Positions 1 through 64,000 of a stretch of DNA of 64,000 nucleotides are shown in pieces. Made by a program: the position numbers and the translations under genes. The notes beneath the pieces are model-generated. The model worked only from the letters and a program-made list of their open reading frames with translations, was not told the origin of the DNA and ran no database searches. The stretch lies in the NCBI GenBank assembly GCA_964354805.1, contig CAYHBD010000042.1, forward strand, positions 18,038 through 82,037. Direction: 5' to 3'. Numbering within the stretch: the first letter of the stretch is position 1; each line of letters begins with the position of its first letter. Origin of the DNA: an uncultured archaeon (GTDB taxonomy: Archaea > Iainarchaeota > Iainarchaeia > Iainarchaeales > GCA-2688035).

Positions 1-1430
1 TCCAATAGCCATAAATGCTCGTAGTTTTGCCCAGATTTGTCACGCACCTGTTTCCATCAACGTCTAAATTTGTCCTTATCGCTGTCCCGCTTCCCTGCGT
101 ACTTGTAGTGCTGTAATTGATGTCGGCATAGTGTATGCCGTAATTAACGTCGCCTGTTGCAACATTGAAGTCAATCGTTAAATTGCCGTCAACGGAATAA
201 GAGTAGGAAGGCATTGCAAAGCCAACATCGTGTCCATCAACATTCCAGACGTTTACATCGGGCACAGTGTTATCAACAGCAAAGCTCTTCTGCGTTGTCA
301 CAGTATTAGAATCAACGCCGTCTTTTATCTCAATCGTAACCCAATAATTGTTGTCGGCTATGCCTGAAATATTCCAGTCCCATTGGCACACCATCCCTGT
401 TTTTGCATTTGTATCACAGCTGCCAAAGCCAGCATTCGTGCTCAAATTGACGTCATTGATTATTCTCGTTGTCTTTGCATTCGCGCTTGCCCCATACCAC
501 ATATTAAAATTCAAATCATTGCTCTCATTATCATCAACCCTAAATTTTATCGCCAGATTCCCGTCTTTTACATAGCTGAATGCAGGCAGTGCTGCATTCA
601 AATCCCAGTTGTCCACTTTCCAGATGTTTGCATCCGGAGCCCTGTTTACAATGACCCTGAAGCTTTTTTGCGTTGTTGCAGTGTTTGAGTCAGTTCCATC
701 GTTGACTTCAATCGTAACCCAATAGTTGTTGTCAACAACAAACTGCCTGTGGATGTTGAAGTCCCATCGGCACACCATCCCTGTCGTTTTGCTGTTTGTA
801 TCGCATGCCCCCTTGATTGTGTTTGTGCTTAAATTTACGTCCCCAATTATTTTGTTCGTTTTAGCGTTTGCGCTCGTGCCATACCACATATTAAAATTCA
901 GGTCTTGCGTGCCATCAAGATCACTAGTTCTAAACTTTATTGTAAGGTTCCCATCTGTTTCATATTTGAACTTTGGCAGTGCTGCGTTGAAGTCTCTATT
1001 GTCCACTTTCCAGATATTAACATCAGGCACATTGTTTGCCGGTCCAGCAGGAGGATTCACCCTGAAGCTCTTCTGCGTTGTCACAGTGTTTGTATCGCTG
1101 CCGTCGTTTATTTCAACCGTAACCCAGTAATTGTTGTCGGAAACACCGGAAATATTAAAATCCCAGTTGCAAACCATCCCACTCTTGCTGTTTGTGTCGC
1201 ATGCCCCCTTGCTTGTGTTTGTGCTTAAATTTACGTCTCCAATTATTTTGTTTGTTTTACTGTTTGCGCTTATGCCATACCACATGTTGAAGTTCAAATC
1301 ATCATTGTCCTGGTCTGTTGCCCTGAACTTGATTGTAAGGTTTCCGTCAGATGCATAAGTGAAGGAAGGCATTGCCGCGTTCAGGTCAGAGGTTTCCACT
1401 TTCCAGATGGTTGCATTTGGCAAAGCGTTG
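1..1430 (-). repeat. four tandem ~125-135 aa (375-405 nt) beta-sandwich-like modules inside the giant CDS
   Basis: Repeated peptide PD(V/A)NIWKVDN.D.NAALP.F.Y..DGNL.IKFR..D....DLNFNMWYG.SAN.KT..I..DVNLSTN...G.CDTN.K.GMVC.WD.NI....NNYWVT.E.NDG.D.NT.TTQKSF. The nucleotide repeat aacccaRtaRttgttgtc recurs at ~340, ~715 and ~1120. Confidence 0.85.
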
Positions 1431-4400
1431 TATGTTATGAAGTTGTCGTCGAAAGAGAAGCGCTCTGCCCTCAGCCAGTTGCCGTCCCTTGCAATGCTTT
1501 GGATTCTTACCTCGTCAAGGTAGCCGTCAAAGTGGTCATCATTGAGAGTGTCCTTGCTGCCAATGCCCATGTTCCAGGTGTTTGAAACATTGCCGTCAGC
1601 GCCCGCGCTTGGGCCAACAACCCTGGTGCCATCTAGGTAAAGCGACTCGGTTGTATTTGCGGCATCCCTTACTCCAGCTATGTCGTGCCATAGGCTGTCA
1701 GGGACCTTTGTGTAATTGAGGTGATAGTCTATTCCATCCGGCCTTATGTTTAGATGGATGCTGTTGTTTGTTGCCTCATCCCCCCATTCTAGCTTCCACC
1801 AGTTGTTTGTGCCAGTGCAGCCTTTTCGCACTAGGTCTGAATCAGTCAGGGTTCTTCCTGTCTCTGCATTTGCCCTCACAGATAATGTGAAGCCGCCTAG
1901 TTCAAGGTTCAGGCTGTCGTTGTGTGGAACGCCAACATGGTCTCCATCCTGGTTTGTTATTGAAACAAAGAAAGGATAGTGGCCAAGGCCGTTTGCATCA
2001 GTGTTGTTTCTTGAGGTAATCCTCACTACGTTTGAATCGTTGTTGTTTGCTGTTGAATCAAAGTAGTTGCCGTCCAGCTCTGCAAAGTGGTAAACCGCCC
2101 TGTAGTTGCCGTCCCAAACCAGGGCATTGTTGTTGCCGTCTGTTGTACAGGGGTTTCCGTAGTCCATGTAAATGTAGTCTGTATTGGATGATTTGTCTAC
2201 TTTTGGAACCCTGACCCAGATCACGCTGTCCCCTGCCGTGTTCCAGTCATCTATTTCATAGTAAAGGGAGCTTCCGTCAGAATCGAAGAAGCGCAGGTCT
2301 CCGCCATTGCTTCTCCCAACCTTGCTGTAGTCAATCCTTGTTGGATCTAGTTTGACCATTACTGGGAAGTCGAACAGGTCACCGGTTTGGTAAATGTTTT
2401 TGAAATAAAGCTTCATCCTGTAGGGCCATGAGCCGGCGCACCAGATGTTAAAGTCTTTTTCCCCTGCATTGAAGTCAATATTATATCTGTCATTGACTGT
2501 TGTGAGAATATAGTAATTGCCTGCTTGCACTGAGGAAATGTTCCAGTTGTATTTGCAGTATCTTGCTGTGCTTAAATCATTGCTGTCGCAGTTTAAGGTA
2601 GCGAGATTCACGTCATTGATTATTGCAGTTCCGGTCCCTTGTGTTTGCGAGGAAGAATAATTCAGGTCAATGTTTAAATCAAATGAATTGTTGTCCAGAT
2701 CCCTTACATAAACATTGACGTCAATTGTTGGTGTAATATCCCTGTTGAAATTCTCGTCATTTTCAGGGTAAACAACATTGGCGTCAGGGCTTTGGTTTGA
2801 GGTTGTTATGGTGAAAGTGGCTTCTCCTGCATTGAAATCGCGGTTAGAGCCGTCGTTTACTTCTGAAAGAATATAGTAGTTGCCGTTTGGCACATTTGAA
2901 ATAGTCCATCGGTATTTGCAGTACTGCACTGTTTTAAGGTTGTTGCTGTCGCAGTTCCAGGTTGCAAGGTTTGAATCATCGACAATTACTGTTCCAGTGC
3001 CCTGGGTTTGGCTGGTTGAGTAATTGAGGTCAACTGTCATTGTAAAGGTGTTTGTATCATTGTCCTGGACAGTGATGTTGACATCAACCGTTGAAAGCAC
3101 ATCCCTGCTGAATGTTTCGCCTTTCTCAGGGTAAGCAACATTTGCGTCCGGCGTGGGTGTTGCAGCTGCAGCATTGCCAAAAGCAAAGTATAAAATCTCC
3201 CTGGCATTGCCGTCAACAGTTGTGTTGTTTACGGTAAATCCTGTTGAATCATTGGAAACGAAATCCATGTCCGCACCAAAAATTGGAGGACCTTCAACTA
3301 AAAATCTCAGGACTCTTGTCCTGTTTAAATCGGAATCAGCTACAGAAGTAGCTTTATTATCCAAATCGCCTGACCAGATGCTTCCTCTTTCAGAGGCACT
3401 TACTCCAACACCGAACGAAATTCTGCTCACTGATGAAACAGCGGCTGAGGTAGCGTTGCCCGCACTTTGGAATATTACCCCAGATGGCGTGAAACCAGTG
3501 GTTACAGATTGGTTGCCTGTTGAGGTTGCTTCATTAAAGCTGCCAGTATCATACTGCCCCCCTTTCAGGGCAATGTAATTTATGTAAACTGCGGTGCCGG
3601 GAGTTCCTGAAAAAGTAAGAGTGAATCCATTGGAATCCATTGACTTGATGACTGCTGTCCTTACTGCTACGCCTGTTCCACTTAAAGTGTTTTGGCATGA
3701 ATTAGTCCTTTGGTAACCATAGGTATTCGATACTCCAGTAGTTTGACTTTGTCTCATTGTGACGCGGCTATTTTGTTTTGTTGTTCCAACCACAAAACCT
3801 ATATTAAATGCATTATTGTTTACACTACCGGCTGCCGTAGGAGTAGTGGTAACTGTATTGTCAAAAATTATTAAAGCATCTGGCGTAAATCCCACACTTA
3901 CGGCTGTGTCAGCTACACCAGTTGGGGATAGAAAGCTTCCGACACTGGCATTCGTTAAATCGTCACCGCCCAATGCTATGTAATTGATTATTCTCTGCGA
4001 GGCATCGCAGGTTGTCCAGTTTATGGTAAAACCATCGGCATTCATTGACACAAAGTCTGCTTCGGCATTCACGAGGGAAGCAGCCCCAGTTCCCAGCGTG
4101 CTGACGCTTATTTGCGTTATGCATAAAGCGTTGCTCCACCTTTTTTTGCACGCAGCAATAACGTTATCTTTCGAAGCAGATGCTATCACAGCCCTCCGGG
4201 TAGAAGATGTAGCAGCCCCAAAAAACTCTTGCGCATTAACATCAGTGCCATCGGCGGTTTTATAATTGCCAAAGAAAATCACGAGTTTGGGTTGGAATCC
4301 AACACCGGTTATGGCCTGGTTTCCTGTTGTGGCATTGGGCTTGGCAAAGCTCCCGTATTTAACCAGCATTCCTGCTTGATTGTAAGCGTATTTTACGTCC

Positions 4401-5806
4401 TCTCCGAAAGTGAATTCCAGGGCGTGCTTTCCAGCCATCAAAACCTTGCTGGTTTCATAGCCTGTTTCATTGCATTCAAAGTTTCGGACAACAACAGCGC
4501 CGTCAATCCATTCGTATGGAATAACAGTTGAACCGCAGCGTATTTCCAAAAACCGCAATTGCTCTGAATCGCTTGAATTGCTCCAGGTTGTGCCGTTAAC
4601 CGCTTTTATTGCCAGGTCTGCTTTTCCAATTGTATTGAACCTGACTTCCCATTCCCCGCCAACTTGGGGATAGCTTTGCACGTTTATTATCGTGATTTCC
4701 GCGAAGCCAAAGACAGGGTCTTCTGGCGAAATGCTTATTGTTAGTGGTTCGTTGCCTGTGAAGGTTTTAACTGTCTGCCATTCTCCAGTGCAGCTGCTTG
4801 TTTCGCTGTTCCAGTCTTTGCATTTCAACACAGCGTTTGTCCCGCTTGGCGGTGAAAGCTGCAATTCGCCTGATGCAAATTCGCTTGCCGGATTTAACAG
4901 GAATGGCTTTTTTACTTCAATTCCGCTTTTTGTTTTGGTATTTTGCAGAAGCCGCAGCTCCAATAGGTTTGAATCGCCGCCTATTGCGGCTTTTCTGAGT
5001 ACTATTTTTTTAACTGAATTGTCGTCAATTTCCAATTCAACATCAAAGATTCCCTTGAATGCTTCCTCTTCGCCGGTTATTTCAGCCCCAAAAATTTCAG
5101 GTTTCTCTATTCCTGCTGTTGGCTGTTCTATGCTTCCTATAACAGCGCCATTTTCATCAATCAACCTCATTTTGTAGCCTATTTCTTTGCCTTCGCTGTC
5201 CTTTATGGAAACAGGGGGCAAAATCTTGGTTTCCTGCACTGATTCAATTATAACGCTTTCCTCTGCTTCTTCTCCCGTTTCTTCGATTATAACTATTTCC
5301 TCGCTTTCTGCCTTTGGCAAGTGCACGCATTTTGCTTCGCATGTTCCATCGTTGTTGCATAAATCAAGTGAAAGGGCGTTTGCGTCATCGCAGTCAATGT
5401 CGTTATTGCAGGCTATTTTGCATTCCGGCTGAATTAAAGCATTGGTGCAGTATGATTCGCAAGTGCCTTCATTATTGCATACATCAAGTGTTGCCGAATC
5501 CAAGTCATCGCAGTCTGAATCAGCACTGCAGGCTATCTCACATTCAGGCTGAACAGCTATGTTTGTACAATACGATTCGCAAGTGCCATCGCTGTTGCAT
5601 ACATCAATTGTTGTGGCTATCTTGTCATCGCAGCCTGAATCATTGTAGCAGGCAATTGCGCACCCTGGTGCATTCGCATCTGGGCCGTTGCCTAAGGCAG
5701 CGTATGCAAGCATTGTTGTGCTTATGGCTATCACAAGCAGCAGGAACAGCGCGCTTGAAACAATGCTGTGCCTGCCCTGCTGGCGCAGCAGCAATCGCCG
5801 TACCAA
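1..5806 (-). CDS. giant secreted or surface-anchored repeat protein (at least 1,930 aa; C-terminus lies beyond the left edge)
   Basis: My own reverse-strand translation gives one open frame from an in-frame TGA near 5878 down to position 1. It is absent from the ORF track because no stop is reached. The N-terminus VRRLLLRQQGRHSIVSSALFLLLVIAISTTMLAYA is a basic stretch plus a hydrophobic signal/anchor. There is no ATG upstream of the hydrophobic core; candidate starts are TTG 5806 or GTG 5875. Downstream come Cys-rich repeats, beta-modules, a DUF2341-like block (WPYRMKLYF..DLRFFDSDG..YYEIDDWN) plus a LamG-like block (..GYLDEVRI..), and Ig-like modules. Confidence 0.85.
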   Translation of the reverse strand, partial: MVRRLLLRQQGRHSIVSSALFLLLVIAISTTMLAYAALGNGPDANAPGCAIACYNDSGCDDKIATTIDVCNSDGTCESYCTNIAVQPECEIACSADSDCDDLDSATLDVCNNEGTCESYCTNALIQPECKIACNNDIDCDDANALSLDLCNNDGTCEAKCVHLPKAESEEIVIIEETGEEAEESVIIESVQETKILPPVSIKDSEGKEIGYKMRLIDENGAVIGSIEQPTAGIEKPEIFGAEITGEEEAFKGIFDVELEIDDNSVKKIVLRKAAIGGDSNLLELRLLQNTKTKSGIEVKKPFLLNPASEFASGELQLSPPSGTNAVLKCKDWNSETSSCTGEWQTVKTFTGNEPLTISISPEDPVFGFAEITIINVQSYPQVGGEWEVRFNTIGKADLAIKAVNGTTWSNSSDSEQLRFLEIRCGSTVIPYEWIDGAVVVRNFECNETGYETSKVLMAGKHALEFTFGEDVKYAYNQAGMLVKYGSFAKPNATTGNQAITGVGFQPKLVIFFGNYKTADGTDVNAQEFFGAATSSTRRAVIASASKDNVIAACKKRWSNALCITQISVSTLGTGAASLVNAEADFVSMNADGFTINWTTCDASQRIINYIALGGDDLTNASVGSFLSPTGVADTAVSVGFTPDALIIFDNTVTTTPTAAGSVNNNAFNIGFVVGTTKQNSRVTMRQSQTTGVSNTYGYQRTNSCQNTLSGTGVAVRTAVIKSMDSNGFTLTFSGTPGTAVYINYIALKGGQYDTGSFNEATSTGNQSVTTGFTPSGVIFQSAGNATSAAVSSVSRISFGVGVSASERGSIWSGDLDNKATSVADSDLNRTRVLRFLVEGPPIFGADMDFVSNDSTGFTVNNTTVDGNAREILYFAFGNAAAATPTPDANVAYPEKGETFSRDVLSTVDVNITVQDNDTNTFTMTVDLNYSTSQTQGTGTVIVDDSNLATWNCDSNNLKTVQYCKYRWTISNVPNGNYYILSEVNDGSNRDFNAGEATFTITTSNQSPDANVVYPENDENFNRDITPTIDVNVYVRDLDNNSFDLNIDLNYSSSQTQGTGTAIINDVNLATLNCDSNDLSTARYCKYNWNISSVQAGNYYILTTVNDRYNIDFNAGEKDFNIWCAGSWPYRMKLYFKNIYQTGDLFDFPVMVKLDPTRIDYSKVGRSNGGDLRFFDSDGSSLYYEIDDWNTAGDSVIWVRVPKVDKSSNTDYIYMDYGNPCTTDGNNNALVWDGNYRAVYHFAELDGNYFDSTANNNDSNVVRITSRNNTDANGLGHYPFFVSITNQDGDHVGVPHNDSLNLELGGFTLSVRANAETGRTLTDSDLVRKGCTGTNNWWKLEWGDEATNNSIHLNIRPDGIDYHLNYTKVPDSLWHDIAGVRDAANTTESLYLDGTRVVGPSAGADGNVSNTWNMGIGSKDTLNDDHFDGYLDEVRIQSIARDGNWLRAERFSFDDNFITYNALPNATIWKVETSDLNAAMPSFTYASDGNLTIKFRATDQDNDDLNFNMWYGISANSKTNKIIGDVNLSTNTSKGACDTNSKSGMVCNWDFNISGVSDNNYWVTVEINDGSDTNTVTTQKSFRVNPPAGPANNVPDVNIWKVDNRDFNAALPKFKYETDGNLTIKFRTSDLDGTQDLNFNMWYGTSANAKTNKIIGDVNLSTNTIKGACDTNSKTTGMVCRWDFNIHRQFVVDNNYWVTIEVNDGTDSNTATTQKSFRVIVNRAPDANIWKVDNWDLNAALPAFSYVKDGNLAIKFRVDDNESNDLNFNMWYGASANAKTTRIINDVNLSTNAGFGSCDTNAKTGMVCQWDWNISGIADNNYWVTIEIKDGVDSNTVTTQKSFAVDNTVPDVNVWNVDGHDVGFAMPSYSYSVDGNLTIDFNVATGDVNYGIHYADINYSTTSTQGSGTAIRTNLDVDGNRCVTNLGKTTSIYGYW
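2440..3150 (-). repeat. two further copies of a related ~120 aa module, N-terminal to the DUF2341/LamG block
   Basis: PDANV.YPE....F.RD....(V/I)DVN..V.D.D.N.F....DLNYS.SQTQGTGT.I..D.NLAT.NCDSN.L....YCKY.W.IS.V..GNYYIL..VND. Nucleotide similarity at ~2510 vs ~2877 (period ~365 nt). Confidence 0.8.
3165..4350 (-). repeat. three ~115-130 aa modules with signature GF.P..(V/I)IF ... (S)M(D/N)..GFT.N ... (I)NYIAL(G/K)GG
   Basis: Seen in my translation: TGVGFQPKLVIFFG..SMNADGFTINWT..IINYIALGGDD; SVGFTPDALIIFDN..SMDSNGFTLTFS..YINYIALKGGQ; TTGFTPSGVIFQSA..SNDSTGFTVNNT..ILYFAFGNAA. Confidence 0.7.
5335..5690 (-). repeat. three tandem 120-nt (40 aa) Cys/Asp-rich repeats
   Basis: The peptide C.IAC..D.DCDD.....(T/S).D.CN..GTCE..C........PE occurs three times. 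The nucleotide anchor gattcgcaagtgcc(t/a)tc lies at 5453 and 5573, with a degenerate copy at ~5341. Confidence 0.85.
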
Positions 5807-5846
5807 AAAATTGCAAGGCTGCCTGCTTGCATCAATTGCAGGGTGC

Positions 5847-6227
5847 CTACCTTGTTGCTGCGGCAATTTTCGCACCCCCTGTCATAGTTTGTTGGTTGGG
5901 CTTTTGTTTTGCAGAGCAAAACTCTTTTTTCCCAAGGCTTTTGCACTGTAGTGCAAAAGGCTTTTGTTTTGCAAACGGCAATTCTTTTGCTTCCAGCGCT
6001 ACAGGCGCAGTGCTGCTTTGCTCTATTCTGATGCATTTGCCCCTTGGGATAATTGTAGGCCTGCTGTTGCTGTTTTCAATTACCATCAGGTTGAATGAGT
6101 CGAAATCGAAGAATTTGCCTTCTTTGAATGAAACTGTGTTGGCTGTGTCGTTGTAGAAAACGCTTATCTCTTTTCCAAGTATTTCAAACAGCAGCTTGTC
6201 CTCCTTTTTGCCGTTCATTGCCCGCAT
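5847..6227 (-). CDS. Sm/LSm-like small protein, paralog 2, with an aberrant C-terminal tail
   Basis: The core MNGKKEDKLLFEILGKEISVFYNDTANTVSFKEGKFFDFDSFNLMVIENSNSRPTIIPRGKCIRIE is collinear with the upstream 74-aa paralog. The pattern resembles Sm1/Sm2 (G.l..fD..mNl.l.......ir...I..I). The track start at 6353 overlaps the upstream gene; ATG 6227 or 6218 fit the paralog's N-terminus. The ~55 aa tail crosses a palindromic element. Confidence 0.5.
   Translation of the reverse strand: MRAMNGKKEDKLLFEILGKEISVFYNDTANTVSFKEGKFFDFDSFNLMVIENSNSRPTIIPRGKCIRIEQSSTAPVALEAKELPFAKQKPFALQCKSLGKKEFCSAKQKPNQQTMTGGAKIAAATR
5925..5963 (-). repeat. palindromic element family A, copy 1
   Basis: Minus-strand reading: AAGCCTTTTGCACTACAGTGCAAAAGCCTTGGGAAAAAA. 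It lies in the 3' tail of ORF 5847..6353 and just upstream of the giant gene's start. Confidence 0.8.
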
Positions 6228-6313
6228 TCTGAAGATTGCCTTGGTTGAACGCTGCGCTGTCATTGGCTTGCCCCCTGCAATTTGAGGCACTGCCTTGGTT
6301 GAATGCTGAACGC

Positions 6314-6538
6314 TCATTGCTGTTCCTCTCCCGCTACTTCTATTCTTATGCATTTGTCTCTCGGGATGAGCGTTGGCTTGTTGTTGCTGTTTTCAAGTAT
6401 CTTTAAATTGCTGTTGTCAAAGTCGAGGAAGGTGCCGACTTTGAAAGAAACGGATTCAAAGGTATCATTATAGAAAATAGAGACTATTTTCCCCAAGCTA
6501 TCGCTGAGTAGCTTGTCCTTTCTATACTCCACCAACAA
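6314..6538 (-). CDS. Sm/LSm-like small protein, paralog 1
   Basis: 74 aa: KLLSDSLGKIVSIFYNDTFESVSFKVGTFLDFDNSNLKILENSNNKPTLIPRDKCIRIE. The assignment to an Sm-like fold rests on pattern only. Confidence 0.5.
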   Translation of the reverse strand: MLVEYRKDKLLSDSLGKIVSIFYNDTFESVSFKVGTFLDFDNSNLKILENSNNKPTLIPRDKCIRIEVAGEEQQ

Positions 6539-6559
6539 CCCCCAACCAAGAAGGACGTA

Positions 6560-6900
6560 ATAGAGAGGGCATTGCTGTATTTAATTGTTTCTTGGCTGTT
6601 TTTTTGGCGGAAAATCCGGGAATTTTGGCTTGTCTTTTGGAAAAATCCGGCAAAAAACAATTTTTCGGAAAAAAATAGCCAAAATTGCAGAATCAACCAA
6701 ACATATAGAAAAATATATGTTTGGTTGATTTGAAAAAAAAGCAGAAAATTGATTAATAAAATTAAGATGCGAAATAAAAAAACAGAAAAAATTAAATTTG
6801 GGAAATTGAAGAAGAAGAATTTGAAATTAAATAAAACCCAGAGAAAGAAAACAGAAAAAGACGAATTGTTTGATTGTTCATCGCAGGCATTCCGAAGTGT
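6560..6900. repeat. A-rich (T-rich on the coding strand) low-complexity intergenic tract
   Basis: Runs of A interspersed with GGAAA/CAGAAAA words. It shares the 11-mer GGGAAATTGAA with the tract at 16460..16690. It lies 3' of 6942..7847(-) and 5' of 6314..6538(-). Confidence 0.7.
6691..6730. promoter_or_regulatory. perfect 17-bp inverted repeat (hairpin or operator)
   Basis: AATCAACCAAACATATA-gaaaaa-TATATGTTTGGTTGATT. The arms are exact reverse complements. Confidence 0.6.
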
Positions 6901-6941
6901 TGCCCCCCAATCCTGCAATGACATCAATTGCTTTCCAATAG

Positions 6942-7847
6942 TCAGCGTAAGTATTCCAGCGTGTTGCTCCAGATGCCCGGGGTCATTGACGGGTCGTAGT
7001 TGAAGTAAACGACTTTTCCAATAAGCAGCCTCTTTTCAACTATTGCCGGGTAATAGGATGCTGTTGCAATGTTTTTGATGTATGCAATTATGTTTCCTGT
7101 TGGCTTTACGTCAAAGGTGATTATTGTCAGCGGCCCGTAAGCAGGGTCTGCCGGCGCTACTTCAATGCCCTCCATTATTTTGCTGTCATAGTCAACCCTG
7201 TGGACTTTTCCTGTTAAAACAATCGGCTGGACGCAGGTTGCCCTGTCGTTCGTGCCAATGTCGCAGTCTACAGGAATAATGTCTCTGAATGTTGCGCCCC
7301 ATCCGATTACGTCTGATGCAACGCCTGTTCCGTAAATTCCGCCGCTCCTGTAAATGCCTGAATCCATTACAACAACCAGCTTTCCGCCTGTTTTAACGTA
7401 ATTTTCAATCGCTTCTCCAAGTGTCCTTGAAACGCTTTTCTGGTAAGGGTTTGCGCCCAAATGCTGGTCAAGCAGAATGACATCGTATTGGGCAAGCTGT
7501 TCCCTTGGTGCAAACTCTAGGCCTGCCGGCTCTTTTATCTGGTAATAAACAAGGTCTCTCTGCGTGTCCAAATCAGACATTAAATGAATGCTCGGCTCTC
7601 CGATTACAAGCATTTTAATCGGGCCCCTGTCCCCCAAAAATGGAATCTGCCATAGGCCGAACCTGTGGCCCAAAAAAGCGGCAATGATAATAATCAAAAT
7701 CAGCGGGATTAATCCCTCGAGGTTTCTTGAAACAATAGAGCGCCTGCCTGATTGAGCAGGCATTGCTTCAGCACCGCCTTCTTCAGGATACATTCTTTCA
7801 ATCACCTTGTCAATTTTTTCCAAAATTGCTTTTAATCTTTTTCCCAA
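6942..7847 (-). CDS. membrane-anchored protein with a Rossmann-like (GATase1/ThuA-like) external domain; start uncertain
   Basis: TM segment LIPLILIIIIAAFLG, then KMLVIGEPS..YDVILLDQ..IENYVKTGGKLVVVMDSG. It has the same architecture as the neighbour 8037..9041. The track start is a TTG inside a palindromic element; the first ATG is at 7793. Confidence 0.55.
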   Translation of the reverse strand: MGKRLKAILEKIDKVIERMYPEEGGAEAMPAQSGRRSIVSRNLEGLIPLILIIIIAAFLGHRFGLWQIPFLGDRGPIKMLVIGEPSIHLMSDLDTQRDLVYYQIKEPAGLEFAPREQLAQYDVILLDQHLGANPYQKSVSRTLGEAIENYVKTGGKLVVVMDSGIYRSGGIYGTGVASDVIGWGATFRDIIPVDCDIGTNDRATCVQPIVLTGKVHRVDYDSKIMEGIEVAPADPAYGPLTIITFDVKPTGNIIAYIKNIATASYYPAIVEKRLLIGKVVYFNYDPSMTPGIWSNTLEYLR

Positions 7848-7875
7848 GGCTTTTTTGCGGAAGCAAAAAAGGCTT
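7838..7875 (-). repeat. palindromic element family A, copy 2
   Basis: Minus-strand reading: AAGCCTTTTTTGCTTCCGCAAAAAAGCCTTGGGAAAAA. It is identical to the ileS and tRNA-Pro(UGG) copies except for the loop. Confidence 0.85.
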
Positions 7876-8036
7876 AATTAATTTATTCAAATTAATCTGT
7901 TAATACTATTAATATTTGTTGCTTTTTCTCTTTTTAACACTTTCCTTTCGGGGAAAAAACTGCTATGCAATCTAAAACGCTTTTGTTATTTAAAAACCTT
8001 TCCTATTCTCTCCAAGCATCAGGGCAGGCTGTTTTT

Positions 8037-9041
8037 TCAGCCCTTTAACGGCCCCCAGTACATGTTTTCAACAGGCAGCAAATAGGTGCCTTTTCCTGCA
8101 GCAGTCAGCTTTGGGTTGGCATAGTAATCCGGAGGCAAAGCGTAATAAATCACCCTTTCACCCAAGCCTGCTGTTACAATTAAAGGAACGCTTTTTTCCA
8201 GTCCTGCTTTAACCAAATTTGAGCCAAAGTCCAGGGTGAGAACTGTAGTGGTAATTCCGCCACTCATTACCTCGACCAGTGCAAGGTCCTCGTCTTTGAA
8301 AACATACAACGGCAGTGTCCTGCCAATGCCCCTGATAAGCGGATGAGATCCTGTTGGCTCTGTTTCAATGTTTCCTGCAAAAGAAGGCGCATCAGCGCTG
8401 CATTCAACAGCCTGGCAGAAGTTTTTGCCCAGGTATTGCACGCCAAGCAGCTGGTCAAAGCTTATCATTAAATCGCCTTCTTTTCTTGCCCAGGGCCCGA
8501 TTGGCTCATTCGCATCGGCTGTCGGGTCTCTTTCAGTGGTGTAAAGCAATTGGTCTTTCACCATTTTTCCGCCGACATAACTTTCACCAGGCTCTGTTCC
8601 TGCATCGCCTGTCCAGATAAGGGTTCCGCCTGTCGGACCTGTTGCGTAATCAATGAACGCCCTCAATTGCGTTGTGTTGATTTTTTTCGCCCTCTCAACA
8701 ATAACCAGGTCATAGTTGCGCAAATTCCCGAGTGTTACCCTGCCAACATCCAGCATGTCTGCATGAACGCCCAATATCTCGGGGTTTGCAAGCAGGTCGC
8801 GCAAGCCCCCTTCGTCAATAGGGTTGCCAAGGCCGCTTTCCCCGTAAACAATAAGGACCCTTGGCGCGCCTGTTGTAAAGGCCTTAATTGCCCAGTAAGC
8901 ATTGCACCATGCTCCGCCAATGACCGGGAATTGGTTGCATTTTATTATTCCTGTGAATGTTATAACGAAAAGAAGGGCAACTATTAATGCAATTAAAAAA
9001 ACCACCCTGGTTGTGTTCTTGATTAATAACTGCTGGTTCAT
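8037..9041 (-). CDS. membrane-anchored protein with a Rossmann-like (GATase1/ThuA-like) external domain
   Basis: MNQQLLIKNTTRVVFLIALIVALLFVITF is a TM segment, followed by RVLIVYGESG..YDLVIVERAKK..GGTLIWTGDAG. ATG 9041 is preferred over the track start at 9092. Confidence 0.55.
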   Translation of the reverse strand: MNQQLLIKNTTRVVFLIALIVALLFVITFTGIIKCNQFPVIGGAWCNAYWAIKAFTTGAPRVLIVYGESGLGNPIDEGGLRDLLANPEILGVHADMLDVGRVTLGNLRNYDLVIVERAKKINTTQLRAFIDYATGPTGGTLIWTGDAGTEPGESYVGGKMVKDQLLYTTERDPTADANEPIGPWARKEGDLMISFDQLLGVQYLGKNFCQAVECSADAPSFAGNIETEPTGSHPLIRGIGRTLPLYVFKDEDLALVEVMSGGITTTVLTLDFGSNLVKAGLEKSVPLIVTAGLGERVIYYALPPDYYANPKLTAAGKGTYLLPVENMYWGPLKG

Positions 9042-9206
9042 GCAAAAAACACTCTCACTACAATATTCACCAACAACCGCTGATTCATGCAAAAACGCCC
9101 CTGATTGAACCCTTAATTAACAAATGCCTGTTCATGCCAAATCCATATACTTTTTATATCTTAATCAATATAAAATTCTTACCAAAGACATTTTTGGGGG
9201 TTTAAT

Positions 9207-9389
9207 ATGGTAAAATTGGAGCATGGCCCTGCTGTAAGGGGCCCGAGCAGTGCTTTGGGAATAATGCGCTTTTTCGACGCAGACACTAGTGGCCCAAAGC
9301 TCAGCCCTGAGTTTGTTGTGGGAATCGCAATCGCGCTGATTATAGTAGTTTTAGCAATTAAAGCAATGACGGCAGTCCCGGTGGCGTAA
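9207..9389 (+). CDS. secG: preprotein translocase subunit Sec61beta/SecG (archaeal)
   Basis: 60 aa: GPSSALGIMRFFDADTSGPKLSPEFVVGIAIALIIVVLAI. This matches the hallmark (a)GL.RyFde...g.k.sP motif followed by a C-terminal TM tail anchor. Confidence 0.85.
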   Translation: MVKLEHGPAVRGPSSALGIMRFFDADTSGPKLSPEFVVGIAIALIIVVLAIKAMTAVPVA

Positions 9390-9472
9390 AGCAATTAGTG
9401 AATGAATTTTAATTCTTTTTTCTAAAACATTGTAGTCTTCACCAATCATTTTCTTTGTAGGCTGCGGCAAAA

Positions 9473-10402
9473 TCAAAAAATGCCTTTTTCTTTCAACGCT
9501 GCCGCAATCAGTGGGAAAGCGATTGTTGCATCGCAAAAGACATTCACATGCTTTGCATTTTCCCTGAGCTTTCCCCAGCTTTTTGCCTCGTGGGTTCTTG
9601 CGCCGCTTAATGAACCGTCCAGCTCTGTTGCCGTTGAAATGTAGACAGCGTAATCCAGGCCGTCCCGCAGAATGTTTGCCCCGATCAGGTGGTGCTTTGC
9701 AATTCCCCCGCCTAAAACAATGCCTGCTGTTTTTTCTGCCGTCAAAACAATCTGCCCGAGTTTGGGCAAATCGGCTGTTACATCAATGCAGAAATCCCCG
9801 CGCTGCTGCTTGAAGAAATAGAACTGCAGCCCTATTGCCCCGTCTGTTATTCCGGGGCAGAAAACCGGAATCTTGTTTTTGCTGCACCAGTGCAGGAAGC
9901 TGCCGCTGCTTTCAATTTTTTGCCCGATCAATTGGATTAGTTCGCTTGGCGAAAAGCACTGCTGTTTTTTGCAGAATTCCTGCAGCCAGCTTTGCATTTT
10001 CTTTTCAAGCAGGATAAAGCCCTTGTTTGGGGAGAAAATGTTTCCAATCCTGTTAATGCCCTTTTTGTGCAATTGCGCATCATCAGCATCAAAGCTGCCC
10101 TGCCCGTAATCAACCAGTGTTTTTACTACATCGTGGTCAACGCTGCCTGCTGTCGTAATTATGGCGTCAATGAAATGCTTTCTGCACATTTCTGCAATAA
10201 TGCCCCTCAGCCCTGATGCAACGAGGTTTGCTGTAAAGGAAAGGAAAATTGTTGCATTTTCTCTTTTTGCTTTTTCAATCAAATCAACCGCTTCCCCGAG
10301 ATTGCTTGCCTGGAAGCCTGCAGTGCTTAATTGATCGGCCAGATCAATTGCGCTGTTTTTTTCCTTTAATTTAATGTCTTTTATTTTGTTCACGCGAATC
10401 AC
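9473..10402 (-). CDS. dys: deoxyhypusine synthase
   Basis: GGGIAKHHLIGAN..DGSLSGARTHEAKSWGKL and FLSFTANLVASGLRG..ITTAGSVDHD match DHS family motifs, including the SWGK lysine. Confidence 0.85.
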   Translation of the reverse strand: MIRVNKIKDIKLKEKNSAIDLADQLSTAGFQASNLGEAVDLIEKAKRENATIFLSFTANLVASGLRGIIAEMCRKHFIDAIITTAGSVDHDVVKTLVDYGQGSFDADDAQLHKKGINRIGNIFSPNKGFILLEKKMQSWLQEFCKKQQCFSPSELIQLIGQKIESSGSFLHWCSKNKIPVFCPGITDGAIGLQFYFFKQQRGDFCIDVTADLPKLGQIVLTAEKTAGIVLGGGIAKHHLIGANILRDGLDYAVYISTATELDGSLSGARTHEAKSWGKLRENAKHVNVFCDATIAFPLIAAALKEKGIF

Positions 10403-10461
10403 TTGGACTTTTTTTTCAATTTAATTAAATCTTTTATTTTATTAAATCAATTGCCAGAACT

Positions 10462-13383
10462 TCATTTCTTTAACTCAATTGAAAAGCTTCTTTCAATCAG
10501 CTTTTCTTTCACTTCTTTCTCAACAATCTGCATTGCGGTGTTTGTCTCTTTTTCAATCCATTTTCTGTTGCCCTGCAAAAAGCTTTTGTCATCGCAGGCA
10601 ACCAGCAGTAGTGCTTTTTGCTGGGGTAGCAGGTTTGCCTGCTTTCTCATCTCCTGAATCCTTCTCCTGAGTTCCTGCAGCTCCCACTCATTCCGCAGCT
10701 GCCCATCGGCATCCAAAAGCAAAAACAGCTTTGCGCCTGCAGCATCAGCCCTTGCATAATTTCCGCTTGGCTCTGCTGTTGCTTCAACAACGCGCTTTAC
10801 ATTGCAGCTGCTTGCAATAACACTGTGCACTTTGCTGAACTGCTTTCCTTTGCCAGAGGCAGACTTTTTCCCAAGGCTTTTTTGCTTTGGCAAAAAAGGC
10901 TTTTTTTCTGTTACAATGACAAGTTCCCTCAAAGGCCAGCGCAGCCGCAGTTTCTGCTGCTCTCTCAAAGAAAGAACAGCCTGGGTTAATTCTTTTGCGG
11001 AATCAAACTGCTTTTCCAGTTCAGGGTCAACCAGTTTTTTTTCAACGGCAGGCAGCTGCCTCAAGTGAATTGACAAGGGCATTTTTCCATTTCGCAAATG
11101 CTGGTAAATGTATTCGGTTATGTGCGGGGTGATTGGGGAAAGCAGCAAAAGCAGGCCGTCAATTACAGCCGACATTGTCTTGTTCACTGCCTGCGCTGTT
11201 TTTCCTTCTGTCCTGCCCCTGATTAATTTAATGTATGTCCTGCTCAAATCCTCTAAAACGAATTGCTCTATTGCTGCAGTTGCCCTGAAAAAATTATAGC
11301 TGTTATAAGCATCTGTTGCTGTTTCAATTAATGAATTCAGTTTGCTCAGAATCCACTTGTCTTCAACCTGCAAGCTAAGGGTGCTGATTTTTTTGCCCTT
11401 TGCAATGTCCAGCTTCAGATACATGTTCGCGTAGTTGAAGCAGTTCCAGAAGATTGAAAAGAAGCGGTGGATGTCCTTGAAGCTGTCCCAGTCAAAGGCA
11501 AAGTCCTCGCCCTTGCTTGTTGCAGTTAGATAATAGCGCAGGTAATCCCTGCTGTGTTTTTCAATTACCTCTTTCGGCTGGACTGCATTGCCCTTGCTTT
11601 TGCTCATTTTCCTTTTCTCAATGTCAAGCACAAGGCCGTGGACTGAAATTGTTTTGAAGGGCGCTTTGTCAAAAGCAATTGTTGAAAGGATTAACTCACT
11701 GTTCCACCATCCCCTAAACTGGTCTGTTCCCTCAAGATTGAGGTCGGCTGGCCAGAAGCGCTTGAACAATGCGCTGCTTGCAGGGAAACCGAGTGCTGCC
11801 CAGCTGCTGACTCCGGAATCAAACCAAACATCCAGAACCTCAGATACTCTGCGCATTTTTGCGCCGCAGCTGCATTTTATTTCCACTGAATCAATTTCCG
11901 GCTTGTGCAATTCCTTTACTTTCTTTCCGCTCAATTTTTGCAGTTCTTTTAAGCTGCCAATTACTTTCTGCTCTTTGCATTTGCCGCACTGCCAGATTGG
12001 AATTGGAGTTCCCCAATAACGGGCCCTTGAAATTGGCCAGTCTCCAATGCTTTCGAGCCAGTTCTGCATCCTGCTCTGCATCCAATCCGGAACCCACTGC
12101 ACTTTGCCGTTCAATTCAATCATTCTTTTCTGAATGCTGCTTATTTTGAAAAACCATTGCGGAACTGAAAGCATGAGCAAAGGATTTTTGCATCTCCAGC
12201 ACAATGGGTAATCGTGCGTGTAAGGGTGCCTGTAAACCAATGCATTTGCTTGCTCCAAATCGGCGATTATTTCCTTGTCCACTTCCCTGCATCTTTTGCC
12301 TGAATACTTTCCTGCTTCAGCTGTCATCAAGCCATTCAATTGCACTGGCGAAATTGCCGGCAGGCCTGCCTTGCTGCCTGCATCAAAGTCCTCTTTTCCA
12401 TGCCCTGGCGCGCTGTGAACCAGGCCTGTTCCTTCTTCAAGATTAACGTACCGCTCGCTTAGAATTACTCTGTAAGCGTTTTTCAGCGGAGGCAATTGCA
12501 GGTGCTTTGCAAGCGGGTTCTCGTACTGCATTCCCTGCAATTCTTTTCCCTTAACTGTTTTTTCAATTGTAAAGCCTGCCTCAATCGCTGCCATCAATTC
12601 CTGCACTTTTTCCTTTGCAATCACCCATGTTTCGCCATTGCTCATTTTTGCAAAAGAGTAATCAAATGCAGGGTGGACCATCACCCCGGTGTTTCCAGGC
12701 AGTGTCCAGGGAGTTGTTGTCCAGACAACGAGGAAAGTGTTCTCTTCTCCTTTCACTTTGAATTTCACAAAAACAGCTTCATCTGTCAGTTTGCTGTACT
12801 CGATTTCATTGAATGCAACTGCTGTTTCGCATCTCGGGCAGACATGCACAGGGTAAAGCCCTTTGTACAGCAGGCCTTTTTCTTCCGCTTTTTTGAAAGT
12901 CCACCAGATTGCCTCAATGTATTCATTGCTCAAAGTGAGATATGGATTCTGCCAGCCCATCCAAACGCCCAAGTCATTGAATTCGTTGTTCATTACATCA
13001 ATGAACTGCGTTGCATACTGCTTGCATTCTTTAATGAATTTCCCCACTCCGTATTGTTCGATGTCCTGCTTTGATTTGAAGCCCAGCTTTTCCTCAACCT
13101 TGTTTTCAATCGGCAATCCATGGCAGTCATAGCCAGGCCTGTCGAAAACATTGCAGCCCTGCATTCTCCTGCTTCTGATTGCAACATCCTTTTGGATCTT
13201 GTTCAAAGCAGTCCCCATGTGGATGTGGCCTGTTGCATAAGGCGGGCCGTCCATGAAATAAAAAGCCTTTTTCTGCTTGCCACTCTGTTTCCTAACCAAG
13301 GCAGGCACTTTCCTTTTTAGCCAGAAGCGTGTTATTTCCTCTTCCTTCTGCCTGCTGTATGGCTCAAGTAATTTTTCGGGCAT
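10462..13383 (-). CDS. ileS: isoleucyl-tRNA synthetase
   Basis: 973 aa. PYATGHIHMGTALNK is the HIGH-type motif and KMSKSKGN the KMSKS motif. An editing-domain-sized insertion and a Zn-finger-like CPRC..C are present. Confidence 0.9.
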   Translation of the reverse strand: MPEKLLEPYSRQKEEEITRFWLKRKVPALVRKQSGKQKKAFYFMDGPPYATGHIHMGTALNKIQKDVAIRSRRMQGCNVFDRPGYDCHGLPIENKVEEKLGFKSKQDIEQYGVGKFIKECKQYATQFIDVMNNEFNDLGVWMGWQNPYLTLSNEYIEAIWWTFKKAEEKGLLYKGLYPVHVCPRCETAVAFNEIEYSKLTDEAVFVKFKVKGEENTFLVVWTTTPWTLPGNTGVMVHPAFDYSFAKMSNGETWVIAKEKVQELMAAIEAGFTIEKTVKGKELQGMQYENPLAKHLQLPPLKNAYRVILSERYVNLEEGTGLVHSAPGHGKEDFDAGSKAGLPAISPVQLNGLMTAEAGKYSGKRCREVDKEIIADLEQANALVYRHPYTHDYPLCWRCKNPLLMLSVPQWFFKISSIQKRMIELNGKVQWVPDWMQSRMQNWLESIGDWPISRARYWGTPIPIWQCGKCKEQKVIGSLKELQKLSGKKVKELHKPEIDSVEIKCSCGAKMRRVSEVLDVWFDSGVSSWAALGFPASSALFKRFWPADLNLEGTDQFRGWWNSELILSTIAFDKAPFKTISVHGLVLDIEKRKMSKSKGNAVQPKEVIEKHSRDYLRYYLTATSKGEDFAFDWDSFKDIHRFFSIFWNCFNYANMYLKLDIAKGKKISTLSLQVEDKWILSKLNSLIETATDAYNSYNFFRATAAIEQFVLEDLSRTYIKLIRGRTEGKTAQAVNKTMSAVIDGLLLLLSPITPHITEYIYQHLRNGKMPLSIHLRQLPAVEKKLVDPELEKQFDSAKELTQAVLSLREQQKLRLRWPLRELVIVTEKKPFLPKQKSLGKKSASGKGKQFSKVHSVIASSCNVKRVVEATAEPSGNYARADAAGAKLFLLLDADGQLRNEWELQELRRRIQEMRKQANLLPQQKALLLVACDDKSFLQGNRKWIEKETNTAMQIVEKEVKEKLIERSFSIELKK
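10865..10902 (-). repeat. palindromic element family A, copy 3 (inside the ileS reading frame)
   Basis: Minus-strand reading: AAGCCTTTTTTGCCAAAGCAAAAAAGCCTTGGGAAAAA. It is translated in frame as KKPFLPKQKSLGKK. Confidence 0.85.
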
Positions 13384-13457
13384 TTTGTTTCACTTATAAT
13401 ATATTTTATTAAATTAAAAACTATAAAGTTTAATCAATAAATTCCCAAAAACACCAG

Positions 13458-14192
13458 TCACAGTTTTTTTGTGAATTCCAGGATGAATTCGCTTTGTAGC
13501 GCGCGCATTTTTCTCATGGCTGCTTTTGCCACCTCTTTGTTTCCTTTTTCTGCCGCTGCATACATTTCATGCGCGGTTCCATGAATTTTCCATTTTAAAT
13601 CATTTGCTTTTTTTATTTCTTCCTGCGGACATTCAAGCAAATGCATTCTCTTTATTGTGGCGTTTGTAATAAGGGACTTTGGGCTGCCGTATTGCATTGC
13701 AACCCTTAAAATTTCGTCGTAAAATTTTCCCCGCCCGCAGTTCATTACTTGGGAAATAACTTTTTGCGGCACTCTCCTTTCATACCAGTTTTCAATGTGT
13801 TGTATAAGGGTCTCAAAAGATATTGTCTTGTTTGCGAAATCCTTCAGGTACCTCTTTAAGGTCGTAAAGGCAACAGGCGCAGCAAACACCCTCACAGCGG
13901 TTGCAACTGACAATGGCTTTGTTTCATTCAGTTGGCAAAGCCTCCTGATTACTTTCCTGCCTGCCCTTGGCTCCACTTCAAGAAAACGCGCTATTGTTGA
14001 AGCCGCATTTCTTACAATCATTTTTCTTTTTTTATTTTTTGCAATGCTCAGAAGCAATTCAATTGCTCTCGGCGTGTTCAAAACAGGGGCCCTCTTCAGC
14101 AACCTTGCCAAAGCCAATACTGTTTCTTTCACATGCCTCGGCTTCGCCGGCCGCCCAAGCCTTAATTTCGTCGGGTTAGCTAATTCATGCAT
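13458..14192 (-). CDS. hypothetical protein (helical, basic)
   Basis: A 244-aa ORF with a coherent, non-repetitive sequence. I recognise no motif. Confidence 0.5.
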   Translation of the reverse strand: MHELANPTKLRLGRPAKPRHVKETVLALARLLKRAPVLNTPRAIELLLSIAKNKKRKMIVRNAASTIARFLEVEPRAGRKVIRRLCQLNETKPLSVATAVRVFAAPVAFTTLKRYLKDFANKTISFETLIQHIENWYERRVPQKVISQVMNCGRGKFYDEILRVAMQYGSPKSLITNATIKRMHLLECPQEEIKKANDLKWKIHGTAHEMYAAAEKGNKEVAKAAMRKMRALQSEFILEFTKKL

Positions 14193-14220
14193 TCGCAGTT
14201 ACACCTTGCAATAAATACAT

Positions 14221-14339
14221 TGGGCCCGGAGAGACTCGAACTCTCGACCCTTGGTGCGCTAACAGGGCAACAAGATGCCGAAATGAATTCACTCATCACC
14301 CTGCTATAAGACCAATGCTCTGCCGCTAAGCTACGGGCC
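14221..14339 (-). tRNA. tRNA-Ile (anticodon UAU as read) with a 48-nt intron after position 37
   Basis: Hand fold: GGGCCCG-TA-GCTT-AGCGGCA-GAGC-A-TTGGT-CTTATA[intron 14256..14303]C-ACCAA-GGGTC-GAGAG-TTCGAGT-CTCTC-CGGGCCC-A. All four stems pair. Confidence 0.8.
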
Positions 14340-14340
14340 C

Positions 14341-14440
14341 TACTCGGCAAATTCCGAGAGCCGGCAAATTCCGGCTGTGAATTAAGCCCATACTTCGCTT
14401 CGCTCTGTATGGGCTGTGCTCGGCTTTCGCCTCGCATTAA
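14341..14440 (-). repeat. upstream module family B, copy 1 (directly 5' of tRNA-Ile(UAU))
   Basis: Minus-strand reading: AATGCGAGGCGAAAGCCGAGCA...TTAATTCACAGCCGGAATTTGCCGGCT. The same two blocks occur on the plus strand at 47040..47165. Confidence 0.7.
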
Positions 14441-14601
14441 ATAGAAAGTGGAATTGTTTAAGTATTTAATTAAGGCAGTAAAATCAGGTTCGGCCCGGTA
14501 TCCGTGAATCGCCTTTTATTGTTTTCATTCAGTTTTCACTTTTGCCAAAATGTCTTTTTCGCTTAAAATTATTTTACCCGTTTTGTTTTCATTCATTTTT
14601 T

Positions 14602-15024
14602 TCATTTTGCCGAAAGCGATTTTTCGCTTAAATTATTCTCTTTGTTGATTTGGCCTATTTCTTCGGGCGCTTCCTCCATTTTGCCGTATCTTCCAATGTT
14701 CAACCGAACACTATTTTTGAATGTCGAGGCATAGCCGTTTGCTATTTTGTATGTTTTTCCCAGCTGGATTGAATCAATTGCATCATCCCAGAGCGTGAGC
14801 AGAATGCATCCGCTTTCATCTCCAACCAATGCTTCGGCAACTTTGTGGCTGCTGTTGTCAAGCCTGCCAGTGACCTCGCGTGGCTCGCCTTTTTCCTCCA
14901 CTCTGATGACTACGTCAATTCTTTTTCCGAATGGCTTTATTTCGCTGACGTTCATTGCAGCACCTGTAAAACGATTAAGAACTGTAATTTTTTTAAATGA
15001 AACTGTTTTTCGGCGTTTTCCCAT
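14602..15024 (-). CDS. single OB-fold ssDNA-binding (RPA/SSB-like) protein
   Basis: IDVVIRVEEKGEPREVTGRLDNSSHKVAEALVGDESGCILLTLWDDAIDSIQLGKTYKIANGYASTFKNSVRLNIGRYG follows the short archaeal RPA OB pattern. ATG 14955 (MNVSEIKP) is a plausible true start. Confidence 0.65.
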   Translation of the reverse strand: MGKRRKTVSFKKITVLNRFTGAAMNVSEIKPFGKRIDVVIRVEEKGEPREVTGRLDNSSHKVAEALVGDESGCILLTLWDDAIDSIQLGKTYKIANGYASTFKNSVRLNIGRYGKMEEAPEEIGQINKENNLSEKSLSAK

Positions 15025-15100
15025 TTAAATTTTAAAAACATTCAATTTCAAAAAAATAAGCATAGGTAGCCCTAATTAAAAGTAAATAAAAAGAAAAGAA

Positions 15101-15128
15101 AAAAGGGTTAACTTAAACCCTTTTTTTA
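15101..15128. terminator. hairpin with flanking A/T runs
   Basis: AAAAAAGGGTT-aactt-AAACCCTTTTTTT, lying between two minus-strand genes. Confidence 0.5.
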
Positions 15129-15845
15129 CTTCAATGATTTTTTCAGGTCAACTGCCATTTTTCTGATGTCTTCTTTGAAAGCCATCAGGCAAACTACTCC
15201 AAGAACAACCGCTGTCACACAAGCGAATGCAACTATGAACGGCCCGATGAACAGATTCAGGTAGTCTTTTAACACGCCCATTGTGTCCTTGCCCAGAATC
15301 ATTGTCAATGCAAGGATGCCTGTGAACAAAATAATGATTCCCTCTGCCAAAGCCGCTGCCATTTTCTTGAACTTGTGCTGTGTTACCTCAATTGAATTCT
15401 TGGCGTATCTTCCAAGCAGCAATCCGCCTACAAATACAAGAATGCCGCCCAAGACACCGGGTATGTAGTAAACCAAAGCTGTCAGGAACTGCTGCAATGC
15501 GCTCAATTTGACATTCTCAGCTGCCGCAGCCAAGAACAGCACAATGATGTACCACTTGACCAAACTGCCTGCCAATGCGCTGACCTCTTTGCCGCCGATT
15601 GCGGCTGAAAGGTTCTGCTCGTCAATCCACTGGTCGACTCTTGTGCTCTGCAGCAATTTGATGACAATCTGCTTCAGAATTTTTCCGATAATCCAACCGA
15701 TCAGGATTATAATCGTTGCACCAATCAGTGAAAGAACAACAGGAATACTGTCAATGACAAGTTTTTTCCCGGCCTCCTGTAACCCAGCATAGAATGCTGC
15801 CCAAACCTCAGCTAATATGTTACCATCAGCCATGAATTGAATCAC
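15126..15845 (-). CDS. multi-pass membrane protein (conserved-TM-helix / MscS N-terminal-like repeats)
   Basis: 239 aa with about five hydrophobic helices and a repeated K.I..LL...(V)D motif. Confidence 0.55.
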   Translation of the reverse strand: MIQFMADGNILAEVWAAFYAGLQEAGKKLVIDSIPVVLSLIGATIIILIGWIIGKILKQIVIKLLQSTRVDQWIDEQNLSAAIGGKEVSALAGSLVKWYIIVLFLAAAAENVKLSALQQFLTALVYYIPGVLGGILVFVGGLLLGRYAKNSIEVTQHKFKKMAAALAEGIIILFTGILALTMILGKDTMGVLKDYLNLFIGPFIVAFACVTAVVLGVVCLMAFKEDIRKMAVDLKKSLK

Positions 15846-15870
15846 CGATAGGAAAAAGGCTTTGTTGTTT

Positions 15871-16401
15871 TTAAATCTTGCGCATCAATTCGTCAATCGC
15901 CTTATTCAAATCGTTTAAAGACGAATTGTTTGCGATAGTACGGCTAGCGCTGTCTATTACTTTCTGCAAATCGAATTTTAGCAGGTTGTGCTTGTCCCTT
16001 TCAAAGAACGCTTCTTTGCTCTGGACATCCAAATCTGTTCTTCTCTCAAAGCGCTTGTCGGAATCTGCTTTCACTGCAATCAGGACAAATTTCTTCGAGC
16101 TTTTTTTAAGGTATTTCACTTCATCCAGTGACTGAATTCCTGAGAAGACAACCCGCTTCCATGCCTGGGCTTTAGCTTTCTGGACAACCCTTTTCGCAAG
16201 CACGTCATTGCCCTCCTTCTCCCTCATTTCAACTCCAAGCAGGCTCCTGTTCATCTTTGTGTCAGGCCTGCCCTGCCTTCTCAGCTCTGTTGCAAGCACA
16301 TCGCTTAAAACAAGCTTGTGGAAACCGTGCTTCTCAACAAGGCGGTCTGCGACAGAATCCTTGCCGCTTCTCGCAAGACCTGTTACTGCAATTGCAAACA
16401 T
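15871..16401 (-). CDS. P-loop nucleotide/nucleoside kinase (dephospho-CoA kinase / UPF0200-like)
   Basis: The N-terminal Walker A is IAVTGLARSGKDSVA. Its 176-aa size is typical of small archaeal kinases. Confidence 0.6.
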   Translation of the reverse strand: MFAIAVTGLARSGKDSVADRLVEKHGFHKLVLSDVLATELRRQGRPDTKMNRSLLGVEMREKEGNDVLAKRVVQKAKAQAWKRVVFSGIQSLDEVKYLKKSSKKFVLIAVKADSDKRFERRTDLDVQSKEAFFERDKHNLLKFDLQKVIDSASRTIANNSSLNDLNKAIDELMRKI

Positions 16402-16459
16402 GAAAACAAGGGTAATAAGAACTTATTAATAATTTAATTCTCGCCCAAAAATCGGATTA

Positions 16460-16690
16460 AACAGGATATGAAAATGAAAAATGAATTAAAAGCAAACAAA
16501 AAATTGGAAAAAAAAGAAAAAGAAAAAAGCAGGGGAAATTGAAAATTAAAAAAAAGAAAAATGGAAAAAAACAGGAAAAATTAGAAAATAAAAAAACACC
16601 GAAAATTAAAAAAAATGGAAAAAACAGGAAAAATGGAAAATTAAAAAAAGAAAGCAGAAAGAAAAGAATTAGAAAAAAAAGAAAAAAAGG
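16460..16690. repeat. A-rich (T-rich on the coding strand) low-complexity tract 3' of the thermosome gene
   Basis: GGAAAAA(A)CAGGAAAAAT occurs twice, GAAAATTAAAAAAA(A) recurs, and GGGAAATTGAA is shared with 6560..6900. Confidence 0.7.
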
Positions 16691-16694
16691 AGAT

Positions 16695-18335
16695 TTACAT
16701 CTCCATGTCTCCCATTCCGCCTGGAGGCATTCCGCCCATTGGCGGACCCTTGCTTTTGCTGTTCCCTGCAATAATGTCATCAATGCGCAGAATCATTTCC
16801 GCAACCTCTGTTCCGCTGGTGATTGCCTGCAGCTTCACTGACAATGGCTCAATAACATTTGCTGCACGCATATCAGAAAGCTTCTGCTTGAATACGTCAA
16901 CTCCAATGTATTTGCCTTCCTTTGCCTTGTGCCTTGCCCTAAGGTTAACGATTGTTTCAAGCGGGTCCATTCCTGCTGTTTCAGCCAAGGTCCTTGGAAT
17001 TTCCTCCAGGGTTTCTGCAAAGGCGTCAATTGCCAACTGCTCCTTGCCTCCGATGGTTTGAGCATATTCGCGCAGCCTTACTGCCACTTCAGCCTCAATG
17101 CTGCCTCCGCCTGCCACAATCTTTCCGTCCTTAAGCACGTCAGCAACACTCATTAGGCCGTCGTGCACTGCTCTTTCAACTTCGTCAATAACATGCTCCG
17201 AGCCTCCCCTTATCAGCAGTGAAACGCTTTTCGGGTTTTTGCATCCTTCCACAAAAACCATTTCATCGCCTGCAATCTTTCTTTCTTCAACCAGGGCAGC
17301 TTTTCCAAGGTCGCTTGCGCTCAAATCATTTATTCTTGAAACAACCTTTCCCTTTGTTGCCCTTGCCAATGCCTCCATGTCTGACTGCTTTACTCTTCTT
17401 ACTGCAGCAATTCCTTCTTTTGCAAGGAAGTGCTGTGCCAGGTCATCAATTCCTTTCTGGCATACAACAAAATTTGCTCCGGATTGCTTTATTTTTTCAA
17501 CCATCTTGCGCAGCATTGCTTCCTCCTGGTCAACGAATGCCTGCATTTGGTCCGGGCTTGTTATCTCAATCTTTGCGTCTGTCTCTGGCTCTTTTATCTC
17601 TAAAGCAGAATCAATCAAGGCAATTTTTGCCTCTTTCACTCTTTTCGGCATTCCGCTGTGGACAATCTCCTTGTCAATTATTATCCCCTGGACAAGCTTG
17701 CTTTCGCCCAATGCTGCCCCCTGCTTTTTCTCAACCTTTACATTGTCAATATCAACGATGGTTTTTCCTTCAACCTCTTCGGCAACAGCGTTGATTGCAT
17801 TCACAACCAGGTCAACAAGCGCTTCAGCTGATTCAGCGACCTTTCCAGTCATTGTTGTCAGGGCAATGTTGCGTAGCATCTTGCTGTCGTTTTTTTCAAT
17901 TGAATCAGCAGTATTGTTCAAAATCTCTTTTGCCTTTTTTGCAGCCTCCCTGTAGCCCTTGATTATAATGCTTGGGTGAATCTCGTCATCCAGCATTTTT
18001 TCAGCATTCTTAAGCAATGTGCCTGATATTATAACAGCTGTTGTTGTTCCATCGCCAACCTCTTCATCCTGCGTTTTTGCAACTTCAACCATCATTTTTC
18101 CTGCGGGGTGGTCAATGCTCATTTCCCCCAGAATTGTTGCGCCATCGTTGCTTATTGTAACATCCCCAAGCTCGTCAACAATCATTTTGTCCATTCCCTT
18201 TGGCCCAAGAGTGCTCTTTACCGCGTTTGCAACCGCCTTTGCAATCAGAATGTTTATTCTCTGGGCGTCCCTGCCCCTGGTCCTCTTTGTCCCTTCGGAC
18301 AAAAACATAATTGGTTGTTGTGATGCGTCAGCCAT
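16695..18335 (-). CDS. ths: thermosome subunit (group II chaperonin)
   Basis: 546 aa. [29 protein letters not shown] and the C-terminal [13 protein letters not shown] tail are all present. Confidence 0.95.
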
Positions 18336-18583
18336 AAAAAAAACCCCTCCTTAAAAAGGTCCAATTTCCAGATTAATGCAATATTAATCCAGCAAAAATC
18401 GGTTAAAAAATTGATGGATATAAATGTTTAAAAATAGTGCGGTTGGCGAATGTGGATGTTGAACATTTGCTCTGGGCAAGCTTGCATTATTCAGATAATT
18501 CCCATGCAAAAAGCCTGAACCGCTACGATTTTTAAAGGTTTTGAAGCCCAATTGCTGCAAATAAACGTTGAGGAGGAAGCCTT

Positions 18584-18682
18584 ATGCCAAAGAAAGTTGA
18601 GGAAGAGGAAGAATTCGGAGACGATGAAGACAATGATGAGGGAGACGAAGACGAAGGGTTCGACGAAGAGGAAGAGGAATAA
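18584..18682 (+). CDS. possible 32-aa highly acidic micro-protein
   Basis: GAGGAGG lies 6 nt upstream of the ATG. Sequence: MPKKVEEEEEFGDDEDNDEGDEDEGFDEEEEE*. It is not in the track because it is under 60 aa. Confidence 0.35.
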   Translation: MPKKVEEEEEFGDDEDNDEGDEDEGFDEEEEE

Positions 18683-18820
18683 CAGCGGAAAAAATTGCGT
18701 TTATTGGTGCCGGGCGTTCCGGGCGTTAATAGGGCAAGCGGCCAATTAACTTTTTTTATTTATTAAAAATTTTGTGGGTTTTTTAGTTTCCTGCCCTTTT
18801 TAATCTGTTTCTGTTAATTT

Positions 18821-18995
18821 GCTTATTCCCTGATTGTTTCAACTGTATTAGTCTGCCGGATTGCTTGTTGGGTTTCGCTTATTCCCTGGTTGTTCCAGCT
18901 GTCAGGGTAAGGAATGTTCCCCTGCTTTGGCATTGGGTTATTCTCTTGTTGTTTCAACTATCAGGCCTTTGTCCGATATTTTGACAGGGTGCAAT
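18821..18995 (-). repeat. three tandem ~57-nt units; the third is the true 3' end of the KaiC-like gene
   Basis: (g)cTTATTC(c/t)CT(g/t)(a/g)TTGTT(t/c)CA(a/g)CT starts at 18821, 18877 and 18936. On the minus strand each encodes ..VETIRE*, ..GTTRE* and ..VETTRE*. Confidence 0.7.
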
Positions 18996-19627
18996 AACTC
19001 GCTGTGGCCAGTGCCCCTCATTTTTACTATGCTCAAAACCCTTTCGAATGAAACGGCTTTTCTAAGCCTGCCCATAAGGATCAAGCCATCGAATAAGAAA
19101 TCCTCCGGGATGAATTCAACCATTTCAAAGTCTGTCCTTCTCCTTTCGGCTGTTGCAAGCAGTGTAACATTTTCTTTTGAAAGCAAATCAATAAGGGTAA
19201 GCAGTTTTACCCTGAATTCCTTCTGGCTTTCTGTCAGGTACTCGAATGGTGTTATTGAATCAATTGCCACTCTTGTAACATCTGCTTTTTTCACTTCGCG
19301 CAGCAATGCCTCTGGGATCATTTCATAGCCCTTGGCAATCGGGACCCTGATTAATTTTATCAAGCCGTTTTTTTCAAACTGCTCCAGGGGCATGCCGAGG
19401 TTTGCGGCAATTTCCCTGATTTTTTCAACGCTCTGCTCTGAGGTAACGAATACCCCGCTCTCTCCATAAAGCCTTGCCCCGTTGTAAATGAACTGCAGCG
19501 CCAGGATTGTTTTGCCTGCGCCAGGCTCTCCTGCAACCAGGATGCTGCTGGTTTTCCTGAATCCCTTTATTCCGATGGCTTCATCCAGGCCTGGAGTGCC
19601 GCTTTTTACAATATTCGCTTCCGGCAT
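18938..19627 (-). CDS. single-domain KaiC/RadA-like RecA-superfamily ATPase
   Basis: Walker A is VAGEPGAGKT, Walker B-like is VTRVAIDSIT, and the KaiC-like tail is SIVKMRGTGHS. Confidence 0.8.
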   Translation of the reverse strand: MPEANIVKSGTPGLDEAIGIKGFRKTSSILVAGEPGAGKTILALQFIYNGARLYGESGVFVTSEQSVEKIREIAANLGMPLEQFEKNGLIKLIRVPIAKGYEMIPEALLREVKKADVTRVAIDSITPFEYLTESQKEFRVKLLTLIDLLSKENVTLLATAERRRTDFEMVEFIPEDFLFDGLILMGRLRKAVSFERVLSIVKMRGTGHSELLHPVKISDKGLIVETTRE

Positions 19628-19670
19628 AAAAAACCATTAAATAAAATATTTAATCTTCTTTTAATTAGTT

Positions 19671-20261
19671 ATGATTGGCGCAATTGGGCTGTTTTTGCTG
19701 GAGCGAAAGCTGCTGATGGTTGCCAAAATCGGCAAGGGCCACAGCAGTGAAATATTTGCCGTAAAAAATGGCGCAGGGCAAAAATTTGTTTTAAAGGCAG
19801 AGAAAAGCGGCAGCCAGCGCTTCCAGATGGCTGAAAGGGAAGTGGAAAACCTGCGCAAGGCAAACAGCCTTGGCATTGGGCCAAGGCTGGTTGATTTTGA
19901 TTTGGAAAAAAGGGCGATTCTAATGGAATTTGTTGAGGGCAAAACCTTTGCCCAATGGCTTTTTTCACAGCCCACGAAAAAAGAATTGCTTCTTTTTGCA
20001 AAAGAATTGGTTGAACAGGCAAAAGCGCTTGACTTAATCGGCTTGGACCATGGCCAGCTTGCTGGCGCAGGAAAAAACATTCTTGTAAGGGAGGGCAAGC
20101 CAGTGATAATTGATTTCGAGAAGGCAAGCTGCAGCAGGAAATGCCACAATCTTTCCGTGATTAAGGCATTCCTTTTCAGGAACCCGAACAGCGCCATTGC
20201 CAGAAAGGCAAAAGAAATACTGGGAAAAAAAGAAGCTGAAAAATTGCTTTCCCAAAAATAA
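19671..20261 (+). CDS. small Bud32/RIO-like (COG2112-type) putative protein kinase
   Basis: IGKGHSSEIF..KFVLKAEK (Gly-loop plus Lys), ILMEFVEG (hinge), LDHGQLAGAGKNILV..VIIDFEKAS (catalytic-loop/DFG-like). Confidence 0.55.
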   Translation: MIGAIGLFLLERKLLMVAKIGKGHSSEIFAVKNGAGQKFVLKAEKSGSQRFQMAEREVENLRKANSLGIGPRLVDFDLEKRAILMEFVEGKTFAQWLFSQPTKKELLLFAKELVEQAKALDLIGLDHGQLAGAGKNILVREGKPVIIDFEKASCSRKCHNLSVIKAFLFRNPNSAIARKAKEILGKKEAEKLLSQK

Positions 20262-20387
20262 TCAAAAAAAAGCGAAAATAAAGCAAAAAAGCGCTGCTTT
20301 CCAAAAAATAAAAATATTTAGAAAATAAAGAAAAAAATTACTTCCTAAATTTTCTATCCACCAAACTTTTAGAAAAAGTTTGATCAA

Positions 20388-20412
20388 ACAGCCTTTTCTT
20401 AAAAAGAAAAGG
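20388..20412. terminator. perfect 11-bp hairpin between convergent genes
   Basis: AGCCTTTTCTT-aaa-AAGAAAAGGCT. It lies 3' of both 19671..20261(+) and 20430..20843(-). Confidence 0.6.
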
Positions 20413-20429
20413 CTGGCGAAAAGAAGACT

Positions 20430-20843
20430 TCATTTCCTGAATTTGCGGTCAACTTCGTTGATTAGTACATCGCATGCTGCTTTTATTGCCTCAAGCTGCT
20501 TTATGATGCGCTCTTTTTCCTTTTCAATGTCCTGCACTGTCTCATACAGCTCAATCGCTTCCCTCAGCATGCCGCCGTCAACATAAGCGTAAGGGTGGGA
20601 ATCCATTTTCTGGGCAATCCTTTCAACCATTTTGCCAAGCCACAAATTCATTTCGTCCTTAACCTGGCCCTTAATTTGCTTTCCCTTGCCCAAATGCTTC
20701 CTAAGCATGTTAACAATTGTTGCCCTTGGAAAAGGCAGCTTTTCTTCAGGAATTTCTTCGCCTTTTTCCTCCAATTCCTCCAACTGCTTTGTAACCTCTT
20801 TCTCCTCTTCCTTTTGTTCCAATTTCATCTCCTTCTTAGACAC
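20430..20843 (-). CDS. histone-fold-like protein with an acidic N-terminal tail and a coiled-coil C-terminal extension
   Basis: LPFPRATIVNMLRKHLGKGKQIKGQVKDEMNLWLGKMVERIAQKMDSHPYAYVDGGMLREAIE aligns by eye to the archaeal histone / NC2-type pattern LP.a.v.Ri.k....ri...a...l......i...a...a....rk.v...d...A. Confidence 0.45.
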   Translation of the reverse strand: MSKKEMKLEQKEEEKEVTKQLEELEEKGEEIPEEKLPFPRATIVNMLRKHLGKGKQIKGQVKDEMNLWLGKMVERIAQKMDSHPYAYVDGGMLREAIELYETVQDIEKEKERIIKQLEAIKAACDVLINEVDRKFRK

Positions 20844-21007
20844 AAAAACCAGCCCCTCAAATTTTCAACAGAAACCATCAAGAATATAGCAAATAATTTT
20901 GCCAGCATTCAGATTTTAAAGCATTACTGTCCAAAAAAACAAAGCCCATTTTTGCGCCCTGTGGGGCTGCAAAAAATGCACTTTGGTTATGTATAATGCA
21001 TAATTGT

Positions 21008-21079
21008 GTGCGGCTCAGTTCGCCCATCTTTCTTCATTGCCGAAGCTCAGTGTCATCGTCAGATCGCTCATTGCCGCAC
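21008..21079 (-). ncRNA. candidate C/D-box-like sRNA (weak C box)
   Basis: Minus-strand reading: GTGCGGC-AATGAGC..CTGA-GCTTCGGC-AATGAAGA-AAGATGGGCGAA(12 nt)-CTGA-GCCGCAC. It has a 7-bp terminal stem and a UUCG-capped internal hairpin, as in 34496..34557. Confidence 0.3.
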
Positions 21080-21199
21080 GATACAATATGCTGGAGGAAG
21101 CTTTTTAATGCAATTTTTTTGGTTTTCAAGGCAGCTGAATTGCAACGGAAAAAAACTGCTTTTCAATGCAACTTTGCTGAAAGAAGTTGGCTTGTGTTG

Positions 21200-22216
21200 T
21201 CAAAATGGTTTTTTTATTGCGCCGACTGCCAGCGCATAGTAGTAGAATTCGCCCCATAGTTCAAAGTATTTTACTGGCTTTTCCTCCAGTTCTGAATAGT
21301 TTATTATGAATTCCTTGAATGCAAGCCATTTTTGCCTGTGCTCAGCCGACTCTTTTGTTTCAAACAGCCAGTAGAAAAACTTGTAGGCTATTTTTCCAAA
21401 ATAGCAGTAGTAAAGAACCTGAATTGCAAGATATGCGATAACCACTAGCGTCAATAAGAGTGCTAACAACTGCGTTTGAATGAAAACAATGTTCTGCATG
21501 AAAAAGAATATTGCGGCAATCGGCAGGATAACCAAGATGCCGAACGCAAAAAACAGCAGCTGCAATTTTATAATTTGCCAGATTATTTCTTTTGCCAGAA
21601 ATTTTTTTTCAACCGTTGAACGGTTGATTTTGCTTAAGCTGATGAAGTAAATTATCAAGAACGGCACAGCCAGCATTACCAGCAATAGCAGCAACATCGC
21701 AATTGCCACGGCAATTGTGTCTTTGATTGCGAAAAGCAGGAATGGAATTAGAATTTGGAACGGGGCTGAAACCATTGAACTGATAATTGAAAGGGCAAGG
21801 GAGGCTATGAAACCGAATGCTATAAAGCCAATGCTGCTTTTTGGCTTGAATCCAAAAGCCGAACCGAATTTGTTTGCCGTACTTTCGATTACAAGTGTTT
21901 CATACTTTTTTACAATTTTATCCAAATCAGAAAACTGCACTTTCGCATTTTCGCCTTGCTTATTTTTTTCAAAGAACTGCCAGAGGAAAACCTCGTTGTA
22001 GTTCAGGTCGGTGTTATTTTTTAGTTTCAGCTCAAAACCATCAGCAAAATATTGCTCCACTTCCAGTTTTCCTTTTTTTGCAAGATGCAGAATGTCGGCA
22101 ATTATTCCTTTTTTCGTTACCTTGAATGTTGAAAGATATTCCGCTACCGAAGGCCTGTACGAAAAAGGCGGTTCTATATAGAAATCTTCATTTTTAAGGT
22201 TTGACGTTTCTTCCAT
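21200..22216 (-). CDS. DUF2207-like multi-pass membrane protein
   Basis: An N-terminal soluble part, four to five TM helices, and a C-terminal ..LWGEFYYYALAVGAIKK resembling the DUF2207 terminus. Confidence 0.45.
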   Translation of the reverse strand: MEETSNLKNEDFYIEPPFSYRPSVAEYLSTFKVTKKGIIADILHLAKKGKLEVEQYFADGFELKLKNNTDLNYNEVFLWQFFEKNKQGENAKVQFSDLDKIVKKYETLVIESTANKFGSAFGFKPKSSIGFIAFGFIASLALSIISSMVSAPFQILIPFLLFAIKDTIAVAIAMLLLLLVMLAVPFLIIYFISLSKINRSTVEKKFLAKEIIWQIIKLQLLFFAFGILVILPIAAIFFFMQNIVFIQTQLLALLLTLVVIAYLAIQVLYYCYFGKIAYKFFYWLFETKESAEHRQKWLAFKEFIINYSELEEKPVKYFELWGEFYYYALAVGAIKKPF

Positions 22217-22270
22217 AAAAAAAAACCATTTAAAGTCCTTATCAAACGTGCATCAATTTATAAGTGTTTT

Positions 22271-23011
22271 TTGGAATTAAATATCTTTCGGGTTGCAATG
22301 CAATGCCAAAGAGAGGGCGGTTCAGTGCTAAAAGGAAAAAAAGTCCGGCCTGAAACTCGGTTTTTTGCAGTAATAACAGGCTTGTTTGTTGCAGTGCTGC
22401 TTATTTCAAACGCTGCTTCAACAAAAATAGTTGATTTGGGGATTTTTGTTTTCGACGGCGGAACACTGCTTTTTCCCTTATCATACATTTTCGGCGACAT
22501 TTTGACAGAGGTTTACGGCTACAGGAAAGCAAGGCAGGTTATCTGGACTGGCTTCTTTTCAGCTGCGCTCATGTCTGCTGTTTTTGCAGTTGTCGGCTTT
22601 CTGCCTGCAGCAAAAGGCTGGGAAAACCAGGCAGCATATGATGCGATTCTTGGCATGGTTCCGAGGATTGTTATTGCTTCACTTATCGCGTATTTTGCAG
22701 GAGAGTTCTCAAACAGCTTTGTGCTTGCCAAAATGAAAATAATCACTAAAGGAAAAATGCTTTGGGCGAGAACAATCGGCAGCACTGTTGTAGGCGAGGG
22801 CGTTGACACAATGCTTTTTGCAACAATCGCTTTCTATGGAACGCTGCCAGCTGAAATTTTCATTGCATTGGTTGCCTCAAACTATGTTTTCAAGGTAGGC
22901 GTTGAAGTGATTTTCACGCCCTTAACATACAAAATAGTGAATTTCCTCAAAAAAGCGGAAGGCGTTGACGTTTTCGATTTCAAAACAAACTTCAACCCAT
23001 TCAAGTTATAG
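22271..23011 (+). CDS. yhhQ: queuosine/archaeosine-precursor transporter (YhhQ/DUF165 family)
   Basis: FPLSYIFGDILTEVYGYRKARQVIWTGF and SLIAYFAGEFSNSFVLAKMK are YhhQ signatures. Confidence 0.8.
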   Translation: MELNIFRVAMQCQREGGSVLKGKKVRPETRFFAVITGLFVAVLLISNAASTKIVDLGIFVFDGGTLLFPLSYIFGDILTEVYGYRKARQVIWTGFFSAALMSAVFAVVGFLPAAKGWENQAAYDAILGMVPRIVIASLIAYFAGEFSNSFVLAKMKIITKGKMLWARTIGSTVVGEGVDTMLFATIAFYGTLPAEIFIALVASNYVFKVGVEVIFTPLTYKIVNFLKKAEGVDVFDFKTNFNPFKL

Positions 23012-23132
23012 CATTGCGCCGTTTGCTGCAGCTATAAAAAACAAAAAAATTCAGGCAATTGCAATTTTCAGCCCAGGGCTTTTGAGCTGAAAGACAGATG
23101 CAATGCCAAAAAAATTCAGGCAACTGCAATGT

Positions 23133-24077
23133 TCAGCCAAGCGCTTTTGAGCTGAAAGAGGCGATCAGGAAAACAATATACAGCAGTATGAAAATAATGC
23201 CCTGCCTTTTGCCTATGCCCTCGTGCTTTACAAGGGAGTATACAAGAAAAGTGTTTGCAATAACCACAAAGCATATTCCGACAGTGAACGCTGAAAGGCT
23301 TATTCTGATCGGGTTTATAACCAAAACACTTCCAAGCACAAGCGTCAGGTTCACTACACTGCTGCCTAAAATGTCGCCTATTGCCAGGGCAATCTGCCCT
23401 CTCCTTATTGCGGCAAAATCAACGGCTAGCTCAGGCAGTGTTGTGCCGAAGGAAACAAGCGTAAGACCGATTACTGCCTCGCTGAAGCCTATTGCCAAGG
23501 CAATTTCCTTGCCGCTCCCTACCACAAAATAGCTGCTTAAAACAACGATTGCAAGGGATAGAAAGAACATCAAGACAACCTTTCCTCTCTCACGCCTCGG
23601 TATCCCATCGCGCAGGTGCAGTGTAAACCTTTCTTTCATCGTGAAAAAGCAGTAAATTAAAAACAGCAGCAGCAAAACAAGCCCTTCCCCTCTCCCGAGC
23701 GTTCCAAGGATGAGGAAAATCATTGGAACAGCGCCGATTAGCAGCAGCAGCTCTGCGCTGTCCAAAACGTGCCTCCTTTCAACATCAATCCTTCTGATAA
23801 GGGTCGCTATTCCGAGAACAAGGCAGATGTTTGCAACAGTGCTGCCCAAAGCATCGCCGATTCCAAGCTCCGGGCTGCCTGTGCCAGCCGAAATAACCGA
23901 AACAACCAGGTCAGGCATGGAAACCGTTATTGCAACCAGAATGAAGCCAATCGCAAGCTGCGAAATGCCGTAATGCTCGGATAGCTTTATGCTGTTGTTG
24001 ATTACCACCCTGCTGCTTAATATAAGCACGGCGAGCGAAATGCAGAAAACCAAAATGGAGAAAAACAATGAAACCAC
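23133..24077 (-). CDS. Na+/Ca2+ exchanger (CaCA/YrbG family)
   Basis: Two alpha-repeats are present: GIGDALGSTVANICLVLG and AIGDILGSSVVNLTLVLG. Confidence 0.85.
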   Translation of the reverse strand: MVSLFFSILVFCISLAVLILSSRVVINNSIKLSEHYGISQLAIGFILVAITVSMPDLVVSVISAGTGSPELGIGDALGSTVANICLVLGIATLIRRIDVERRHVLDSAELLLLIGAVPMIFLILGTLGRGEGLVLLLLFLIYCFFTMKERFTLHLRDGIPRRERGKVVLMFFLSLAIVVLSSYFVVGSGKEIALAIGFSEAVIGLTLVSFGTTLPELAVDFAAIRRGQIALAIGDILGSSVVNLTLVLGSVLVINPIRISLSAFTVGICFVVIANTFLVYSLVKHEGIGKRQGIIFILLYIVFLIASFSSKALG

Positions 24078-24270
24078 CAGGTTAGACAGCTAATTCAAAC
24101 AAACAAAAAGCATAAATAATTAGCCTACCAGCGCTGGTCAAAAAAAACAATCAAAAAAATAATTAACCAACAAAAAAAATGCCGAAAACAAAACAAAAAA
24201 TAATCAAAAAAATAGAAATAAATAATTAGCTTGCCAGAAATTGGCTAAAGTGAGTCGTGAGCTCAACTGT

Positions 24271-24492
24271 TCAGGGCTGCATTGTCAGGAAGTAAACAGC
24301 TGCCTTGCTTTTTGCAACCCTTTTGACAACCTTTTTGTTTTGCAACTGCATCAGAATGTTGTTGACCATGCCTTTTGAAAAGGGGCACTTGCCTGAAATG
24401 ATGTCCGCTGTCTTCGCATTGCCTTCCTCTGATGCGCCGATTTCCCGCATTGCTTCAACAACCTTCTTTTCATTGTCGTTCAATTCAACCAT
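24271..24492 (-). CDS. small winged-helix DNA-binding protein
   Basis: 73 aa: EKKVVEAMREIG..AKTADIISGKCPFSKGMVNNILMQLQNKKVVKRV. This follows the wHTH pattern. Confidence 0.55.
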   Translation of the reverse strand: MVELNDNEKKVVEAMREIGASEEGNAKTADIISGKCPFSKGMVNNILMQLQNKKVVKRVAKSKAAVYFLTMQP

Positions 24493-24552
24493 GCGTTCTC
24501 ACCATGCTAAAATTGTTTTATCAAAAATAGGTTCGCTTTCCGCACCCAGCTG

Positions 24553-24990
24553 CTATGCTTCAATTATTTTCTTTAGGTCAACTTTCCTTATGCCAAGCTC
24601 AAGGCAGCCTGCTGCCTTGCCGCTTATCAGCTGCCCTGCCTTTGGAGTAAAGCCAGTGCTGCTGACTGAAACCCTCACGATTATTGTAAAGCCGCTTTCC
24701 TTTGTTCTCTGGATTTTTCCGCTTATTGCATCCAGTTCAAATTGCTGCTTGAAAAGAGTCCTGTTAACGCTGCCCTTCTGCTCGTGCGAAATTATCTCAA
24801 ATTCCTTTATTTTCCCGCAGCCGCTTTCAATAAAACCATAGTCAATTGCCTTGTCCTTCGCCAGCTTTTCAAGCGCTGGAATTATGTCGCTTCCGTCATT
24901 CAGTTTCAGAATCAAAGTCTGTTCAGCCAAACAAAACACCCCCACAAAGGGAACTAAACCCATCCCCAAAATGAGGCATAGGTCAGGCAT
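24553..24990 (-). CDS. PPC/DUF296-like domain protein
   Basis: LILKLNDGSDIIPALEKLAKDKAIDYGFIESGCGKIKEFEI..ELDAISGKI. This is pattern-level resemblance only, and the start is uncertain. Confidence 0.4.
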   Translation of the reverse strand: MPDLCLILGMGLVPFVGVFCLAEQTLILKLNDGSDIIPALEKLAKDKAIDYGFIESGCGKIKEFEIISHEQKGSVNRTLFKQQFELDAISGKIQRTKESGFTIIVRVSVSSTGFTPKAGQLISGKAAGCLELGIRKVDLKKIIEA

Positions 24991-25130
24991 TTGCTAGTAT
25001 CAGTCAAGCCGCCACAGCAAAAAGCTGCCACGCCTTAAATCTATACTGCCTGCAAGCAGTATTTAAATATTATGCAAGGCAGACTTTGCTGATTGAAGAT
25101 TTAAAATCTGATGCGTTTTTCATTGTGTAA

Positions 25131-25592
25131 ATGTTCAACCAAAAAGAGCGCAGGGTTGCAATTGCCTACATGGCACTGCAGGTCGTGATTTGGGCAAAGT
25201 GCGCTTTGTTTTTTGCTTGGTTCGGCCACGGAAAATCAATGCAGTTCAGCTTGCAGGATTTTCCGGCTGACGCCATACAGTTTGATTTCTTTTTCCACAA
25301 CGGAGTGCATGTTTTGATCGGAGGGCTTGCGCTGCTTTTCGGAGCGAGCTTGCAAAAAATTGAATTGCGAAAATTGGCTGCTGTTGTGCTTGCTGCAGCA
25401 AAGCTTGCTGCAATTGTTGCAGCTGCTGTTGCACTGCACAATGTTGCATACTGGTTTACTGCAACGCATCTTGGCATTGAATACACTTTATTCGATTTCG
25501 CAAGGGATTTTGTACTGTTGTTTGCAGCTGTGGCAGCTGGCTTTTTGCTGAAAGTGATTTGGGTGAAAATTAAATGCAAACAAAACGTTTAA
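25131..25592 (+). CDS. hypothetical membrane protein
   Basis: 153 aa with about four hydrophobic segments and an Ala-rich low-complexity stretch. Confidence 0.4.
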   Translation: MFNQKERRVAIAYMALQVVIWAKCALFFAWFGHGKSMQFSLQDFPADAIQFDFFFHNGVHVLIGGLALLFGASLQKIELRKLAAVVLAAAKLAAIVAAAVALHNVAYWFTATHLGIEYTLFDFARDFVLLFAAVAAGFLLKVIWVKIKCKQNV

Positions 25593-25621
25593 ATTTCTGA
25601 AAAACCATTCTCTTTTTCATT

Positions 25622-26302
25622 ATGCAATGCATGCTTAATTTCACTTTGCAGGAAAAGGAAAAAGTGCTTTCTTTTTTGCGGCGCTTTCCTGCAAAGGAAA
25701 CAAAAACGCCTTTTGAGCTGTTCAGGTGCAGCATTGGGCAGAGCACTGTAACCTTGTACACTTCGGGCAAGCTGGTTGCGCAGGGAAATGACTGTGAGAA
25801 AGCCAAGGAAAAAATTCTGGATGCAGCAGGATTGGAGAAAGAGCTTGTGCTCGGAATTGATGAAACAGGCAGGGGCGAATCATTCGGGGCATTTGTTGTT
25901 GCAGCTGTTTTGGCTGATTCAAGCAAGATGCGGGAGCTGCGGGACAGCAAAAAGGTCAGTGACATTGAAGGGAAAAGGAAAATCGTTGAAAGGAATGCTT
26001 CGGCAATTGCTTTTTTTAAAATTGAAGCAAAAGAGCTGGATGAATTGAGGGCAAAAGGCATTAATTTGAATCAAATTGAGGTGCAGGCGATTAATGCATT
26101 CGCTGATTTTTTTTGGGCATCTGATAAAAAAATAAAAATTCTGGTTGACGGCTCTCCATTGAAAGGCAGCAGAAAAGGCATTCAGTTCATTGTAAAAGGC
26201 GATGACAGGAATGCTGTCATCGGAGCAGCAAGCGTTGTTGCAAAAAGTGAGAGGGAAAGAAGCGGTAGGGAGCAGAGGCTGAGCTGGGGAAAAAGAAATT
26301 AA
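25622..26302 (+). CDS. RNase HII/HIII-family ribonuclease with an RNase HIII-type N-terminal domain
   Basis: N-terminal: STVTLYTSGKLVAQG (as in RNase HIII ..vyqSGKvl.QG). Catalytic: LGIDETGRGESFGAFVVAAV..LRDSKK..ILVDG..IGAASVVAK. Confidence 0.55.
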   Translation: MQCMLNFTLQEKEKVLSFLRRFPAKETKTPFELFRCSIGQSTVTLYTSGKLVAQGNDCEKAKEKILDAAGLEKELVLGIDETGRGESFGAFVVAAVLADSSKMRELRDSKKVSDIEGKRKIVERNASAIAFFKIEAKELDELRAKGINLNQIEVQAINAFADFFWASDKKIKILVDGSPLKGSRKGIQFIVKGDDRNAVIGAASVVAKSERERSGREQRLSWGKRN

Positions 26303-26361
26303 AAGGCAAAAGCAAGGGAAAAAAAGCGGCAGGGAAAAGCATTTGCTTTGGGGAAGAAAAA

Positions 26362-27135
26362 ATGAAGAGGGCTGTTTTCTTTAAGTGCGTTTTGCGGCTG
26401 CGTGGAACCGCCTGCCTGGCTTTGTTGCTGATTGCAGCGTATTTTTTCCTCAGCAATGGCACTCTTTTTATTGAACGCAGTAGGCTGCTTTCTCTTGCAT
26501 TTAGTTTACAACAGCCTTGGAACGCTGTTTTCTACATGTTTGCCCATTTGAGTTTGCAGCACCTTGCGGTTAACGTGCTTTACGTTGTTTTCTTTGCAGC
26601 AATTGTTGAGCTGACTCTAACAACTGCTGATGTTTTGCTGATTTTCTTTTTCAGCGGCATTCTGACGGCAATTGTTTTTTCTGCCTTGAATCCAGGCACT
26701 AGCTTGGTTGGAGGCAGCGGTGCCGGCGCTGCTTTGCTGAGCAGCGCATTTCTGCTGGATTTGCGGAAAACGTTTATTGCATTGATTGCAATTGTAGCGC
26801 TTTTTTTGTTTTTGCCAGGTGCAATAAATTTTTTGCAGGAACAGCAGGAGGCAGCAATGGCTGCTAAAACAACTGAATTGCAGCGCACCCTGCAACAAGC
26901 TGTGCAGGAAGGGAAAAGCGAAGAGGCAGCGCAAATTGCTGCTGCTAAACTGGTTGCTGAAAAGGAATTGAGTGAATTCAAGGAAAGCAAGCAATTGGCT
27001 TTTAAAACAAAAACAGATTTATCTGTGCATGCCTTTGCTGCGGCAATCGGTGTTTGCTATGTCCTGTTGTTTAGGAGAAAAAAATTTATTGACAATGCAA
27101 AGCAATTGAATGCATTGCTTAAAAGAAAGAAATAG
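26362..27135 (+). CDS. rhomboid-family intramembrane serine protease with a coiled-coil insert or tail
   Basis: FAHLSLQHLAVNVL (the H..H..N motif), GGSGAGAALL (the GxSG motif), and multiple TM helices. Confidence 0.65.
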   Translation: MKRAVFFKCVLRLRGTACLALLLIAAYFFLSNGTLFIERSRLLSLAFSLQQPWNAVFYMFAHLSLQHLAVNVLYVVFFAAIVELTLTTADVLLIFFFSGILTAIVFSALNPGTSLVGGSGAGAALLSSAFLLDLRKTFIALIAIVALFLFLPGAINFLQEQQEAAMAAKTTELQRTLQQAVQEGKSEEAAQIAAAKLVAEKELSEFKESKQLAFKTKTDLSVHAFAAAIGVCYVLLFRRKKFIDNAKQLNALLKRKK

Positions 27136-27215
27136 CCTACCTCTGCCACTTTGATAAAAAAAGTTTTGTAATCGACCAAGTTGCTTCATCCAGCGAAAGC
27201 AGAAAATTAGCAACC

Positions 27216-27761
27216 CTACCTGCTTCCGTGGTAAACGATTGCGTGAGCCCGCTTTTCATCAGCAGCACTTAATTCAGTTTCTTCTTCATTTTCTTCTGGC
27301 AGCTCGTTTCCCTTTAATGCGGTCAACTGCTGTTTCAATGCTGCTATTTCAAGCGATGTGTTTTGCCTGAATTCCTCCAGGCCGCTCAGCTTTTGCTCAA
27401 GGTTTGCCCCGTTCAGTTTGTATGAAACAAATTTTGCGCCATTCATTTTTAGCAGAAGGCTTTCAAGCCTGTCAACCCTCTTGTTAAGCATCCTGGCTCT
27501 TTCCCTTTCAGCCATTTGCCGGAAATCGGGCTGTTCGGCTGAAACAAAAGCAGGCCTTATTTTGCCCTGCTGCAGCAATTGCTTGCTTGCGGCAATGTTT
27601 TTGTTGTTCTGCATTTGCTGCAAAAGCGCCCTGCTGTTTTCTTTGCCGCCAATTTCCCTCAGCAAAGCCTCTTCAATCTTTTTTGGCTTTGCAATGCTCA
27701 AAAAAATGTTGCCCAGGATAAGGGCTACAATCAGTATGCTCAGGAAAATTGTTACAAGCAT
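27216..27761 (-). CDS. N-terminally anchored coiled-coil protein
   Basis: The TM segment is MLVTIFLSILIVALILGNIFLSI. The rest is heptad-like and Q/L/E-rich. Confidence 0.5.
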   Translation of the reverse strand: MLVTIFLSILIVALILGNIFLSIAKPKKIEEALLREIGGKENSRALLQQMQNNKNIAASKQLLQQGKIRPAFVSAEQPDFRQMAERERARMLNKRVDRLESLLLKMNGAKFVSYKLNGANLEQKLSGLEEFRQNTSLEIAALKQQLTALKGNELPEENEEETELSAADEKRAHAIVYHGSR

Positions 27762-27908
27762 TCAGCACCAACCTGAATAGATTAGGGCAAAATTTGTTTT
27801 TTAATTCTTTTGCTGGCATGCTAACCAAAGCAAAAAATTATTAAAGAGTATCCTTGAAAATTCAGTAGAGAGACTGTTTAGACATTAGAGTATTAAATGT
27901 GAAAAAAG

Positions 27909-29234
27909 GTGCCATTAATGCCTGCTGCAATTGCAAAAAAGAAAAAAGGGAAAACAAAAAGCCCTGCTGTAAAAGAAAAGCCGATGAAGGAACAAAGGCT
28001 TGGCGAAGAGAAAACAGGGGAAAGGCAGGCTGCCCTAAAAGAAGCAATGGGAAGGGAAGAAAACGCTTTTGAACAAAAAGAAGCAATGAAAAAAGAAGAA
28101 AAGGCAGGGAAACAAGCAGGAAAAAAGAAAGCTGCAAAAAAACCAGTTGATGTCAAATTGGCTGCAGCTATTGCAATAATTGCGGTAATTTCAATTGCAG
28201 GCTTTTTTTTGAGCCAGCCCAGGCAAGCAGATGTGAACGATTTCTGGGAGTGGAATCAGCCAGCTGATGAAAAATTGAAGATGATAATCGTTTACAGCGA
28301 TAAATGCCCAGAATGCGAGGTAAATAATTCACTTCAAATCATGTTCTCAGAAAACGGCATCCCTTATTCCGTAAACAAATTCGAGCAGAACAGCGCTGAA
28401 GGGCAGAAAATTATAAACGAATTAGGCCTGATAAAGCTGCCTGCTTTTTTGATTGACGGCAGAACAATCAAAGACAGCTGGCAGGTGAAAACAAAAAGCG
28501 GCTCAGCGCCATTGAGGGACACGCTGCGTTTCTATGTAAGCAAAGGGCAGGCGAAATTTGAAAACGATGTCTTCATTTTCTATGAATTAAGTTTGGATAA
28601 CAGGCCGCATGTGAACATGCTGTTGACAGAGCCATGCGGCGGTGCTGGCAATGTTTTAGTGCAGTATTTCGCTGATCCATACGATCCGGCGACAATTGCA
28701 ACAAGCGCTGATATGGAAACCTTGCGGGAAATGTTTAGTGACTACAATGTTGAATTCGTGTACGGCTATCTGCCGACAACAGCTTCGGTAAGCATGCAGC
28801 AGATGTTCACCCAGGACACGATTGAAACAGCGGCAAAGCATTTAACTTGCGCAAGCAATTTTGGGGCTGAGAAATTCAATGCACTGCAGCAATCCTTTTA
28901 CAGCAAATACTGTGACGTAAATGCTGCAACTTACCGGGACAAACTATATAATTGCGCTGACGGCAACCGCTTTGGCGCGCCAATAAATGGTGATGAAGCA
29001 ATGGAAGGCATTGAACAGGTTGGATTGAAAAGCGACCTGCAATACAATTTATGCCTCTACAACTACAAAAACAGGTTTGATGCATCAAAGGCCCTGGCGG
29101 AAAAATGGCAGATTGACAAAAGCCCAACAATAGTTGTTAACTGCACTTTTGAAACACCAGTATCAATGGCCCACACAGTGATCTGTTCTTATATGCCGGA
29201 TGTTTTGGTCTGCAGAAATCCGAGAACCAGTTAA
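27909..29234 (+). CDS. membrane-anchored extracytoplasmic thioredoxin/DsbA-like protein
   Basis: A Lys-rich N-terminus, a TM segment (LAAAIAIIAVISIAGFFL), then IIVYSDKCPECE (CxxC) and a second Cys-containing DsbA-like half. Confidence 0.5.
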   Translation: MPLMPAAIAKKKKGKTKSPAVKEKPMKEQRLGEEKTGERQAALKEAMGREENAFEQKEAMKKEEKAGKQAGKKKAAKKPVDVKLAAAIAIIAVISIAGFFLSQPRQADVNDFWEWNQPADEKLKMIIVYSDKCPECEVNNSLQIMFSENGIPYSVNKFEQNSAEGQKIINELGLIKLPAFLIDGRTIKDSWQVKTKSGSAPLRDTLRFYVSKGQAKFENDVFIFYELSLDNRPHVNMLLTEPCGGAGNVLVQYFADPYDPATIATSADMETLREMFSDYNVEFVYGYLPTTASVSMQQMFTQDTIETAAKHLTCASNFGAEKFNALQQSFYSKYCDVNAATYRDKLYNCADGNRFGAPINGDEAMEGIEQVGLKSDLQYNLCLYNYKNRFDASKALAEKWQIDKSPTIVVNCTFETPVSMAHTVICSYMPDVLVCRNPRTS

Positions 29235-29282
29235 GCATCCTGGGCAATTTGCGAATTAATTCAATCGTTAATGATTTGCAGG

Positions 29283-29378
29283 TCAAGCAAAAATTTTGCT
29301 CCAGTTTCTCGGCTGCCTTCGCTGCCAAATGCCAACGCCATTCAGCAAAAAATTTTGCTCCAGTTTCTCGGCTGCCTT
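29283..29378 (-). repeat. tandem duplication (59-nt period) of the 3' end of the DHS paralog, including its stop codon
   Basis: tcaagcaaaaattttgctccagtttctcggctgcctt (29283..29319) vs tcagcaaaaaattttgctccagtttctcggctgcctt (29342..29378). Confidence 0.8.
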
Positions 29379-30376
29379 TTTCTCCAATCGCCTTTGTGGA
29401 AAACATAGCTTGCTATCAGCGGCAGAACGCTGGTTGCTTCAGCGTAAACCATTTGCTCCTGCTTTGCTTCAACCTTGCCCCAGCTGCTTGCCTCCTTGAA
29501 GGTTGAGCTGCTGCATCCGCCGTCCCTTACGTCTGCAACGGTTATCTGCACGCTGTATTTGTGCATTGGGACATTTTTTCCAAGGACCTCGGCGCAGATG
29601 ACAGTGTCCTGCGCAAAGTTTTTTGGAACTCCGCCCCCTACAATGAACAAGCCTGAAACAGGGGCCTGCATTTTTATTTTGGTCAATTCCATGAAATCCT
29701 TGACTGAATCAATTGCTATGTGCGCTTCTTTCCTTTGCCACTGGTGTGCAACCAATCCAAGGCCTGCGCTGCTGTCGCTAAAAGCAGGGCAGAATATCGG
29801 CACATTGTGCTTATATGCTGTCTGAATCAGCGAGCCTTTTTTCTTTGCATGTTTTTGGAGATATTTGCCCATTTCTGCAATGAATTCTCTTGAACTGTAA
29901 GGTATTGGCTCAAGTGCATCAGCAATCTTTTTAATTGCCATGTCACAGTGCTGCAATTGCTGTTCATCAATGTAAGTGTCATATATTCTGTCAATGTAAA
30001 GCCGCCTGAGCTTTCTGTCGTCAACGTGTGGGCTGCCTTTATAATGCCTGAAGCCGAGTGCTTCAAAGAAATCCATGTCAACGATTGTTGCGCCTGTTGC
30101 AACAATTGCGTCAACCATATTATACTTTACCAAGTCAGGGTAAATCTGCATGCATCCTGCAGCTGAGGTGCTGCCTGCAATGCAAAGGATTATGGTGCAG
30201 CCTTTGTCGGCAATCATTCTGTTGAAAATGTCTGCTGCATTCGCCACTTCCCTCGATGTGAAGGACATGTTTCGCATTGCGTTGATTATTGGCGTTGAAT
30301 CAAATTTGGTTATGTCAATGTGCTGGACAGGCTCACGCAGAAACTGCTTTTTCTCAGCCGCGTTTATTTTAGACAT
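29342..30376 (-). CDS. deoxyhypusine synthase paralog (DHS-like)
   Basis: CIAGSTSAAG..VATGATIVDMD..IVGGGVPKNF..DGGCSSSTFKEASSWGKV. ATG 30376 (MSKINAAEKK) is preferred over the track start at 30460. Confidence 0.8.
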   Translation of the reverse strand: MSKINAAEKKQFLREPVQHIDITKFDSTPIINAMRNMSFTSREVANAADIFNRMIADKGCTIILCIAGSTSAAGCMQIYPDLVKYNMVDAIVATGATIVDMDFFEALGFRHYKGSPHVDDRKLRRLYIDRIYDTYIDEQQLQHCDMAIKKIADALEPIPYSSREFIAEMGKYLQKHAKKKGSLIQTAYKHNVPIFCPAFSDSSAGLGLVAHQWQRKEAHIAIDSVKDFMELTKIKMQAPVSGLFIVGGGVPKNFAQDTVICAEVLGKNVPMHKYSVQITVADVRDGGCSSSTFKEASSWGKVEAKQEQMVYAEATSVLPLIASYVFHKGDWRKRQPRNWSKIFC

Positions 30377-30499
30377 TTTTATCCCTAAAACCATAAGTGC
30401 AAATAGCATAAATAAGTTTTGTTGGGGGAATTGCACTGATTGGGAATTCAAAAAAACCAAAAATTCTTTTTTTAACCCTTTTCAACAACTATTTCCGTT

Positions 30500-31567
30500 A
30501 TGCCTGCGAATGTCACTATTGAATTCGAGAAAGCAAGGCTGAGCTATCAGGCTGCCACTTCCCCAGAAGCAAAACTTGAGGCCCTGCTTGCAATGCAGAG
30601 CGGTGCGCCAGCGCACAAGGGCGGCGAGAACCTGAGGAGGGACATCAGCAAAAAAATTTCTTTGCTGCGAAAAGAGATTGAGAAAAAAAAGAAGCAGGAA
30701 AAGAAGAAGGGCAGCGCTCCGAGCATTGCCGTGAAAAAAGAGGGCATTGGGCAGATTGTTCTGGTTGGCTTGCCGAATAGCGGCAAAAGCTGGCTGCTGA
30801 ACAAGCTGACCGGCGTTGATGTTGAGATTGCGCCATATCCTTTTACCACAAAAAAGCCTGTTGTAGGCATGATGGATTTTCAAGGTTCAAAGGTGCAGCT
30901 GGTTGAAGTTCCTGCATTGGTCAAGGGAAGCAGCAAGGGCAAGGCAAACGGCTTGCGGCTGCTTTCAATTGTGAGGAATGCAGACGCTGTTGTATTGCTC
31001 GCGAGAAGCAGGAGGGAAGAGCAAGTGCTCTTGCATGAGCTTGGCAATGTGAAGATTTTTTTGAACGAGAAAAAGCCGGCTATTGAAGTGCAGCTGTCGA
31101 AATTCAAGGGCATTGCAGTAGTGCACAAGCAAAACCTGAAAATAAAAGAGGTAGTGCTGCATGATTTTTTGCACGCAAGGGGAATGTTCAATGTGAGTGT
31201 TGTTTTGAACCAGCCTTTGCGCGATTTGCTGACTGTTGAAAGAGTGCTCGATGAAACAATCTCCTACAAGCCGAGCATTACCGTGGATGCTTTCGGTGAA
31301 ATAAATTTTGAAGAGCTGCACCAAAATATTTTCGGTCTGTTAAAAAAAATTTTGGTTTTCACGAAAAAGGCCGGGCAGCCGCCTGACATGAATGCGCCTC
31401 TTGCGCTGCATGCCGGCGCAACCGTTGCAGATGCTGCAAAAATGCTGCACAAGGACTTCGCTAATTTCAAGTTTGTCAGGGTCTGGGGCAGCAGCAAATT
31501 CCCAGGGCAAAGGGTCGAGCACAACTTTGAACTGCGCAACGGGGACATTATTGAAATTTGCGTTTGA
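30500..31567 (+). CDS. DRG/Rbg-type OBG-like GTPase with a TGS domain
   Basis: G1 is VGLPNSGKSWLL, then PYPFTTKKPVVG and VEVPAL. The C-terminal part is a TGS-like domain (..VWGSSKFPGQRV..L.NGDIIEI). Confidence 0.85.
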   Translation: MPANVTIEFEKARLSYQAATSPEAKLEALLAMQSGAPAHKGGENLRRDISKKISLLRKEIEKKKKQEKKKGSAPSIAVKKEGIGQIVLVGLPNSGKSWLLNKLTGVDVEIAPYPFTTKKPVVGMMDFQGSKVQLVEVPALVKGSSKGKANGLRLLSIVRNADAVVLLARSRREEQVLLHELGNVKIFLNEKKPAIEVQLSKFKGIAVVHKQNLKIKEVVLHDFLHARGMFNVSVVLNQPLRDLLTVERVLDETISYKPSITVDAFGEINFEELHQNIFGLLKKILVFTKKAGQPPDMNAPLALHAGATVADAAKMLHKDFANFKFVRVWGSSKFPGQRVEHNFELRNGDIIEICV

Positions 31568-31706
31568 ACAAGGCTGGCAGTAATGAGTTCCTGTTTGAAA
31601 AAAAGTGCTTTCTAAGGCTACGGCAGTGCAATTTAATGCCCCAAAGCCATAAAGAAACTAATATATACCCCATCGGATTTAATAGTTTCAAAAAAATGGG
31701 TTTGAA

Positions 31707-32168
31707 ATGAGTAGGTTAATTGTAGGCGTTACGTGTTTCATTGCTTTGGCTGTTTTTCTTAGCGGCTGCATTGACGGCAAGCAGATTCTATTCAAGGAAA
31801 TTCCGGGCGCCATTGTTCCATCACCTTGCGAGTCATTCGCCAGAGAGCATATATGTGCCTTGTTCAAGTGCATGGTTGACAGCTGCTGGTGCGATGAAGG
31901 CAGCATTCCAAGCCCGATTTTGGAGGAGCCCAGTGCTGTTGGCAGTTTTATTGGGGCAGGCACAGCCGCCATTAAAAGCGATCAGGACGCGATAGCAGCC
32001 GTCCAGCGGTATGTGCAAAGAACTGGTTCAGAGTACAGTGATGTCAGGAGGGCAGTGAAGCTGAATAATGTTTTCTGGAACGTGTTTGCATTCAATTCGG
32101 AAAACGATGAAACGGTTTTCACTGTTGCGGCAGACGGCACAATTCTGAAAACTGTTTGCGGTGTCTGA
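31707..32168 (+). CDS. lipoprotein with a PepSY-like C-terminal domain
   Basis: The signal plus lipobox-like sequence is ALAVFLSGC. The C-terminus DAIAAVQRYV..VFWNVFAF..VFTVAADGTILK follows the PepSY pattern. Confidence 0.5.
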   Translation: MSRLIVGVTCFIALAVFLSGCIDGKQILFKEIPGAIVPSPCESFAREHICALFKCMVDSCWCDEGSIPSPILEEPSAVGSFIGAGTAAIKSDQDAIAAVQRYVQRTGSEYSDVRRAVKLNNVFWNVFAFNSENDETVFTVAADGTILKTVCGV

Positions 32169-32249
32169 ATCCAACCAGCATAAAAAACCCGGCGCAGTTC
32201 TGCAAACCAAATAGAATAATTTAAATATTACAACGCGGTTGTAATTATT

Positions 32250-32924
32250 ATGAAATTGAAGATTTTGATTGCTCTTCTTGTTTTATGCACGCTGGTTCTC
32301 GGCGGCTGCCTGCAAAGCGAACAGGCAGGCGGTACAGGCGAGCCTGCTGGTGCTGCTGGTGAAGAGGCAAATGGCGCAAACGAGCCGGCTGGCGGTGCAG
32401 GCGAACAAACAGATGGCACTGCCGAAACACTTGGCGTTGGCGAGTGGGCTGTGGAAATAAAAAGCGCAATAACTTTGACACCTGAACACAAAATAACAGA
32501 AACGGTATACGAGGACCTTAAGTCCGTTGATGATGTCAGGTTTGAAATTACCAGTAATTGCGGGAAAACATCAGACAAGCTTTTCAAGTTCGAGCCTGAA
32601 CACAAAATAGTCATGAAAGTAGTGGATGCACAGGGGGAAAAGACAAAGTTTTATACTCATGCGTATAAGGAGGCTTCCAACAGGGAATTCGTTGACGAAA
32701 TGGAAGTAAAGATAAGGCTGTATCACCAAGACGTGCCAAGCTTTGCCTGGATGGATATCGGAGAGGACGGCTTCATAAGGGAGTCATACGAAGCTTACCC
32801 TTCAACTAACTCTTTTTACAATCCTGCAATAGCAGCAAATGCATCAGGCCTAAAGCTGAGGCTGGAAATTGTTGATACTGAAACAGGCCAGACACTCGCC
32901 TTCGGCGAGTACACTTTGGCATAG
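32250..32924 (+). CDS. lipoprotein, hypothetical
   Basis: MKLKILIALLVLCTLVLGGC is followed by a low-complexity G/A/E linker and then a beta-rich domain. Confidence 0.55.
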   Translation: MKLKILIALLVLCTLVLGGCLQSEQAGGTGEPAGAAGEEANGANEPAGGAGEQTDGTAETLGVGEWAVEIKSAITLTPEHKITETVYEDLKSVDDVRFEITSNCGKTSDKLFKFEPEHKIVMKVVDAQGEKTKFYTHAYKEASNREFVDEMEVKIRLYHQDVPSFAWMDIGEDGFIRESYEAYPSTNSFYNPAIAANASGLKLRLEIVDTETGQTLAFGEYTLA

Positions 32925-32990
32925 GGCAATCCCGAGAATTGAAGCCCGCCAGCCAAAAGCATTAAGCAATAATCTCTATACATTACAGTA

Positions 32991-33007
32991 GGCGATGATG
33001 AGGTTAA
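32991..33007 (+). repeat. truncated copy of the 5' end of the C/D sRNA (C box plus start of guide)
   Basis: ggcgATGATGAggttaa is identical to 34496..34512. I see no downstream C'/D boxes. Confidence 0.6.
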
Positions 33008-33056
33008 TCTCTTACTGGAGCAAGGCTTTAATATATGTGCAATTAATTGTTTTATT

Positions 33057-34355
33057 ATGAAAAGTGAAAAACTTATCTTATTTTCAGTTTGTATTGCAGT
33101 CTTTCTTATTTGTGGGTGCGTGAACCCGCCAAACAATGAGGTTTTGACTCCACCAGGCAAGGCCGTTTCTGTTTCTGATTTTGCAAAATGCCTTACTGAA
33201 AAAGGCGTGACGGTTTATGGTTTCGGCACTAGCTGGTGCACGTTTTGCACTGAACAGGAAAAAATGTTTGGCAATGCATGGAAAGACCTGAATTATATTG
33301 AGTGTTCAATATCCGAAAACTTTAATGAACAGAGCGAATTGTGCAACAAAGCGGGAATAAGGGGTTATCCTACTTGGGTGTTAAAGGGCGGCGAAAAAAT
33401 CGAAGGAACGTTTTCTTTTGACGTATTAAGCCAGCGAACCGGCTGCCCAGCGCCCACAATACCAAGTCAGCCTAACACAACAGACTTGAATAACGAAGTT
33501 CCTGTCGTAAATAACCAGCAATTAAAATTTGACGTAGTACAACCATTACCAGCGGGAACAGTAGGCGAGCAATACAATTATTCATTCTGCAAGCCAGACT
33601 TGACTTCAGCAAGCGACCTTTGCGCAGGAAGCGAAATAACAAATCCTTCGGGAGGAAACCCGCCATATCATTTTGTTCTGGATTCTGGAGCGTTTGCCCC
33701 AATGGGCCTTTCTTTAAACTTGAACGGGCTTTTGAGTGGAAAGCCCACAACCGAGGGAGAAAGCACTTTTAGTGTCTGTGCTGTTGACCAATCAGGCACG
33801 CAAACATGCAAGCAAGTCACATTAGGCATTAGTCAAGCTGTTGCAAAACCAGAAACTTGGACAGGCAAAATGACAGGCACTTATACAAGAGAATCTCTGC
33901 TTGGCGGCGGCGAGTACGGTTATGATTTTAGCGTGAGTTTTACTGTCCCAAAAAGCATAATTGCTAACTTCAAGGACCCGGCGAATACTGACGACTGGAT
34001 TGATATTAAAAAAACAAGCGGAACTATTGCTGAGACGACTACTGTCTTACAGCAGTTGGATACAACAAATAATCCCGGTGACTTAATGGTTGGAGGTTCA
34101 CTTAACGAACCAATTCAAGTAGGAGTTGCAGGAAGCGTTTACCAGGCAAACGGAATATTTTTTGTTTCACCGACTGGCAAAGAGCTTATTGCGGGTTATT
34201 TGCAAAGAGATGGCGCACCGTTTTCCGATAGTCGCTGGAGCGATATAAAGCTAACTGTTACTAATTACACTGACACAACCATTACAGGCACGTGGGGCAC
34301 AGGTTTGTTTGGGGAACTGGTAGCACACGGAACCTTCACTCTCAACAAGCAATAA
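33057..34355 (+). CDS. lipoprotein with a VKOR-associated-type thioredoxin-like domain and a putative Ig (He_PIG-like) domain
   Basis: Lipobox-like VFLICGC. Then VTVYGFGTSWCTFCTEQEKMFG..IECS..CNKAGIRGYPTW (CxxC Trx fold), and GGNPPYHFVLDSG..GLSLNLNGLLSGKPT. Confidence 0.6.
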   Translation: MKSEKLILFSVCIAVFLICGCVNPPNNEVLTPPGKAVSVSDFAKCLTEKGVTVYGFGTSWCTFCTEQEKMFGNAWKDLNYIECSISENFNEQSELCNKAGIRGYPTWVLKGGEKIEGTFSFDVLSQRTGCPAPTIPSQPNTTDLNNEVPVVNNQQLKFDVVQPLPAGTVGEQYNYSFCKPDLTSASDLCAGSEITNPSGGNPPYHFVLDSGAFAPMGLSLNLNGLLSGKPTTEGESTFSVCAVDQSGTQTCKQVTLGISQAVAKPETWTGKMTGTYTRESLLGGGEYGYDFSVSFTVPKSIIANFKDPANTDDWIDIKKTSGTIAETTTVLQQLDTTNNPGDLMVGGSLNEPIQVGVAGSVYQANGIFFVSPTGKELIAGYLQRDGAPFSDSRWSDIKLTVTNYTDTTITGTWGTGLFGELVAHGTFTLNKQ

Positions 34356-34495
34356 TAGGAAAATGCAAAAACTTCCAATACAAATGATGGTTAATAAAAG
34401 GATAAAAAGCGCCAATTGAAATCATCCTCAGACTCATCAAAAGCCAGAAAAAGTAAGGCATAAGAAAATAAATTGTAACACCTATAAGCTAAATT

Positions 34496-34557
34496 GGCGA
34501 TGATGAGGTTAACACCATCCGAGCGCAAGCTGTGAGGAGACAACTCAACACTGAGCC
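34496..34557 (+). ncRNA. C/D box sRNA
   Basis: GGCG-ATGATGA(C)-ggttaacaccat(12 nt)-CCGA(D')-GCGCAAGC-TGTGAGGA(C')-gacaactcaaca(12 nt)-CTGA(D)-GCC. The spacing is canonical for archaeal sRNAs, and GGC/GCC forms the terminal stem. Confidence 0.65.
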
Positions 34558-34604
34558 ACATTCGATTTCATTCCAAGATTTTTAGGCAGCCGTCTTTTAA
34601 TCGG

Positions 34605-35228
34605 TTATTCGATTATAATCACTTCACCGTCTCTCAGAGTTTTAAACGGAATCTTATTTTTATTGCAATATTCAACTTCTTTGTCAATGTCTGCGGACTC
34701 AGGATGGTTAGATTTATAGTGCGGGAGAATAATGTAATCAAGGACTCCAAGGCCTTCCCAAATTGTTTTCTGAAGCTCTTGGTAAGGCCTGTCATTGGGG
34801 TCGTCAACAATTTGCAGTGCCTTGAAATCAGGAGCCAACACGCATATGCCGGCACTATATCCTGCATACACAAAATCGTTTCTTTTAAGAAGCTCTTTAA
34901 AAATTACGTCAAAACCACTCAATTTCATTGCCTGTCGCAGAATAAATGTATTTCCTCCTCGGACGAATATGCCTCCAAATTCATTCAATTTTTTCCGCAA
35001 TTCATCAGTCTTTCCAAAAAAATTCTTTAAATCAAGGTATTCTACGGTTAAGCCCAACCCTTCCAAACTTTCAATATCCAGTTTTTCCCACCTGTTTTTC
35101 TTGACCCAATCAACATTAGAATAATCACAGGCGTTTGGAATGTAAGCAATTTTTTTGTTGTTGGGCATTAGCCCGGCTAACTCGCCAGCCTTATTCCCCA
35201 GCCTAAAAGAGGACAAATAAAACTTCAT
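34605..35228 (-). CDS. pepE: peptidase E / S51 family dipeptidase
   Basis: GGIFVRGGNTFILRQAM..VYAGYSAGICVLAP..ILPHY match the S51 Ser-His motifs. Confidence 0.8.
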   Translation of the reverse strand: MKFYLSSFRLGNKAGELAGLMPNNKKIAYIPNACDYSNVDWVKKNRWEKLDIESLEGLGLTVEYLDLKNFFGKTDELRKKLNEFGGIFVRGGNTFILRQAMKLSGFDVIFKELLKRNDFVYAGYSAGICVLAPDFKALQIVDDPNDRPYQELQKTIWEGLGVLDYIILPHYKSNHPESADIDKEVEYCNKNKIPFKTLRDGEVIIIE

Positions 35229-35277
35229 ATAAAAACCAGTTCATCGAGGTTATTAAAACCTATAAGTATTCTTAGTT

Positions 35278-35335
35278 TTAATAGGGTTAACACCGTCTGA
35301 CCGAAAGGTGTGAAGATTTAACTCAACACTGAGCC
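35278..35335 (+). ncRNA. degenerate second copy of the C/D sRNA (C box lost)
   Basis: ttaatag-ggttaacaccgt-CTGA-CCGAAAGG-TGTGAAGA-tttaactcaaca-CTGA-GCC. The D', C' and D boxes and both guides are conserved, but the C box is TTAATAG. Confidence 0.45.
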
Positions 35336-35371
35336 GCTTTTAAGTTAGAACTATATGTGAGTGCAATAATA

Positions 35372-35854
35372 TCAGCGATTGCCACCCAAATCAAGCAGGC
35401 GCTGCAATTGCCAATTGCGTTCCCTGGTTACTTTGGCTGCAGCATCAGAGGGGCTGGCGGCTCTATAAATAGCTTGCAAGGCATAATTTGCAGCACCGAT
35501 AGAATGAGCGGGAACATGCGCAGTTGCCGCCGCTTGGCCTGCGGCCCTGGCAGCAGAGCAAGCGGCATTATCTTCCCCTACTTCACGAGCGGCAGCATGA
35601 GCATCAAGTGAAGTTTTGCGCACGTCCGGCATCTTGAATATTCCGGTGCGCATCCATTTTCGGAGGGCTTCAATGGCTTTTCTGGGCCTGTGGTCTTCCG
35701 GGTATTTTTCCTCAAAATAGGGAAGAACACGCTCGACACAATCAACCGCCCAGCGTGCCAATGTTTTATGGTCGGTTTTTCCCACAAGCGCTGCAATTGC
35801 CTCGTCTTTGTGCGTAACTGAGAATTTGGATTTTTCCTTCATATTCTCAACCAT
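35372..35854 (-). CDS. helical protein of the putative-immunity (Imm5-like) type; hypothetical
   Basis: LARWAVDCVERVLPYFEEKYPEDHRPRKAIEALRKWMRTG..DAHAAAREVG..AARAAGQAAATAH. It looks visibly more GC-rich than its neighbours. Confidence 0.45.
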   Translation of the reverse strand: MVENMKEKSKFSVTHKDEAIAALVGKTDHKTLARWAVDCVERVLPYFEEKYPEDHRPRKAIEALRKWMRTGIFKMPDVRKTSLDAHAAAREVGEDNAACSAARAAGQAAATAHVPAHSIGAANYALQAIYRAASPSDAAAKVTRERNWQLQRLLDLGGNR

Positions 35855-35913
35855 TTATAGGCAATTTTTAATGTGTTGTAGTGTTGTTGAGCCAAAAAAT
35901 AGTTTTGCGCCGG

Positions 35914-37296
35914 CTACTTTTCAAAATCGTAAATCTGCACTTCTTGTTCCTGCTCTTGCTTTGCTGCAATTAATTTGAACAACTTTTTCCTGTTCTTTAT
36001 TATGAATAAAACAATCAGAACAATAATCAGCAGGATGATTCCGGTGAAAAGCAAATCCGTGTCGAACTGCCCATCTTCTTCCAGGCCTCCTTCGTAAACG
36101 CGCAAAGCGTCCTCTTTTGCAGTACCTGCGTATCGTTCCGCATCGTCAAAGCTGCCGTTGCCGTAGAATGTTTCTGCCTTTGCCCAGTTGCTCTGCATTT
36201 CTGTTACGCTGCCCTGCTTTATCCATTTGAAAACATAGTCATCCTGCAGGATGAAGTCAACCAGATTGCTCAAGGTCTGCTGGCCTGTTTTTTTCATCAA
36301 TTCATCGCTTTGGCCGTACAGCACCTGAAATGCGCTGTTTCTTTTCTCCCTTGTTGTGAGGTCATCAGTTAAGCCCGTTATGAATGAGGGGGAATCAACT
36401 TTTGAAAAAATCTGGTTTATTCTTTCTTTAAGTCTTGTGGAAAGAGACGCTATTGAACTGAAGTTCTGAAAATTTTGTGAAATATTAGCCAAGGTGTTGA
36501 GGCTTCGTATGGTTTCTATGGAAAGCGTTGTCTCACCAATTCCCTGTCTCAAACAGTCCAAAGAAACAATGTTTGAACATGTATCGGAAGAGCTTTTTTT
36601 TTCACCTTCTAAGTAAATAGAACGCTTTGAATCAATGGATTCTATTAAATCAAAAACAGTTTGGAATTTCCTTTCAAAATCTTTGAGTTTGTTTGTGTCA
36701 GGATTGGCAACAAAATTTTCTTTAGAATACGTGGCATCAAGAACCGCAGCGCTTATGTCTTCTGCCAAAGGAAACATTTCATCCAGCTGATTTTTTAAGG
36801 CATCAGTTTTATTTTGCAACTCTGGAAAGCCTTCTAGGTTTGATTTGACCGTCACCAAATCAATCCTTTCATTTTTCAAATCTTGTGCCAAGTCAGAAAA
36901 ATACTTTGCTGTATCCGCATTGAAAAGCCAATAACTTTTTTGAGTGGAGTCTCCAACGCTTTTTTCCAATTGAAGATAATAGCGCAGGACATAAGCTGTT
37001 TTAATCAGCTCCCTTCTTGCAACAAGAGATTCAGGCAATTGCATTGGCTCTGCATCAGAAACAGGAATAAAGCCAGCAAGGCTGCTATCGGTGCTTAAAA
37101 CAGTTACAACAAAAAAGTATTTCCCAGAATTCCTTATTTTCACATCAGGGTAAACTCCGGCTGTTTCGTTTTCAGTCAGAAAGTTGTTCTGCTTGCTGAC
37201 AAAATCAATTGCCTCCTGGCTGCTTGCGGCAAAGGCAGCGCCCAAGAGCAATAAGAACACGCCGGCAATGACAGTGAATTCTATATATTTATTCAT
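35914..37296 (-). CDS. secreted protein with a C-terminal TM anchor, hypothetical
   Basis: The N-terminal signal is VIAGVFLLLLGAAFAASS and the C-terminal TM is LLFTGIILLIIVLIVLFII. Confidence 0.5.
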   Translation of the reverse strand: MNKYIEFTVIAGVFLLLLGAAFAASSQEAIDFVSKQNNFLTENETAGVYPDVKIRNSGKYFFVVTVLSTDSSLAGFIPVSDAEPMQLPESLVARRELIKTAYVLRYYLQLEKSVGDSTQKSYWLFNADTAKYFSDLAQDLKNERIDLVTVKSNLEGFPELQNKTDALKNQLDEMFPLAEDISAAVLDATYSKENFVANPDTNKLKDFERKFQTVFDLIESIDSKRSIYLEGEKKSSSDTCSNIVSLDCLRQGIGETTLSIETIRSLNTLANISQNFQNFSSIASLSTRLKERINQIFSKVDSPSFITGLTDDLTTREKRNSAFQVLYGQSDELMKKTGQQTLSNLVDFILQDDYVFKWIKQGSVTEMQSNWAKAETFYGNGSFDDAERYAGTAKEDALRVYEGGLEEDGQFDTDLLFTGIILLIIVLIVLFIIKNRKKLFKLIAAKQEQEQEVQIYDFEK

Positions 37297-37362
37297 TTAT
37301 AATATTAAACAGCCAGCCCATATTAAAAGATTGCGGTGAAAGCATAAAAAGCGGATTTTTTT

Positions 37363-38076
37363 ATGAATGCGAAAATCGTTCTTGTAAGGCCGTCATACGA
37401 GGAAAATGTTGGCTACATTGCAAGGCTTGCTGCAAACTTTGAGTGCAGGGAAATTGCATTGGTGCAGCCGAAATGCGATTGGAAGACTGGAAAAGCGAAA
37501 AGCAGGGCAATGCACGGCCAGCATTTGCTTTCGAAGGCAAAAAAGTTCAATTCACTGCGCAGGGCTTTAAGCGGGTGCGCTTACAGCATTGCAACAACAG
37601 CGATTGCAAGCAGTGGCGGAAACATTGAAAGAACAGCTGTCAGCGTTCAGCAATTTGCCGAACGGTTCAGCACATGCAAGCGAAAGATTGCGCTTGTTTT
37701 TGGCTCGGAGCAAAACGGATTGTCAAATGCTGAAATAGCCGAGTGCGATTTCGTTGTGAGCATTGAGGCAAGCAAAAAATACAAAACGCTGAACATTGGG
37801 CATGCTGCAGCGATTTTGCTGCACGCGCTTTTTGCGGCAAAGCAGGCTAAGAAGGGAACGCCTTTTCTGGAGGCAAGTAATACCTTAAAAAAGCGGCTGG
37901 GCAAAAAATTTCAGCAAACGCTCCAATGCCTGCCTGGCATTGAAAACAGGGCTGCTGTTTTCTCTTCATTCAAGGCGCTGGCAGGCAGAAGCCTACTTGC
38001 GGAAAAGGAGGCAAGGGCACTGCTGGCATTTTTAAACGAAGCACAAAAGGGGATTGGCGCGAAACAAAAGAATTAA
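37363..38076 (+). CDS. trmJ: SPOUT (SpoU/TrmJ-like) RNA 2'-O-methyltransferase
   Basis: IVLVRPSYEENVGYIARLAANF..IALVFGSEQNGLSNAE..VSIEASKKYKTLNIGHAAAILL. Confidence 0.8.
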   Translation: MNAKIVLVRPSYEENVGYIARLAANFECREIALVQPKCDWKTGKAKSRAMHGQHLLSKAKKFNSLRRALSGCAYSIATTAIASSGGNIERTAVSVQQFAERFSTCKRKIALVFGSEQNGLSNAEIAECDFVVSIEASKKYKTLNIGHAAAILLHALFAAKQAKKGTPFLEASNTLKKRLGKKFQQTLQCLPGIENRAAVFSSFKALAGRSLLAEKEARALLAFLNEAQKGIGAKQKN

Positions 38077-38113
38077 TAATAACAAAAAGAGAAATTTTGT
38101 TGGAGTTGTTTAA

Positions 38114-38482
38114 ATGCCGGTAAGAAGAGAGTTCAGGGATCTGCTGGATATATGGAAAGCCATGAGGAAAAACCCTAAGCTGAGGATGGCTTACACAAAG
38201 ATTCCAATGTTAGGCGGTGAAAGAAGGGCACTGCTGCTTTTGACAATAAAGCTTGAAGTTCCGCCTGAGAATGTAAGAAAAATGTATGAAAGGATGAGAA
38301 GCAGTTTTAACCAAAGGCGGGCAGTGCAGCAAACAATCGGCGTTCTGAACCAGATTGACGAACTGGCTGAAAGGATGAACCTGCATTCAACCCCATGGCT
38401 GCAGAACAACATAAGGCTCAGGACGCCGGAAGATGTTTTGCAGGACTTGCACACGCAGGCGCAGCAGGTTGGCGCTGCCTGA
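38114..38482 (+). CDS. hypothetical protein
   Basis: A 122-aa ORF. I recognise no motif. Confidence 0.4.
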   Translation: MPVRREFRDLLDIWKAMRKNPKLRMAYTKIPMLGGERRALLLLTIKLEVPPENVRKMYERMRSSFNQRRAVQQTIGVLNQIDELAERMNLHSTPWLQNNIRLRTPEDVLQDLHTQAQQVGAA

Positions 38483-38532
38483 ATGGACGGTGAATTTTTC
38501 CTGAAAATAAAGCCAATAGAATTTACTGCAAG

Positions 38533-38614
38533 TTTTTTCCTAAGGCTTTTTGCACGCGAAGCTATTTTCCCAAGGCTTTTGCCAACAGGCAAAAGGCTTA
38601 AAGCAAAAAGGCTT
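38533..38614 (-). repeat. palindromic element family A, copies 4 and 5: one element nested in the loop of another
   Basis: Outer (plus-strand reading): ttttttcctAAGGCTTTTTGC..GCAAAAAGGCTT. Inner (38565..38599): ttttcccAAGGCTTTTGCCaacaGGCAAAAGGCTT. Confidence 0.85.
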
Positions 38615-38644
38615 AAATAGTTCAATGACCTTTTTTTTATTGCA

Positions 38645-39211
38645 ATGGTTGAAGAGAAACAGTTGCTGGCTGGTTTTTTGCGCGAGCTGCGCCAGGCTTT
38701 TGAAAAGCCTGACACTTTTGCTTTGCGCGAATTGGGCAACAAGGCTATTGAGGAGGCTGCTTTGCGGAACAGCAGGCACATTGCCAGCATTGCTTTGGTT
38801 GCTTATTGCTTGCATAAGCTGCACAGCAAGCAGCATATTGCAAGGCACAAAAAATGGTTTTCTTTAAGCAGGGAGATTGGGTTGTTTTTGGGCAAAGCAG
38901 CTGATGCCCTGCAGCGGGATGACTTGGCTGCTTTCGAGCAAAACATGCAGAAAGTTATTTCCGGCGTTCAGTCAATTGATCTGCAGCTTGGCAACTATGT
39001 TGAAAGCATTTTTGAGAAAGCAAGGGTAAAGTATGCAAGCACTGCCTACAGTTTGGGGCTTGGTCTGGGCCAGAGTTGCGATTTGACTGGGGCAAGCAAA
39101 AAGGAATTGCTGCGCTATATTGGCTCAACCAGGATGGCTGACAGGGAAGCTGTCACTTTCGGAATAAAAGAAAGGCTGCAGCGCTTGAGGAAAAGAATGC
39201 AGGCGGAGTGA
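38645..39211 (+). CDS. hypothetical helical protein
   Basis: A 188-aa ORF. I recognise no motif. Confidence 0.45.
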   Translation: MVEEKQLLAGFLRELRQAFEKPDTFALRELGNKAIEEAALRNSRHIASIALVAYCLHKLHSKQHIARHKKWFSLSREIGLFLGKAADALQRDDLAAFEQNMQKVISGVQSIDLQLGNYVESIFEKARVKYASTAYSLGLGLGQSCDLTGASKKELLRYIGSTRMADREAVTFGIKERLQRLRKRMQAE

Positions 39212-39266
39212 GCAGGTTGCGGTTTGTTTTTGGAAAAAAATGGTTTGGGTGCGCTTGGTGATTTGA

Positions 39267-39932
39267 ATGCGTTTTGTTTTTGATTCCAGTTCATTGATTG
39301 CTTTGAGCCAGACTTGCCTGATTGATTTATTGGCCGGCTTAAGGGAGAAAATGAAAGCGGATTTTTTTATTCCTGCCATGGTTGAGCAGGAGGTTGTTGG
39401 AAGGCCGTTGCACATAAAGCGCTTTGAACTGAATGCTGTCAGGATAAAGAAGGCTGTTGATTCAGGCGTTTTCATTGTAAAGGAATTGCAGAGCGGGCAG
39501 GATGCGCAGATGATTTCCGCTATTGCAAACAATTGCCTTTTTGTTGCGGACAGGGCAATCCAATTGCTGCAGGGCGGGGAAATTTCTGCTTTGGCTTTGG
39601 TGCTGCAGGAAAATGCGGCTGCATTTGTTATTGATGAGAGAACAACAAGGATGCTGATTGAAGCCCCGCAAGAACTATTACATTTGATGCAGGAAAGGTA
39701 CAGCCAGAAAATTTCAATGCAGAAAGAAAAGGTTGCTGAAATGCGCTCCCTGTTTGGCGGATTGAATATAATCAGGAGCGTTGAATTGGTTGCACTAGCT
39801 GCAGAGCAGGGTTTGCTGCAGCAGGTTCTGCCTGCAGGAAAGCAATCGCTTGAGGCAGCATTGTATGCAGTGAAATACAACGGCTGCGCTGTCAGCAGCA
39901 GGGAAATTGATTTGTTTCTGCGAAATGTTTAA
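39267..39932 (+). CDS. PIN-domain-like protein with a C-terminal extension
   Basis: MRFVFDSSSLIAL (first acidic residue), GGEISALALV and FVIDERTTRMLI match the PIN acidic residue spacing. Confidence 0.5.
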   Translation: MRFVFDSSSLIALSQTCLIDLLAGLREKMKADFFIPAMVEQEVVGRPLHIKRFELNAVRIKKAVDSGVFIVKELQSGQDAQMISAIANNCLFVADRAIQLLQGGEISALALVLQENAAAFVIDERTTRMLIEAPQELLHLMQERYSQKISMQKEKVAEMRSLFGGLNIIRSVELVALAAEQGLLQQVLPAGKQSLEAALYAVKYNGCAVSSREIDLFLRNV

Positions 39933-40046
39933 ATCTTTCTGAAATGCGCGTGAAAGAAATAAATTGAAAAAAAAAATTGTTTTGAGCGGGGATTTGAATG
40001 CAGATGGAAAAAATCTGGGCGGGATTTATTTTTAGGGGCTTTTTGA

Positions 40047-40514
40047 ATGCAGATTGAACCAATTGCCGAGAGGGATTTGCCTGAGATAATTTCTTTAATT
40101 AAAAGGGAATTCCCTTATGTTGCGGTCAGCATTGAAAAAATCAGGGAAAGGATTGCGAGCAAGAGGGTTTTTGTCTTCAAGGCGATTGAAAAGAAAGAAT
40201 TGCTTGGTTTTATTGAGGCGGAAATGCTTGCGCCAAGCATTGCAAGAATCAATGGCCTTACAGTGAAACCGGAAGAGCGGAATAAAGGCATTGCAACTGA
40301 ATTGCTTGAGCACATGATTGGTTTCCTGCAAAGCAAGGGGGCAAAAAGAATAATGCTGCTGGTAAAGCAAGGCAATGAGGAAGCAAAAAAACTGTATGAG
40401 ACAAAGGGATTCAAATTCATGGGCTTGTTCCAGAGGCAGATTGACCAATCGATTGTTGAGGAAATGGAGCTTGATTTAGGCACCAAAGAGGAAAGCCCGA
40501 GCTATGTGAGCTGA
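40047..40514 (+). CDS. GNAT family N-acetyltransferase (RimI-like)
   Basis: The acetyl-CoA motif is V.PEERNKGIATELLEHM..AKRIMLLV..NEEAKKLYETKGFKF. Confidence 0.85.
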   Translation: MQIEPIAERDLPEIISLIKREFPYVAVSIEKIRERIASKRVFVFKAIEKKELLGFIEAEMLAPSIARINGLTVKPEERNKGIATELLEHMIGFLQSKGAKRIMLLVKQGNEEAKKLYETKGFKFMGLFQRQIDQSIVEEMELDLGTKEESPSYVS

Positions 40515-40517
40515 CCG

Positions 40518-41945
40518 CTACCTGAAGTATTTCTGTTTTATTCTAAAAAGGAATTCCTTTGAAAAGCCCTTCCAATTGGTTAGAAAGCGCTTGATTAAAC
40601 CAGGGTTGAACAAGTAACGCAATTTTATCTTCAATTGCCCCCTGCTGTAATTGCATCTCCTGTATTCCTCAACAATTTCCGGAATCATTTTCTCAAATTC
40701 CTGTTTGCTCATTGCGTCATTCATGTAAGGCAGTTGCATGTTTCCAAGGGCCGCATCCAAATCATTCCAGTTCATGTCCTCGCTTACAAGACGTCTTTTA
40801 AATGCGTAATCCCAGATTGCTGAAGCAGGCAAAGGCGTCAGCTTGAAGAACATCACGTTTTTTAATGCAGGGTCCCTCACCAGTTTGAATGTTTTGTATA
40901 TGTCCTCTCTTGTTTCACCCGGAGTGCCAAAAATGAAGCTTCCGTCAACAAGCAGGCCGTGTTTTTCGCATAAGCGCAGGGCTTTCCTGTGCTGCTCCAC
41001 TGTTACGCTTCCCTTCTTCAAAAAGCGCAGAATCCTTTCACTGCCGCTCTCAAAGCCAAAGTTGATGTATTTGACATTCATTGCCTTAAGGTATCTGCAC
41101 ATTTCATCAGTCATTAAATTCGTTCTGCCGAAAACATGCAATTCAACCTTGTCAGGAATGCCCTCTTTTTTCATCAGCTCGGCAATTTTTGCAACCCTTT
41201 TCCTGTTCACTGCAAACAGGTCATCCATTACACGCAGCATTTCAATCTTATAGTTGTCAACTATTTCGCGCATTTCCGCAACAACATATTCCGGAGAAAA
41301 GAAGCGCATTGTATGCTGCCAGAAGCCTGTCTGGGAGCAGAAAATGCAGTTGTACATGCAGCCCCTGGTTGTCAAAATGCTTGTTCCAATAGACAGCTTG
41401 TCAAAGGTGTGCCTAGCCGGCTTCAAATAGAAGCGCCGCATTGGAAGCAGGTCCCTTGCAGGGAAAGGAATCCTGTCCAAAGGTTCAATATTGCCCCTTC
41501 TCTCAGTCAGCTTCAGCTTGTTTCCATCCCTGAAAGCAAGGCTCTTTATTTTGCCCAAATCTTTTGCAAAAAAAGCGCCCCTCTTTTCAAAGGCATTCAC
41601 TAATTCAAGCAGAACATCTTCCCCTTCGCCAATTACCCCGACATCAAATTCTTTCGGCATTTTGTGGGGCAGGGCTGTTACGTGAAAGCCGCCGAGCAAT
41701 ATGGGCAAATCCAGTTCCTGCTTTATTTTCTTTGCCAAATCCCGTGTTTTCATGAAATCTTGGGTTGTACAGCTTATTCCAACAACATCAGGCTTTTCTT
41801 TTTTTATTCTATTAAACAAATTCTCCTTATCAACAATAACCGTATTATAAAAGTTCCCGTATTTGCGCAGATAGCTTGCCAAATAGCCTAAGCCAAGAGG
41901 CGGCAGTGCCTCAACAGTATCAACGCTGACCAAAGCAAGTTTCAT
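40518..41945 (-). CDS. B12-binding-domain radical SAM protein
   Basis: The N-terminal cobalamin-binding-like fold is PDVVGISCTT..LGGFHVT. The radical SAM motif is TTRGCMYNCIFCS (CxxxCxxC). Confidence 0.85.
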   Translation of the reverse strand: MKLALVSVDTVEALPPLGLGYLASYLRKYGNFYNTVIVDKENLFNRIKKEKPDVVGISCTTQDFMKTRDLAKKIKQELDLPILLGGFHVTALPHKMPKEFDVGVIGEGEDVLLELVNAFEKRGAFFAKDLGKIKSLAFRDGNKLKLTERRGNIEPLDRIPFPARDLLPMRRFYLKPARHTFDKLSIGTSILTTRGCMYNCIFCSQTGFWQHTMRFFSPEYVVAEMREIVDNYKIEMLRVMDDLFAVNRKRVAKIAELMKKEGIPDKVELHVFGRTNLMTDEMCRYLKAMNVKYINFGFESGSERILRFLKKGSVTVEQHRKALRLCEKHGLLVDGSFIFGTPGETREDIYKTFKLVRDPALKNVMFFKLTPLPASAIWDYAFKRRLVSEDMNWNDLDAALGNMQLPYMNDAMSKQEFEKMIPEIVEEYRRCNYSRGQLKIKLRYLFNPGLIKRFLTNWKGFSKEFLFRIKQKYFR

Positions 41946-42055
41946 CCGTAAACCACTTAGAAAAATACTGGTTGTTGAATTGATTTAAATTTAACGCAAT
42001 CAGGTCAATAGCCCTTTGCAAAGCAAGCCCAGTTGATATTTCGGCACAATGCCCT

Positions 42056-43558
42056 TCAATACCCCTTCGCAAAATATGCCTTTATTTCCGTTTCCTTTCC
42101 GCATTTGACGCACTTGCCCCTGGCCTTTTTCTGCCCGAAAGGAATGCACCTTGCTGTTGCAGTTGTTTCTTCCTTTATGCTTTGCTCGCATTCAGGGTTG
42201 TTGCAGAAAAATGCTGAAATCATTTTTCTTTCAGAAAGCGCTTTCTTCGCTTCAGCCCAATTTTTAGCCTCAACAGTGTTTGCAGCAAGGAATTTTTTTG
42301 CGTTATTGAATAAATTTTCCTGTATTTCTTTAAGCATTGAATCGATTTTTTTCACTGCATCCTTTTCTTTAACAATCTCCTTTTTCCCATTGTCCCTTCT
42401 CACCAAAACAACCTGCTTTTTCTCAATATCCTTCGGGCCGACTTCAACCCTTACAGGAATTCCACGCAGCTCCCACTCATTGAACTTCCACCCAGCGCTG
42501 TACTCCTGCCTGTCATCCAGAATAGGGTTGAATTTTGAAAGCTTTCCAGCAAGCTCTTTTGCTTTTGCCGCAACCTTGCCAATTGTTTTCTCAAAAAAGA
42601 TTGGCACAATTGCAACCTTGTTTGCTGCAACAGCAGGAGGCAGCACCAAGCCCTTGTTGTCAGCGTGAACCATCACAAGCGCGCCAATCAAGCGCGTTGA
42701 AAAGCCCCAGCTGTTCTGCCAGGGAACTTGCTTCTGCCCTTTCTCATCCAAATAAGTGATGCCAAATACTTTTGCAAAGCCCTGCCCAAGATTGTGGGAA
42801 GTACCCATCTGCAGTGCCTTGCCATCAGGCATCAGTGCCTCGATTGTAAAGGTTCTTTTTGCGCCTGCAAACCTCTCTGCAGCGGTTTTCTCTCCGGCAA
42901 TTACCGGAATTGCAAGCAGCTGCTCGCACACTTTTTTGTATTCATCCAGATAAAGCAGCGCCTCTTTCTCGCATTCCTGCTCTGTTGCGTAAACGCAGTG
43001 GCCTTCCTGCCACAAGAATTCCCTAGTGCGCAGAAACAGCTTGCATTGCTTTACTTCCCAGCGCAGGACATTGCACCATTGGTTCAATCTGAAAGGCAAA
43101 TCCCGCCAGCTTCTAATCCACTTCGCATAGCTGTCGTACATTATTGTTTCTGAGGTCGGCCTGATTGCAACCCTTTCCTCTGCATCCTCTTTGCCTGGCT
43201 CAATCCAAGCAAGCTCCGGCTCAAAGCCTGCTGCGTGCTCTGCTTCTTTTTCAAAAAAGCTTTTTGGAATCAGCAGGGGAAAGTAAGCGTTTCTCACTCC
43301 TTGCTTTGCAATCGCTGCATTGAATTGTTCCTGTATTTTTTCCCAAATCTGGTAAGCGGCTGGCCTTATGACCATAAAGCCCCTGATGGGGGCATAGTCC
43401 GCGAGCTCTGCTTTCAGAACAACCTGGTTGTACCACTCGCTGAAATCCTGCTCTTTTTTCACGGTAATTCCAAGCCGCTTCTCTTTTTCTTCCAAAAAAT
43501 CACCTTTCAAACAAAGTGCCGCTGATTTCGCCTTTGAAAATTTTAGCCAACAAACCAT
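42056..43558 (-). CDS. proS: prolyl-tRNA synthetase (archaeal/eukaryotic type)
   Basis: FSEWYNQVV, class II motifs (..FRLNQWCNVLRWE.., ..GTSHNLGQGFAK..), and the C-terminal Zn-ribbon-like C..C..C..C ending ..AYFAKGY. The track start overlaps proB; TTG 43495 is an alternative start. Confidence 0.9.
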   Translation of the reverse strand: MVCWLKFSKAKSAALCLKGDFLEEKEKRLGITVKKEQDFSEWYNQVVLKAELADYAPIRGFMVIRPAAYQIWEKIQEQFNAAIAKQGVRNAYFPLLIPKSFFEKEAEHAAGFEPELAWIEPGKEDAEERVAIRPTSETIMYDSYAKWIRSWRDLPFRLNQWCNVLRWEVKQCKLFLRTREFLWQEGHCVYATEQECEKEALLYLDEYKKVCEQLLAIPVIAGEKTAAERFAGAKRTFTIEALMPDGKALQMGTSHNLGQGFAKVFGITYLDEKGQKQVPWQNSWGFSTRLIGALVMVHADNKGLVLPPAVAANKVAIVPIFFEKTIGKVAAKAKELAGKLSKFNPILDDRQEYSAGWKFNEWELRGIPVRVEVGPKDIEKKQVVLVRRDNGKKEIVKEKDAVKKIDSMLKEIQENLFNNAKKFLAANTVEAKNWAEAKKALSERKMISAFFCNNPECEQSIKEETTATARCIPFGQKKARGKCVKCGKETEIKAYFAKGY

Positions 43559-50668: not shown

Positions 50669-52537
50669 ATGCGCTTTAAAATAGTGGCTGAGTTTTTCGA
50701 AAAAATCGAGAAAGCGAGCAGCAGGCTTGCAATGACTGATTTGCTTGCTGGCTTGTTCAAGGAAGCGAGCGCTGCCGAGATTGCAAAGGTTGTCTACTTG
50801 TGCCAGGGCCAGCTTGCGCCTGCTTTTCAACAAATCGAGATTGGGATGGGCGAAAAATTTGTGGAGGAAGCGATTGCAAAAACAGGCGGCTACAGCAAGG
50901 AGGAAGTCCACAAATTGTACAAGGAAAAAGGCGACCTTGGTCTGGTTGCAGAGGAAATTCTAAAAAAGAAAAAACAGAGGAGCCTGTTTTCAGCTGAACT
51001 GAATGTTGAAAAGGTTTTCAGCAACCTAATGAAAATTGCCACTGCAGGCGGAGCAGGCTCGCGGGATTTGAAAATAAAGCTGCTGGCTGAATTGCTGAAC
51101 AGCGCTTCTCCAACAGAAGCAAGGTATATTGTGCGAATTCCGTTGGGAAATCTGCGCTTGGGAATCGGCGACCCTACAATGATGGACGCGTTTGCATTGA
51201 ATCTGCTCCCCGAGGCAAAAAAGAACAAGAAAATGGTTTCTGAAGTTGAATCAGAACTGAAGGAAAAAAAGGAAGAGAAGAGAAAAGAGGAATTGGACAG
51301 AAAGCTTAGAATGCGCATTCGAGAGATGATTGAGGGCAAGTACAATGTGCACAGTGATTTGGGCAGCATTGCCGAAAAATTGCAGAGCAATGGCCTGAAT
51401 GGATTGCACAGGATTGAGATCCAGTCAGGGGTTCCAATAAGGCCAACGCTTGCTGAAAGGCTGCCTACTGCAGAGGAAATAATCAAAAAGCTGGGCAGGT
51501 GCGCTGTTGAGGCAAAGTATGATGGCTTCAGGCTGGCAGTGCACAAGGATGGAAGCGATATAACTATTTTCAGCAGAAGGCAGGAGAATGTTACATCAAT
51601 GTTTCCGGAGATTGCTGCTGCGGCAAAAAAGCAAATCAGGGCAGGCAGCGCGATTTTTGAGGGCGAAGCGCTCGCTTTCAATGAGCAGACAGGCGAATAC
51701 TACCCTTTCCAGGTAACAATCCAGAGGAAGAGGAAATATGACATCGGGAAAATGGCAAAAGAGTTTCCTTTGACCCTGTTTGCTTTCGATGTTTTGTTTG
51801 CGGACGGAAAAAACCTGATGCATTTGCCCTTCAGGGAAAGAAGGGATGAACTGCGGAAACTTATTGGAAAGGGCAAGACAATTGTTTTGACTGATTCTAT
51901 TGAAACAGGCGATGCAAAAAAAGTGCAGCGCTTTTTTGACGAAAGCGTTGAAAAAGGATTGGAGGGAATAATTGCAAAGGACCTGAATGCGCCATACATT
52001 GCAGGCGCAAGAAAATTTGCCTGGATAAAGCTGAAGAGAAGCTATAGAAACGAATTAAGCGACACAATTGACACAGTAGTAATCGGCTACTTCAAGGGCA
52101 GGGGCCAGAGAACTGAATTCGGATTGGGCGCGCTGCTTACAGCGGTTTACGATGAGAAAGAAGACACGTTCAAAAGCATTGCAAAAATCGGCACGGGAAT
52201 GAGCGAAGCGCAGATGCAGGAATTGCATAAGATGCTGAGCAAAATAAAGCAGAGGAACAAGCCAGCGAGGGTTGACTCTGAGTTAGAGCCTGATTTCTGG
52301 GTTGAGCCAAAATATGTTGTTGAGGCAATTGCAGATGAAATTACAAGAAGCCCGATTCACACAGCCGGCAGGGAGAAGGGAAAAGGCGGGCTTGCCCTCC
52401 GCTTTCCGAGAATGCTGAAAATCAGGAGCGACAAAAAAGCGGAAGAGGCAACAACAGTGAAAGAGGTTGCCGCAATGTTCAAAAAGCAGAGGCATGTGAA
52501 AACAGCTGAAGGCGAACAAAAAGCAGAGGAGCAGTGA
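50669..52537 (+). CDS. lig: ATP-dependent DNA ligase
   Basis: Motif I is VEAKYDGFRL, then FEGEALAF, GLEGIIAK, WIKLK. A Lys/Glu-rich insert lies at aa ~190-215. Confidence 0.9.
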   Translation: MRFKIVAEFFEKIEKASSRLAMTDLLAGLFKEASAAEIAKVVYLCQGQLAPAFQQIEIGMGEKFVEEAIAKTGGYSKEEVHKLYKEKGDLGLVAEEILKKKKQRSLFSAELNVEKVFSNLMKIATAGGAGSRDLKIKLLAELLNSASPTEARYIVRIPLGNLRLGIGDPTMMDAFALNLLPEAKKNKKMVSEVESELKEKKEEKRKEELDRKLRMRIREMIEGKYNVHSDLGSIAEKLQSNGLNGLHRIEIQSGVPIRPTLAERLPTAEEIIKKLGRCAVEAKYDGFRLAVHKDGSDITIFSRRQENVTSMFPEIAAAAKKQIRAGSAIFEGEALAFNEQTGEYYPFQVTIQRKRKYDIGKMAKEFPLTLFAFDVLFADGKNLMHLPFRERRDELRKLIGKGKTIVLTDSIETGDAKKVQRFFDESVEKGLEGIIAKDLNAPYIAGARKFAWIKLKRSYRNELSDTIDTVVIGYFKGRGQRTEFGLGALLTAVYDEKEDTFKSIAKIGTGMSEAQMQELHKMLSKIKQRNKPARVDSELEPDFWVEPKYVVEAIADEITRSPIHTAGREKGKGGLALRFPRMLKIRSDKKAEEATTVKEVAAMFKKQRHVKTAEGEQKAEEQ

Positions 52538-52543
52538 CCAAAA

Positions 52544-52792
52544 ATGTTTTTGCGAAACTTAACGGCAAATTTGTGGAAAATATGCGTTTTTTTGCTGGCG
52601 ATTGCAATCGTTGTATATGTGATAATTGAATTCAGGATTTGGAGCGACAGCTTCACAGGCTATTTCTTCAAAATCGGCGATTGGGGCATGCTGATATTTG
52701 TTTTATTGATTGCGACAGCAGTAAGCATGGTTTTAAGCAAACTGTTGCGCTGGGAAGCAAGGGCAATAACAAAGCCAAGGAGGCGGCGCTGA
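52544..52792 (+). CDS. small two-TM membrane protein
   Basis: 82 aa. Its stop abuts the next start (TGA-ATG). Confidence 0.45.
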   Translation: MFLRNLTANLWKICVFLLAIAIVVYVIIEFRIWSDSFTGYFFKIGDWGMLIFVLLIATAVSMVLSKLLRWEARAITKPRRRR

Positions 52793-53785
52793 ATGCCGAA
52801 TCCATTCAAATTGCTTGTTATGGCAATTGCAGCTGTTCTGCTGCTGATGGTTTTCTTTGCCTTCATTGCACCATTGTTTTTCCCGAAACCCGATCCTGCT
52901 GAACAAATTTCACTGCTGCTGCTTAACGCTGAAACATTGCTTGGAAAAGGCAGCAGCAACACAGTGTATTTTAATGCAGGCAGCGCATTCCAGGGGATTT
53001 CCTTTGATAGCCCTCTGCGCAGTGTCAATTTTAGCTGCAACAGCGCAACCATATGCTGCCCAAAGGGGGCAAAATGCCCTGCTGCAGTTGAATGGGATGA
53101 CAGGAAAATAATTTTCAATGAAGCGAGGGCAATTGAAACAACAGCAAGGTGTGAACAGCAGTATGGGATTTTCACCTGCAAAATTTATTTTGGAGAAAAG
53201 CCGGCGCAAATTGAAATCAGCAGCGTGAGGGCTGAAAAGGAATTTGATTTAAGCAAAGGAAACCCGGAAGTTTTTGTTTCAATCAAAAACAGCGGGGGAC
53301 AGCAAATGCTGCAGGGAACAATTGATGCAAAGGTCATGCAGCTGGTTTCCGCAAATGGCAGGGAGGAGGAAATCCCCATTGCAAGCGCGGCAAAAACAGA
53401 AACAATAGGCTCACTGGATGCAGGCAAAGAAACGCAGATTGCAATTGAATTGAGCGTGAGGGAAGAGGGAAAATACAAGGCAGTTCTCACAGCAAGTGGT
53501 CTGGAAGCAGGCTTCGATGAAAAAAGCGTTTCCTTCACAGTAAAGGGAGCAGCGGATGAGTGCATTGCAAATAGCTGCGATGCGCCTGCTGCAGCAACAG
53601 GAAAATGCATTGCAAGATGCTACTGCAGCAATTGCCTGATTGGAAGCAAATGCGTGCAGAAATTAAAGGAAACAGGGAGCAGCGCGCTTGGCCTGCCGGC
53701 AGGCACTGATTTGAGTATTGCTGAAAGCATTATACTTGGCTCTGACATTGTTGAATTTGTTCTGCCAGACAGCGCCTGCGAATAA
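52793..53785 (+). CDS. N-terminally anchored Cys-rich protein with a CARDB-like domain
   Basis: The TM is LLVMAIAAVLLLMVFFAFIAPLFF. VFVSIKNSGGQQ..IGSLDAGKETQIAIELS..GKYKAVLTAS follows the CARDB pattern. Confidence 0.5.
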   Translation: MPNPFKLLVMAIAAVLLLMVFFAFIAPLFFPKPDPAEQISLLLLNAETLLGKGSSNTVYFNAGSAFQGISFDSPLRSVNFSCNSATICCPKGAKCPAAVEWDDRKIIFNEARAIETTARCEQQYGIFTCKIYFGEKPAQIEISSVRAEKEFDLSKGNPEVFVSIKNSGGQQMLQGTIDAKVMQLVSANGREEEIPIASAAKTETIGSLDAGKETQIAIELSVREEGKYKAVLTASGLEAGFDEKSVSFTVKGAADECIANSCDAPAAATGKCIARCYCSNCLIGSKCVQKLKETGSSALGLPAGTDLSIAESIILGSDIVEFVLPDSACE

Positions 53786-53791
53786 AAAAAA

Positions 53792-54475
53792 TTATTTCTT
53801 AATCAGTTCAACTTTTTTAATTACCAGTTCTCCCCTCACGCCGTCCCAGCGCTTCTCGCTTTCCAGCACTTGAATCTTTTTCTTGAACAAAGGGCAGTCA
53901 AGCACAAGGGTTTCAAGCTCTCCGCCCTCGCCTGCCGGGTTAACGCTGAATTTGCGCTGCAATTCAACCAATTCATTCAACGCCTTTTCATCAATCATTC
54001 TGCCCAGCCATTTTTCATCCAAGCCATGGGCTGCAACGGCAGTAACCATTATGCTGAATTTGTTCTGCAGCATTTCCAGCATCAGGGCAGCCTGCCCCCT
54101 GTGCCACAAGGGAGCAATGTGCTGCAGGCGCAGCTTTTTGCAGATTAAATCAACCCTTTTCTTCTGGTAATTGCTTGCAATCGCGCCGGTGAGAACGCCC
54201 TCAATTTTTTGCTTTTCGCGCAATTCTCCTAACAATTCTTTCAGAATCCACAATTCAGCCTCTTTCCCTTTCTCGGCTTCGCCAACAACAAGAGGCATTT
54301 CCATTGCAGCAGCTGCCTGCTCTGTCAAATGAATGTTCGGCAGATGGTACATGAAAGAATCGCTTGCTGGTGATTTTATTGAAACAAGCGCAGCAATGCT
54401 GTGCCCCTGCTTTAATGCATTGAACAAAGCAAAAGTGCTGTCCTTTCCTCCAGAAAACAGGCAAGCCAAGCGCAT
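53792..54475 (-). CDS. dph6: diphthine-ammonia ligase (Dph6 / MJ0570-type PP-loop ATPase)
   Basis: The PP-loop is CLFSGGKDS. Further matches are GAIASNYQKKRV and NPAGEGGELETLVLD. Confidence 0.8.
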   Translation of the reverse strand: MRLACLFSGGKDSTFALFNALKQGHSIAALVSIKSPASDSFMYHLPNIHLTEQAAAAMEMPLVVGEAEKGKEAELWILKELLGELREKQKIEGVLTGAIASNYQKKRVDLICKKLRLQHIAPLWHRGQAALMLEMLQNKFSIMVTAVAAHGLDEKWLGRMIDEKALNELVELQRKFSVNPAGEGGELETLVLDCPLFKKKIQVLESEKRWDGVRGELVIKKVELIKK

Positions 54476-54518
54476 AAAAAATAGGTTAACTGCTTTGCTT
54501 TAAAAAACAATAATCGAG

Positions 54519-55415
54519 TCACGCTTTTCCTTTTGCGCCGAACAAGCGAATTTTTTGCATTGCAACCTGCTTTATCGCCTGCTGGGCAGAAAGAAGATAA
54601 CCCCTTGGGTCAAAGTCCGCCGGGTTTTTTGCAAGCGCAGCCCTAACGCCTGCAGTGAAAGCAAGCCTTATGTCAGTGTCAATGTTTATTTTCGCAACCC
54701 CAAGCCTGATTGCTTTCTCTATGTCCCTGTCCGCTACACCTGCCGTATGCTTTAATTCTGCGCCAAAGCTGTTCGCTTTCCCAACCAATTGCCTGTCAAC
54801 GCTGCTTGCCCCATGCAAAACCAATGGAATTGAAACAGCCCTGCTGATTTCCCTTAATCTTTTCAAATCAATTTTTGGCTTGCCTGCAAACTTGTATGCT
54901 CCGTGCGATGTGCCGATTGCAACAGCAAGGGCATCGCAGCCTGTTTTTTCAGCAAACTGCCCAGCCTGCTTTGGGTCGGTTAACTGCGCTGCGCCGATTC
55001 TTCCCAGGCTGCCAAGCTCTGCTTCAACGCTGCATTTCTTTGCATGAGCCATCTTTACAACCTTTTTTGTGATTGCAATGTTTTTGTTGAATGGCCGGCT
55101 GCTTGCATCAACCATCACGCTCTTGTAGCCAAGTTGAATGCAGTACTTTAACAGCTGCAGATCCTTGCCATGGTCCAAGTGAATGCAAACAGGAACATTT
55201 GATTGCAGGGCCAGTGTTTTGATTATTGAGAAAATATTCAGCAGGCCGGCGTAGTTTATTGCCGACTCTGTTGTTTGGATAAGAAGCGGCGAATTCGTTT
55301 CCTCTGCTGCTTCCAGCAGTGCCTTGCTTACCTCCAGATTGCTTGTATTAAATGCAGGCAGGGCATAGCCCTGCTCCCTTGCCTTTTGCAATAGCCCGGC
55401 GCTTGCTGCAAACAT
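54519..55415 (-). CDS. fba: class II fructose/tagatose-bisphosphate aldolase
   Basis: YALPAFNTSNLE, VCIHLDHG, VEAELG, LAVAIGTSHG, LVLHGASS. Confidence 0.85.
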   Translation of the reverse strand: MFAASAGLLQKAREQGYALPAFNTSNLEVSKALLEAAEETNSPLLIQTTESAINYAGLLNIFSIIKTLALQSNVPVCIHLDHGKDLQLLKYCIQLGYKSVMVDASSRPFNKNIAITKKVVKMAHAKKCSVEAELGSLGRIGAAQLTDPKQAGQFAEKTGCDALAVAIGTSHGAYKFAGKPKIDLKRLREISRAVSIPLVLHGASSVDRQLVGKANSFGAELKHTAGVADRDIEKAIRLGVAKINIDTDIRLAFTAGVRAALAKNPADFDPRGYLLSAQQAIKQVAMQKIRLFGAKGKA

Positions 55416-55495
55416 TTGAACCAGAAGAAAATAACAGCATTCTATTATTTAAAGTTTGGGGAAAAGCGGCTTTGCTCTAAAATTCAAGCTTGATC

Positions 55496-55810
55496 CTAAA
55501 AAGGCTTATAAACAAAGAAGGGCTGTCCGTCTATATCCATTTTACACACTACTGATGAACCTGCTGGCGGCGCTTCTTTTGAAACAACTAATTTGGCATA
55601 GGCCTGTCTCATAATTCGAGTAGCCGGCCCTTTCACCTGAAAGGATACTTGGTGCCCCCTTAAGCCAATCGTGTCAGAAAGGTCATTTAGTGTTGTGTTC
55701 GTAAACGTTTCAACGCCCTTTTTAAGAGAGCCTGCTTGGGGTGGTTTTCTTCCAAATAATCTCCTAAAATTAGGCAATATTCTTTTCAGCCTCATTGTAG
55801 AATTACTCAA
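55496..55810 (-). CDS. hypothetical protein
   Basis: A 104-aa ORF. I recognise no motif. Confidence 0.3.
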   Translation of the reverse strand: MSNSTMRLKRILPNFRRLFGRKPPQAGSLKKGVETFTNTTLNDLSDTIGLRGHQVSFQVKGPATRIMRQAYAKLVVSKEAPPAGSSVVCKMDIDGQPFFVYKPF

Positions 55811-56201
55811 CTATTGAATATAAACATTTCTTTTAATCGATTTTTCTGCTAAAGTCGTGCCTGCTCCTAAATAATAGCCTTGGCTTACCTTAGTAGCAAA
55901 GCCGGGAAAACACGAGAAAAAGCTTGACGCGAAATATATTCAAAATATTCTCAATATAGAAAAAGCTGAAAAAGACCCAGCTGAAATATGTTTAAAAGCA
56001 GTTTGAGGCTATGTATCTTTTCGCCTTGTGCGTTTCTGCCTGGTTTTTCGGAACTCGGGAGCGCACTTGGCTTTTTCCTATTTTTTATTAACCCACCCCA
56101 ACCCAAATAAAAACAATGTACATATTATCAGCTTAGCTTTTATATTAAATTAATTCCATTAAAATGGGATAAATTATCAAAAAATAGTTAATATTTTAAT
56201 G

Positions 56202-56218
56202 TTTTTGGAATGAATATT
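56202..56218. promoter_or_regulatory. short inverted repeat abutting the lrp start (possible auto-operator)
   Basis: TGGAAT-gaat-ATTCCA ends 5 nt before ATG 56224, in a very AT-rich leader. Confidence 0.3.
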
Positions 56219-56223
56219 CCATC

Positions 56224-56673
56224 ATGGTTGACAATAAGGATTTGCTTATTCTGGATGCTTTGAAGCGGAATGCAAAGGCTTCGGTTGTTGAGATTGCCAA
56301 GAGAACAGGCTTGCCAGGCACTACTGTCCACAACAGGATAAAGAAGTTGAACAAAGAGGGCGTAATCAAGGGTTATACCATTAGGGTTGACAATAAAAAG
56401 ATTGGAAAAGGGCTGGCTGCTTATGTTGCTATTACTGTTGACTACAGGCGCCTTAAAGAGCAGAAAATACCGGTCAGGCAGTTGATGAAAAAGATTGCAT
56501 TGCTGCCCTCTATTGAAGAAATGAATATTGTAACAGGGGAAATAGATGCCATTGTAAAGGTAAGGGTAAAAGACATCAATGAATTGAATGATGTTTTAAT
56601 GGACACACTCAGGGAATATGAGGGTATAGAAAAAACCCAAACAATGGTAATTCTGGAAAGCACAACGGATTAA
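56224..56673 (+). CDS. lrp: Lrp/AsnC family transcriptional regulator
   Basis: The HTH is LDALKRNAKASVVEIAKRTGLPGTTVHNRIKKL, followed by a C-terminal RAM domain. Confidence 0.9.
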   Translation: MVDNKDLLILDALKRNAKASVVEIAKRTGLPGTTVHNRIKKLNKEGVIKGYTIRVDNKKIGKGLAAYVAITVDYRRLKEQKIPVRQLMKKIALLPSIEEMNIVTGEIDAIVKVRVKDINELNDVLMDTLREYEGIEKTQTMVILESTTD

Positions 56674-56706
56674 AATCACTTTTGCCCTAATTCTAACTGA
56701 TTCTGA

Positions 56707-58062
56707 ATGGACCTGAACAGCTTTCTCAAAAAAAATAAATTAGCCGAAGGGGACATTGCTGAAATGCAAAAAGGCGGGCAAACCCTTAAAGGCACAATTG
56801 TCCCGTCAAAAGAGCCTGATATTTTAGTGCTTAAACTCAACTCAGGCTATAACGTCGGAATCAATTTAAGCGAAATCGCTGGAATAAAAAAAATCGGCGC
56901 AGGAAAAGCGGTTGGAAAGGCTGCTGCAGCTGCCTTAAAGAAAAACCCGGCACTGCCAACTATTTCAATCCTGCACACCGGCGGCACAATCGCGAGCAGG
57001 GTTGACTACAGGACAGGCGCTGTTTACAGCACTTTCAACCCAGCTGATTTGCTGACAATGTTCCCAGAGCTTAGCGCAATAGCAAACTTTGATTCAAAAT
57101 TGCTTAGGAATATGTGGAGCGATGATTTGCGCTTCGAGCACATTTCACTCATAGCAGAAGCGGTTGCAGAGGAAGCGAAAAAAGGCGTTGCCGGAGTTAT
57201 AATTGGAATGGGCACTGACAATCTGGCTGTTGCAGCAGCAGCGCTCGCATTCGCAATTGAAAAAAGCCCTATCCCAGTGCTTTTTGTTGGAGCGCAGAGA
57301 AGCAGCGACAGGGGCAGCAGTGATGCGGCAATGAACTTGGTATGCGCATCGCACTTTATTACAAAATCGGATTTTGCAGCTGTTGCAATATGCATGCACC
57401 ACAGCAGCTCGGATGAGAAATGTGCGATTCTTCCAGCATGCAAAACAAGGAAGCTGCACACAAGCAGGAGAGACGCATTCAAGCCGGTGAATGACACTCC
57501 AATTGCATTGGTCGGTTACAACACAAAAGAAATCCAATTTTTGAAAAAGGATTACAACAAAAAAGACAAAAACGCAAAAATGATAATAAAACCAAACTTT
57601 GAGGAACGGGTTGCCCTGCTGAAAATAACAATCAACATGTTCCCAGAACAATTCGAATTCTATTCAAAGCAAAAATTCAAAGGGCTTGTGATTGAGGGAA
57701 CAGGCCTAGGGCAAACGCCAGGGCACATGCCTGATGAAATAACAAAAAAAGCGCATGCAAAAATCTTTCCGGCAATAAAAGAATTCGTTGAACAAGGCGG
57801 AACAGCAGTAATGACCTCAACCTGCCTGTTCGGCAGGGTGCAGATGCACGTTTATGACAAGGCAACGGATTTAATGAACCTCGGGGTAATACCAGGAGAA
57901 GACATGCTCCCTGAAACAGCATTCGTAAAGCTCGCATGGCTGCTTGGCAATTATAAAAAAGAAGAAGCGGAAAAACTTATTGGGCAGAATTTGAGGGGAG
58001 AAATAAGCAGCAGGACTGAAATCGAGGAATTTGAACCTGGTGCAGAAAATGCAGGAAATTGA
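56707..58062 (+). CDS. gatD: Glu-tRNA(Gln) amidotransferase subunit D
   Basis: N-terminal AD1-like domain plus an asparaginase fold: ILHTGGTIAS, GVIIGMGTDNL, GAQRSSDR. Confidence 0.85.
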   Translation: MDLNSFLKKNKLAEGDIAEMQKGGQTLKGTIVPSKEPDILVLKLNSGYNVGINLSEIAGIKKIGAGKAVGKAAAAALKKNPALPTISILHTGGTIASRVDYRTGAVYSTFNPADLLTMFPELSAIANFDSKLLRNMWSDDLRFEHISLIAEAVAEEAKKGVAGVIIGMGTDNLAVAAAALAFAIEKSPIPVLFVGAQRSSDRGSSDAAMNLVCASHFITKSDFAAVAICMHHSSSDEKCAILPACKTRKLHTSRRDAFKPVNDTPIALVGYNTKEIQFLKKDYNKKDKNAKMIIKPNFEERVALLKITINMFPEQFEFYSKQKFKGLVIEGTGLGQTPGHMPDEITKKAHAKIFPAIKEFVEQGGTAVMTSTCLFGRVQMHVYDKATDLMNLGVIPGEDMLPETAFVKLAWLLGNYKKEEAEKLIGQNLRGEISSRTEIEEFEPGAENAGN

Positions 58063-58121
58063 TGAAGTTAAATTGAAGGAAGAAAAAATGCGGGAAATTA
58101 TTGAATGTGGAGTGAATTAAA

Positions 58122-58652
58122 ATGCAAGAGGTTGAATTGAACGCAGCAGCTCGCTTGCTTTACCCAAGGCTGACTGTTTTGGTTACAACAGTTAACCCTG
58201 CCGGAGAGCCAAACGCTGCTCCCTACAGCTGGGTTGCGCCTGTTTCTTTTGCTCCGCCAATGCTTTACATTGGCATACAGAGGAGGGAAACCCTGACAAT
58301 AAAGAACATTAAGAGAACAAAAGAATTTGTTGTAAACATTGTGACAAAAGGCTGGGCAGAGAAGGCGGTTGCGTGCGAGGCAAAACTGCCTGACAAGGTT
58401 GAGAAAAGCGGCATTACCCTGCGGGAAAGCAAAAAGGTTAATGCACCAAGCGTGCTGGAAGCAAAAATTGTTCTGGAATGCGTTCTGAAGGACATTGTTG
58501 AAACAGGCAGTGCAGACCACTACCTTGTCATCGGGGAAATAGTGCACGCGGAAAAGGATGAAAGCATGAAAGACAGCGAAATTGTATTGCACAACACTGG
58601 GAGCGGCTTTTTTCTCCCGAGCAAAAAGCTTGAGGTGCAGAGGAAGAAATAA
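58122..58652 (+). CDS. flavin reductase-like FMN-binding protein (flavoredoxin-like)
   Basis: LLYPRLTVLVTTVNPAGEPNAAPYSWVAPVSFAPPMLYIG..EFVVNI. Confidence 0.75.
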   Translation: MQEVELNAAARLLYPRLTVLVTTVNPAGEPNAAPYSWVAPVSFAPPMLYIGIQRRETLTIKNIKRTKEFVVNIVTKGWAEKAVACEAKLPDKVEKSGITLRESKKVNAPSVLEAKIVLECVLKDIVETGSADHYLVIGEIVHAEKDESMKDSEIVLHNTGSGFFLPSKKLEVQRKK

Positions 58653-58908
58653 AAAGAACGCATAACAAAAATAGAAAGAATTCAGGTGATAGACTTGAAC
58701 AAGGAAATTATTCTAATACCCAAAAAGAAAGGCAGCCTGCGCAATTTAGTTGGAAAATTCAGGGCAGGCAAGAGATTTGATGCAGTCAAAGAGCACGACT
58801 TGATTGTTGCAGGTTTTAGATAACGTCGTTTATTGACACAATCAATTTGACCATTTAAAAAAGGGGCTCCAATCTGATTTAAATCAATTTTCCCCCATTC
58901 TGTTAATT

Positions 58909-59460
58909 ATGAAAGTCCTTGCAATCTGCGGTTCGCCGCGAAAAGGAAACACAGAAGCAATGCTCAAAAGAGTGCTTGACGGAGCAAAAAGCAAGGGAGC
59001 AATAATTGAGCTTGTTCTTTTGAGGGACAGGAAGATTGAATTTTGCGACGGCTGTGATACCTGCTGGGGCACTGGAAAAGGCTGCAGGGCAATGGATGAA
59101 ATGCAGCCGTTGTACGGGAAAATGTTTGCTGCTGACGCAATTGTTTTCGGTTCGCCAAATTACTTCAGCAATTATTCAGCCCAAATGAAAACTTTTGTTG
59201 ACAGGCTAAACCCTTACTGCAAGCCAAGCAGGTTCAAGGGAAAAAAAGCGGCAATTGTATGCGTCGGAGGCCAAAGGCTGCAAAATGTAAAGAGATGCGA
59301 GCGCGCGCTGCGCCTTGTTGTAAGCGGTTTGAAAATGCTGCTGGTTGGCAGCATTGTTGCAAAAGCGGAAAATCCGCTTGAAATATTAAAGGACGAGAAA
59401 GTAATGCAGCAATGCTTTGAATTAGGGCAAAAGCTGGCTGAAAGTCGATTCCTATTTTAA
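58909..59460 (+). CDS. NAD(P)H-dependent FMN reductase / iron-sulfur flavoprotein-like
   Basis: MKVLAICGSPRKGNTE, C..C..C...C, and VFGSPNYFSNYSAQMKTFVDR. The 3' end is altered by a cassette insertion (see findings). Confidence 0.8.
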   Translation: MKVLAICGSPRKGNTEAMLKRVLDGAKSKGAIIELVLLRDRKIEFCDGCDTCWGTGKGCRAMDEMQPLYGKMFAADAIVFGSPNYFSNYSAQMKTFVDRLNPYCKPSRFKGKKAAIVCVGGQRLQNVKRCERALRLVVSGLKMLLVGSIVAKAENPLEILKDEKVMQQCFELGQKLAESRFLF

Positions 59461-59500
59461 ATAGGAAAGTTTAAAAATACTATTATTTATAGTAATTAAT

Positions 59501-59746
59501 ATGACTGAGGTTGTTGTTACCAGGCACGGGCAAATTACCCTCACAAAAGAGCTGAGGGAAGAACTTGGCATAAAAGAGGGGGATAAAGTGATTGTGAACA
59601 AGGAAAATGGTTTTGCGATTATTTCAAAGAAAGACATATCAGTTTGGGATAGGTTGGGTGACTTTCTGCCTGACAATTTCGAAAAAGTGCTGGAAAAAAT
59701 CAGATCGGATAGCACTAAAAGATTCAAAGCCGTTGGTTTAATATGA
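59501..59746 (+). CDS. vapB: AbrB/MazE/SpoVT-type antitoxin (VapB)
   Basis: VVTRHGQITLTKELREELGIKEGDKVIV is a swapped-hairpin motif. It overlaps vapC by 4 nt (ATGA). Confidence 0.75.
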   Translation: MTEVVVTRHGQITLTKELREELGIKEGDKVIVNKENGFAIISKKDISVWDRLGDFLPDNFEKVLEKIRSDSTKRFKAVGLI

Positions 59747-60174
59747 AAGTACTGCTTGACACCTCTTTTCTTGTTGCAATCGATAGAAAGAGCAAGGAAG
59801 CGATAGCATTCGCAAAAAAGCTTGTTCAACGTGACGCAGAGCTGTGGATTTCAACCATAACTGTCTCAGAGATAATGACAGGCGCTTACTTGAGAAAAGA
59901 TTTTAAAGAAGCGATTAGCAATGCAAGGCTTGCCTTGGCACAGTTCCAATGGCAAGACCTTGATGCAGGCATTGCAATAATATTAGGGGAATTACTTGCA
60001 TTTCAAATAACACAAGGCAGCAAAATTGAGTACCAAGACAGCGCAATTGCAGCAACAGCGATTGAATTAAAGGCAGATTACCTGGTTTCAGAAAACAAAA
60101 AACACTTTATAATATTTCCAATATTAAAGAACAAAGTAATGACAATAAAGGAAGCGAACGAAAAAATAAAGTAA
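59743..60174 (+). CDS. vapC: PIN-domain toxin (VapC)
   Basis: MKVLLDTSFLVAI, TVSEIMTG, YQDSAIAATAI, and LVSENKKHF match the PIN acidic quartet spacing. Confidence 0.8.
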   Translation: MKVLLDTSFLVAIDRKSKEAIAFAKKLVQRDAELWISTITVSEIMTGAYLRKDFKEAISNARLALAQFQWQDLDAGIAIILGELLAFQITQGSKIEYQDSAIAATAIELKADYLVSENKKHFIIFPILKNKVMTIKEANEKIK

Positions 60175-60263
60175 TGCAGCAATGCTTTGAATTGGGGCAA
60201 AAGCTGGTTGCGGAATAGTGCTCCCTGAAAAGCAAAGACTGGGTTTCTGGGGAAGGCACGTTT

Positions 60264-61031
60264 TCATTTAATGCAAACGTATTGGTAGAAGTCTGCGTTT
60301 GGATTGTATCCTTTTTTGTAGTCAGAGAATTGCTCAATTTTTGTGAATCCCACGCCTTTGAGTAAACCTGAAAGCTCATTTCTTTTAAAAGGGTAAAGAA
60401 TAAGATAGCCTTTCTTCCCTGTTCTTTCATCTGTGTATTGCATCCTGACTTTATCTTCAGAAATTTCAATAGGTTCCCCATGAACTTTATCCCCACAGTA
60501 AACATATTTTTTGGAATAACTGAATTTGCCTTCTTTCAAGATTTCTTCTCTTTTGTCCAAAAAGTACTGATAGTTTCTTTCATCAATAATTAAAATTCCG
60601 CAGTCTCTTAAAAGAAATAAAAAATTTTTGAGGGTTTTAAGTTGATCTTCCCTTTTAAATAAGTAAGTTAACGAATTGCCAAGACATAAAACCGCGTCAA
60701 AGCGCCCCTGTTTGAAATGCTTGTCAAGCTCACGCCAATCGAATTCAGTGATGTTTAATACTGTCCCCCCTTGCTTCGCACGCTTCTGTGCTTTTTTGAT
60801 AAACAGTTTATCTAAGTCATTGCTTGTGACATCAAAGCCCTCTTTGATTAAATAAATGGAATCACACCCATCACCCATACAAGAGTCAAATACTTTTTTG
60901 CACTTGAAGCGCCTTAATTGATTAAGAAGAAAGCCCCTCTCGCCAGCTCGCCTCTTTTCCCAATCCACGAAGTCGCTCCATATTTCAACAAGAACCTTTG
61001 AATTGTAATTTTCTTGATAAACATCTTTCAT
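60264..61031 (-). CDS. class I SAM-dependent methyltransferase (glycine/sarcosine-N-MTase-like)
   Basis: Motif I is KVFDSCMGDGCDS, then VTSNDLD and FDAVLCLGNSLTYL. Confidence 0.7.
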   Translation of the reverse strand: MKDVYQENYNSKVLVEIWSDFVDWEKRRAGERGFLLNQLRRFKCKKVFDSCMGDGCDSIYLIKEGFDVTSNDLDKLFIKKAQKRAKQGGTVLNITEFDWRELDKHFKQGRFDAVLCLGNSLTYLFKREDQLKTLKNFLFLLRDCGILIIDERNYQYFLDKREEILKEGKFSYSKKYVYCGDKVHGEPIEISEDKVRMQYTDERTGKKGYLILYPFKRNELSGLLKGVGFTKIEQFSDYKKGYNPNADFYQYVCIK

Positions 61032-61094
61032 AATTAGATTAAATCCAAATTACTATTTAAAACATTTATTGCTCTTTCTATTACTGGTTTTTGA

Positions 61095-62972
61095 ATGGAA
61101 ACAGACTGGCAAAAAATCGGCTTAAAGGCAGGGTTGGAGTGCCACCAGCAGCTTGATACTGGTAAACTCTTTTGTAGATGCCCTTCTATCCTACATGAAG
61201 ATAAGCCAGACGTAAAAGTAAAAAGATACATTCGCGCAGTTGCTTCAGAATTAGGTGAATTTGATAGGGCTGCACTTGAAGCCGTTGGAAAAAAACAAGT
61301 TTTTATTTACGAAGGCTACAAAGACGTCACTTGCGAATTGGAATTCGATGAATGCCCCCCAAAACCAGCTGAACCAGAAGCGCTTGCTACAATTCTAAAA
61401 GTAGCTTTAATGTCCAAATCCGAAATTCTTGACGAAATGTTTGTGATGAGAAAAAGTGTTGCGGATGGCAGTGTGGTATCATCTTTTCAGCGCACAATGC
61501 TTGTTGCCTTGGGCGGACTACTTGAATTGGGCAGCAAAAAGGTTGGCATTCAATCGCTTGCGCTTGAAGAGGACGCTGCAAGGCCGATGGAAAAAAAAGC
61601 GGGCGAAATTGTGTACAGGCTTGACAGGCTCGGGATTCCGCTGATTGAACTGGCTACTGCGCCTGATTTGAAAACCCCGGAAGAGGTCAAAGAGTGCGCT
61701 GAAAGAATCGGAGAATTGTTCAGGAGAACGTGCAGGGCAAAGAGAGGCCTTGGAACAATAAGGCAGGACGTGAATATTTCAATTGCAAAGGGGGCGAGGG
61801 TTGAAATAAAGGGCGTGCAGGCGCTTGAGCTCATTGATGAGTATGTAAGAAGGGAAGCGCAGAGGCAGATTGCGTTGGTTGAATTGAAAGAGGAAATGCA
61901 GCACAGGAAAATAAGCGAAAAAGAATTGGGAGAAGGCGAAATTGCCGATTTGAGCCAGATTTTTTCAAAAAGCGAGTGCAAATTTTTGCATGGAAAAAGC
62001 GTTTTTGGCATCAGGCTGCAAAAAATGCAGGGATTGCTTGGAAAAGAGCTGCAGCCAGACAGAAGATTTGGAACAGAATTGGCAGGCTATGTAAAAGCAA
62101 GGACAGGTTTGCATGGAATAATTCACAGCGATGAGCTGCCCGCTTACGGAATAAGCGAAAGGGAAGTGGAGCAGGTTAAGCACAAATGCGATTGCATTAT
62201 GAACGATGCCTTTGTTTTGGTGCAGGCGGAAAGGGAGAAGGCTGAAAGCGCATTGCATGTTGTTGTTGAGAGATGTAAGCAGGCTTTGCTTGGAGTGCCG
62301 GAGGAAACAAGGGATGCTTTGGAGAACGGCAACACAGAGTACAGCAGGCCATTGCCAGGGGCAGCAAGAATGTACCCTGAAACAGACTTGGAGCCTGTGA
62401 GAGTTGATGAAAAATATTTGGGTGAATTGAAAAAGCAGCTGCCTTTGACAGTTGCAGCAAGGGAGAAATTGTACAGGGAGAAAGGATTGAGCACTAATCT
62501 GGTTGAGGGAATGAGGCTGAGCAATTTCGCCTGCTTTTTCGAGCAGCTGCTTGAGAAAGGGATTAATGCAACAACTGCCGCAACACTTTTGCTCGAGGGC
62601 CTGACCCAATTGAGGAGGGAGGGAATAACCGAGATTAGCAATGAAATGATTGGGAAAATTTTGCTGGCTGAAAAGGAAAAGAAAATTACCAAAGACATTT
62701 TGTTGGATGCCCTGCGCGCTTGGGCAAAGCAGCCTGAAAAAGAGCTGGAAGAGATACTGGGAGAATTGAAAATGGTGAAAGTTGCTGCAGGCGATGTGAG
62801 AAAAATCATTGCTGGCATTATTGAAAAGAACAGGCAGCTTGTTGAAGAAAAAGGCGAGCACGCAATTGGCGCGCTGATGGGAGAAGTGATGGCACATCTC
62901 AGAGGAAAAGCGGATGGCGGCGAGATCAGCAGAATCCTGAAAGAGGAACTGGGCAAGAGAGCGAAGAAATAA
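61095..62972 (+). CDS. gatE: Glu-tRNA(Gln) amidotransferase subunit E
   Basis: GLECHQQLDTGKLFCRCPS, VSSFQRT, IRQDVNISI, PGAARMYPETD, and a C-terminal GatB/YqeY-like tail. Confidence 0.9.
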   Translation: METDWQKIGLKAGLECHQQLDTGKLFCRCPSILHEDKPDVKVKRYIRAVASELGEFDRAALEAVGKKQVFIYEGYKDVTCELEFDECPPKPAEPEALATILKVALMSKSEILDEMFVMRKSVADGSVVSSFQRTMLVALGGLLELGSKKVGIQSLALEEDAARPMEKKAGEIVYRLDRLGIPLIELATAPDLKTPEEVKECAERIGELFRRTCRAKRGLGTIRQDVNISIAKGARVEIKGVQALELIDEYVRREAQRQIALVELKEEMQHRKISEKELGEGEIADLSQIFSKSECKFLHGKSVFGIRLQKMQGLLGKELQPDRRFGTELAGYVKARTGLHGIIHSDELPAYGISEREVEQVKHKCDCIMNDAFVLVQAEREKAESALHVVVERCKQALLGVPEETRDALENGNTEYSRPLPGAARMYPETDLEPVRVDEKYLGELKKQLPLTVAAREKLYREKGLSTNLVEGMRLSNFACFFEQLLEKGINATTAATLLLEGLTQLRREGITEISNEMIGKILLAEKEKKITKDILLDALRAWAKQPEKELEEILGELKMVKVAAGDVRKIIAGIIEKNRQLVEEKGEHAIGALMGEVMAHLRGKADGGEISRILKEELGKRAKK

Positions 62973-63033
62973 CGAAGCAGGCTTTGAACCAATAAATATT
63001 TATTCTTTTGAGCAATAGTAGGTATTGATTGAA

Positions 63034-64000
63034 ATGCACTGGGAGCAGTTAAGGCAGCGGTATGACAAAAAAGATGTTCTCAGCTGGCTTAGGACTTTTC
63101 CTGACCAGTGCATTGAGGCAATTTACATTGGAAACAAATTCAAGCCAAAGAAAAGGAGAATTGACAAAATTGTTGGCTGCGGAATGGGCGGCAGTGGAGT
63201 TGGAGCAGCCCTGCTGCGGAATATGCTGAAGGAAGAGCTGCGTGTTCCTTTTGAGGTATTCAATTCATATGATTTGCCTGCTTATGCTGATAATAAAACC
63301 CTTGTTTTTTGCGTTAGCTTTTCCGGCAACACTGAGGAAACCCTGCAGTGCTACAGGCAGGCAAAGAAGAAAAGGGCTTACGTTGTTGCACTTACAACAG
63401 GCGGCAAATTGAAAAAAATGGCGAAGAATGACTGCATCATTATTCCAAAAAGCAGCCCGCAGCCGAGGATGGCGGCAGCCTATTTGAGCATTCCAATGAT
63501 TATTATCCTGCAAAGGCTTGGTTTGATTGAGCGGAAGAACGGTCAGTTGAATGAAATGGTTTTTTTGCTGAAGAAAGAGCAGGCAAGGATTGAGGACAAG
63601 GCAAGGGAGCTGGCTTTGCGTTTCAGGGGAAAGCTGCCTGTCATTTACGCCGCAGAGGAGCTGCAGACTGTTGCCTACAGGTTCAGGACTGATTTGAACG
63701 AGAACGGAAAGCAGTTTGCTTTAAGCCATTTTTTCCCAGAGCAAAACCACAATGAAATAAACGCTTACCTTGGATTGAAGAGAAGCAGCTGCGAATTTGT
63801 TTTCCTAAGGCACGAAAATGAACTGAAGAAGATTCAAAAAAGGTTTTCAGCTGTGAAAAAGCTTTTTGAAAAGCGCTTCAACATCACGGAAGTGCAGCTG
63901 AAGGGGAAATCCCTTATTGCAGCAACATACTATGCATTGTTTCTGGCTGCTTTAACATCATATTATCTGTCTCTGGTGAACAAGCTCGACCCAGAGCCAG
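63034..64000 (+). CDS. bifunctional phosphoglucose/phosphomannose isomerase (SIS domain), 3'-partial
   Basis: My own translation: MHWEQLRQRYDKKDVLSWLRTFPDQ..IVGCGMGGSGVGAALL..LVFCVSFSGNTEETL..VVALTTGGKL. The frame is open to the window end, so it is absent from the track. Confidence 0.75.
   Translation, partial: MHWEQLRQRYDKKDVLSWLRTFPDQCIEAIYIGNKFKPKKRRIDKIVGCGMGGSGVGAALLRNMLKEELRVPFEVFNSYDLPAYADNKTLVFCVSFSGNTEETLQCYRQAKKKRAYVVALTTGGKLKKMAKNDCIIIPKSSPQPRMAAAYLSIPMIIILQRLGLIERKNGQLNEMVFLLKKEQARIEDKARELALRFRGKLPVIYAAEELQTVAYRFRTDLNENGKQFALSHFFPEQNHNEINAYLGLKRSSCEFVFLRHENELKKIQKRFSAVKKLFEKRFNITEVQLKGKSLIAATYYALFLAALTSYYLSLVNKLDPEP

Follow-up and report, generated by a model that had tools for sequence, protein, structure and literature searches.

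A predicted giant surface protein of a Diapherotrites archaeon contains a YadA-head fibre with its own start signals

One minus-strand frame of the window (the whole 64,000-nt stretch analysed, C42:18038-82037) has no stop codon from 2 to 5875; with 1,935 codons counted from TTG 5806 (1,958 from GTG 5875), it runs out across the window edge. What does so long a frame encode in a small archaeal genome, and does it specify one protein or two? The genome, a metagenome bin of the Iainarchaeota (Diapherotrites), comprises 1.38 Mb in 49 contigs. The initial annotation had described a protein of at least 1,930 aa with a non-ATG start, cut by the window edge, and had proposed that the contig be extended to recover the C-terminus, naming hidden frameshifts as grounds for rejection. 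Extension placed the stop at C42:13494, 4.5 kb beyond the window, for a total of 3,449 residues from TTG 5806, with no frameshift or internal stop within the frame; at 10.3 kb this stop-free gene is the longest frame of the whole genome. All three candidate starts are indeed non-ATG: TTG 5806, with which a homologue Met aligns, so that this start is backed by homology; TTG 5866, with GGGGGTG six bases upstream, used in the public gene call (unnamed, 3,469 residues); and GTG 5875. The gene is already called in public data, and its reported absence from the list of open reading frames was merely a window-edge effect. Three look-alike plus-strand ORFs had also been ascribed to the repeats. Of these ORFs, antisense to the Ig-like B repeats, only 383-688 and 905-1228 resemble each other (43% over 60 residues); 726-1130 is in a different frame and matched neither.

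Table 1. Features of the giant gene and its leader. Positions refer to the window unless marked C42 (window coordinate = C42 coordinate minus 18037).
Feature	Residues	Position	Strand	Remarks
5' leader, three copies of hairpin repeat		5899..5990	-	GGCTTTTG..CAAAAGCC
Start and N-terminal signal peptide (predicted)	1-41	5684..5806	-	MVRRLLLRQQGRH, hydrophobic core, then AYA↓A
Three 40-residue Cys/Asp-rich repeats	45-165	5312..5674	-	6 Cys each, 120-nt period
Acidic Glu/Ile-rich linker	166-270	4997..5311	-	
Beta-rich region	271-484	4355..4996	-	Common to homologues P0004 and P0006
GF.P triple module, 3 repeats	485-900	3107..4354	-	All-beta, DUF7483-like by structure
Two Ig-like A modules	901-1137	2396..3106	-	57% identical, paired Cys in each
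DUF2341	1167-1252	2051..2308	-	E = 7.6e-13
Laminin_G_3 / concanavalin-A-like lectin domain	1288-1440	1487..1945	-	E = 4.9e-12
Three Ig-like B modules	1457-1850	257..1438	-	65-73% identical, paired Cys in each
Fourth Ig-like B module, in-window start	from 1851	1..256	-	
Fourth Ig-like B module split by nested Laminin_G_3		C42 17253-18293	-	
Cys-rich cap and membrane-proximal domain		C42 16482-17252	-	
Membrane helix TM1	2455-2476	C42 16416-16481	-	Invariant CTTAT
Fibre start signals		C42 16392-16409	-	GGAGGTGA + 7 nt + ATG of Met 2484
Basic loop / leader		C42 16197-16415	-	73 residues
Second signal-peptide-like segment		C42 16134-16196	-	Ends VAA↓IPELF
Conserved N-terminal domain of fibre		C42 15804-16133	-	
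Repeat shaft		C42 14154-15803	-	Chlorovirus glycoprotein repeat
YadA-like head		C42 13749-14153	-	
Conserved tip and stop codon		C42 13494-13748	-	Cys-clamped

Nearly all modules first read off the in-window part held up: the three Cys/Asp-rich repeats, the acidic linker (Glu 20.8% across residues 170-270), the three GF.P modules, the two Ig-like modules (A copies) and the DUF2341-like plus LamG-like block were all recovered (Table 1). The Cys/Asp-rich repeats matched no known family in a family search and have paralogues on contigs C6 and C28; the beta-rich region gave no family match, and the leader hairpin repeat belongs to the mobile hairpin family of the genome studied. At least four further Ig-like modules with paired Cys had been claimed, of which three are full B copies while the fourth is split by a second, nested Laminin_G_3 (residues 1996-2139, 8e-25). 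Modelling supports an Ig-like sandwich for the B modules at the level of fold class. The whole protein has three hydrophobic segments (residues 15-33, 2455-2476 and 2550-2570). The first, originally taken for a signal anchor, is followed by AYA↓A and looks like a cleavable signal peptide rather than an anchor (both AxA sites were judged by eye); the real anchor would be the helix at 2455-2476, outside the window. With archaeal housekeeping genes around the locus, homologues that carry the name Candidatus Diapherotrites, and lectin-type and Ig-like modules, the view of a giant modular surface protein in a small-genome archaeon stood, and these predictions support a secreted, membrane-anchored protein of a DPANN member.

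The GF.P module, previously called unfamiliar, turned out to belong to a very large, unnamed family whose members are for the most part free-standing proteins encoded on viral contigs, next to tail genes. Its three repeats make up a single all-beta, pseudo-threefold unit of ~400 residues (predicted structure with pLDDT 91.9 and pTM 0.90), and viral proteins, a DUF7483 protein among them, are matched by the model with a probability of 0.99-1.0; the Pfam DUF7483 profile itself found no match in the giant protein. At least 66 viral contigs encode stand-alone homologues of about 400 residues; one such homologue is flanked by a tail-fibre gene and a gene that matches a tail-assembly chaperone. A search of GenBank phages returned no match. 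The best cellular matches are giant proteins of CPR/Patescibacteria, with 51-55% identity over the whole length.

Beyond the window, TM1 is directly followed by RTKK and the loop, whose pI of 10.0, against 4.5-4.8 for both arms, fits the positive-inside rule. The second signal-like segment has a hydrophobic core of 13 residues and a Pro in its c-region; at the AxA↓IPELF site, relatives invariably have Ala at -1, Pro-Glu at +2/+3 and a small residue at -3, which makes a genuine signal-peptidase site before IPELF likely. The 879 residues after this site form the fibre, with a shaft scoring 30.6 bits against Chlorovi_GP_rpt (PF06598; cut-off 27) and a head in which the YadA_head profile matches five stretches (1.3e-16). 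By sequence, the head also matches the solved adhesin heads of BpaC (7o23, 4.5e-10), YadA (1p9h) and CbpF, as well as 3s6l.

At nine of nine loci (five with the fibre fused to the N-terminal arm, four with it standing alone), the conserved fibre ATG is preceded at 6-9 nt by an exact GGAGGTGA, which among the fused loci occurs in two different codon phases, with spacers of 7 or 8 nt. In the genome studied, 10 of the 24 GGAGGTGA sites stand before the start codon of an ORF with 60 residues or more, and only the fibre site falls inside a long frame. In all eight aligned loci, CTTAT is invariant 35-39 nt upstream of the fibre start signals; the ninth, L095, stands outside that alignment and lacks any CTTAT within 60 nt of its Shine-Dalgarno sequence, and the fibre paralogues in G066 are without it too. 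CTTAT is coding in the fused loci (FAY, in the TM1 helix) and non-coding in the stand-alone ones. It probably acts as a TATA-like promoter lying within the TM1 codons, but could instead be left over from TM1 coding sequence. The C-terminal third of the frame, out of reach of the initial annotation, reads as a functional unit apart: a putative YadA-head fibre that carries a ribosome-binding site and a start codon of its own.

In five independent assemblies (the genome studied, G075/P0006, L094/P0005, L095/P0160 and L096/P0163), a single frame runs from the N-arm through TM1, the loop and the signal segment into the fibre, and it is kept despite the change in Shine-Dalgarno phase, the 7/8-nt spacers and a 96-nt insert in P0160. 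The giant frame of L094 has one in-frame TAG, so this copy may be decaying. At the syntenic locus of G062 the fibre stands alone, immediately after the same Sm-like pair, and stand-alone fibres are also found in G068, G069 and G065. Fusion is rare, occurring in 2 of the phylum's 215 species genomes, and may be merely tolerated rather than advantageous.

Our preferred reading, which we hold with slightly better than even confidence, is that the frame is the precursor of a cell-surface attachment apparatus with two units, produced in fused form and also as free fibre. The precursor would have a mass of 373 kDa, with units that are separate genes, or found alone, in relatives. The first unit, the N-arm (residues 1-2476), would begin with a Sec-type signal peptide followed by an acidic ectodomain of 2,400 residues. 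From the far end inward, it would present the Cys/Asp repeats, the acidic linker and the virus-type triple beta module; toward the membrane would follow Ig-like spacers, DUF2341, two concanavalin-A-like lectins (one nested inside an Ig-like loop) and the membrane-proximal domain, before the arm terminates in one membrane helix and RTKK. The second unit, the fibre from Met 2484, would consist of a 66-residue basic leader, the signal-peptide-like segment ending AxA and, from IPELF, the mature fibre with repeat shaft, YadA-like head and Cys-clamped tip. Since no stop separates the units, ribosomes starting at the N-arm would read through and yield the fusion, with both arms extracellular and the basic loop cytoplasmic, while the exact Shine-Dalgarno sequence, the ATG and the probable TATA-like promoter of the fibre lead us to propose that free fibre is made as well. 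Cleavage by signal peptidase is probable after each of the AxA sites, as is trimerisation of the fibre via its YadA-like head; the likely ligands of the lectin, virus-like and head modules are glycans or proteins carried by another cell or surface.

It is possible, though we lean clearly against it, that the protein is left uncleaved and that the second segment is a membrane helix, so that two helices and the cytoplasmic loop, which may contact a cytoplasmic partner, hold lectin arm and fibre side by side as a hairpin anchor. Frame continuity in five lineages is consistent with such an anchor, as are the conserved LGKIAxLKK and LC(I/R)S motifs, which suggest that the loop has a function of its own, and the 60-85-residue leader retained by stand-alone fibres, far longer than a signal-peptide n-region usually is. 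Yet the short core, the c-region Pro and the invariant small residues at -3/-1 are typical of cleaved signal peptides, and related fibres carry ordinary short, cleavable ones, ending SFA↓IP, at the same position. We consider it unlikely that two functionally separate proteins are encoded and that the fusion product is absent or of no consequence, with the N-arm transcript or its translation ending before the fibre through some hidden mechanism, or read-through being a neutral accident left in place by selection. Although the fibre retains complete start signals and stands alone in most relatives, and the N-arm-type proteins P0004 and P0007 end right after a membrane helix and a basic tail, none of the five fused loci has a stop at the junction despite indels, phase change and insertion there. 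Moreover, the TGA within GGAGGTGA is out of frame in all five, which avoid the spacers that would place it in frame, whereas three of the four stand-alone loci have it in frame; and in the genome studied the stretch from TM1 to the fibre ATG contains no oligo-T run.

We also doubt that the protein is a structural, S-layer-like component of the cell envelope or a matrix, with lectin and Ig-like modules that would bind the glycosylated envelope of the cell itself into one. The membrane anchor, the many Ig-like modules, one structural match to the Deinococcus HPI S-layer, the eight frames of >1,900 codons in the genome and the cluster of signal-peptide proteins downstream would suit that role, but module number and order vary widely in relatives (2 to 13 Ig-like A copies), and the N-arm is absent from the same locus of a sister genus, which would be odd for a core component of the envelope. 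In the trimeric autotransporters and tail fibres where they have been studied, YadA-type heads and phage-tail-type modules serve as binding devices. A provirus tail-fibre region in place of a cellular gene is very improbable: the nearest named or contextual relatives of the triple module and shaft repeats are viral and the fibre has weak PHROG matches, yet synteny ties the locus to the housekeeping genes for thermosome, IleRS and deoxyhypusine synthase across two genera, a Pfam scan of 19 neighbour genes gave no match to a capsid, portal, terminase or integrase, and the predicted signal peptides and membrane anchors of the protein are typical of cellular surface proteins. An assembly artefact (chimeric join, collapsed repeat or missed stop), conceivable for a repetitive gene in a 49-contig bin, can practically be dismissed, since the same junction and architecture recur in four further assemblies, produced by different projects, the 10.3 kb run without a stop, and the intragenic repeats have diverged too far in DNA (at most 86-93% identity over ≤300 nt; 93% over 95 nt) for repeat collapse to be likely.

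The fibre-plus-head plan is common to the giant protein and the trimeric autotransporter adhesins (YadA, BpaC; type Vc secretion), the YadA_head repeats exceeding the Pfam cut-off and the head matching solved heads by sequence. However, the fibre is without a C-terminal beta-barrel anchor and there is no outer membrane; it also points the other way, its head lying close to the membrane-distal C-terminus, and export is by signal peptide; and the giant protein is archaeal, whereas the autotransporter class has been described as exclusively bacterial (PMC3417366). Fibre or tail proteins of phages and algal viruses resemble it in the PF06598 shaft and in the triple module, whose model matches DUF7483-type proteins from uncultured Caudovirales at 1.0, but here these modules sit in a cellular, signal-peptide-bearing and apparently membrane-anchored protein in a housekeeping neighbourhood. 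The CPR/Patescibacteria giant proteins with the triple module (in Saccharibacteria and Staskawiczbacteria MAGs; P0014 has 3,935 residues) likewise come from ultra-small organisms, and in P0013 and P0015 a DUF2341 plus LamG block also follows it; these carriers are bacterial, however, their remaining modules are of other kinds (fn3, LysM, phosphatase), and a fused fibre occurs in none of the four examined at full length (P0011, P0013, P0014, P0015). In polyproteins with internal signal peptides, such as the flavivirus structural polyproteins, signal peptidase separates the ectodomains. By analogy, alternating membrane segments of one frame would put successive ectodomains outside, with cleavage predicted in the giant protein; the two share no homology, and here the downstream unit has its own start signals.

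Within DPANN, the "SPEARE" giant surface proteins of Nanohaloarchaeota (SVXNc_0300, BNXNv_0298; PMC10266531, citing Hamm et al. 2019) are, as far as that account goes, alike in being the largest gene of a tiny genome, in combining a Sec signal peptide with a very large, acidic, membrane-bound ectodomain that has Ig-like modules, and in being proposed for host contact; LamG-rich surface proteins are reported from SPEARE-bearing genomes too (PMC10266531). At 3.4 k residues the giant protein is shorter than SPEARE (5-9 k; PMC10266531); unlike SPEARE, it shows no VirB4/TraG-like ATPase and no coiled-coil tip by Pfam, and its GF.P triple unit, DUF2341 and YadA-head fibre differ from the SPEARE modules described there. 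A nested, independently signalled fibre gene is likewise not part of the SPEARE description in PMC10266531 on which we draw. The domain content of the giant protein may point to attachment to a host cell. It belongs with the already known DPANN giant surface proteins, and the nested fibre gene is the new part.

A stop-free frame on the minus strand covers bases 2-5875 of the window and is still open at the window edge; followed into the rest of the contig (C42, of which the window is 18038-82037, so that window positions equal C42 positions minus 18037), it reaches its stop at C42:13494, which recovers the C-terminus that the initial annotation had left truncated. Read from TTG 5806, the giant protein has 3,449 residues (373 kDa). 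Its frame is the longest in the source genome (1.38 Mb, 49 contigs), where eight frames exceed 1,900 codons (one each on C42, C8, C9 and C10, four on C35) and account for about 65 kb, nearly 5% of the 1.38 Mb. A non-ATG start had been predicted, and TTG 5806 lines up with the first Met of a homologue; the public gene call begins at TTG 5866, six bases downstream of a GGGGGTG, and gives an unnamed product. The gene had also been described as missing from the ORF track: the window did cut it, but it is publicly called, with 3,469 residues. Hidden frameshifts, which would have undermined the reading, are judged unlikely, as is repeat collapse, because the internal repeats are diverged at the DNA level (at most 86% identical over 300 nt and 93% over 95 nt).

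Features of the giant protein and of its gene, from the N-terminus to the stop codon
Feature	Residues	C42 coordinates	Strand	Remarks
Hydrophobic core, then AYA/A	15-33			read from sequence
Cys/Asp repeats, three of 40 residues	45-165			six Cys each
Linker	166-270			20.8% Glu over 170-270
GF.P modules, three	485-900
Ig-like A modules, two	901-1137			57% identical
DUF2341 (PF10102)	1167-1252			7.6e-13; 49.2 bits, gathering cut-off 23.4
Laminin_G_3 (PF13385)	1288-1440			4.9e-12; 46.7 bits (1253-1460 piece), cut-off 27.6
Ig-like B modules, three	1457-1850			65-73% identical
Fourth Ig-like B with nested Laminin_G_3	1851-2197	17253-18293	minus
Cys-rich cap and membrane-proximal domain	2198-2454	16482-17252	minus
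Membrane helix TM1, then RTKK	2455-2476	16416-16481	minus
Basic loop or leader	2477-2549	16197-16415	minus
GGAGGTGA, 7 nt, ATG of Met 2484	around 2484	16392-16409	minus
Second hydrophobic segment	2550-2570	16134-16196	minus	end SPLVAA/IPELF
Fibre, conserved N-terminal domain	2571-2680	15804-16133	minus
Repeat shaft	2681-3230	14154-15803	minus
YadA-like head	3231-3365	13749-14153	minus
Conserved tip and stop codon	3366-3449	13494-13748	minus

The modules inside the window agree almost item by item with the list first drawn up from the sequence, on family, repeat and sequence evidence. On the whole giant protein Laminin_G_3 scores 88.2 bits against a gathering cut-off of 27.6, with its best stretch at 1996-2139 (8e-25); this stretch splits the fourth Ig-like B module, profile positions 1-92 and 86-127 matching on either side of it, and the nested LamG domain is placed in the loop between the paired Cys. 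The homologue P0005 is arranged alike. The A and B modules form one superfamily, present in 2 to 13 copies across homologues. A structural model of one B module (pLDDT 79.9, nine strands, beta structure) found NPC2, a PKD domain, an S-layer domain and beta-2-microglobulin as best PDB matches (probability 0.9-1.0, TM 0.4-0.58, E at least 7.6e-3), and as modelled Ig-like B is an Ig-like (E-set) beta sandwich at the level of fold class only. Neither a profile of the Ig-like modules (22 sequences) nor the Cys/Asp repeats matched any PDB sequence; NCBIfam gave nothing for the in-window part of the protein, and PHROGs nothing for pieces of the N-arm (residues 1-2476). No module of the giant protein was found in the other giant frames of the source genome at E <=1e-5, and the only matches in that genome outside the giant gene are Cys/Asp repeats (on C6 and C28), one LamG-type match downstream on C42 and a 25-codon relic of the tip. 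The minus strand of contig C6 (1991-4435 and 4609-6579) encodes two paralogous membrane-anchored proteins of 815 and 657 residues with 8-10 copies of an unnamed 37-residue six-Cys repeat related to the Cys/Asp repeats of the giant protein. Opposite the Ig-like B repeats, two plus-strand ORFs (window 383-688 and 905-1228) are alike, with 43% identity over 60 residues; the look-alike antisense ORFs attributed to the repeats thus number two, not three, and they are shadows of the giant gene, not genes.

The three GF.P modules had been called unfamiliar, and this holds insofar as no domain library names them: Pfam, NCBIfam, PHROGs and PDB sequences gave no match. It does not hold for relatives, of which there are thousands, with 3,881 among 1.84 billion cluster representatives at E <=1e-3 and 720 at <=1e-30. 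The best 150 of the 3,881 are mostly 400-430 residues long, and each of the six relatives examined at full length contains all three repeats (five lack a signal peptide); since such stand-alone proteins span all three, we treat the modules as one unit, the triple module. Its model, built with 74 sequences, is all-beta (pLDDT 91.9, pTM 0.90). Foldseek against the PDB returned only low-probability jelly-roll, galectin and LamG-type matches, none of them convincing, whereas ten predicted viral proteins matched at probability >=0.99. The top match, a DUF7483 protein of an uncultured Caudovirales phage, has probability 1.0 and E = 2e-9 but a global TM of just 0.24, and the Pfam DUF7483 model matched neither the whole protein (E up to 1) nor one module (E up to 10), so the triple module is by sequence not a member, and what likeness to DUF7483 there may be is one of modelled structure. 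No paper mentioning DUF7483 was found in a literature search. The triple module is found on at least 66 IMG/VR viral contigs; on one of them it sits between a gene matching a tail-assembly chaperone and a gene for a tail fibre, and portal and internal-virion genes are close by. No relative was present among GenBank phages, and PHROGs did not match any of eight stand-alone triple-module proteins. Among species genomes the module is spread over many phyla of bacteria and archaea, and MAGs of CPR bacteria (Saccharibacteria, Staskawiczbacteria) have its closest copies (51-53%). In three giant proteins that represent library clusters (P0014, at 55%, P0013 and P0015) it is internal.

Beyond the window the N-arm ends in a membrane-proximal domain that is kept in relatives and in the helix TM1, and the frame then runs through the basic loop into a fibre that makes up the last 879 residues. 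The 550 residues of diverged repeats in the shaft match the Chlorovirus glycoprotein repeat (PF06598) in four stretches when searched alone (30.6 bits, cut-off 27); the whole protein reaches only 14.6 bits. The head matches YadA_head (PF05658) in five stretches (1.3e-16, 60.9 bits against a cut-off of 25) and resembles solved heads, namely those of BpaC (7o23, 4.5e-10), YadA and CbpF. Of 215 genomes in the phylum, 14 have YadA_head repeats above the Pfam cut-off, nine of these being in this family. The tip, which ends in ...NRLCFPSNSCEMYIDYNGTAFVFGS, is common to other fibres of the family, and the last 84 residues of the giant protein matched no domain family. The N-terminus and residues 2550-2570 each combine a basic n-region, a core of 10-15 residues and small residues at -3/-1, features that we judged directly from the sequence and an alignment of four homologues and that fit Sec and signal peptidase I. 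With these signal-peptide features, the Ig-like fold and the YadA_head matches, the protein has both a probable secretion signal and adhesin-like content, as had been proposed for it.

N-arm, helix, loop, signal-like segment and fibre lie in one frame in five independent assemblies: the source genome, G075 (protein P0006), the JGI contigs L094 (P0005) and L096 (P0163) and the NCBI contig L095 (P0160, GCA_030692205.1), whose protein is the closest relative, at 69% identity. A search of 215 genomes from the phylum gave matches across the whole junction in G075 and the source genome only; the remaining 27 matching genomes mostly matched just the leader-plus-fibre part. In the sister-genus genome G062 a fibre gene of 1,639 residues without an N-arm directly follows a pair of small Sm-like ORFs, in the syntenic order thermosome, kinase, channel, synthetase, deoxyhypusine synthase, two membrane proteins, Sm-like pair and fibre gene. 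Upstream of the stand-alone fibres of G068, G069 and G065 there is no long frame and no N-arm gene. A junction open by chance was considered and rejected: by our estimate 73 codons stay free of stops with p of about 0.03, and the junction is open in all five assemblies. The loop of P0160 carries two in-frame copies of a mobile hairpin repeat of this lineage (+32 and +15 residues). That the fused frame has come through a shift of phase, altered spacers and an insertion of 96 nt argues that selection favours, or at least tolerates, the fusion product. Three copies of the same repeat (AAAGCCTTTTGC..GCAAAAGCCTTGGGAAAA) lie in the 5' leader of the giant gene (window 5899-5990). At L094 the giant frame has at least 4,652 codons with a single in-frame TAG (6306-6308) inside a LamG domain; the halves on either side of it form one frame, called as two genes.

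At the same time, the fibre carries start signals of its own. The exact sequence GGAGGTGA stands 6-9 nt upstream of a conserved ATG, here that of Met 2484, at all nine loci, five fused and four stand-alone. Three of the five fused loci read it as GGA GGT GAA (Gly-Gly-Glu) and the other two as xxG GAG GTG AAA (Glu-Val-Lys); because it occurs in two codon phases, it is kept as nucleotides rather than as peptide. The source genome has 24 such sites, ten of which lie before a start codon with 60 or more open codons, and of these only the fibre start has a long open frame upstream. We also considered a stop hidden in GGAGGTGA, which includes a TGA, and rejected it, as spacers of 7, 7, 7, 8 and 8 nt put the TGA out of frame at every fused locus; in three of the four stand-alone loci (9, 9 and 6 nt) it is in frame. 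Further upstream, 35-39 nt before GGAGGTGA, a CTTAT (consensus TT..CTTATTTG) is invariant in the eight aligned loci (the nine without L095), being coding in the fused loci (Phe-Ala-Tyr, in the membrane helix) and non-coding in the stand-alone ones. Its position would suit a TATA-like element of archaeal type followed by a 25-30 nt leader, which makes it a candidate promoter; it may instead be a relic, because the fibre paralogues of G066 lack it.

The locus thus has one frame, three Sec-type hydrophobic segments and a conserved internal ribosome-binding site and start. The charge pattern, with a loop pI of 10.0 against 4.5-4.8 in the flanking parts, predicts that the two large parts lie outside and the loop inside. 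Such a gene may yield two products, the 3,449-residue fusion and a free fibre precursor of 966 residues. Signal peptidase would cut after AYA41 and after VAA2570, with predicted mature starts ALGNGPDANAPG... and IPELFTVQGR; at the second site Ala at -1 and Pro-Glu at +2/+3 are invariant, and related fibres have short signal peptides ending SFA/IP. Once cut, the N-arm would stay anchored by its helix, and the released fibre would remain associated with the surface and may trimerise in the manner of YadA-type heads. The distal Cys/Asp repeats, the triple module, the LamG domains and the head with its tip may then bind glycans or proteins of another cell. A role of the Cys/Asp repeat as a tip module fits because it is membrane-distal in both contexts seen, at the N-terminus of the C-anchored arm and at the C-terminus of the G062 fibre. 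In the latter (L023, G062:C1, 2387-7318) one C-terminal Cys/Asp repeat (QPCDIACANDADCDDSNTLTIDICNNDGECKSYC) replaces the CEMYIDYNGTAFVFGS tip.

In its fullest form the two-product reading is that of a programmed gene, in which a promoter and ribosome-binding site within the TM1 codons give the free fibre, read-through gives a fibre tethered to the membrane-anchored lectin arm, and mixed trimers fix the fibre to the cell; we give this version a low chance. Alternatively, the protein may stay uncleaved, as two arms anchored by a hairpin, or the locus may make two functionally separate proteins, with read-through irrelevant. An envelope-structural role is a further rival to binding. The earlier reading as a host-attachment adhesin is supported in part: lectin, Ig-like, virus-type and adhesin-head modules are present, and from them we infer a function in binding or attachment. 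A viral origin of the locus and an assembly artefact are both unlikely, because two genera keep the locus in synteny with housekeeping genes and the same junction occurs in five assemblies.

These neighbours are archaeal (deoxyhypusine synthase, a class I tRNA synthetase, an Ssb-like OB protein and thermosome), and close homologues of the giant protein carry the name Candidatus Diapherotrites archaeon. The giant gene is directly preceded, on the minus strand (window 5990-6540), by two tandem small Sm-like ORFs, the same pair as before the G062 fibre, with the pattern ..SVFYNDT..VSFK.G.F.DFD..NL..ENSN..PT.IPR.KCIRIE; a 168-residue ORF that includes the downstream copy (window 5847-6353) had no Pfam match. 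On the downstream side, seven co-oriented minus-strand ORFs with hydrophobic, signal-peptide-like N-termini occupy C42 1-11402, just one of which Pfam matches, as a 738-residue Laminin_G_3 protein. A search of the source genome for a second fibre copy found only the 25-codon relic. It belongs to a 192-bp direct duplicate, 84% identical (C42 11691-11882 and 13384-13572, upstream of window base 1), that comprises the last 25 codons of the giant gene and its 3' flank and could be the remains of a second fibre gene or an insertion footprint. The copies flank an AAA_14/DUF4143 gene in the opposite orientation (C42 12048-13316), downstream of the giant gene, and AAA_14/DUF4143 genes also adjoin a related giant gene on L093.

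Among known systems, the DPANN Nanohaloarchaeota have giant Ig-like surface proteins and separate LamG-rich surface proteins, for which host contact has been proposed (PMC10266531). The giant protein is like the SPEARE-type proteins in its signal-peptide-bearing giant ectodomain, its Ig-like modules and its DPANN genome, but has none of their special domains, and Pfam finds no ATPase (VirB4/TraG-like; PMC10266531). With trimeric autotransporter adhesins (type Vc), a class called exclusively bacterial (PMC3417366), it shares YadA-like head repeats; on the other hand, Pfam finds no YadA_anchor beta-barrel in the whole protein (E up to 1), it belongs to an archaeon without a Gram-negative outer membrane, and its polarity is reversed. 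It is not a trimeric autotransporter. In a limited literature search, no paper turned up that describes a fibre gene lying in frame inside a giant surface gene.

The leading candidates for the means by which ultra-small DPANN archaea grip other cells are giant surface proteins, almost none of which is, to our knowledge, understood; for one there is now a concrete module map, with parts shared with viruses (the tail-associated triple module and Chlorovirus-type repeats), CPR bacteria and bacterial adhesins (the YadA-type head). If the programmed two-product reading is true, the shares of tethered and shed fibre would depend on the ratio of two promoters, coding sequence would serve as promoter too, and a DPANN attachment organelle would arise from a cellular "polyprotein" that contains an internal signal peptide. 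The main interest lies in two things. One is the virus-shared family of beta modules, which has no name, comprises thousands of sequence clusters and escapes current domain libraries. The other is the nested architecture, a rare one in which a gene complete with its ribosome-binding site, its start codon and probably its promoter sits in frame within a larger gene and is conserved across lineages.

Follow-up and report, generated by a model that had tools for sequence, protein, structure and literature searches.

The isoleucyl-tRNA synthetase gene (ileS) of this archaeon probably gained its extra C-terminal segment through the recent insertion of a dispersed hairpin-repeat unit, which would be translated rather than spliced and is apparently tolerated by the enzyme. 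Members of the repeat family are found in Iainarchaeota/DPANN archaea between genes, in frame within proteins and at the 5′ end of many tRNA introns. Table 1 gives the positions of the relevant features in the window, by which we mean the whole stretch of 64,000 nucleotides that was analysed.

Table 1. Host gene, insertion, element copies and intron-bearing tRNA genes in the window
Feature	Position	Strand	Evidence and remarks
ileS, isoleucyl-tRNA synthetase CDS, 973 aa	10462..13383	minus	ORF and translation; host of the insertion
54-nt (18-codon) insertion relative to the empty allele	10852..10905	minus	DNA alignment with L140 and L141; protein alignments
Element copy B	10864..10902	minus	AAGCC + 8-nt T-rich arm + CAAA loop + A-rich arm + GCCTTGGGAAAAAG
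Core hairpin of copy B	10877..10898	minus	Perfect 9-bp stem CTTTTTTGC/GCAAAAAAG, 4-nt loop
Element copy A	7837..7875	minus	Intergenic; loop TTCC; covariance model 62.7 bits
Element copy	5927..5963	minus	Arm TTTTGCAC; covariance model 56.4 bits
Element copy	38565..38599	minus	Arm TTTTGCC; covariance model 46.9 bits
tRNA-Pro(UGG) gene	44552..44678	minus	Rfam tRNA 40.3 bits; ARAGORN
tRNA-Pro(UGG) canonical 37/38 BHB intron, 52 nt	44587..44638	minus	BHB H = 4, h = 5, h′ = 3
Element copy C	44599..44637	minus	Begins at nucleotide 2 of the tRNA-Pro(UGG) intron; 54.7 bits
tRNA-Pro(GGG) gene, canonical intron 44335..44408 (74 nt)	44300..44448	minus	ARAGORN; BHB H = 4, h = 5, h′ = 2
Element variant, first 49 nt of the tRNA-Pro(GGG) intron	44360..44408	minus	Covariance model 27.5 bits
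Weak diverged relative	20389..20422	plus	Intergenic; CAGCC-TTTTCTT-AAA-AAGAAAA-GGCTG-GCGAAAAG; 25.7 bits, E = 1.5e-4

The element in ileS and its copies in the window

The ileS product matches Pfam families tRNA-synt_1 and Anticodon_1, and close to 8,000 of its homologs carry the name isoleucine--tRNA ligase. The element that it harbours, copy B, reads AAGCCTTTTTTGCCAAAGCAAAAAAGCCTTGGGAAAAAG on the minus strand (39 nt), with the layout AAGCCTTTTTTGC-CAAA-GCAAAAAAGCCTTGGGAAAAAG, and together with the AAA codon just before it (10903..10905) encodes KKPFLPKQKSLGKK. The original prediction of a palindromic element lying in frame within ileS is confirmed; the element is contained in the continuous ORF of the gene. 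The stem is extended outward by AAG/CTT pairing across a C-C mismatch, and in the centroid fold of the segment the core stem alone is kept. The 111-nt ileS segment folded no more stably than its dinucleotide shuffles (z = 0.42), so that the significance of the element rests on its being a repeat and not on thermodynamics.

A 39-nt pattern with a free loop and at most three mismatches has three matches in the window, namely copies A, B and C, where 100 shuffles gave an expectation of 0. Under a covariance model trained on members of the family, which gave copy B 60.7 bits (E = 2e-13), the window has five strong copies, together with a variant and a weak relative. The tail of copy A overlaps the mechanical TTG start of the ORF at 6942..7847. 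The copy at 5927..5963 has the 15-nt direct repeat TGCAAAACAAAAGCC on both flanks, and that at 38565..38599 sits in the spacer of two plus-strand genes with a partial second tail nearby (38535..38548). A 21-bit match at 19947..19987, in a kinase-like gene, looks like normal coding sequence and is left out of this tally. The Rfam search at the element returned no match apart from tRNAs.

Empty and filled alleles of ileS

Comparison of alleles indicates that the ileS segment is a recent insertion, at the DNA level, of 54 nt or 18 amino acids. The site is empty (GTTGTTTCAAAAAGCGGAAATCAATTC) in an allele whose IleRS is 90% identical to that of the window (L140), and the 18 residues are missing from 59 of 59 further IleRS homologs in the protein alignment. 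The alignment with homologs that had been proposed as a check of the original prediction therefore finds the segment to be lineage-specific. The insertion is also present in a second allele (L141, IleRS 94% identical), where the site is doubly filled: an extra, unrelated 18 residues are nested in the middle of the insert. Beyond the insertion that it shares with the window, the ileS of L141 has two hairpin insertions in all, of 54 and 48 nt, both in frame.

The inserted unit consists of the 39-nt element and a short second hairpin, TGCC-TCT-GGCA. Its tabulated coordinates are one of several equivalent placements because of A-rich microhomology at the junctions. The unit is free of stop codons in any frame and its length is 3 x 18 nt, and as a consequence the ileS frame stays open.

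The repeat family and tRNA introns

Pooling at least 120 metagenome stretches, other related loci and the window gave at least 160 non-redundant copies of 29-48 nt. The ends are constant (AAGCC at the 5′ end, GCCTTGGGAAAA at the 3′ end), while the T-rich and A-rich arms, which form inverted repeats, differ in sequence between copies (at least 42 arm types) yet always pair with one another. Within ORFs the element is found in both orientations. Apart from IleRS, in-frame copies were verified in an adenylate kinase, where 16 residues are added ahead of the GFILDGFPR motif, in an HGSNAT-like membrane protein and in the zinc-ribbon tail of a topoisomerase. Unrelated ORFs that read the element in the same frame carry similar peptides (KPF..K.LGK). 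None of the coding copies found splits a gene into halves in different frames; all are in frame, a pattern to which the greater ease of recognising intact ORFs contributes some bias. Freedom from stops in all six frames was observed for 56% of the distinct family sequences, whereas random genomic segments reached 7.5% and matched palindromes 30%. Relative to neighbouring genes, the intergenic copies are co-directional sense (21), antisense (10), divergent (18) or convergent (11), and these counts, which rest on crude ORF calls, gave no sign of a REP-like 3′-end bias or of a clear terminator role.

In Iainarchaeota/DPANN archaea the element module forms the 5′ body of tRNA introns. It begins at intron nucleotide 1-2, always in the sense orientation, in tRNAs of at least 12 isoacceptor types. 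The original prediction had likened the ileS element to the core of the tRNA-Pro(UGG) intron, and this likeness holds at 36 of 39 bases, with a compensatory exchange of a G-C for a C-G stem pair among the three differences between copies B and C. The link to tRNA introns is thus real and far wider than one tRNA. In the window it extends to the neighbouring tRNA-Pro(GGG), whose intron variant reads AAGCCC-TTTTCTTTCTTTT-AGA-AAAAGAAAGAAAA-GCCCTTGTGG-AAAAGAAAGAAAA; a BHB at the junctions was confirmed for both tRNA-Pro genes. Near-identical introns are common to tRNAs of different identity, including one at a non-canonical position (L081), and in the orthologous tRNA-Ile(UAU) the whole intron has been replaced between strains whose IleRS is 94% identical. 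The tail matches a mirror repeat at 62% and a direct repeat at 6%, and the idea that it closes the helix of the intron as a direct repeat was therefore discarded. A 350-aa protein beside the tRNA-Pro genes (44730..45782) had no homolog but itself in an index of 5.8 billion proteins.

Predicted effect on the protein

Most likely, the insert is translated as a floppy, lysine-rich surface loop of 18 residues (about residues 826-843), and is tolerated in the C-terminal domain of IleRS, where it separates a beta strand from a helix. The AlphaFold model has a mean pLDDT of 91, and only two segments fall below 50, one of which, residues 829-843, is the insert, although its low pLDDT is due in part to the lack of any homolog spanning the insert in the alignment. 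The predicted loop is flanked by a strand (818-825) and a helix (850-860). The original prediction had offered two readings of the segment, a tolerated peptide insertion or an mRNA intron of the BHB type. The former is supported by the lineage specificity of the segment, its length of three times a whole number, the predicted disordered loop and the other in-frame copies, and the latter is not supported, as discussed below.

The sense strand of the ileS element also contains a T6 run, at which archaeal transcription might be partly terminated within a gene that is essential. Selection might be expected to remove such a run, and to that extent it would count against the reading that we favour.

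Alternative explanations

An alternative explanation is that the ileS segment is a BHB intron that EndA excises and RtcB rejoins, giving a mature enzyme without the peptide. The element is almost the same as the core of a genuine BHB intron, at least 12 tRNA introns have a family member that starts at their 5′ splice site, and the loss of 54 nt would give back the consensus length of the protein. The specificity of DPANN EndA may also be relaxed, as DPANN splicing endonucleases with an L3 loop are reported to tolerate relaxed motifs (PMC5829648), which leaves a slight chance of non-canonical cleavage in ileS. However, the BHB of the tRNAs is built from the anticodon loop and tRNA-specific sequence at the 3′ end of the intron, not from the element, and copies outside tRNAs are not enriched in BHBs (6 of 137, null 6.9 +/- 2.5). 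The scan of ileS covered every intron length up to 200 nt, a range that yields many chance candidates, and no boundary pair restoring the consensus forms a BHB. The best score was 7, which lies under the gene-wide random mean of 7.46 and is attained at 76% of random sites, whereas both tRNA-Pro introns were recovered as controls with scores of 10 and 11. Borders that would restore ELVIV..GKQF reach at most three of the four central pairs, with negligible flanking helices. The sole well-formed 54-nt BHB (cuts after 10925 at the 5′ side and 10871 at the 3′ side; H = 4, h = 3, h′ = 3) was rejected because splicing there would cost the protein its conserved ELVIV strand while leaving the foreign KKSAS in place. 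The insert lies between that strand and the GKQF motif without splitting a conserved residue, the ORF is continuous, so that the frame is not rendered non-functional when unspliced, and no essential codon is disrupted, unlike in cbf5 (PMC2738675). Each of the three insertions in ileS keeps the reading frame, and so does every other coding copy found. We consider an intron at this site very unlikely; most likely, the ileS mRNA is not spliced.

It could also be argued that the insert has been co-opted, with the lysine-rich loop aiding the binding of tRNA or of a partner and being held by selection. Two lineages at 94% identity have retained and even extended the insert; it is strongly basic, with lysine at 6 of its 18 positions, and lies in the C-terminal part of IleRS, which faces the tRNA. 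This explanation seems unlikely to us in view of the 90%-identical sister lineage and all other homologs, which work without the insert. The element yields like peptides in unrelated ORFs, which implies that the composition comes from the repeat and not from selection, and the acceptance of an unrelated 18 residues within the insert of L141 argues against a specific structure. A general concern with a metagenome-assembled genome is that short repeats may mislead assemblers, and a chimeric join induced by the repeat could in principle have placed the element in ileS through misassembly or misbinning. Such an artefact is extremely improbable here: the ileS flanks are collinear and in frame on both sides, the same insertion is found at the same site in the independent JGI assembly that contains L141, and the order tRNA-Ile(UAU), ileS, deoxyhypusine synthase (DS) gene is conserved there.

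Origin and spread of the unit

The account that we favour, a translated and tolerated repeat insertion, would involve the entry of one 54-nt unit, the element with its small second hairpin, into ileS DNA. The landing site (CAAAAAGCGG) was already similar to the 5′ end of the unit itself, and this pre-existing likeness points to copying-in via short homology and not to a cut-and-paste transposase. The gene stays open, its mRNA would be unspliced and IleRS would be made with an extra loop. Direct repeats flank four of five insertion events (about 4, 8, 10 and 15 nt, with none evident for the nested insertion), and three of the four resemble or overlap the element's own 5′ end. Selfish or neutral DNA is the most fitting description of the element at the ileS location.

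A more far-reaching proposal, which we regard as possible but rather doubtful, is that the ileS insert is one footprint of a DPANN-wide mobile module. The module would be the standard building block of tRNA introns in these lineages; it would spread as whole introns are replaced and as homology guides its copying into any AAAGCC-like site, ORFs included. Its layout would encode an intramolecular triple helix (H-DNA-like) used in recognition or movement. That layout consists of a pyrimidine arm, a loop, a purine arm, an 8-nt linker and a mirror copy of the purine arm, and the covariation of the mirror repeat suggests a triplex-forming nucleic-acid structure.

These findings have several implications. 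Because ileS is intact, annotation pipelines should call no frameshift, intron or pseudogene here. Its empty, filled and doubly filled alleles can be compared directly, and the swap of the tRNA-Ile(UAU) intron makes the gain and movement of archaeal tRNA introns testable in a natural population. The findings also connect tRNA introns with dispersed palindromic repeats, two subjects that are usually handled apart.

Comparison with known systems

The cbf5 pre-mRNA intron of Crenarchaeota has (relaxed) BHB borders, splits the codon of the catalytic Asp and is absent from cDNA (PMC2738675). Like the ileS segment it is a short insert (16-44 nt in cbf5) in an archaeal protein gene of a lineage rich in tRNA introns, and in some species its length is a multiple of three (PMC2738675). 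The ileS insert differs from it in having no BHB, in splitting no conserved residue and in lying in a loop. Highly similar intron sequences are shared or transposed among tRNAs in Thermoproteales, according to work of 2010 as related in PMC4090602, and the DPANN family likewise includes near-identical introns across tRNA identities, with gain or swap at the DNA level. The family fits the description of a shared or transposing family of tRNA introns, which does not extend to the ileS copy. The DPANN module belongs to a different phylum and is abundant beyond tRNAs too, a feature not described for Thermoproteales introns in PMC4090602.

The element shares with REP/BIME sequences and MITEs a short (20-40 nt) palindrome, a conserved head and covarying stems (PMC3733652, PMC10969869, PMC11602168), as well as mosaics with other small hairpins, high copy number and lineage-specific families. 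Its head is AAGCC, whereas that of REPs is GTAG or CGTC, and it has a conserved 3′ tail (GCCTTGGGAAAA). Unlike REP/BIME it is not limited to extragenic DNA, having copies in ORFs and tRNA introns, and the varying lengths of the flanking repeats do not fit the fixed-length target-site duplication of MITEs.

A close parallel is with the Rickettsia palindromic elements (RPEs), selfish palindromic repeats found in frame in protein genes (PMC10969869). Both are multi-copy palindromes that occur between genes and in frame within unrelated essential genes, add a peptide where the fold tolerates it and vary in presence among close relatives. The dispersal of the DPANN element and its in-frame, stop-free occurrence in IleRS (three events) and three other proteins agree with this. 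RPEs, however, are bacterial, about 100-150 bp long and encode a conserved peptide, whereas the DPANN element is archaeal and much shorter (37 against 100-150 bp), has a variable stem with only its ends conserved, lies in ORFs in both orientations and is tied to tRNA introns. The two would not be expected to be related in sequence. By analogy, and not by membership, the ileS insert can be called RPE-like: a mobile module associated with introns has been inserted and is most likely translated. It would represent an archaeal counterpart to the Rickettsia elements, in which selfish repeats reshape essential proteins in reduced genomes.

The ileS element and its copies in the window

The original prediction placed a palindromic element in frame within ileS, the gene of isoleucyl-tRNA synthetase (IleRS), and both the sequence and the continuous open reading frame bear this out. 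In the element (copy B), nine perfect base pairs enclose a loop of 4 nt, and AAG/CTT pairing extends the stem beyond a C-C mismatch; read together with the AAA codon ahead of it, the element is translated as KKPFLPKQKSLGKK. The predicted near identity to the intron core of tRNA-Pro(UGG) also held, copy C in that intron differing from copy B at 3 of 39 positions, with one of the differences being a compensatory stem change from G-C to C-G. Folding of a 111-nt ileS segment was no better than that of its own shuffles; the non-random feature of the segment is its repetition, the 39-mer with a free loop having 3 copies in the window at no more than 3 mismatches versus 0 in 100 shuffles. Further copies were located with a covariance model built from 26 distinct 37-nt family members. 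The G+C content of the window is about 43.5%, and the closest IleRS relatives are annotated as Candidatus Diapherotrites or Iainarchaeum, i.e. DPANN archaea.

Coordinates of ileS, the element copies and tRNA-Ile(UAU) (window positions unless a relative's locus is named)
Feature	Coordinates	Strand	Basis or remark
ileS ORF	10462..13383	minus	973 codons
Copy A	7837..7875		39-mer search
Copy B, in ileS	10864..10902	minus	AAGCC-TTTTTTGC-CAAA-GCAAAAAA-GCCTTGGGAAAAAG
Copy C	44599..44637		39-mer search; inside tRNA-Pro(UGG) 44552..44678
Covariance-model matches	5927..5963, 7839..7875, 10866..10902, 38565..38599, 44601..44637	minus (all)	47-63 bits
Element variant in tRNA-Pro(GGG) intron	44360..44408		covariance model, 27.5 bits
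Weak relative of element	20389..20422		covariance model
tRNA-Ile(UAU), window	14221..14340	minus	rare anticodon; just upstream of ileS
tRNA-Ile(UAU), L140	3844..3963		as above
tRNA-Ile(UAU), L141	4925..5115		as above

For the 301-aa ORF 6942..7847 (minus strand), the mechanical TTG start falls within copy A (GCC TTG GGA AAA AG); translation may really begin 18 codons further on, at an ATG, which would leave copy A in the 5′ leader. Copy 5927..5963 (within 5897..5974, minus strand) is enclosed by a perfect direct repeat and lengthens a doubtful 168-aa ORF (5847..6353), with the same peptide frame, KPF..K.LGKK, as in ileS. Adjoining the tRNA-Pro pair is a 350-aa ORF (44730..45782, minus strand) whose sole match in an index of 5.8 billion proteins is itself; it is an orphan gene.

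A lineage-specific insertion in IleRS

In an alignment of the 60 best IleRS matches over their C-terminal 330 residues, the window protein (...RWPLRELVIVT-EKKPFLPKQKSLGKKSAS-GKGKQF...) carried 18 residues that are missing from all 59 other homologs, which read ...RWPL(K/R)E(L/I)V(I/V)VSK-TGKEF..., and from P0123, a relative's IleRS of 956 aa. The segment is lineage-specific, and the reading of the element as a tolerated peptide insertion was right. Three further sequences fall into the 90%-identity cluster of the window IleRS. Among them, P0123 (90% identical, locus L140) has an empty site, with the DNA GTT GTT TCA AAA AGC GGA AAT CAA TTC, and P0122 (1007 aa, 94% identical, locus L141) shares the window's insert and adds two others, one of 18 residues nested in the shared insert and one of 16 residues about 150 residues upstream in the protein. 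The filled allele has gained 54 nt, made up of the element followed by a small second hairpin, TCTGCCTCTGGC. The nested L141 insertion, also 54 nt, consists of two 8-bp hairpins placed exactly within the conserved GCCT^TGGG, and the 48-nt insertion at the second site is a family member in the opposite orientation, lying between direct repeats of AAAAGGCyTG, the sequence of the element's own end. The gene order tRNA-Ile(UAU), ileS, deoxyhypusine synthase is kept in the window, L140 and L141, which shows that the ileS alleles are orthologs and that no assembly artefact created the insertion. By this comparison, the ileS insertion is recent. Another homolog of Diapherotrites type, P0052 (1531 aa), has a PF14890 domain and about 570 extra residues. 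We take PF14890 to be an intein-splicing domain; if so, this relative's IleRS hosts another kind of selfish insert.

An AlphaFold2 prediction of IleRS (73-sequence alignment; mean pLDDT 91, pTM 0.84) fell below a pLDDT of 50 in two segments only, residues 590-598 beside the KMSKS motif and residues 829-843, the latter (PFLPKQKSLGKKSAS) being the insert itself. The insert is modeled as a coil between strand 818-825, which is the conserved RELVIV (PLKEIVVI in human cytoplasmic IleRS, PDB 9w01), and helix 850-860. Low pLDDT is expected where no homolog covers a segment, so the model agrees with a surface loop but is no proof that the insert is disordered. In-frame copies were found in other proteins as well: in an adenylate kinase, where 16 extra residues ahead of GFILDGFPR (aligned to PDB 5g3y) split the Pfam ADK match into two stretches, in an HGSNAT-type membrane protein and in the zinc-ribbon tail of a topoisomerase. 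The ileS element has no stop codon in any of the six frames, a property shared by 56% of the distinct family sequences; the share is 7.5% for random genomic segments and 30% for palindromes matched in composition. In one 530-aa ORF without Pfam matches (L130 and L010), the reading frame runs uninterrupted through two tandem copies and the G+C-rich mini-hairpin between them, giving QSLFSAEKSLGKK PPAGG SLFSAEKSLGKE.

Splicing of the ileS copy

[quoted passage not shown] The tRNA-Pro introns of the window provide a standard for such a motif. Both tRNA-Pro(UGG) and tRNA-Pro(GGG) have canonical introns at 37/38 with a textbook hBHBh′, in which anticodon-loop nucleotides 32-35 form four central pairs with the intron 3′ end, and the 3-nt bulges are cut after the second nucleotide; the same geometry is stated in PMC2738675. 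In both, the BHB is formed by tRNA-specific sequence and the element is the 5′ part of the intron. Around the ileS element we scored all pairs of 5′ and 3′ splice sites spanning 39-60 nt in steps of 3 that keep ELVIV and GKQF. At these protein-restoring borders no pair reached four central pairs, as the predicted BHB in the flanks would have; the best had three, with flanking helices of 0-2 pairs, except for a 51-nt candidate with h = 0 and h′ = 6. The best score, 7, lies below the mean best score at 1000 random ileS places (7.46 +/- 1.34, 76% of places reaching 7), and the same search gave 11 and 10 for the two tRNA-Pro introns, so that the intron reading is unsupported. A 54-nt BHB with a 5′ cut after 10925 (H = 4, h = 3, h′ = 3) was rejected as a chance motif because its excision loses the perfectly conserved ELVIV strand and leaves KKSAS.

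The other copies point the same way. A BHB at the tRNA-like 5′ splice position was present in 6 of the 137 listed non-tRNA copies versus 6.9 +/- 2.5 with permuted upstream flanks, by a strict criterion of moderate sensitivity that recovers only 5 of 12 tRNA copies. If coding copies were spliced, two thirds would be expected out of frame; the lengths of the three ileS insertions (54, 54 and 48 nt) are all divisible by three. A search for copies parting two long open frames in different phases gave three candidates, each a gene start beside junk.

The repeat family and its place in tRNA introns

An exact search of GTDB representatives with the tail 20-mer turned up copies built on the same hairpin in several DPANN MAGs, among them four contigs of one 'archaeon SO_2017_SWC_5', two Iainarchaeum MAGs, an uncultured archaeon and a Nanoarchaeota MAG. 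Bacterial 20-mer matches lack the hairpin and were set aside as chance, except for a complete element with hairpin (L016, 260..303) in a bin of Candidatus Falkowbacteria, a CPR bacterium, which could be mis-binned DPANN DNA or a transfer among co-occurring ultra-small organisms. A search of JGI metagenomes with the pattern AAGCCTTTT-N(4-24)-AAAAGCCTTGGGAAAA gave, with duplicates dropped, at least 160 non-redundant copies with at least 42 different 5′ arms. In every one of these unselected copies a perfect stem of 5-12 bp closes a loop that mostly has 3-4 nt; outside the ends there is a mild preference for A at -1, -2 and +1 and nothing else. Among the 26 members of the covariance model, 4 of 12 pairs vary, always on both sides (30 double changes), although the 100% pairing there is partly by construction since the members were chosen beforehand for at least 8 paired positions. 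Tandem elements are frequent, with small G+C-rich hairpins between them.

Among the matches listed, 11 of 160 copies (12 of 149 in a re-run) lie within ARAGORN-predicted tRNA introns, all in sense orientation and all starting at intron nucleotide 1 or 2. The hosts are tRNAs for Val(CAC), Val(GAC), Gly(GCC), Pro(UGG), Arg(UCU), Ile(UAU), Ser(UGA), probably His(GUG), and Ala; in one Ala tRNA (L081, 251..386) the element-type intron has a non-canonical D-loop position, after GGGCCTGTAGTCTAG. The module (RGCC, T-rich arm, loop, A-rich arm, GCCyTGGG, A-rich tail) or a close variant begins about 30 of 43 introns of at least 12 isoacceptor types in the fetched loci, a proportion biased upward as loci were picked for element presence; many of the introns are variants beyond the reach of the search pattern. 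In tRNA-Ile(UAU), the window and L140 share an unrelated 48-nt intron, which in the window has only a relaxed BHB at 37/38 with 3 of 4 central pairs, and in L141 its place is taken by a 119-nt intron of the module type, nothing of the 48-nt intron remaining. This is a whole-intron replacement between strains with 94% identical IleRS.

Across the family, where the purine arm contains G, the tail beyond GCCyTGGG is a mirror copy of that arm: AAGAAAA...AAAAGAA in 11 of 11 copies, AAAGAAAA...AAAAGAAA in 5 of 7 and GAAGAAAA...AAAAGAAG in 2 of 2. A direct repeat of such an arm in the tail was never seen. At informative positions, 62% match in mirror order, compared to 33 +/- 4% with permuted tails and 6% in direct order; these statistics ignore the shared descent of subfamilies, and the ileS copy shows the A-run part of the pattern only. 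Covariation of the mirror tail with the purine arm was noted in L002, L019, L030, L036, L044, L046, L058, L066 and other loci, and in the window at 44335..44408. As a lead, a pyrimidine arm followed by a loop, a purine arm, a linker and then a mirror purine tract is an arrangement that could form an intramolecular purine-motif triplex (H-DNA-like), the complementary strand giving a T.A-T / C+.G-C triplex.

Mode of movement

Of five insertion events, four lie between direct repeats, and these differ in length: about 4 nt (AAAG) for the main ileS insertion, 10 nt (CArGCCTTTT) for the one at the second ileS site in L141, 8 nt (GGCCCAAT) at a hairpin insertion after the L141 tRNA-Ile, and 15 nt (TGCAAAACAAAAGCC) at copy 5927..5963. 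None is evident at the nested L141 insertion. The insertion after tRNA-Ile(UAU) (L141, about 5116..5175) has 55 nt directly 3′ of the tRNA, with the hairpin AAACCTTTT-TTTT-AAAAGGTTT, and is absent from the window. In three cases the direct repeat overlaps the element's 5′ end, and AAAAAGC is already present at the empty ileS site. The insertions look like one period of a tandem array of element and mini-hairpin. This pattern of repeats would fit copying guided by homology or microhomology, for instance by template switching or by short-patch conversion with another copy as donor, and not a transposase with a fixed target duplication.

Relation to known systems

A full-text search, of incomplete coverage so that an earlier description is possible, found no account of this family in the DPANN/Diapherotrites literature; a MITE census reports high MITE densities in some DPANN genomes and draws no tie to introns. 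On its own the ileS copy is a modest curiosity; the greater interest lies in the family it belongs to. That family merits a study of its own, since tRNA introns, intergenic repeats and in-frame protein insertions are linked through it and alleles are caught in the act. The cbf5 mRNA intron (PMC2738675) was the model behind the intron reading of the ileS copy that we rejected. The sharing of the element among tRNA introns is similar to the intron transposition inferred in Thermoproteales (PMC4090602), REP/BIME sequences (PMC3733652) are likewise small covarying palindromes with a constant head, and the in-frame behavior of the element is like that of the Rickettsia palindromic elements (PMC10969869).

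Follow-up and report, generated by a model that had tools for sequence, protein, structure and literature searches.

Genes for stable RNAs such as tRNA and tmRNA are classic anchors of genomic islands. The DPANN archaea have small genomes and exchange genes widely, by means that are poorly understood. The window analysed here, a stretch of 64,000 nucleotides, comes from a mesophilic archaeon of the Diapherotrites (DPANN), and all data in this study are metagenomic contigs. [quoted passage not shown]

The described systems closest to this locus are the islands at tRNA genes (tDNA islands of the SSV, pNOB8 and pTN3 types). As in those islands, a small conserved stable-RNA gene has been hit recurrently, an intact gene bounds the island on one side and a displaced partial copy bounds it on the opposite side, the two being direct repeats, close relatives (here L014 and L015) have an empty site with an intact target, and serial insertions leave a trail of fragments. 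The displaced-fragment pattern is seen here at 32991 against 34496 and at 34496 against 35285, and also in the related loci L012, L002 and L003. A further likeness is to pTN3, where the 5' part of the target is displaced and the restored gene receives a new upstream region (PMC8371274; Islander). In contrast to the tDNA islands, the target is here the gene of a C/D methylation guide RNA, no integrase was found in the genes scanned, the modules are single genes of 0.8-2.3 kb, and the crossover points vary.

[quoted passage not shown] They differ in that the copies in the window delimit protein-coding cargo, the resident gene is split and a disarmed copy travels with a protein gene. From the MITE-like sRNA of Pyrobaculum calidifontis the locus differs by the absence of inverted repeats and by having only three copies or fragments in 64 kb. 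Integron cassette arrays likewise have mostly single-gene modules between copies of a short repeat and a content that varies by strain, but no IntI, attI or attC-type hairpins were seen here, the modules are in mixed orientation and the repeat is a functional RNA gene; the likeness is a resemblance only. Homologous replacement of flexible islands is comparable as well, since the window and strain L001 differ by a gene-sized swap with a breakpoint in the last codons of the gene for a 460-aa protein, and the right flank resembles that of L012 in one of the two strains and that of L014 in its counterpart. The other breakpoint, however, is a 50-nt RNA-gene copy within the island and no flanking core gene.

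A review of archaeal recombinases lists no sRNA target (PMC8371274), the Pyrobaculum sRNA study mentions no such integration target (PMC6009581), and a methylation guide RNA gene as an island anchor was not described in the literature that we searched. If the reading given here is true, it would supply a concrete and testable route of gene flow in DPANN archaea, it would help to explain how freely C/D sRNA genes change their context, and an intact sRNA gene with C-box-less or truncated copies would be a signature of flexible islands in uncultured archaea.

The island and its conserved flanks

The variable interval lies between a DRG-type GTPase gene and the 460-aa membrane protein gene (Table 1). 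The two are syntenic in 10 relatives, and the gene order DRG GTPase ... 460-aa protein, SpoU is kept. Homologues of the 460-aa protein are 38-66% identical, and theirs is always the first conserved gene across the variable interval from the DRG gene; it adjoins the interval in L012 and L014, and in L016-L022 one or two extra genes lie between it and the DRG gene.

Table 1. Features of the accessory island and of its flanks, with positions in the window
Feature	Position	Strand	Description
DRG-type GTPase gene	30500..31567	+	Pfam MMR_HSR1 + TGS; conserved left flank of the variable interval
Accessory island	31568..35913		Between the DRG and 460-aa flanks; five genes, lineage-specific
Upstream arm of resident sRNA gene	32962..32990	+	
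5' remnant of resident sRNA	32991..33007	+	GGCG, C box ATGATGA, GGTTAA
Cargo gene 1	33057..34355	+	Secreted or lipoprotein-like, thioredoxin-like domain; weak Pfam Thioredoxin match
Upstream arm of left copy	34466..34495	+	Includes ACACCTATAAG at 34478-34488
Intact C/D box sRNA (left copy)	34496..34557	+	GGCG; C box ATGATGA 34500-34506; D' guide GGTTAACACCAT 34507-34518; D' CCGA 34519-22; GCGCAAGC; C' TGTGAGG 34531-37; guide AGACAACTCAACA 34538-50; D box CTGA 34551-54; GCC; loop hairpin 34523-30; terminal stem GGC/GCC; guide spacers 12 nt (D') and 13 nt (D)
Cargo gene 2 (pepE-like)	34605..35228	-	Peptidase_S51 / type-1 glutamine amidotransferase-like; PF03575, E 1.6e-21
pepE 5' flank = right-copy arm	35229..35284	-	pepE strand: TATA-like GGTTTTAATAACC 21 nt before ATG; + strand: AAACCTATAAG (35256-35266) and TTTTAATAG (35276-35284) replacing the C box
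Right-copy body	35285..35335	+	D' guide, D', loop hairpin, C', D guide, D box, GCC; no C box
Cargo module 3	35342..35895	-	Imm5-like gene (35372-35854) with promoter; Pfam Imm5_like, E 8.9e-45
3' remnant of resident sRNA	35888..35913	+	TGAGCC (35888-35893) and native 3' flank to the 460-aa stop codon
460-aa membrane protein gene	35914..37296	-	Conserved; right flank of the variable interval

None of the five island genes (p153, p224, the thioredoxin-like lipoprotein gene, pepE and the Imm5-like gene) was found by tblastn in the interval of L012-L022, which are all the relatives fetched. A comparison of synteny had been proposed with an earlier, sequence-only reading of this DNA, which took pepE for a likely insertion, and the two nearest relatives, L012 and L014 (DRG 89% identical), indeed lack pepE as well as the other four genes. 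L014 and L015 have the DRG gene, 208 nt with one canonical sRNA gene, and the 460-aa gene, that is, an empty site. In L012 and L013 the DRG gene is followed by a 5' fragment of the sRNA (GGCGATGATGAG), Zip, Fic, a full sRNA gene and the 460-aa gene. The interval is 2.3 kb long in L012, and the homology of L012 with L014 reaches the two flanks only.

Direct repeats around the peptidase gene

The direct repeats around pepE, described earlier as being some 75 nt long, are present and slightly longer: 34476-34562 and 35254-35340 match at 63 of 87 nt (72% ungapped identity). Forty first-order Markov resamplings of the 4-kb region, matched in dinucleotide frequency, gave 43.6 +/- 1.0 matches with a maximum of 47, which rules out chance similarity. 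The same arrangement of left copy, pepE and right copy was found at 99.8% identity in the independently assembled contig L001, and is therefore no assembly artefact.

The left copy is an intact and canonical C/D sRNA gene, in line with the earlier description. It has a C box that fits RUGAUGA near its 5' end and a D box that fits CUGA near its 3' end, a terminal stem, internal D' and C' boxes and spacers of about 12 nt, and its D' box is CCGA versus CTGA in most relatives. In the alignment of the family the guide cores are invariant, and covariation is seen in the terminal stem and in the loop hairpin, with 93% paired versus 72% in shuffles (0/500). The body of the left copy is at most 82% identical to that of any other family member, and its upstream arm is 71% identical to the sRNA arm of L005 and unlike the native arm at 32962-32990. 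The C/D families of Rfam are lineage-specific; the left copy matched such families at sub-threshold scores throughout, the best being sR1 with 23.8 bits (gathering 45, E 0.0026). A strict-consensus scan of the 64 kb for C/D sRNAs gave one credible candidate (a second hit, at 1471-1542, was left out), and a search with nhmmer found three copies or fragments of this sRNA and no others. The left copy is predicted to be a working methylation guide. MFE folding of the sRNA copies was uninformative, as expected for K-turn RNAs.

Remnants of the resident sRNA gene

The third, 17-nt fragment that had been noticed at 32991 is confirmed, since 32991-33007 is identical at 17 of 17 positions to the 5' end of the left copy; nhmmer matches it to positions 2-19 of the model. 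Its homology ends after GGTTAA. It is orthologous to the 5' end of the full sRNA gene of L012, upstream of which the arm at 32962..32990 aligns nearly base for base (89% identity). The 3' remnant aligns in turn with the D box, the terminal stem and the downstream flank of the L012 sRNA gene. Sequences orthologous to both ends of the L012 sRNA locus are found at 32962-33007 and 35888-35925, and the resident sRNA gene is split in the window, with about 2.9 kb between its 5' and 3' ends. A possible additional 5' fragment after the DRG stop codon (GGCAGTAATGAG, ~31577-31588, seen by eye) is not strong enough to be counted.

Mosaic structure of the right copy

The right copy (35274-35335) retains the D', C' and D boxes together with the two guide cores, and its C box is destroyed, as had been stated. 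TTAATAG or AATAGGG stands in the C-box position with no GA in either register, and the pairing of C box with box D that makes a terminal K-turn is lost. The earlier view of it as a copy of the left sRNA gene holds for the shared guides and boxes, but the right copy is no simple decayed duplicate, since arm and body have different affinities. In its body the right copy shares 98% identity with the single sRNA of L014 and 82% with the left copy, while the arm is 31% identical to the L014 arm. The arm clusters instead with the C-box-less arms of L002, L003 and L004, and is 60% identical to those of L002 and L003. It is also the 5' flank of pepE: 35234-35282 is 84% identical to the pepE upstream region in L010, a similar region is found in L023, and the homology with L010 ends at 35283-35285, precisely at the start of the sRNA body. 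The right copy is thus a chimera of a pepE-linked arm and a native body, and this body probably stems from the 3' part of the native sRNA gene, which would have been displaced. Taken as a whole, the right copy is in all likelihood a scar without function.

Related loci and cargo genes

Pairs of an intact and a C-box-less copy were also found around other cargo in two unrelated contigs. In L002, DUF3800 and a 147-aa gene lie between a canonical copy and one without a C box (57/58 identical), and in L003 a 404-aa gene lies between a C-box-less copy and a canonical one, which match at 90% over 63 nt; the two bodies within one contig are 98% identical in L002 and 96% in L003. The C-box-less copies of four contigs have the same replacement (5-nt TTTTA / TTTTAA) and the same arm, with guides and D', C' and D boxes intact in all four, and they include the variants TTTTAATGAGG and TTTTAATAGGG. 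L010 and L023 have in common only an 853-nt pepE block, whose boundary coincides with the 3' end of a different C/D sRNA. The junctions vary, and lie after sRNA nt 12 (L012), after nt 17 (window), at the body start, at the D box or at the 3' end.

Two side observations concern these loci. The C-box-less copy of L003 is on the opposite side of the cargo from that predicted by a single crossover, and the second sRNA of L004 is a composite sRNA with one guide in common. When the two guide cores were looked for in collections of metagenomes and of viruses, L006 and L011 also came up, the latter inside a phage tail gene; both were discarded on reading as chance matches.

No homologue of cargo gene 1 was found at the loci of the relatives. 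Homologues of pepE with 63-85% identity occur in many DPANN archaea and in a candidate-phylum bacterium (Peregrinibacteria), in unrelated contexts, and the closest of them (L008 and L009) sit in a NifU operon without the sRNA. A pepE-based locus search of reference genomes gave one distant Woesearchaeota locus only, also without the sRNA, and plasmid collections gave only distant bacterial homologues. The Imm5-like module is present or absent between strains: L001 has about 123 nt of hairpin repeats in its place, with flanks 99.3-99.8% identical, and the left breakpoint of this indel is the 3' end of the right copy.

The suggestion that pepE is AT-rich and looks inserted is borne out only weakly by composition: its GC content of 38.6% (z -1.6) and GC3 of 39.9% (z -1.3) are low but no outliers among the 58 genes of the window; for a gene so mildly atypical, composition is a weak argument for foreign origin. 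The Imm5-like gene, which had also been called GC-rich and foreign-looking, does have the highest GC of the 58 (51.8%, z +2.1), in addition to being a strain-level indel. Elsewhere this sRNA family adjoins genes for AbiEi/AbiEii, a SoFic-like Fic protein and a Gp49/HigB-like pair, which are typical genes of the flexible genome.

Proposed formation of the island

The empty and differently filled sites, the chimeric right copy, the Imm5 indel and the pairs in L002 and L003 all support the proposal that pepE is an inserted cassette. The repeats around it are probably recombination junctions and no simple duplication. Of the roles that the sequence-only reading had offered for the sRNA gene, those in recombination or as a target are supported by our data; simple duplication is not, and no integrase was found.

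In the order of events that we infer, the resident gene would at the start have consisted of the arm at 32962-32990, the C box and a body. DNA with the thioredoxin-like lipoprotein gene may have recombined in the 5' core GGCGATGATGAGGTTAA, which would have left the 5' remnant 32991-33007 and given the gene a new upstream arm. The pepE module (~0.8 kb) would have brought its own disarmed, C-box-less sRNA copy beside the pepE promoter, and would then have recombined with the resident gene near GGTTAACACC. The products would be an intact hybrid of resident 5' end and incoming body on the left (34496-34557) and a C-box-less hybrid of pepE-module arm and resident body on the right (35256-35335). 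The 3' end of the right copy may be where the Imm5-like module was gained or lost. The polarity of these events, that is insertion versus deletion between repeats, is suggested by a few relatives with DRG 89% identical.

A recombinase domain was not found in the three island genes with a Pfam match, in 10 further ORFs of the window or in the called genes of 12 protein-anchored loci (L008-L010, L012-L018, L020-L023); in the pattern-matched loci L002-L005 the scan covered selected ORFs only, and the two island genes of 153 and 224 aa, with no usable Pfam match, were uninformative. The contigs examined gave no sign of a circular intermediate, of a recombinase or of an excision allele at population level. 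Since no integrase was found, we prefer a homology-driven process, which would be homologous recombination of the RadA type and partly homology-facilitated illegitimate recombination. The homology, about 50 nt in portable form, would lie in the guides and boxes, which are near-invariant across lineages, plausibly because of their rRNA target. A stretch of about 50 nt that is 80% identical would be a poor substrate for homologous recombination.

In a wider reading, which we regard as possible and put forward tentatively, the C/D guide-RNA gene would be a portable site at which single-gene cassettes, each with a disarmed sRNA copy, are exchanged in DPANN archaea, with no dedicated integrase. The cassettes would then include pepE, the Imm5-like gene, the thioredoxin-like lipoprotein gene, Fic, DUF3800 and others, which would be inserted, swapped and excised at the resident sRNA gene. 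If true, this would be a new system of cassette exchange, and archaeal C/D sRNA genes would have their first 'mobile feature'.

The most serious rival to recombination by homology is site-specific integration, in which the sRNA gene serves as attB for a recombinase, of the tyrosine or another type, whose gene lies elsewhere, just as tRNA genes serve integrative elements; the C-box-less copy with its arm would be attP, and the small modules would be relics or would be mobilised in trans. An intact gene with a displaced partial direct repeat does match the tDNA islands, the arm is conserved in the four C-box-less copies, and leftover 5' fragments beside a full gene with new upstream sequence resemble a pTN3-type integration into the 5' half of a tRNA gene (PMC8371274). 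We nevertheless think this explanation unlikely, given the absence of integrase-like domains from the island genes, the 10 further ORFs and the loci scanned, modules of 0.8-2.3 kb only, and breakpoints without one fixed core. Moreover, none of the viral contigs scanned carries the sRNA family, and the phage collection gave no DNA match.

It is also conceivable, and in our opinion rather improbable, that the C-box-less form is a second functional RNA or a regulatory element under selection, either with a shifted degenerate C box (AUGAGGU) or with the C box turned into a TATA box for the neighbouring genes. Such a form could be a conserved paralogue, considering that its four copies have intact guides and D', C' and D boxes and share TTTTAA. 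The copies L002b, L003a and L004a also keep a 'GAGG' that could give the G.A pairs of a K-turn, and TTTTAAT is similar to the TATA-like boxes that precede the start codons of pepE and Imm5 by about 21-22 nt. The copy in the window, however, reads TAG and gives no G.A pair in either register. In strain L001 the D box of the right copy is mutated to CTGG, one of only two mismatches in 1207 nt, and the second mismatch is five bases downstream, at the homology breakpoint. The bodies are, in addition, near-identical to a neighbouring or orthologous canonical copy, and gene conversion or a recent crossover therefore explains their conservation without function.

Local duplication and decay, with the right copy as a decaying paralogue, pepE arriving otherwise and the sRNA without a role in recombination, has a parallel in Pyrobaculum, which has duplicated sRNA genes and a pseudogene that lies ~2.5 kb away from the parent gene (PMC6009581), and the repeat takes in upstream sequence (AACCTATAAG) as a duplication at the DNA level would. 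It is very unlikely, as the right-copy body is nearer to L014 (98%) than to the left copy (82%), its arm has homologues in the pepE flanks of other genomes, the 5' and 3' ends of the resident gene lie outside both copies, and the same architecture holds different cargo in L002 and L003. A transposon or MITE was rejected, no terminal inverted repeats bounding the sRNA copies having been found.

Predicted target of the guide RNA

The guides of archaeal C/D sRNAs are complementary to rRNA or tRNA, and the fifth nucleotide upstream of box D or D' marks the target. No rRNA was found in the window or in the 11 loci scanned, and no convincing guide-complementary site was seen in the 64-kb window. With Escherichia coli rRNA as a proxy for that of the host, the D guide pairs with 16S positions 1083-1093 with one G.U pair, a match equalled by 10 of 2000 permuted guides, and the D' guide has no target in this proxy. 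The D guide UUAACUCAACA is predicted to match UGUUGAGUUAA in the helix-35 region without mismatch, and 2'-O-methylation would then fall at the equivalent of E. coli G1087.

Copies of a C/D box sRNA gene around pepE

The direct repeat that the sequence-only reading had placed around the peptidase E gene (pepE) was borne out, since its 87-nt halves match without gaps at 63 positions (72% identity), against 43.6 ± 1.0 (maximum 47) in shuffled sequence, and since the order left copy-pepE-right copy recurs at 99.8% identity in L001, a separately assembled 2-kb contig of a near-identical strain. The left copy has all sequence features of an archaeal C/D box sRNA (GGC/GCC terminal stem, C box ATGATGA, 12-nt guide GGTTAACACCAT, D' box CCGA, GNRA mini-hairpin, C' box TGTGAGG, guide AGACAACTCAACA, D box CTGA). 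Its Rfam matches were to C/D RNAs only and all sub-threshold, as is usual with lineage-specific sRNAs. The right copy retains both guide cores and the D', C' and D boxes and reads TTAATAG at the C-box place, which agrees with the proposed loss of that box, and the proposed third fragment, 17 nt at 32991-33007, is identical to the left-copy 5' end.

An exact-pattern scan of public metagenomes, nhmmer searches of all fetched loci and synteny look-ups gathered twelve full-length members of this sRNA family from nine lineages. Across the alignment no change occurs in the guide cores GTTAACACC and AACTCAAC or in the D box; the spacers vary. Covariation is seen in the terminal stem and in the hairpin of the D'-C' loop, the latter occurring as GC-GCAA-GC, CC-GAAA-GG, CC-TAAC-GG and AGC-GAAA-GCT, and 93% of stem and hairpin cells are paired versus 72% in shuffles (0/500). 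Because of this covariation and the invariant guide cores, the family is a genuine RNA gene under selection. No rRNA being present in the window or the scanned loci, E. coli 16S rRNA served as a proxy for that of the host: the D guide pairs with its positions 1083-1093 with one G.U, and only 10/2000 permuted guides did as well. A target in the helix-35 region of 16S rRNA is plausible, if unproven.

A split resident gene and mosaic copies

Homologues of neighbouring genes (e.g. P0132, P0146-P0147) bear the source names Candidatus Diapherotrites or Iainarchaeota, which puts the window in that DPANN lineage. Ten relatives keep DRG GTPase (+), 460-aa protein (-) and SpoU (+) in this order, and the content of the interval between the first two differs among them. 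L014 and L015 (DRG 89% identical to the window's) have 208 nt with one canonical sRNA. In L012 and L013 (DRG also 89% identical) the 5' fragment GGCGATGATGAG lies ~50 nt past the DRG stop, followed by Zip, Fic and a full sRNA. The more distant L016-L022 have a ~290-aa gene (in L022 also a 221-aa gene) and no sRNA; L016 and L021 carry it elsewhere, outside the interval, and the parts fetched of L018, L020 and L022 showed none. The window's interval holds five genes (153 aa, 224 aa, Trx-lipoprotein, pepE, Imm5-like), none of which was found in the interval of any relative, so that the suggested synteny comparison gave a single sRNA in L014/L015 and pepE in no relative's interval.

The left fragment of the window's interval matches, at nearly every base, the full L012 sRNA's upstream arm and initial 17 nt, and the right fragment (TGAGCCAAAAAATAG...) aligns with its D box, terminal stem and 3' flank, as far as the 460-aa stop codon. 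Because these match the two ends of the L012 sRNA locus, the native gene is split, its ends lying 2.9 kb apart with both the left and right copies in the intervening DNA. Between the L012 sRNA and the true stop codon, the last codons of the 460-aa homologue are present a second time in degenerate form, which may be a further recombination scar.

L010 and L023 carry pepE at 82-83% identity to the window's in other contexts. The 55 nt before its ATG are homologous in both to the window (84% for L010). Within this stretch lie the TATA-like GGTTTTAATAACC, placed 21 nt ahead of the start codon, the reverse complement of AACCTATAA, and a remnant reading TTTT(T)ATGAG. Since this homology ends exactly at the sRNA body start, 35285, the right copy is chimeric, joining an arm from the pepE module to a body of native type. 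The block common to L010 and L023 is only 853 nt, comprising arm, pepE, 108 nt and a second C/D sRNA family, and ends precisely at the latter's 3' end. The second family has guides TCTGACGATGACA and ACAGATGGGCGAA and a covarying loop hairpin (GC-GAAA-GC versus CC-GCAA-GG). The 10-mer junction GAG-ATAAAAC, found after a truncated C box at two loci unrelated to each other, could be a common module end or chance. PepE-like proteins 70-85% identical occur in Woesearchaeota, Aenigmarchaeota, Nanoarchaeota, Diapherotrites and a Peregrinibacteria (candidate-phylum) bacterium, an unusually high conservation across phyla that suggests wide horizontal spread.

When 45-nt arms (upstream flanks) and bodies (guide onward) were compared separately, arms grouped by type. 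The C-box-less arms (window, L002, L003, L004; n=4) share 51-62% identity mutually versus 29-53% with canonical arms; the fragment arm is 89% identical to that of L012 and the left-copy arm 71% to that of L005. Bodies grouped by genome or lineage: L014 shares 98% identity with the right-copy body, bodies a and b are 98% identical in L002 and 96% in L003, and no other body exceeds 82% identity to that of the left copy. Such discordance is the signature of recombination inside the sRNA.

Features of the window and of comparison loci
Locus	Position (strand)	Feature
Window	34476-34562; 35254-35340	direct repeat, left and right
Window	32962-33007	left fragment of native sRNA gene
Window	35888-35925	right fragment of native sRNA gene
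Window	35234-35282	homologous to pepE upstream stretch of L010, L023
Window	1471-1542 (-)	sole other strict C box...D box candidate in window (ATGATGA ... CTGA, 72 nt)
Window	7837-7876; 10864-10902; 44599-44637	intergenic hairpin repeat
Window	5911-5942	hairpin repeat, weaker
L001	~1270-1320 (rc)	hairpin repeat, within filler at Imm5-like gene's place
L010; L023	5726-5790; ~870-933	second C/D sRNA family, 108 nt downstream of pepE
L012; L010	2155-2165; ~4925-4940 (rc)	10-mer junction
L012	~4335-4360	degenerate duplicate
L004	~1811-1880 (-)	composite sRNA
Window	14221-14340 (-)	120-nt intron-containing tRNA by Rfam, missed by ARAGORN
Window	46899-46987 (+)	tRNA-Ile(GAT) by ARAGORN; no Rfam report at gathering score
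Window	~44560-44590 (-)	tRNA-like 3' end near 44.56 kb
Window	48123-48746 (+)	207-aa Cys-rich protein

Similar architecture in other lineages

In L002 a near-canonical and a C-box-less copy, matching at 57/58 positions, enclose a DUF3800 gene and a 147-aa gene; L003 has a C-box-less and a canonical copy around a 404-aa gene, then a Gp49/HigB-like pair; L005 has an AbiEi/AbiEii pair, then the sRNA. The Fic proteins of L012 and L023 match SoFic-type defence models. In L004 a C-box-less copy has, 144 nt downstream from it, a composite sRNA with C box TTGATGT, an internal hairpin ATTCCG...CGGAAT in place of D'/C', and the family D guide and D box.

The C box is replaced by the same TTTTA in four contigs, which could reflect one 'disarmed' copy spreading with cargo, or a TATA box. 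A shifted C box could also be considered, but the window's copy reads TAG, with which no G.A pairs are possible in either register.

Proposed recombination at the sRNA gene

The proposed sRNA-gene-linked insertion of pepE is thus supported with refinements, on synteny: empty or differently filled sites, a split resident gene and a chimeric right copy. As in islands in tRNA genes, a restored gene is accompanied by a displaced fragment, relatives have an empty site, and fossil fragments are present. Our data support a flexible island apparently anchored at a stable-RNA gene, the new element being that the anchor is a C/D box guide RNA. A study of Pyrobaculum describes duplicated sRNA genes, a pseudogene close by, composite sRNAs and MITE-like copies, with no mention of integration (PMC6009581). 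The targets given in a review of archaeal tyrosine recombinases are tRNA genes, protein genes and intergenic sites but no sRNA genes, and the pTN3-type integration it describes uses the 5' half of a tRNA gene (PMC8371274).

We favour homology-driven recombination, a mechanism inferred from metagenomic contigs throughout, in which an sRNA copy on incoming DNA would recombine with the resident gene; a ~0.8 kb pepE circle with a single crossover near GGTTAACACC would give a left and a right hybrid exactly as observed. The main rival is an integrase acting in trans, which would account for the geometry shared with tRNA-gene islands. However, no recombinase domain was found in any tested island or nearby gene, modules are small (0.8-2.3 kb) with varying breakpoints, and the family was absent from the viral contigs and phages searched, and for these reasons homology-driven recombination is preferred.

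Composition and strain variation

The insertion case is founded on synteny and not on composition. The argument that pepE is foreign by its AT-rich composition is weak, its GC of 38.6% (z -1.6) being low but no outlier; the Imm5-like gene is indeed GC-rich (51.8%, z +2.1, highest of 58 genes). Identity between L001 and the window is 99.8% as far as the right-copy 3' end and 99.3% once the last codons of the 460-aa gene are reached; in between, ~123 nt of hairpin repeats in L001 replace the Imm5-like gene. The D box of the right copy reads CTGG in L001, and the right junction is L014-like in L001 and L012-like in the window. The intergenic hairpin repeat CTTTTTCCCAAGGCTTTTTTG-loop-CAAAAAAGGCTT, seen three times in the window with at most one mismatch (0.01 expected), could be terminator-like or REP-like. 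The most atypical composition in the window (GC 34%, GC3 25%, z -4.1) is that of the Cys-rich protein gene, whose product carries a signal-like segment at its N terminus and a membrane anchor at its C terminus and is unrelated to pepE despite equal length.

Follow-up and report, generated by a model that had tools for sequence, protein, structure and literature searches.

Selfish DNA is thought to be scarce in the reduced genomes of DPANN archaea. In bacteria, REP/BIME elements are imperfect palindromes of about 35 nt, which have a 5′ tetranucleotide of the GT[AG]G type and are mobilised by RAYT (Y1 HUH) transposases, whose genes typically have REPs on their flanks; Rickettsia palindromic elements (RPE) are repeats of 100-150 bp. 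To our knowledge, the gain and movement of archaeal tRNA introns is an open question, and the only spread of such introns that has been described, in Thermoproteales, has no known mechanism. There, near-identical introns are common to many tRNA species within a lineage, which implies a transfer of intron sequence from one tRNA gene to another, as the work of Fujishima et al. (2010) is summarised in PMC4033280.

Here we analysed a hairpin-in-hairpin feature in a stretch of 64,000 nt from an uncultured archaeon of the Iainarchaeota (the whole stretch is called the window below), together with the repeat family to which both of its units belong. The family works most like bacterial REP/BIME and the transposed tRNA introns of Thermoproteales, yet it fails defining tests of each. 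Like REP/BIME, its copies are short, mostly intergenic and non-autonomous, combine a conserved asymmetric flank with a stem mismatch, and occur in tandem or clustered arrays. However, the family is archaeal, it has a TTTTCCC flank (GGGAAAA in RNA sense) and an AAGGCTT foot and no GTAG, its upper stem is hypervariable, copies stand at tRNA splice sites, and no RAYT-like gene was seen near copies within the loci examined. Its core, like the Thermoproteales introns, is common to introns of different tRNA species, but those introns lie at varied non-canonical positions according to the same summary, whereas the family's all lie at 37/38 (PMC4033280). The family also differs from them in belonging to DPANN archaea and in having most of its copies outside tRNAs (intergenic, and once coding).

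Two further comparisons were made. With RPE the family shares the occurrence of a palindromic repeat in frame inside a protein gene, where it adds a stop-free peptide; its unit is shorter, however (37-80 nt), and there is about one clear coding-sequence case among the 127 copies listed. MITEs and IS200/IS605-derived elements (e.g. PATEs) are likewise small and non-autonomous, with hairpin-forming ends, presence/absence polymorphism and occasional nesting. In contrast to MITEs, the unit studied here is asymmetric, consisting of a hairpin and a one-sided tail without terminal inverted repeats, and its flank duplications are 8-22 nt long rather than of fixed length; in contrast to IS200/IS605, it has no conserved 4-5-nt 5′ target and does have duplications. 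A specific 5′ target of the IS200/IS605 kind was rejected on the sequence preceding AAGCC, where positions -1 to -5 are weakly biased (A in 59% at -1), and next to copies there was no sign of a related autonomous IS. A CRISPR or CRISPR-like array was also rejected, since the spacers between units are 12-17 nt long and palindromic and most copies are solitary, whereas CRISPR spacers are unique and about 25 nt or longer.

Structure of the nested feature

The initial annotation had placed one palindromic element in the loop of another at 38533-38614, and both letters and coordinates agreed exactly with our reading, the inner unit lying inside the outer loop. It had further described the arms as palindromic. 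The pairing is real, although it is not perfect: both arm pairs are only 11/12 complementary, because the heptamer AAGGCTT, which occurs four times in direct orientation within the feature, is a direct repeat and not self-complementary. The single opposition in each arm pair is G.G on the plus strand, equivalent to C.C on the minus strand. By chance, four AAGGCTT on one strand within 73 nt would be expected about 2e-5 times, the pattern AGGCTTTT-N(4-26)-AAAAGGC matched five times in the window against 0.06 expected, and folding of the plus strand as DNA recovered the nested shape at -21.6 kcal/mol (z = -4.1). A chance palindrome is ruled out by these three measures.

All parts of the feature are oriented on the minus strand. 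In plus-strand order, it begins with the tail of the outer unit (38533-38541), which reads TTTTTTCCT on plus and AGGAAAAAA in RNA sense, the family consensus being GGGAAAA; the corresponding tail in L104, a 97%-identical relative, has the consensus TTTTTTCCC in place of TTTTTTCCT. The tail-side arm of the outer unit follows (38542-38553, AAGGCTTTTTGC), which is 11/12 complementary to 38603-38614. The linker ACGCGAAGCTA (38554-38564; UAGCUUCGCGU in RNA sense) belongs to the inner unit and represents a degenerate form of hairpin A, a small hairpin that normally follows GGGAAAA in the unit and is common in the family. The inner core (38565-38599; AAGCCUUUUGCCUGUUGGCAAAAGCCUUGGGAAAA in RNA sense) matches the family core exactly and comprises TTTTCCC (38565-38571), AAGGCTTTTGCC (38572-38583), an AACA loop (38584-38587) and GGCAAAAGGCTT (38588-38599). 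Three nucleotides, AAA (38600-38602), are what remains of the outer loop on the other side, and the identical AAA junction is found in L113 and L104. The AAGCC-side arm of the outer unit (GCAAAAAGGCTT, 38603-38614) closes the structure and overlaps the BRE position of the gene at 38645-39211.

Each of the two units can be recognised separately. The inner one is a standard unit, with a hairpin, then GGGAAAA, then a GCUUCGC mini-hairpin in RNA sense; 35-nt units identical to its core are present in L032 and L094, and the nests of L113 and L075 likewise have the GCUUCGC block 3′ of their inner unit. The outer one, too, is a complete member of the family and has a tail of its own; its T5GC/GCA5 stem, which differs from the T4GCC/GGCA4 arms of the inner unit, is known un-nested elsewhere (e.g. 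L041 and L010). A 7-nt arm match of this kind is expected for about 10% of random left/right partners, compared to 71% for true partners. The feature also contains a direct repeat of 16 nt with copies 30 nt apart and one of 12 nt with copies 15 nt apart.

A repeat family of DPANN archaea

A scan with the 25 fixed bases of the core against one genome per prokaryotic species returned at least 103 loci, with at least 127 exact-core copies in at least 24 assemblies. Hosts among the matches listed were nearly all metagenome-assembled genomes of DPANN archaea, mostly Iainarchaeota; other labels among them were Micrarchaeota, Aenigmatarchaeota and Altiarchaeota, with a few probably mis-binned. The window itself is archaeal in character, with intron-containing tRNAs and leaderless TATA-type promoters. 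In RNA sense, which is the minus strand of the window, the unit consists of AAGCC, a variable palindrome, GCCTT and GGGAAAA, usually followed by hairpin A, which is small, variable and often UGCUUCGCA-like. The palindrome has the form T4-8, 2-5 nt, a loop of 2-4 nt, the complement and A4-8, and is highly variable in sequence. Modal unit length was 37 nt among the 127 copies listed. In a subfamily of longer units, about 80 nt in total, a conserved 15-nt block, GTTCGCTTCGCTCAC, is located 24-26 nt after GGGAAAA; this subfamily was found in several genomes (L008, L012, L019, L020, L046, L063, L078, L085, L086 and L092).

Five full copies are present in the window, all on one strand (5927-5963, 7839-7875, 10866-10902, 38565-38599 and 44601-44637). 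The nest contributes its outer unit as well, and a diverged copy lies at 44360-44408. The copy at 5927-5963 belongs to a unit of about 60 nt between 14-nt direct repeats, GGCTTTTGTTTTGC, at 5899-5912 and 5959-5972. Tandem arrays of units are common, with a spacing of 12-17 nt and spacers that are themselves small palindromes, while most copies are solitary. Using an open frame of at least 60 aa on both sides as the criterion for being embedded in an ORF, 115 of the 127 copies listed (about 90%) were not embedded in a long ORF. Orientation relative to neighbouring protein-coding genes was unbiased (22 vs 19), so a strand-specific mRNA signal was rejected, and divergent gene pairs around copies were somewhat under-represented (9/64).

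Across many DPANN lineages the 25-nt core does not vary, and the 112 different stems contained 864 Watson-Crick pairs and 7 single mismatches, 3 of them G.T. Mismatches were too few for wobble-pair asymmetry to serve as a test of the RNA strand, but their near absence is informative in itself. The C.C opposition in the core was never "repaired", and the diverged copy in a tRNA-Pro gene gained the same extra C in both arms. Therefore, the AAGCC(C)TT arms are kept identical to each other and not complementary, giving a two-fold symmetric duplex, and the upper stem behaves as a perfect palindrome at the DNA level. The alternative that a "solo" core served as the pre-insertion target for the palindrome was rejected because solos are rare (3 vs 164).

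As a known RNA family the repeat was likewise rejected: Rfam gave only tRNA in the window, with a best score on the feature of 17 bits against a gathering threshold of 56. Full-text literature searches by topic and by sequence returned no description of the repeat, and the family is apparently undescribed. Viral contigs, searched for the repeat as a possible viral or plasmid vehicle, gave no matches.

Evidence for insertion

The initial annotation took nesting as a signature of active mobility, and this claim was supported by element-free orthologous spacers, by two more window copies that are absent from orthologous sites, by identical units at unrelated loci and by the recurrence of nesting. 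The spacer that holds the nest was element-free in six related loci (L106, L107, L108, L109, L110 and L111), which have the same gene order and whose orthologs of the downstream gene show 55-64% protein identity. The copy at 7806-7875 (core 7839-7875) has a tail and hairpin A, and about 67 nt corresponding to hairpin, tail and hairpin A are absent from the syntenic site in L066. A third copy, at 10858-10911 (core 10866-10902), lies in frame in a class I aminoacyl-tRNA synthetase gene (10462-13383) as a 54-nt insertion encoding 18 aa (TEKKPFLPKQKSLGKKSA), which is absent from the orthologs in L066 and L059. Unit cores are open in six frames, judged from the reading of the core and from six-frame translations, and the synthetase copy, being in frame and open in all frames, therefore needs no splicing.

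A single assembly contained identical 35-37-nt units at 5-6 loci whose flanks are unrelated. At 17 copies, compared to 5.9 in controls, the unit was flanked by direct repeats of 9 nt or more, and the lengths of such repeats ranged between 8 and 22 nt. Downstream of the tail, the 5′ flank also tends to recur in inverted form, a modest enrichment (4.57 vs 3.96 +/- 0.15 nt, z ~4).

Up to 400 nt from copies, in loci totalling about 0.78 Mb, no recurrent protein family indicating mobility was detected, and no transposase, integrase or reverse transcriptase was seen near copies in neighbouring ORFs or by Pfam scan. An adjacent transposase or integrase was rejected, as the only recurrent neighbour cluster consisted of unrelated T2SSE ATPases with LAGLIDADG inteins. 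These genes for type II/IV secretion-type ATPases with LAGLIDADG intein-like domains were observed in L064 (4413-5345), L089 (5610-6266), L002 and L050.

Copies in and next to tRNA genes

Thirty of the 127 copies listed were located within 100 nt of a tRNA gene. Sixteen of the 127 lay inside tRNA introns, all in one orientation (the tRNA opposite to the search-pattern strand), and about 87% of the copies listed were outside tRNA genes. For the 14 intron copies read in detail, AAGCC starts 0-1 nt after position 37, that is, at the canonical 37/38 splice site. Seven tRNA families had a copy at the 5′ end of the intron (Gly, Leu, Ser, Ile, Cys, Ala and Pro), and tRNA-Pro was the commonest intron host (5/14).

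Two tandem tRNA-Pro genes of the window (44300-44448 and 44552-44678, both minus) have introns of 50-74 nt, and both are element-bearing. They were missed by default ARAGORN and by Rfam at the gathering threshold, and were found only by intron-aware ARAGORN and an E-value Rfam scan. The copy at 44601-44637 forms the 5′ part of the intron of the gene at 44552-44678; it begins 1 nt after the 37/38 splice site, and a strict bulge-helix-bulge (BHB) motif is at the expected place. A canonical BHB can be drawn for this gene with UAUGC/GCAUA and UUUG/CAAA and with the bulges GGA and CAA. At the 5′ splice site of the second gene (44300-44448) lies the diverged copy, AAGCCC...GCCCTTGTGGAAAA (44360-44408).

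The BHB motif is a helix-bulge-helix-bulge-helix with both boundaries in 3-nt bulges that are 4 bp apart, and the strict scan placed it correctly in 7 of the 14 intron copies. Outside tRNAs there was no enrichment, with 21 of 105 non-tRNA copies having the motif compared to 16.7 +/- 2.9 in flank-swapped controls, and no BHB motif was found near the nested copy or the synthetase copy. Thus non-tRNA units are not generally spliceable introns, and a BHB intron outside tRNAs was rejected as an explanation.

In the orthologous tRNA-Pro introns of L004 and L087 the core is kept while the stems are quite different, each still being a near-perfect palindrome. The tRNA-Ile(UAU) intron of the window is free of the element, while the 186-nt intron of the orthologous tRNA in L066 contains several copies; the two introns are unrelated, and intron content therefore turns over completely between relatives. 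In the window, this tRNA-Ile(UAU) gene (14221-14340, minus) has an intron (GCAGGGTGATGAGTGAATTC...) that contains a box-C-like GUGAUGA.

Copies were also found at tRNA 3′ ends. About 6 copies start 0-1 nt after the tRNA 3′ end. About 8 others, oriented the opposite way, are found downstream of a tRNA that is intact; a decaying duplicate of the 3′ end of this tRNA, from the T-loop onward, follows them directly, and on their other side is an inverted copy of the T-loop region. The full order, as observed in L071, L032, L080, L060, L001, L064 and L085, is intact tRNA, short hairpin, inverted T-loop copy, antisense element and a decaying 3′-end duplicate of 17-22 nt. The arrangement resembles the scar of an att-type integration in miniature, or a duplication produced by a staggered cut. 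It is tandemly repeated in L071. A second conserved small hairpin, with the loop GAGCCCAAGCGA and an ATC/GAT-like stem in which tandem G.A pairs are possible, accompanies the 3′-end duplications in L032, L060, L080 and L102. At positions 5724-5800 of L073, an element and its downstream complement CGCCGGCGA form a strict BHB-like motif, whose predicted cleavage coincides with the mature tRNA 3′ end. We also observed that the conserved tail together with the preceding arm, GCCUUGGGAAAA (compare 5927-5963 and 44601-44637), resembles the anticodon loop and intron start of tRNA-Pro, GCUUUGGGAAAGCC. This likeness may hint at the origin of the element.

Recurrence and amplification of the nest

Nests were found elsewhere in L075, from the genome loci, and in L112 and L113, from a metagenome scan for a complete unit with a second right arm within 20 nt. 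L113 shows the composite of the window again, with 89% identity over 82 nt and unrelated flanks, and with paired changes in the stems (outer T6GC/GCA6, inner TTTTGC-GAA-GCAAAA). The nests of L075 and L112 are built differently and have outer arms that match or largely match.

In L104, the 97%-identical relative, the orthologous locus contains three units in tandem, compared to one in the window; their order is nest, linker hairpin, partial copy, linker and nest. The partial unit contains the inner element and the outer right arm, without the outer left arm. This repeat array covers 423-650 of L104 and 1-30 of L105, and the L105 assembly breaks inside it. In L104, the array produced a spurious 58-aa gene call. 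From the composite in L113 and the amplification in L104 it follows that the nest propagates as a unit, and most likely it began as a loop insertion that was later propagated and amplified in this form.

Comparison of this spacer between relatives, which the initial annotation had proposed in terms of empty, single and nested sites, thus yielded empty and nested states and a tripled one in L104, but not the single un-nested state. No relative with the outer unit lacking the inner one was found at this locus, which counts against the insertion reading, and a search of metagenomes for strain variants via the unique left flank of the spacer found none. The suggestion that loops are preferred targets received suggestive support from the four nests among about 300 copies, from the tRNA anticodon loop and from flank complementarity (z ~4); on the other side, neither of the two non-tRNA empty sites that were inspected, in the synthetase gene and the 7839 spacer, is a hairpin loop.

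Promoter of the downstream gene

The T-runs that follow the upstream gene lie on one side of the composite and the TATA box of the gene downstream (38645-39211) on the other, and T-runs are present on both strands at the feature. The downstream gene encodes a 188-aa protein, for which an exact-sequence look-up gave no record. A TATA-like box, TTAAATAG, is located at 38613-38620 on the plus strand, 24 nt upstream of the ATG at 38645, corresponding to a leaderless-type promoter. Relative to the ATG, GCAAAAAGGCTTAAATAG of the window has the position that is taken by GCAAAGGATTAAATAG or CAAAAGGATTAAATAT in element-free orthologs, and the promoter of the 188-aa gene (BRE and TTAAATAG, window 38603-38620) is conserved as GCAAAGGATTAAATAG in L108 (~2950-2975) and L109 (~2465-2480). 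The outer right arm therefore takes the place of the ancestral BRE region and is similar to it, and since it resembles the element-free promoter sequence, some of this arm could be ancestral sequence or the result of conversion. The resemblance may reflect landing of the element on a similar sequence, conversion of that sequence, or coincidence. A general promoter motif was rejected, because other promoters of the window lack AAGGCTT and are unlike this one.

Discussion

The feature at 38533-38614 probably represents nested units of a palindromic DNA repeat of DPANN archaea that is short, non-autonomous and able to insert. According to this reading, a standard unit would have been copied into the apical loop of a resident unit, and the composite, with its outer ends intact, would afterwards have been propagated and amplified as one. 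Copying would act on DNA hairpins or cruciforms, and would be carried out by a structure-specific enzyme encoded in trans or by template switching during replication. Single-stranded loops, such as hairpin apices and the tRNA anticodon loop, would be favoured, and copying would often leave a direct duplication of the flank of 8-22 nt and an inverted copy of the 5′ flank. A core that is invariant across lineages labelled as different phyla is unusual for a purely selfish repeat, which suggests a conserved host partner. Further observations stand against the mobile-repeat reading. The fixed orientation in introns and the exact start at the 5′ splice site are unexplained by random DNA insertion, and the compensatory changes in L113 would also fit a structured functional element.

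The latter point leads to the question of whether the composite is a conserved functional structure, either an RNA processing or stability signal or a bidirectional terminator or promoter module, whose nested form is native and kept by selection. The initial annotation had set insertion against a conserved functional hairpin, and had named conservation of the composite with compensatory changes as the observation that would argue for a structured RNA. Such changes were in part found, in both stems but at the unrelated locus L113, and with the invariant 25-nt core and the fixed position and orientation of intron copies at tRNA splice sites, the contrast is not supported as it was worded. The T-runs on both strands, the outer arm at the BRE position beside the TATA box and the slight deficit of divergent gene pairs are also in keeping with a functional module. 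Against it, the six related loci have no element in the orthologous spacer, copy number varies between 97%-identical relatives, orientation to flanking protein-coding genes is unbiased, G.U wobble is essentially absent from the 112 different stems, one copy lies in frame within a coding sequence, and the promoters of the window generally lack such a motif, with no Rfam match to add to the case. We regard this explanation as unlikely. Also unlikely, in our view, is an origin of the left-left-right-right order by rearrangement of a tandem array, through unequal crossing-over or slippage between AAGGCTT and TTTTCCC repeats and not by loop insertion. Tandem arrays are common, L104 shows the locus recombining, including a partial unit without the outer left arm, the feature holds the 16-nt and 12-nt direct repeats, and AAGGCTT-TTTGCaCGCGAAGCtA-TTTTCCC resembles a normal junction of unit, hairpin A and next unit. 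However, the two outer arms match while being distinct from the inner ones (for unrelated halves, such a match has a chance of about 10%), the outer unit has its own tail, L113 has the same layout with co-varying outer arms (T6GC/GCA6), and the differently built nests of L075 and L112 also have outer arms that match wholly or largely.

A different route would be spread at the RNA level, with the units as mobile BHB introns that are excised by the tRNA splicing endonuclease, move by reverse splicing or ligation and reverse transcription, and stay silent by splicing. The intron copies speak for this, as they are always in sense (16 of the 127 listed), start 0-1 nt from the 37/38 site in all 14 that were read in detail and in seven tRNA families, and have a strict BHB at the right place in half of these; moreover, the region downstream tends to complement the 5′ flank, as an exon-pairing segment would, and about 6 copies begin 0-1 nt after a tRNA 3′ end. 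Non-tRNA copies, however, are not enriched in BHB motifs, and copies show no preferred orientation relative to protein-coding genes. Wobble pairs are missing from the stems, which form perfect palindromes in DNA, the synthetase copy needs no splicing, the direct repeats at the flanks speak for an event at the DNA level, and a reverse transcriptase was not seen near copies. We therefore consider RNA-level spread very unlikely.

The reading as a mobile DNA repeat can be extended, with low confidence, to the origin of tRNA introns. In this speculative version, the repeat would be a mobile hairpin derived from a tRNA intron, and copying would write an inverted 5′ flank at the far end of the insert. 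If so, an inverted flank in the anticodon loop would provide the exon-pairing strand of a bulge-helix-bulge, and a copy that landed in a tRNA would become a spliceable intron, while outside tRNAs the element would persist as an inert DNA palindrome. This would also explain the likeness of the tail CUUGGGAAAA to the anticodon loop and intron start of tRNA-Pro, CUUUGGGAAAG, and would give a concrete mechanism for the gain of archaeal tRNA introns.

On the practical side, these repeats break assemblies (L105), cause spurious ORF calls (L104) and hide tRNA genes from default annotation. While short palindromic mobile repeats are already known, a link to tRNA introns is unusual. One family here connects the canonical 5′ ends of tRNA introns in at least seven tRNA families, polymorphic intergenic palindromes and an in-frame insertion in an essential gene, and its many natural filled and empty sites make the insertion mechanism and any role of the splicing machinery directly testable.
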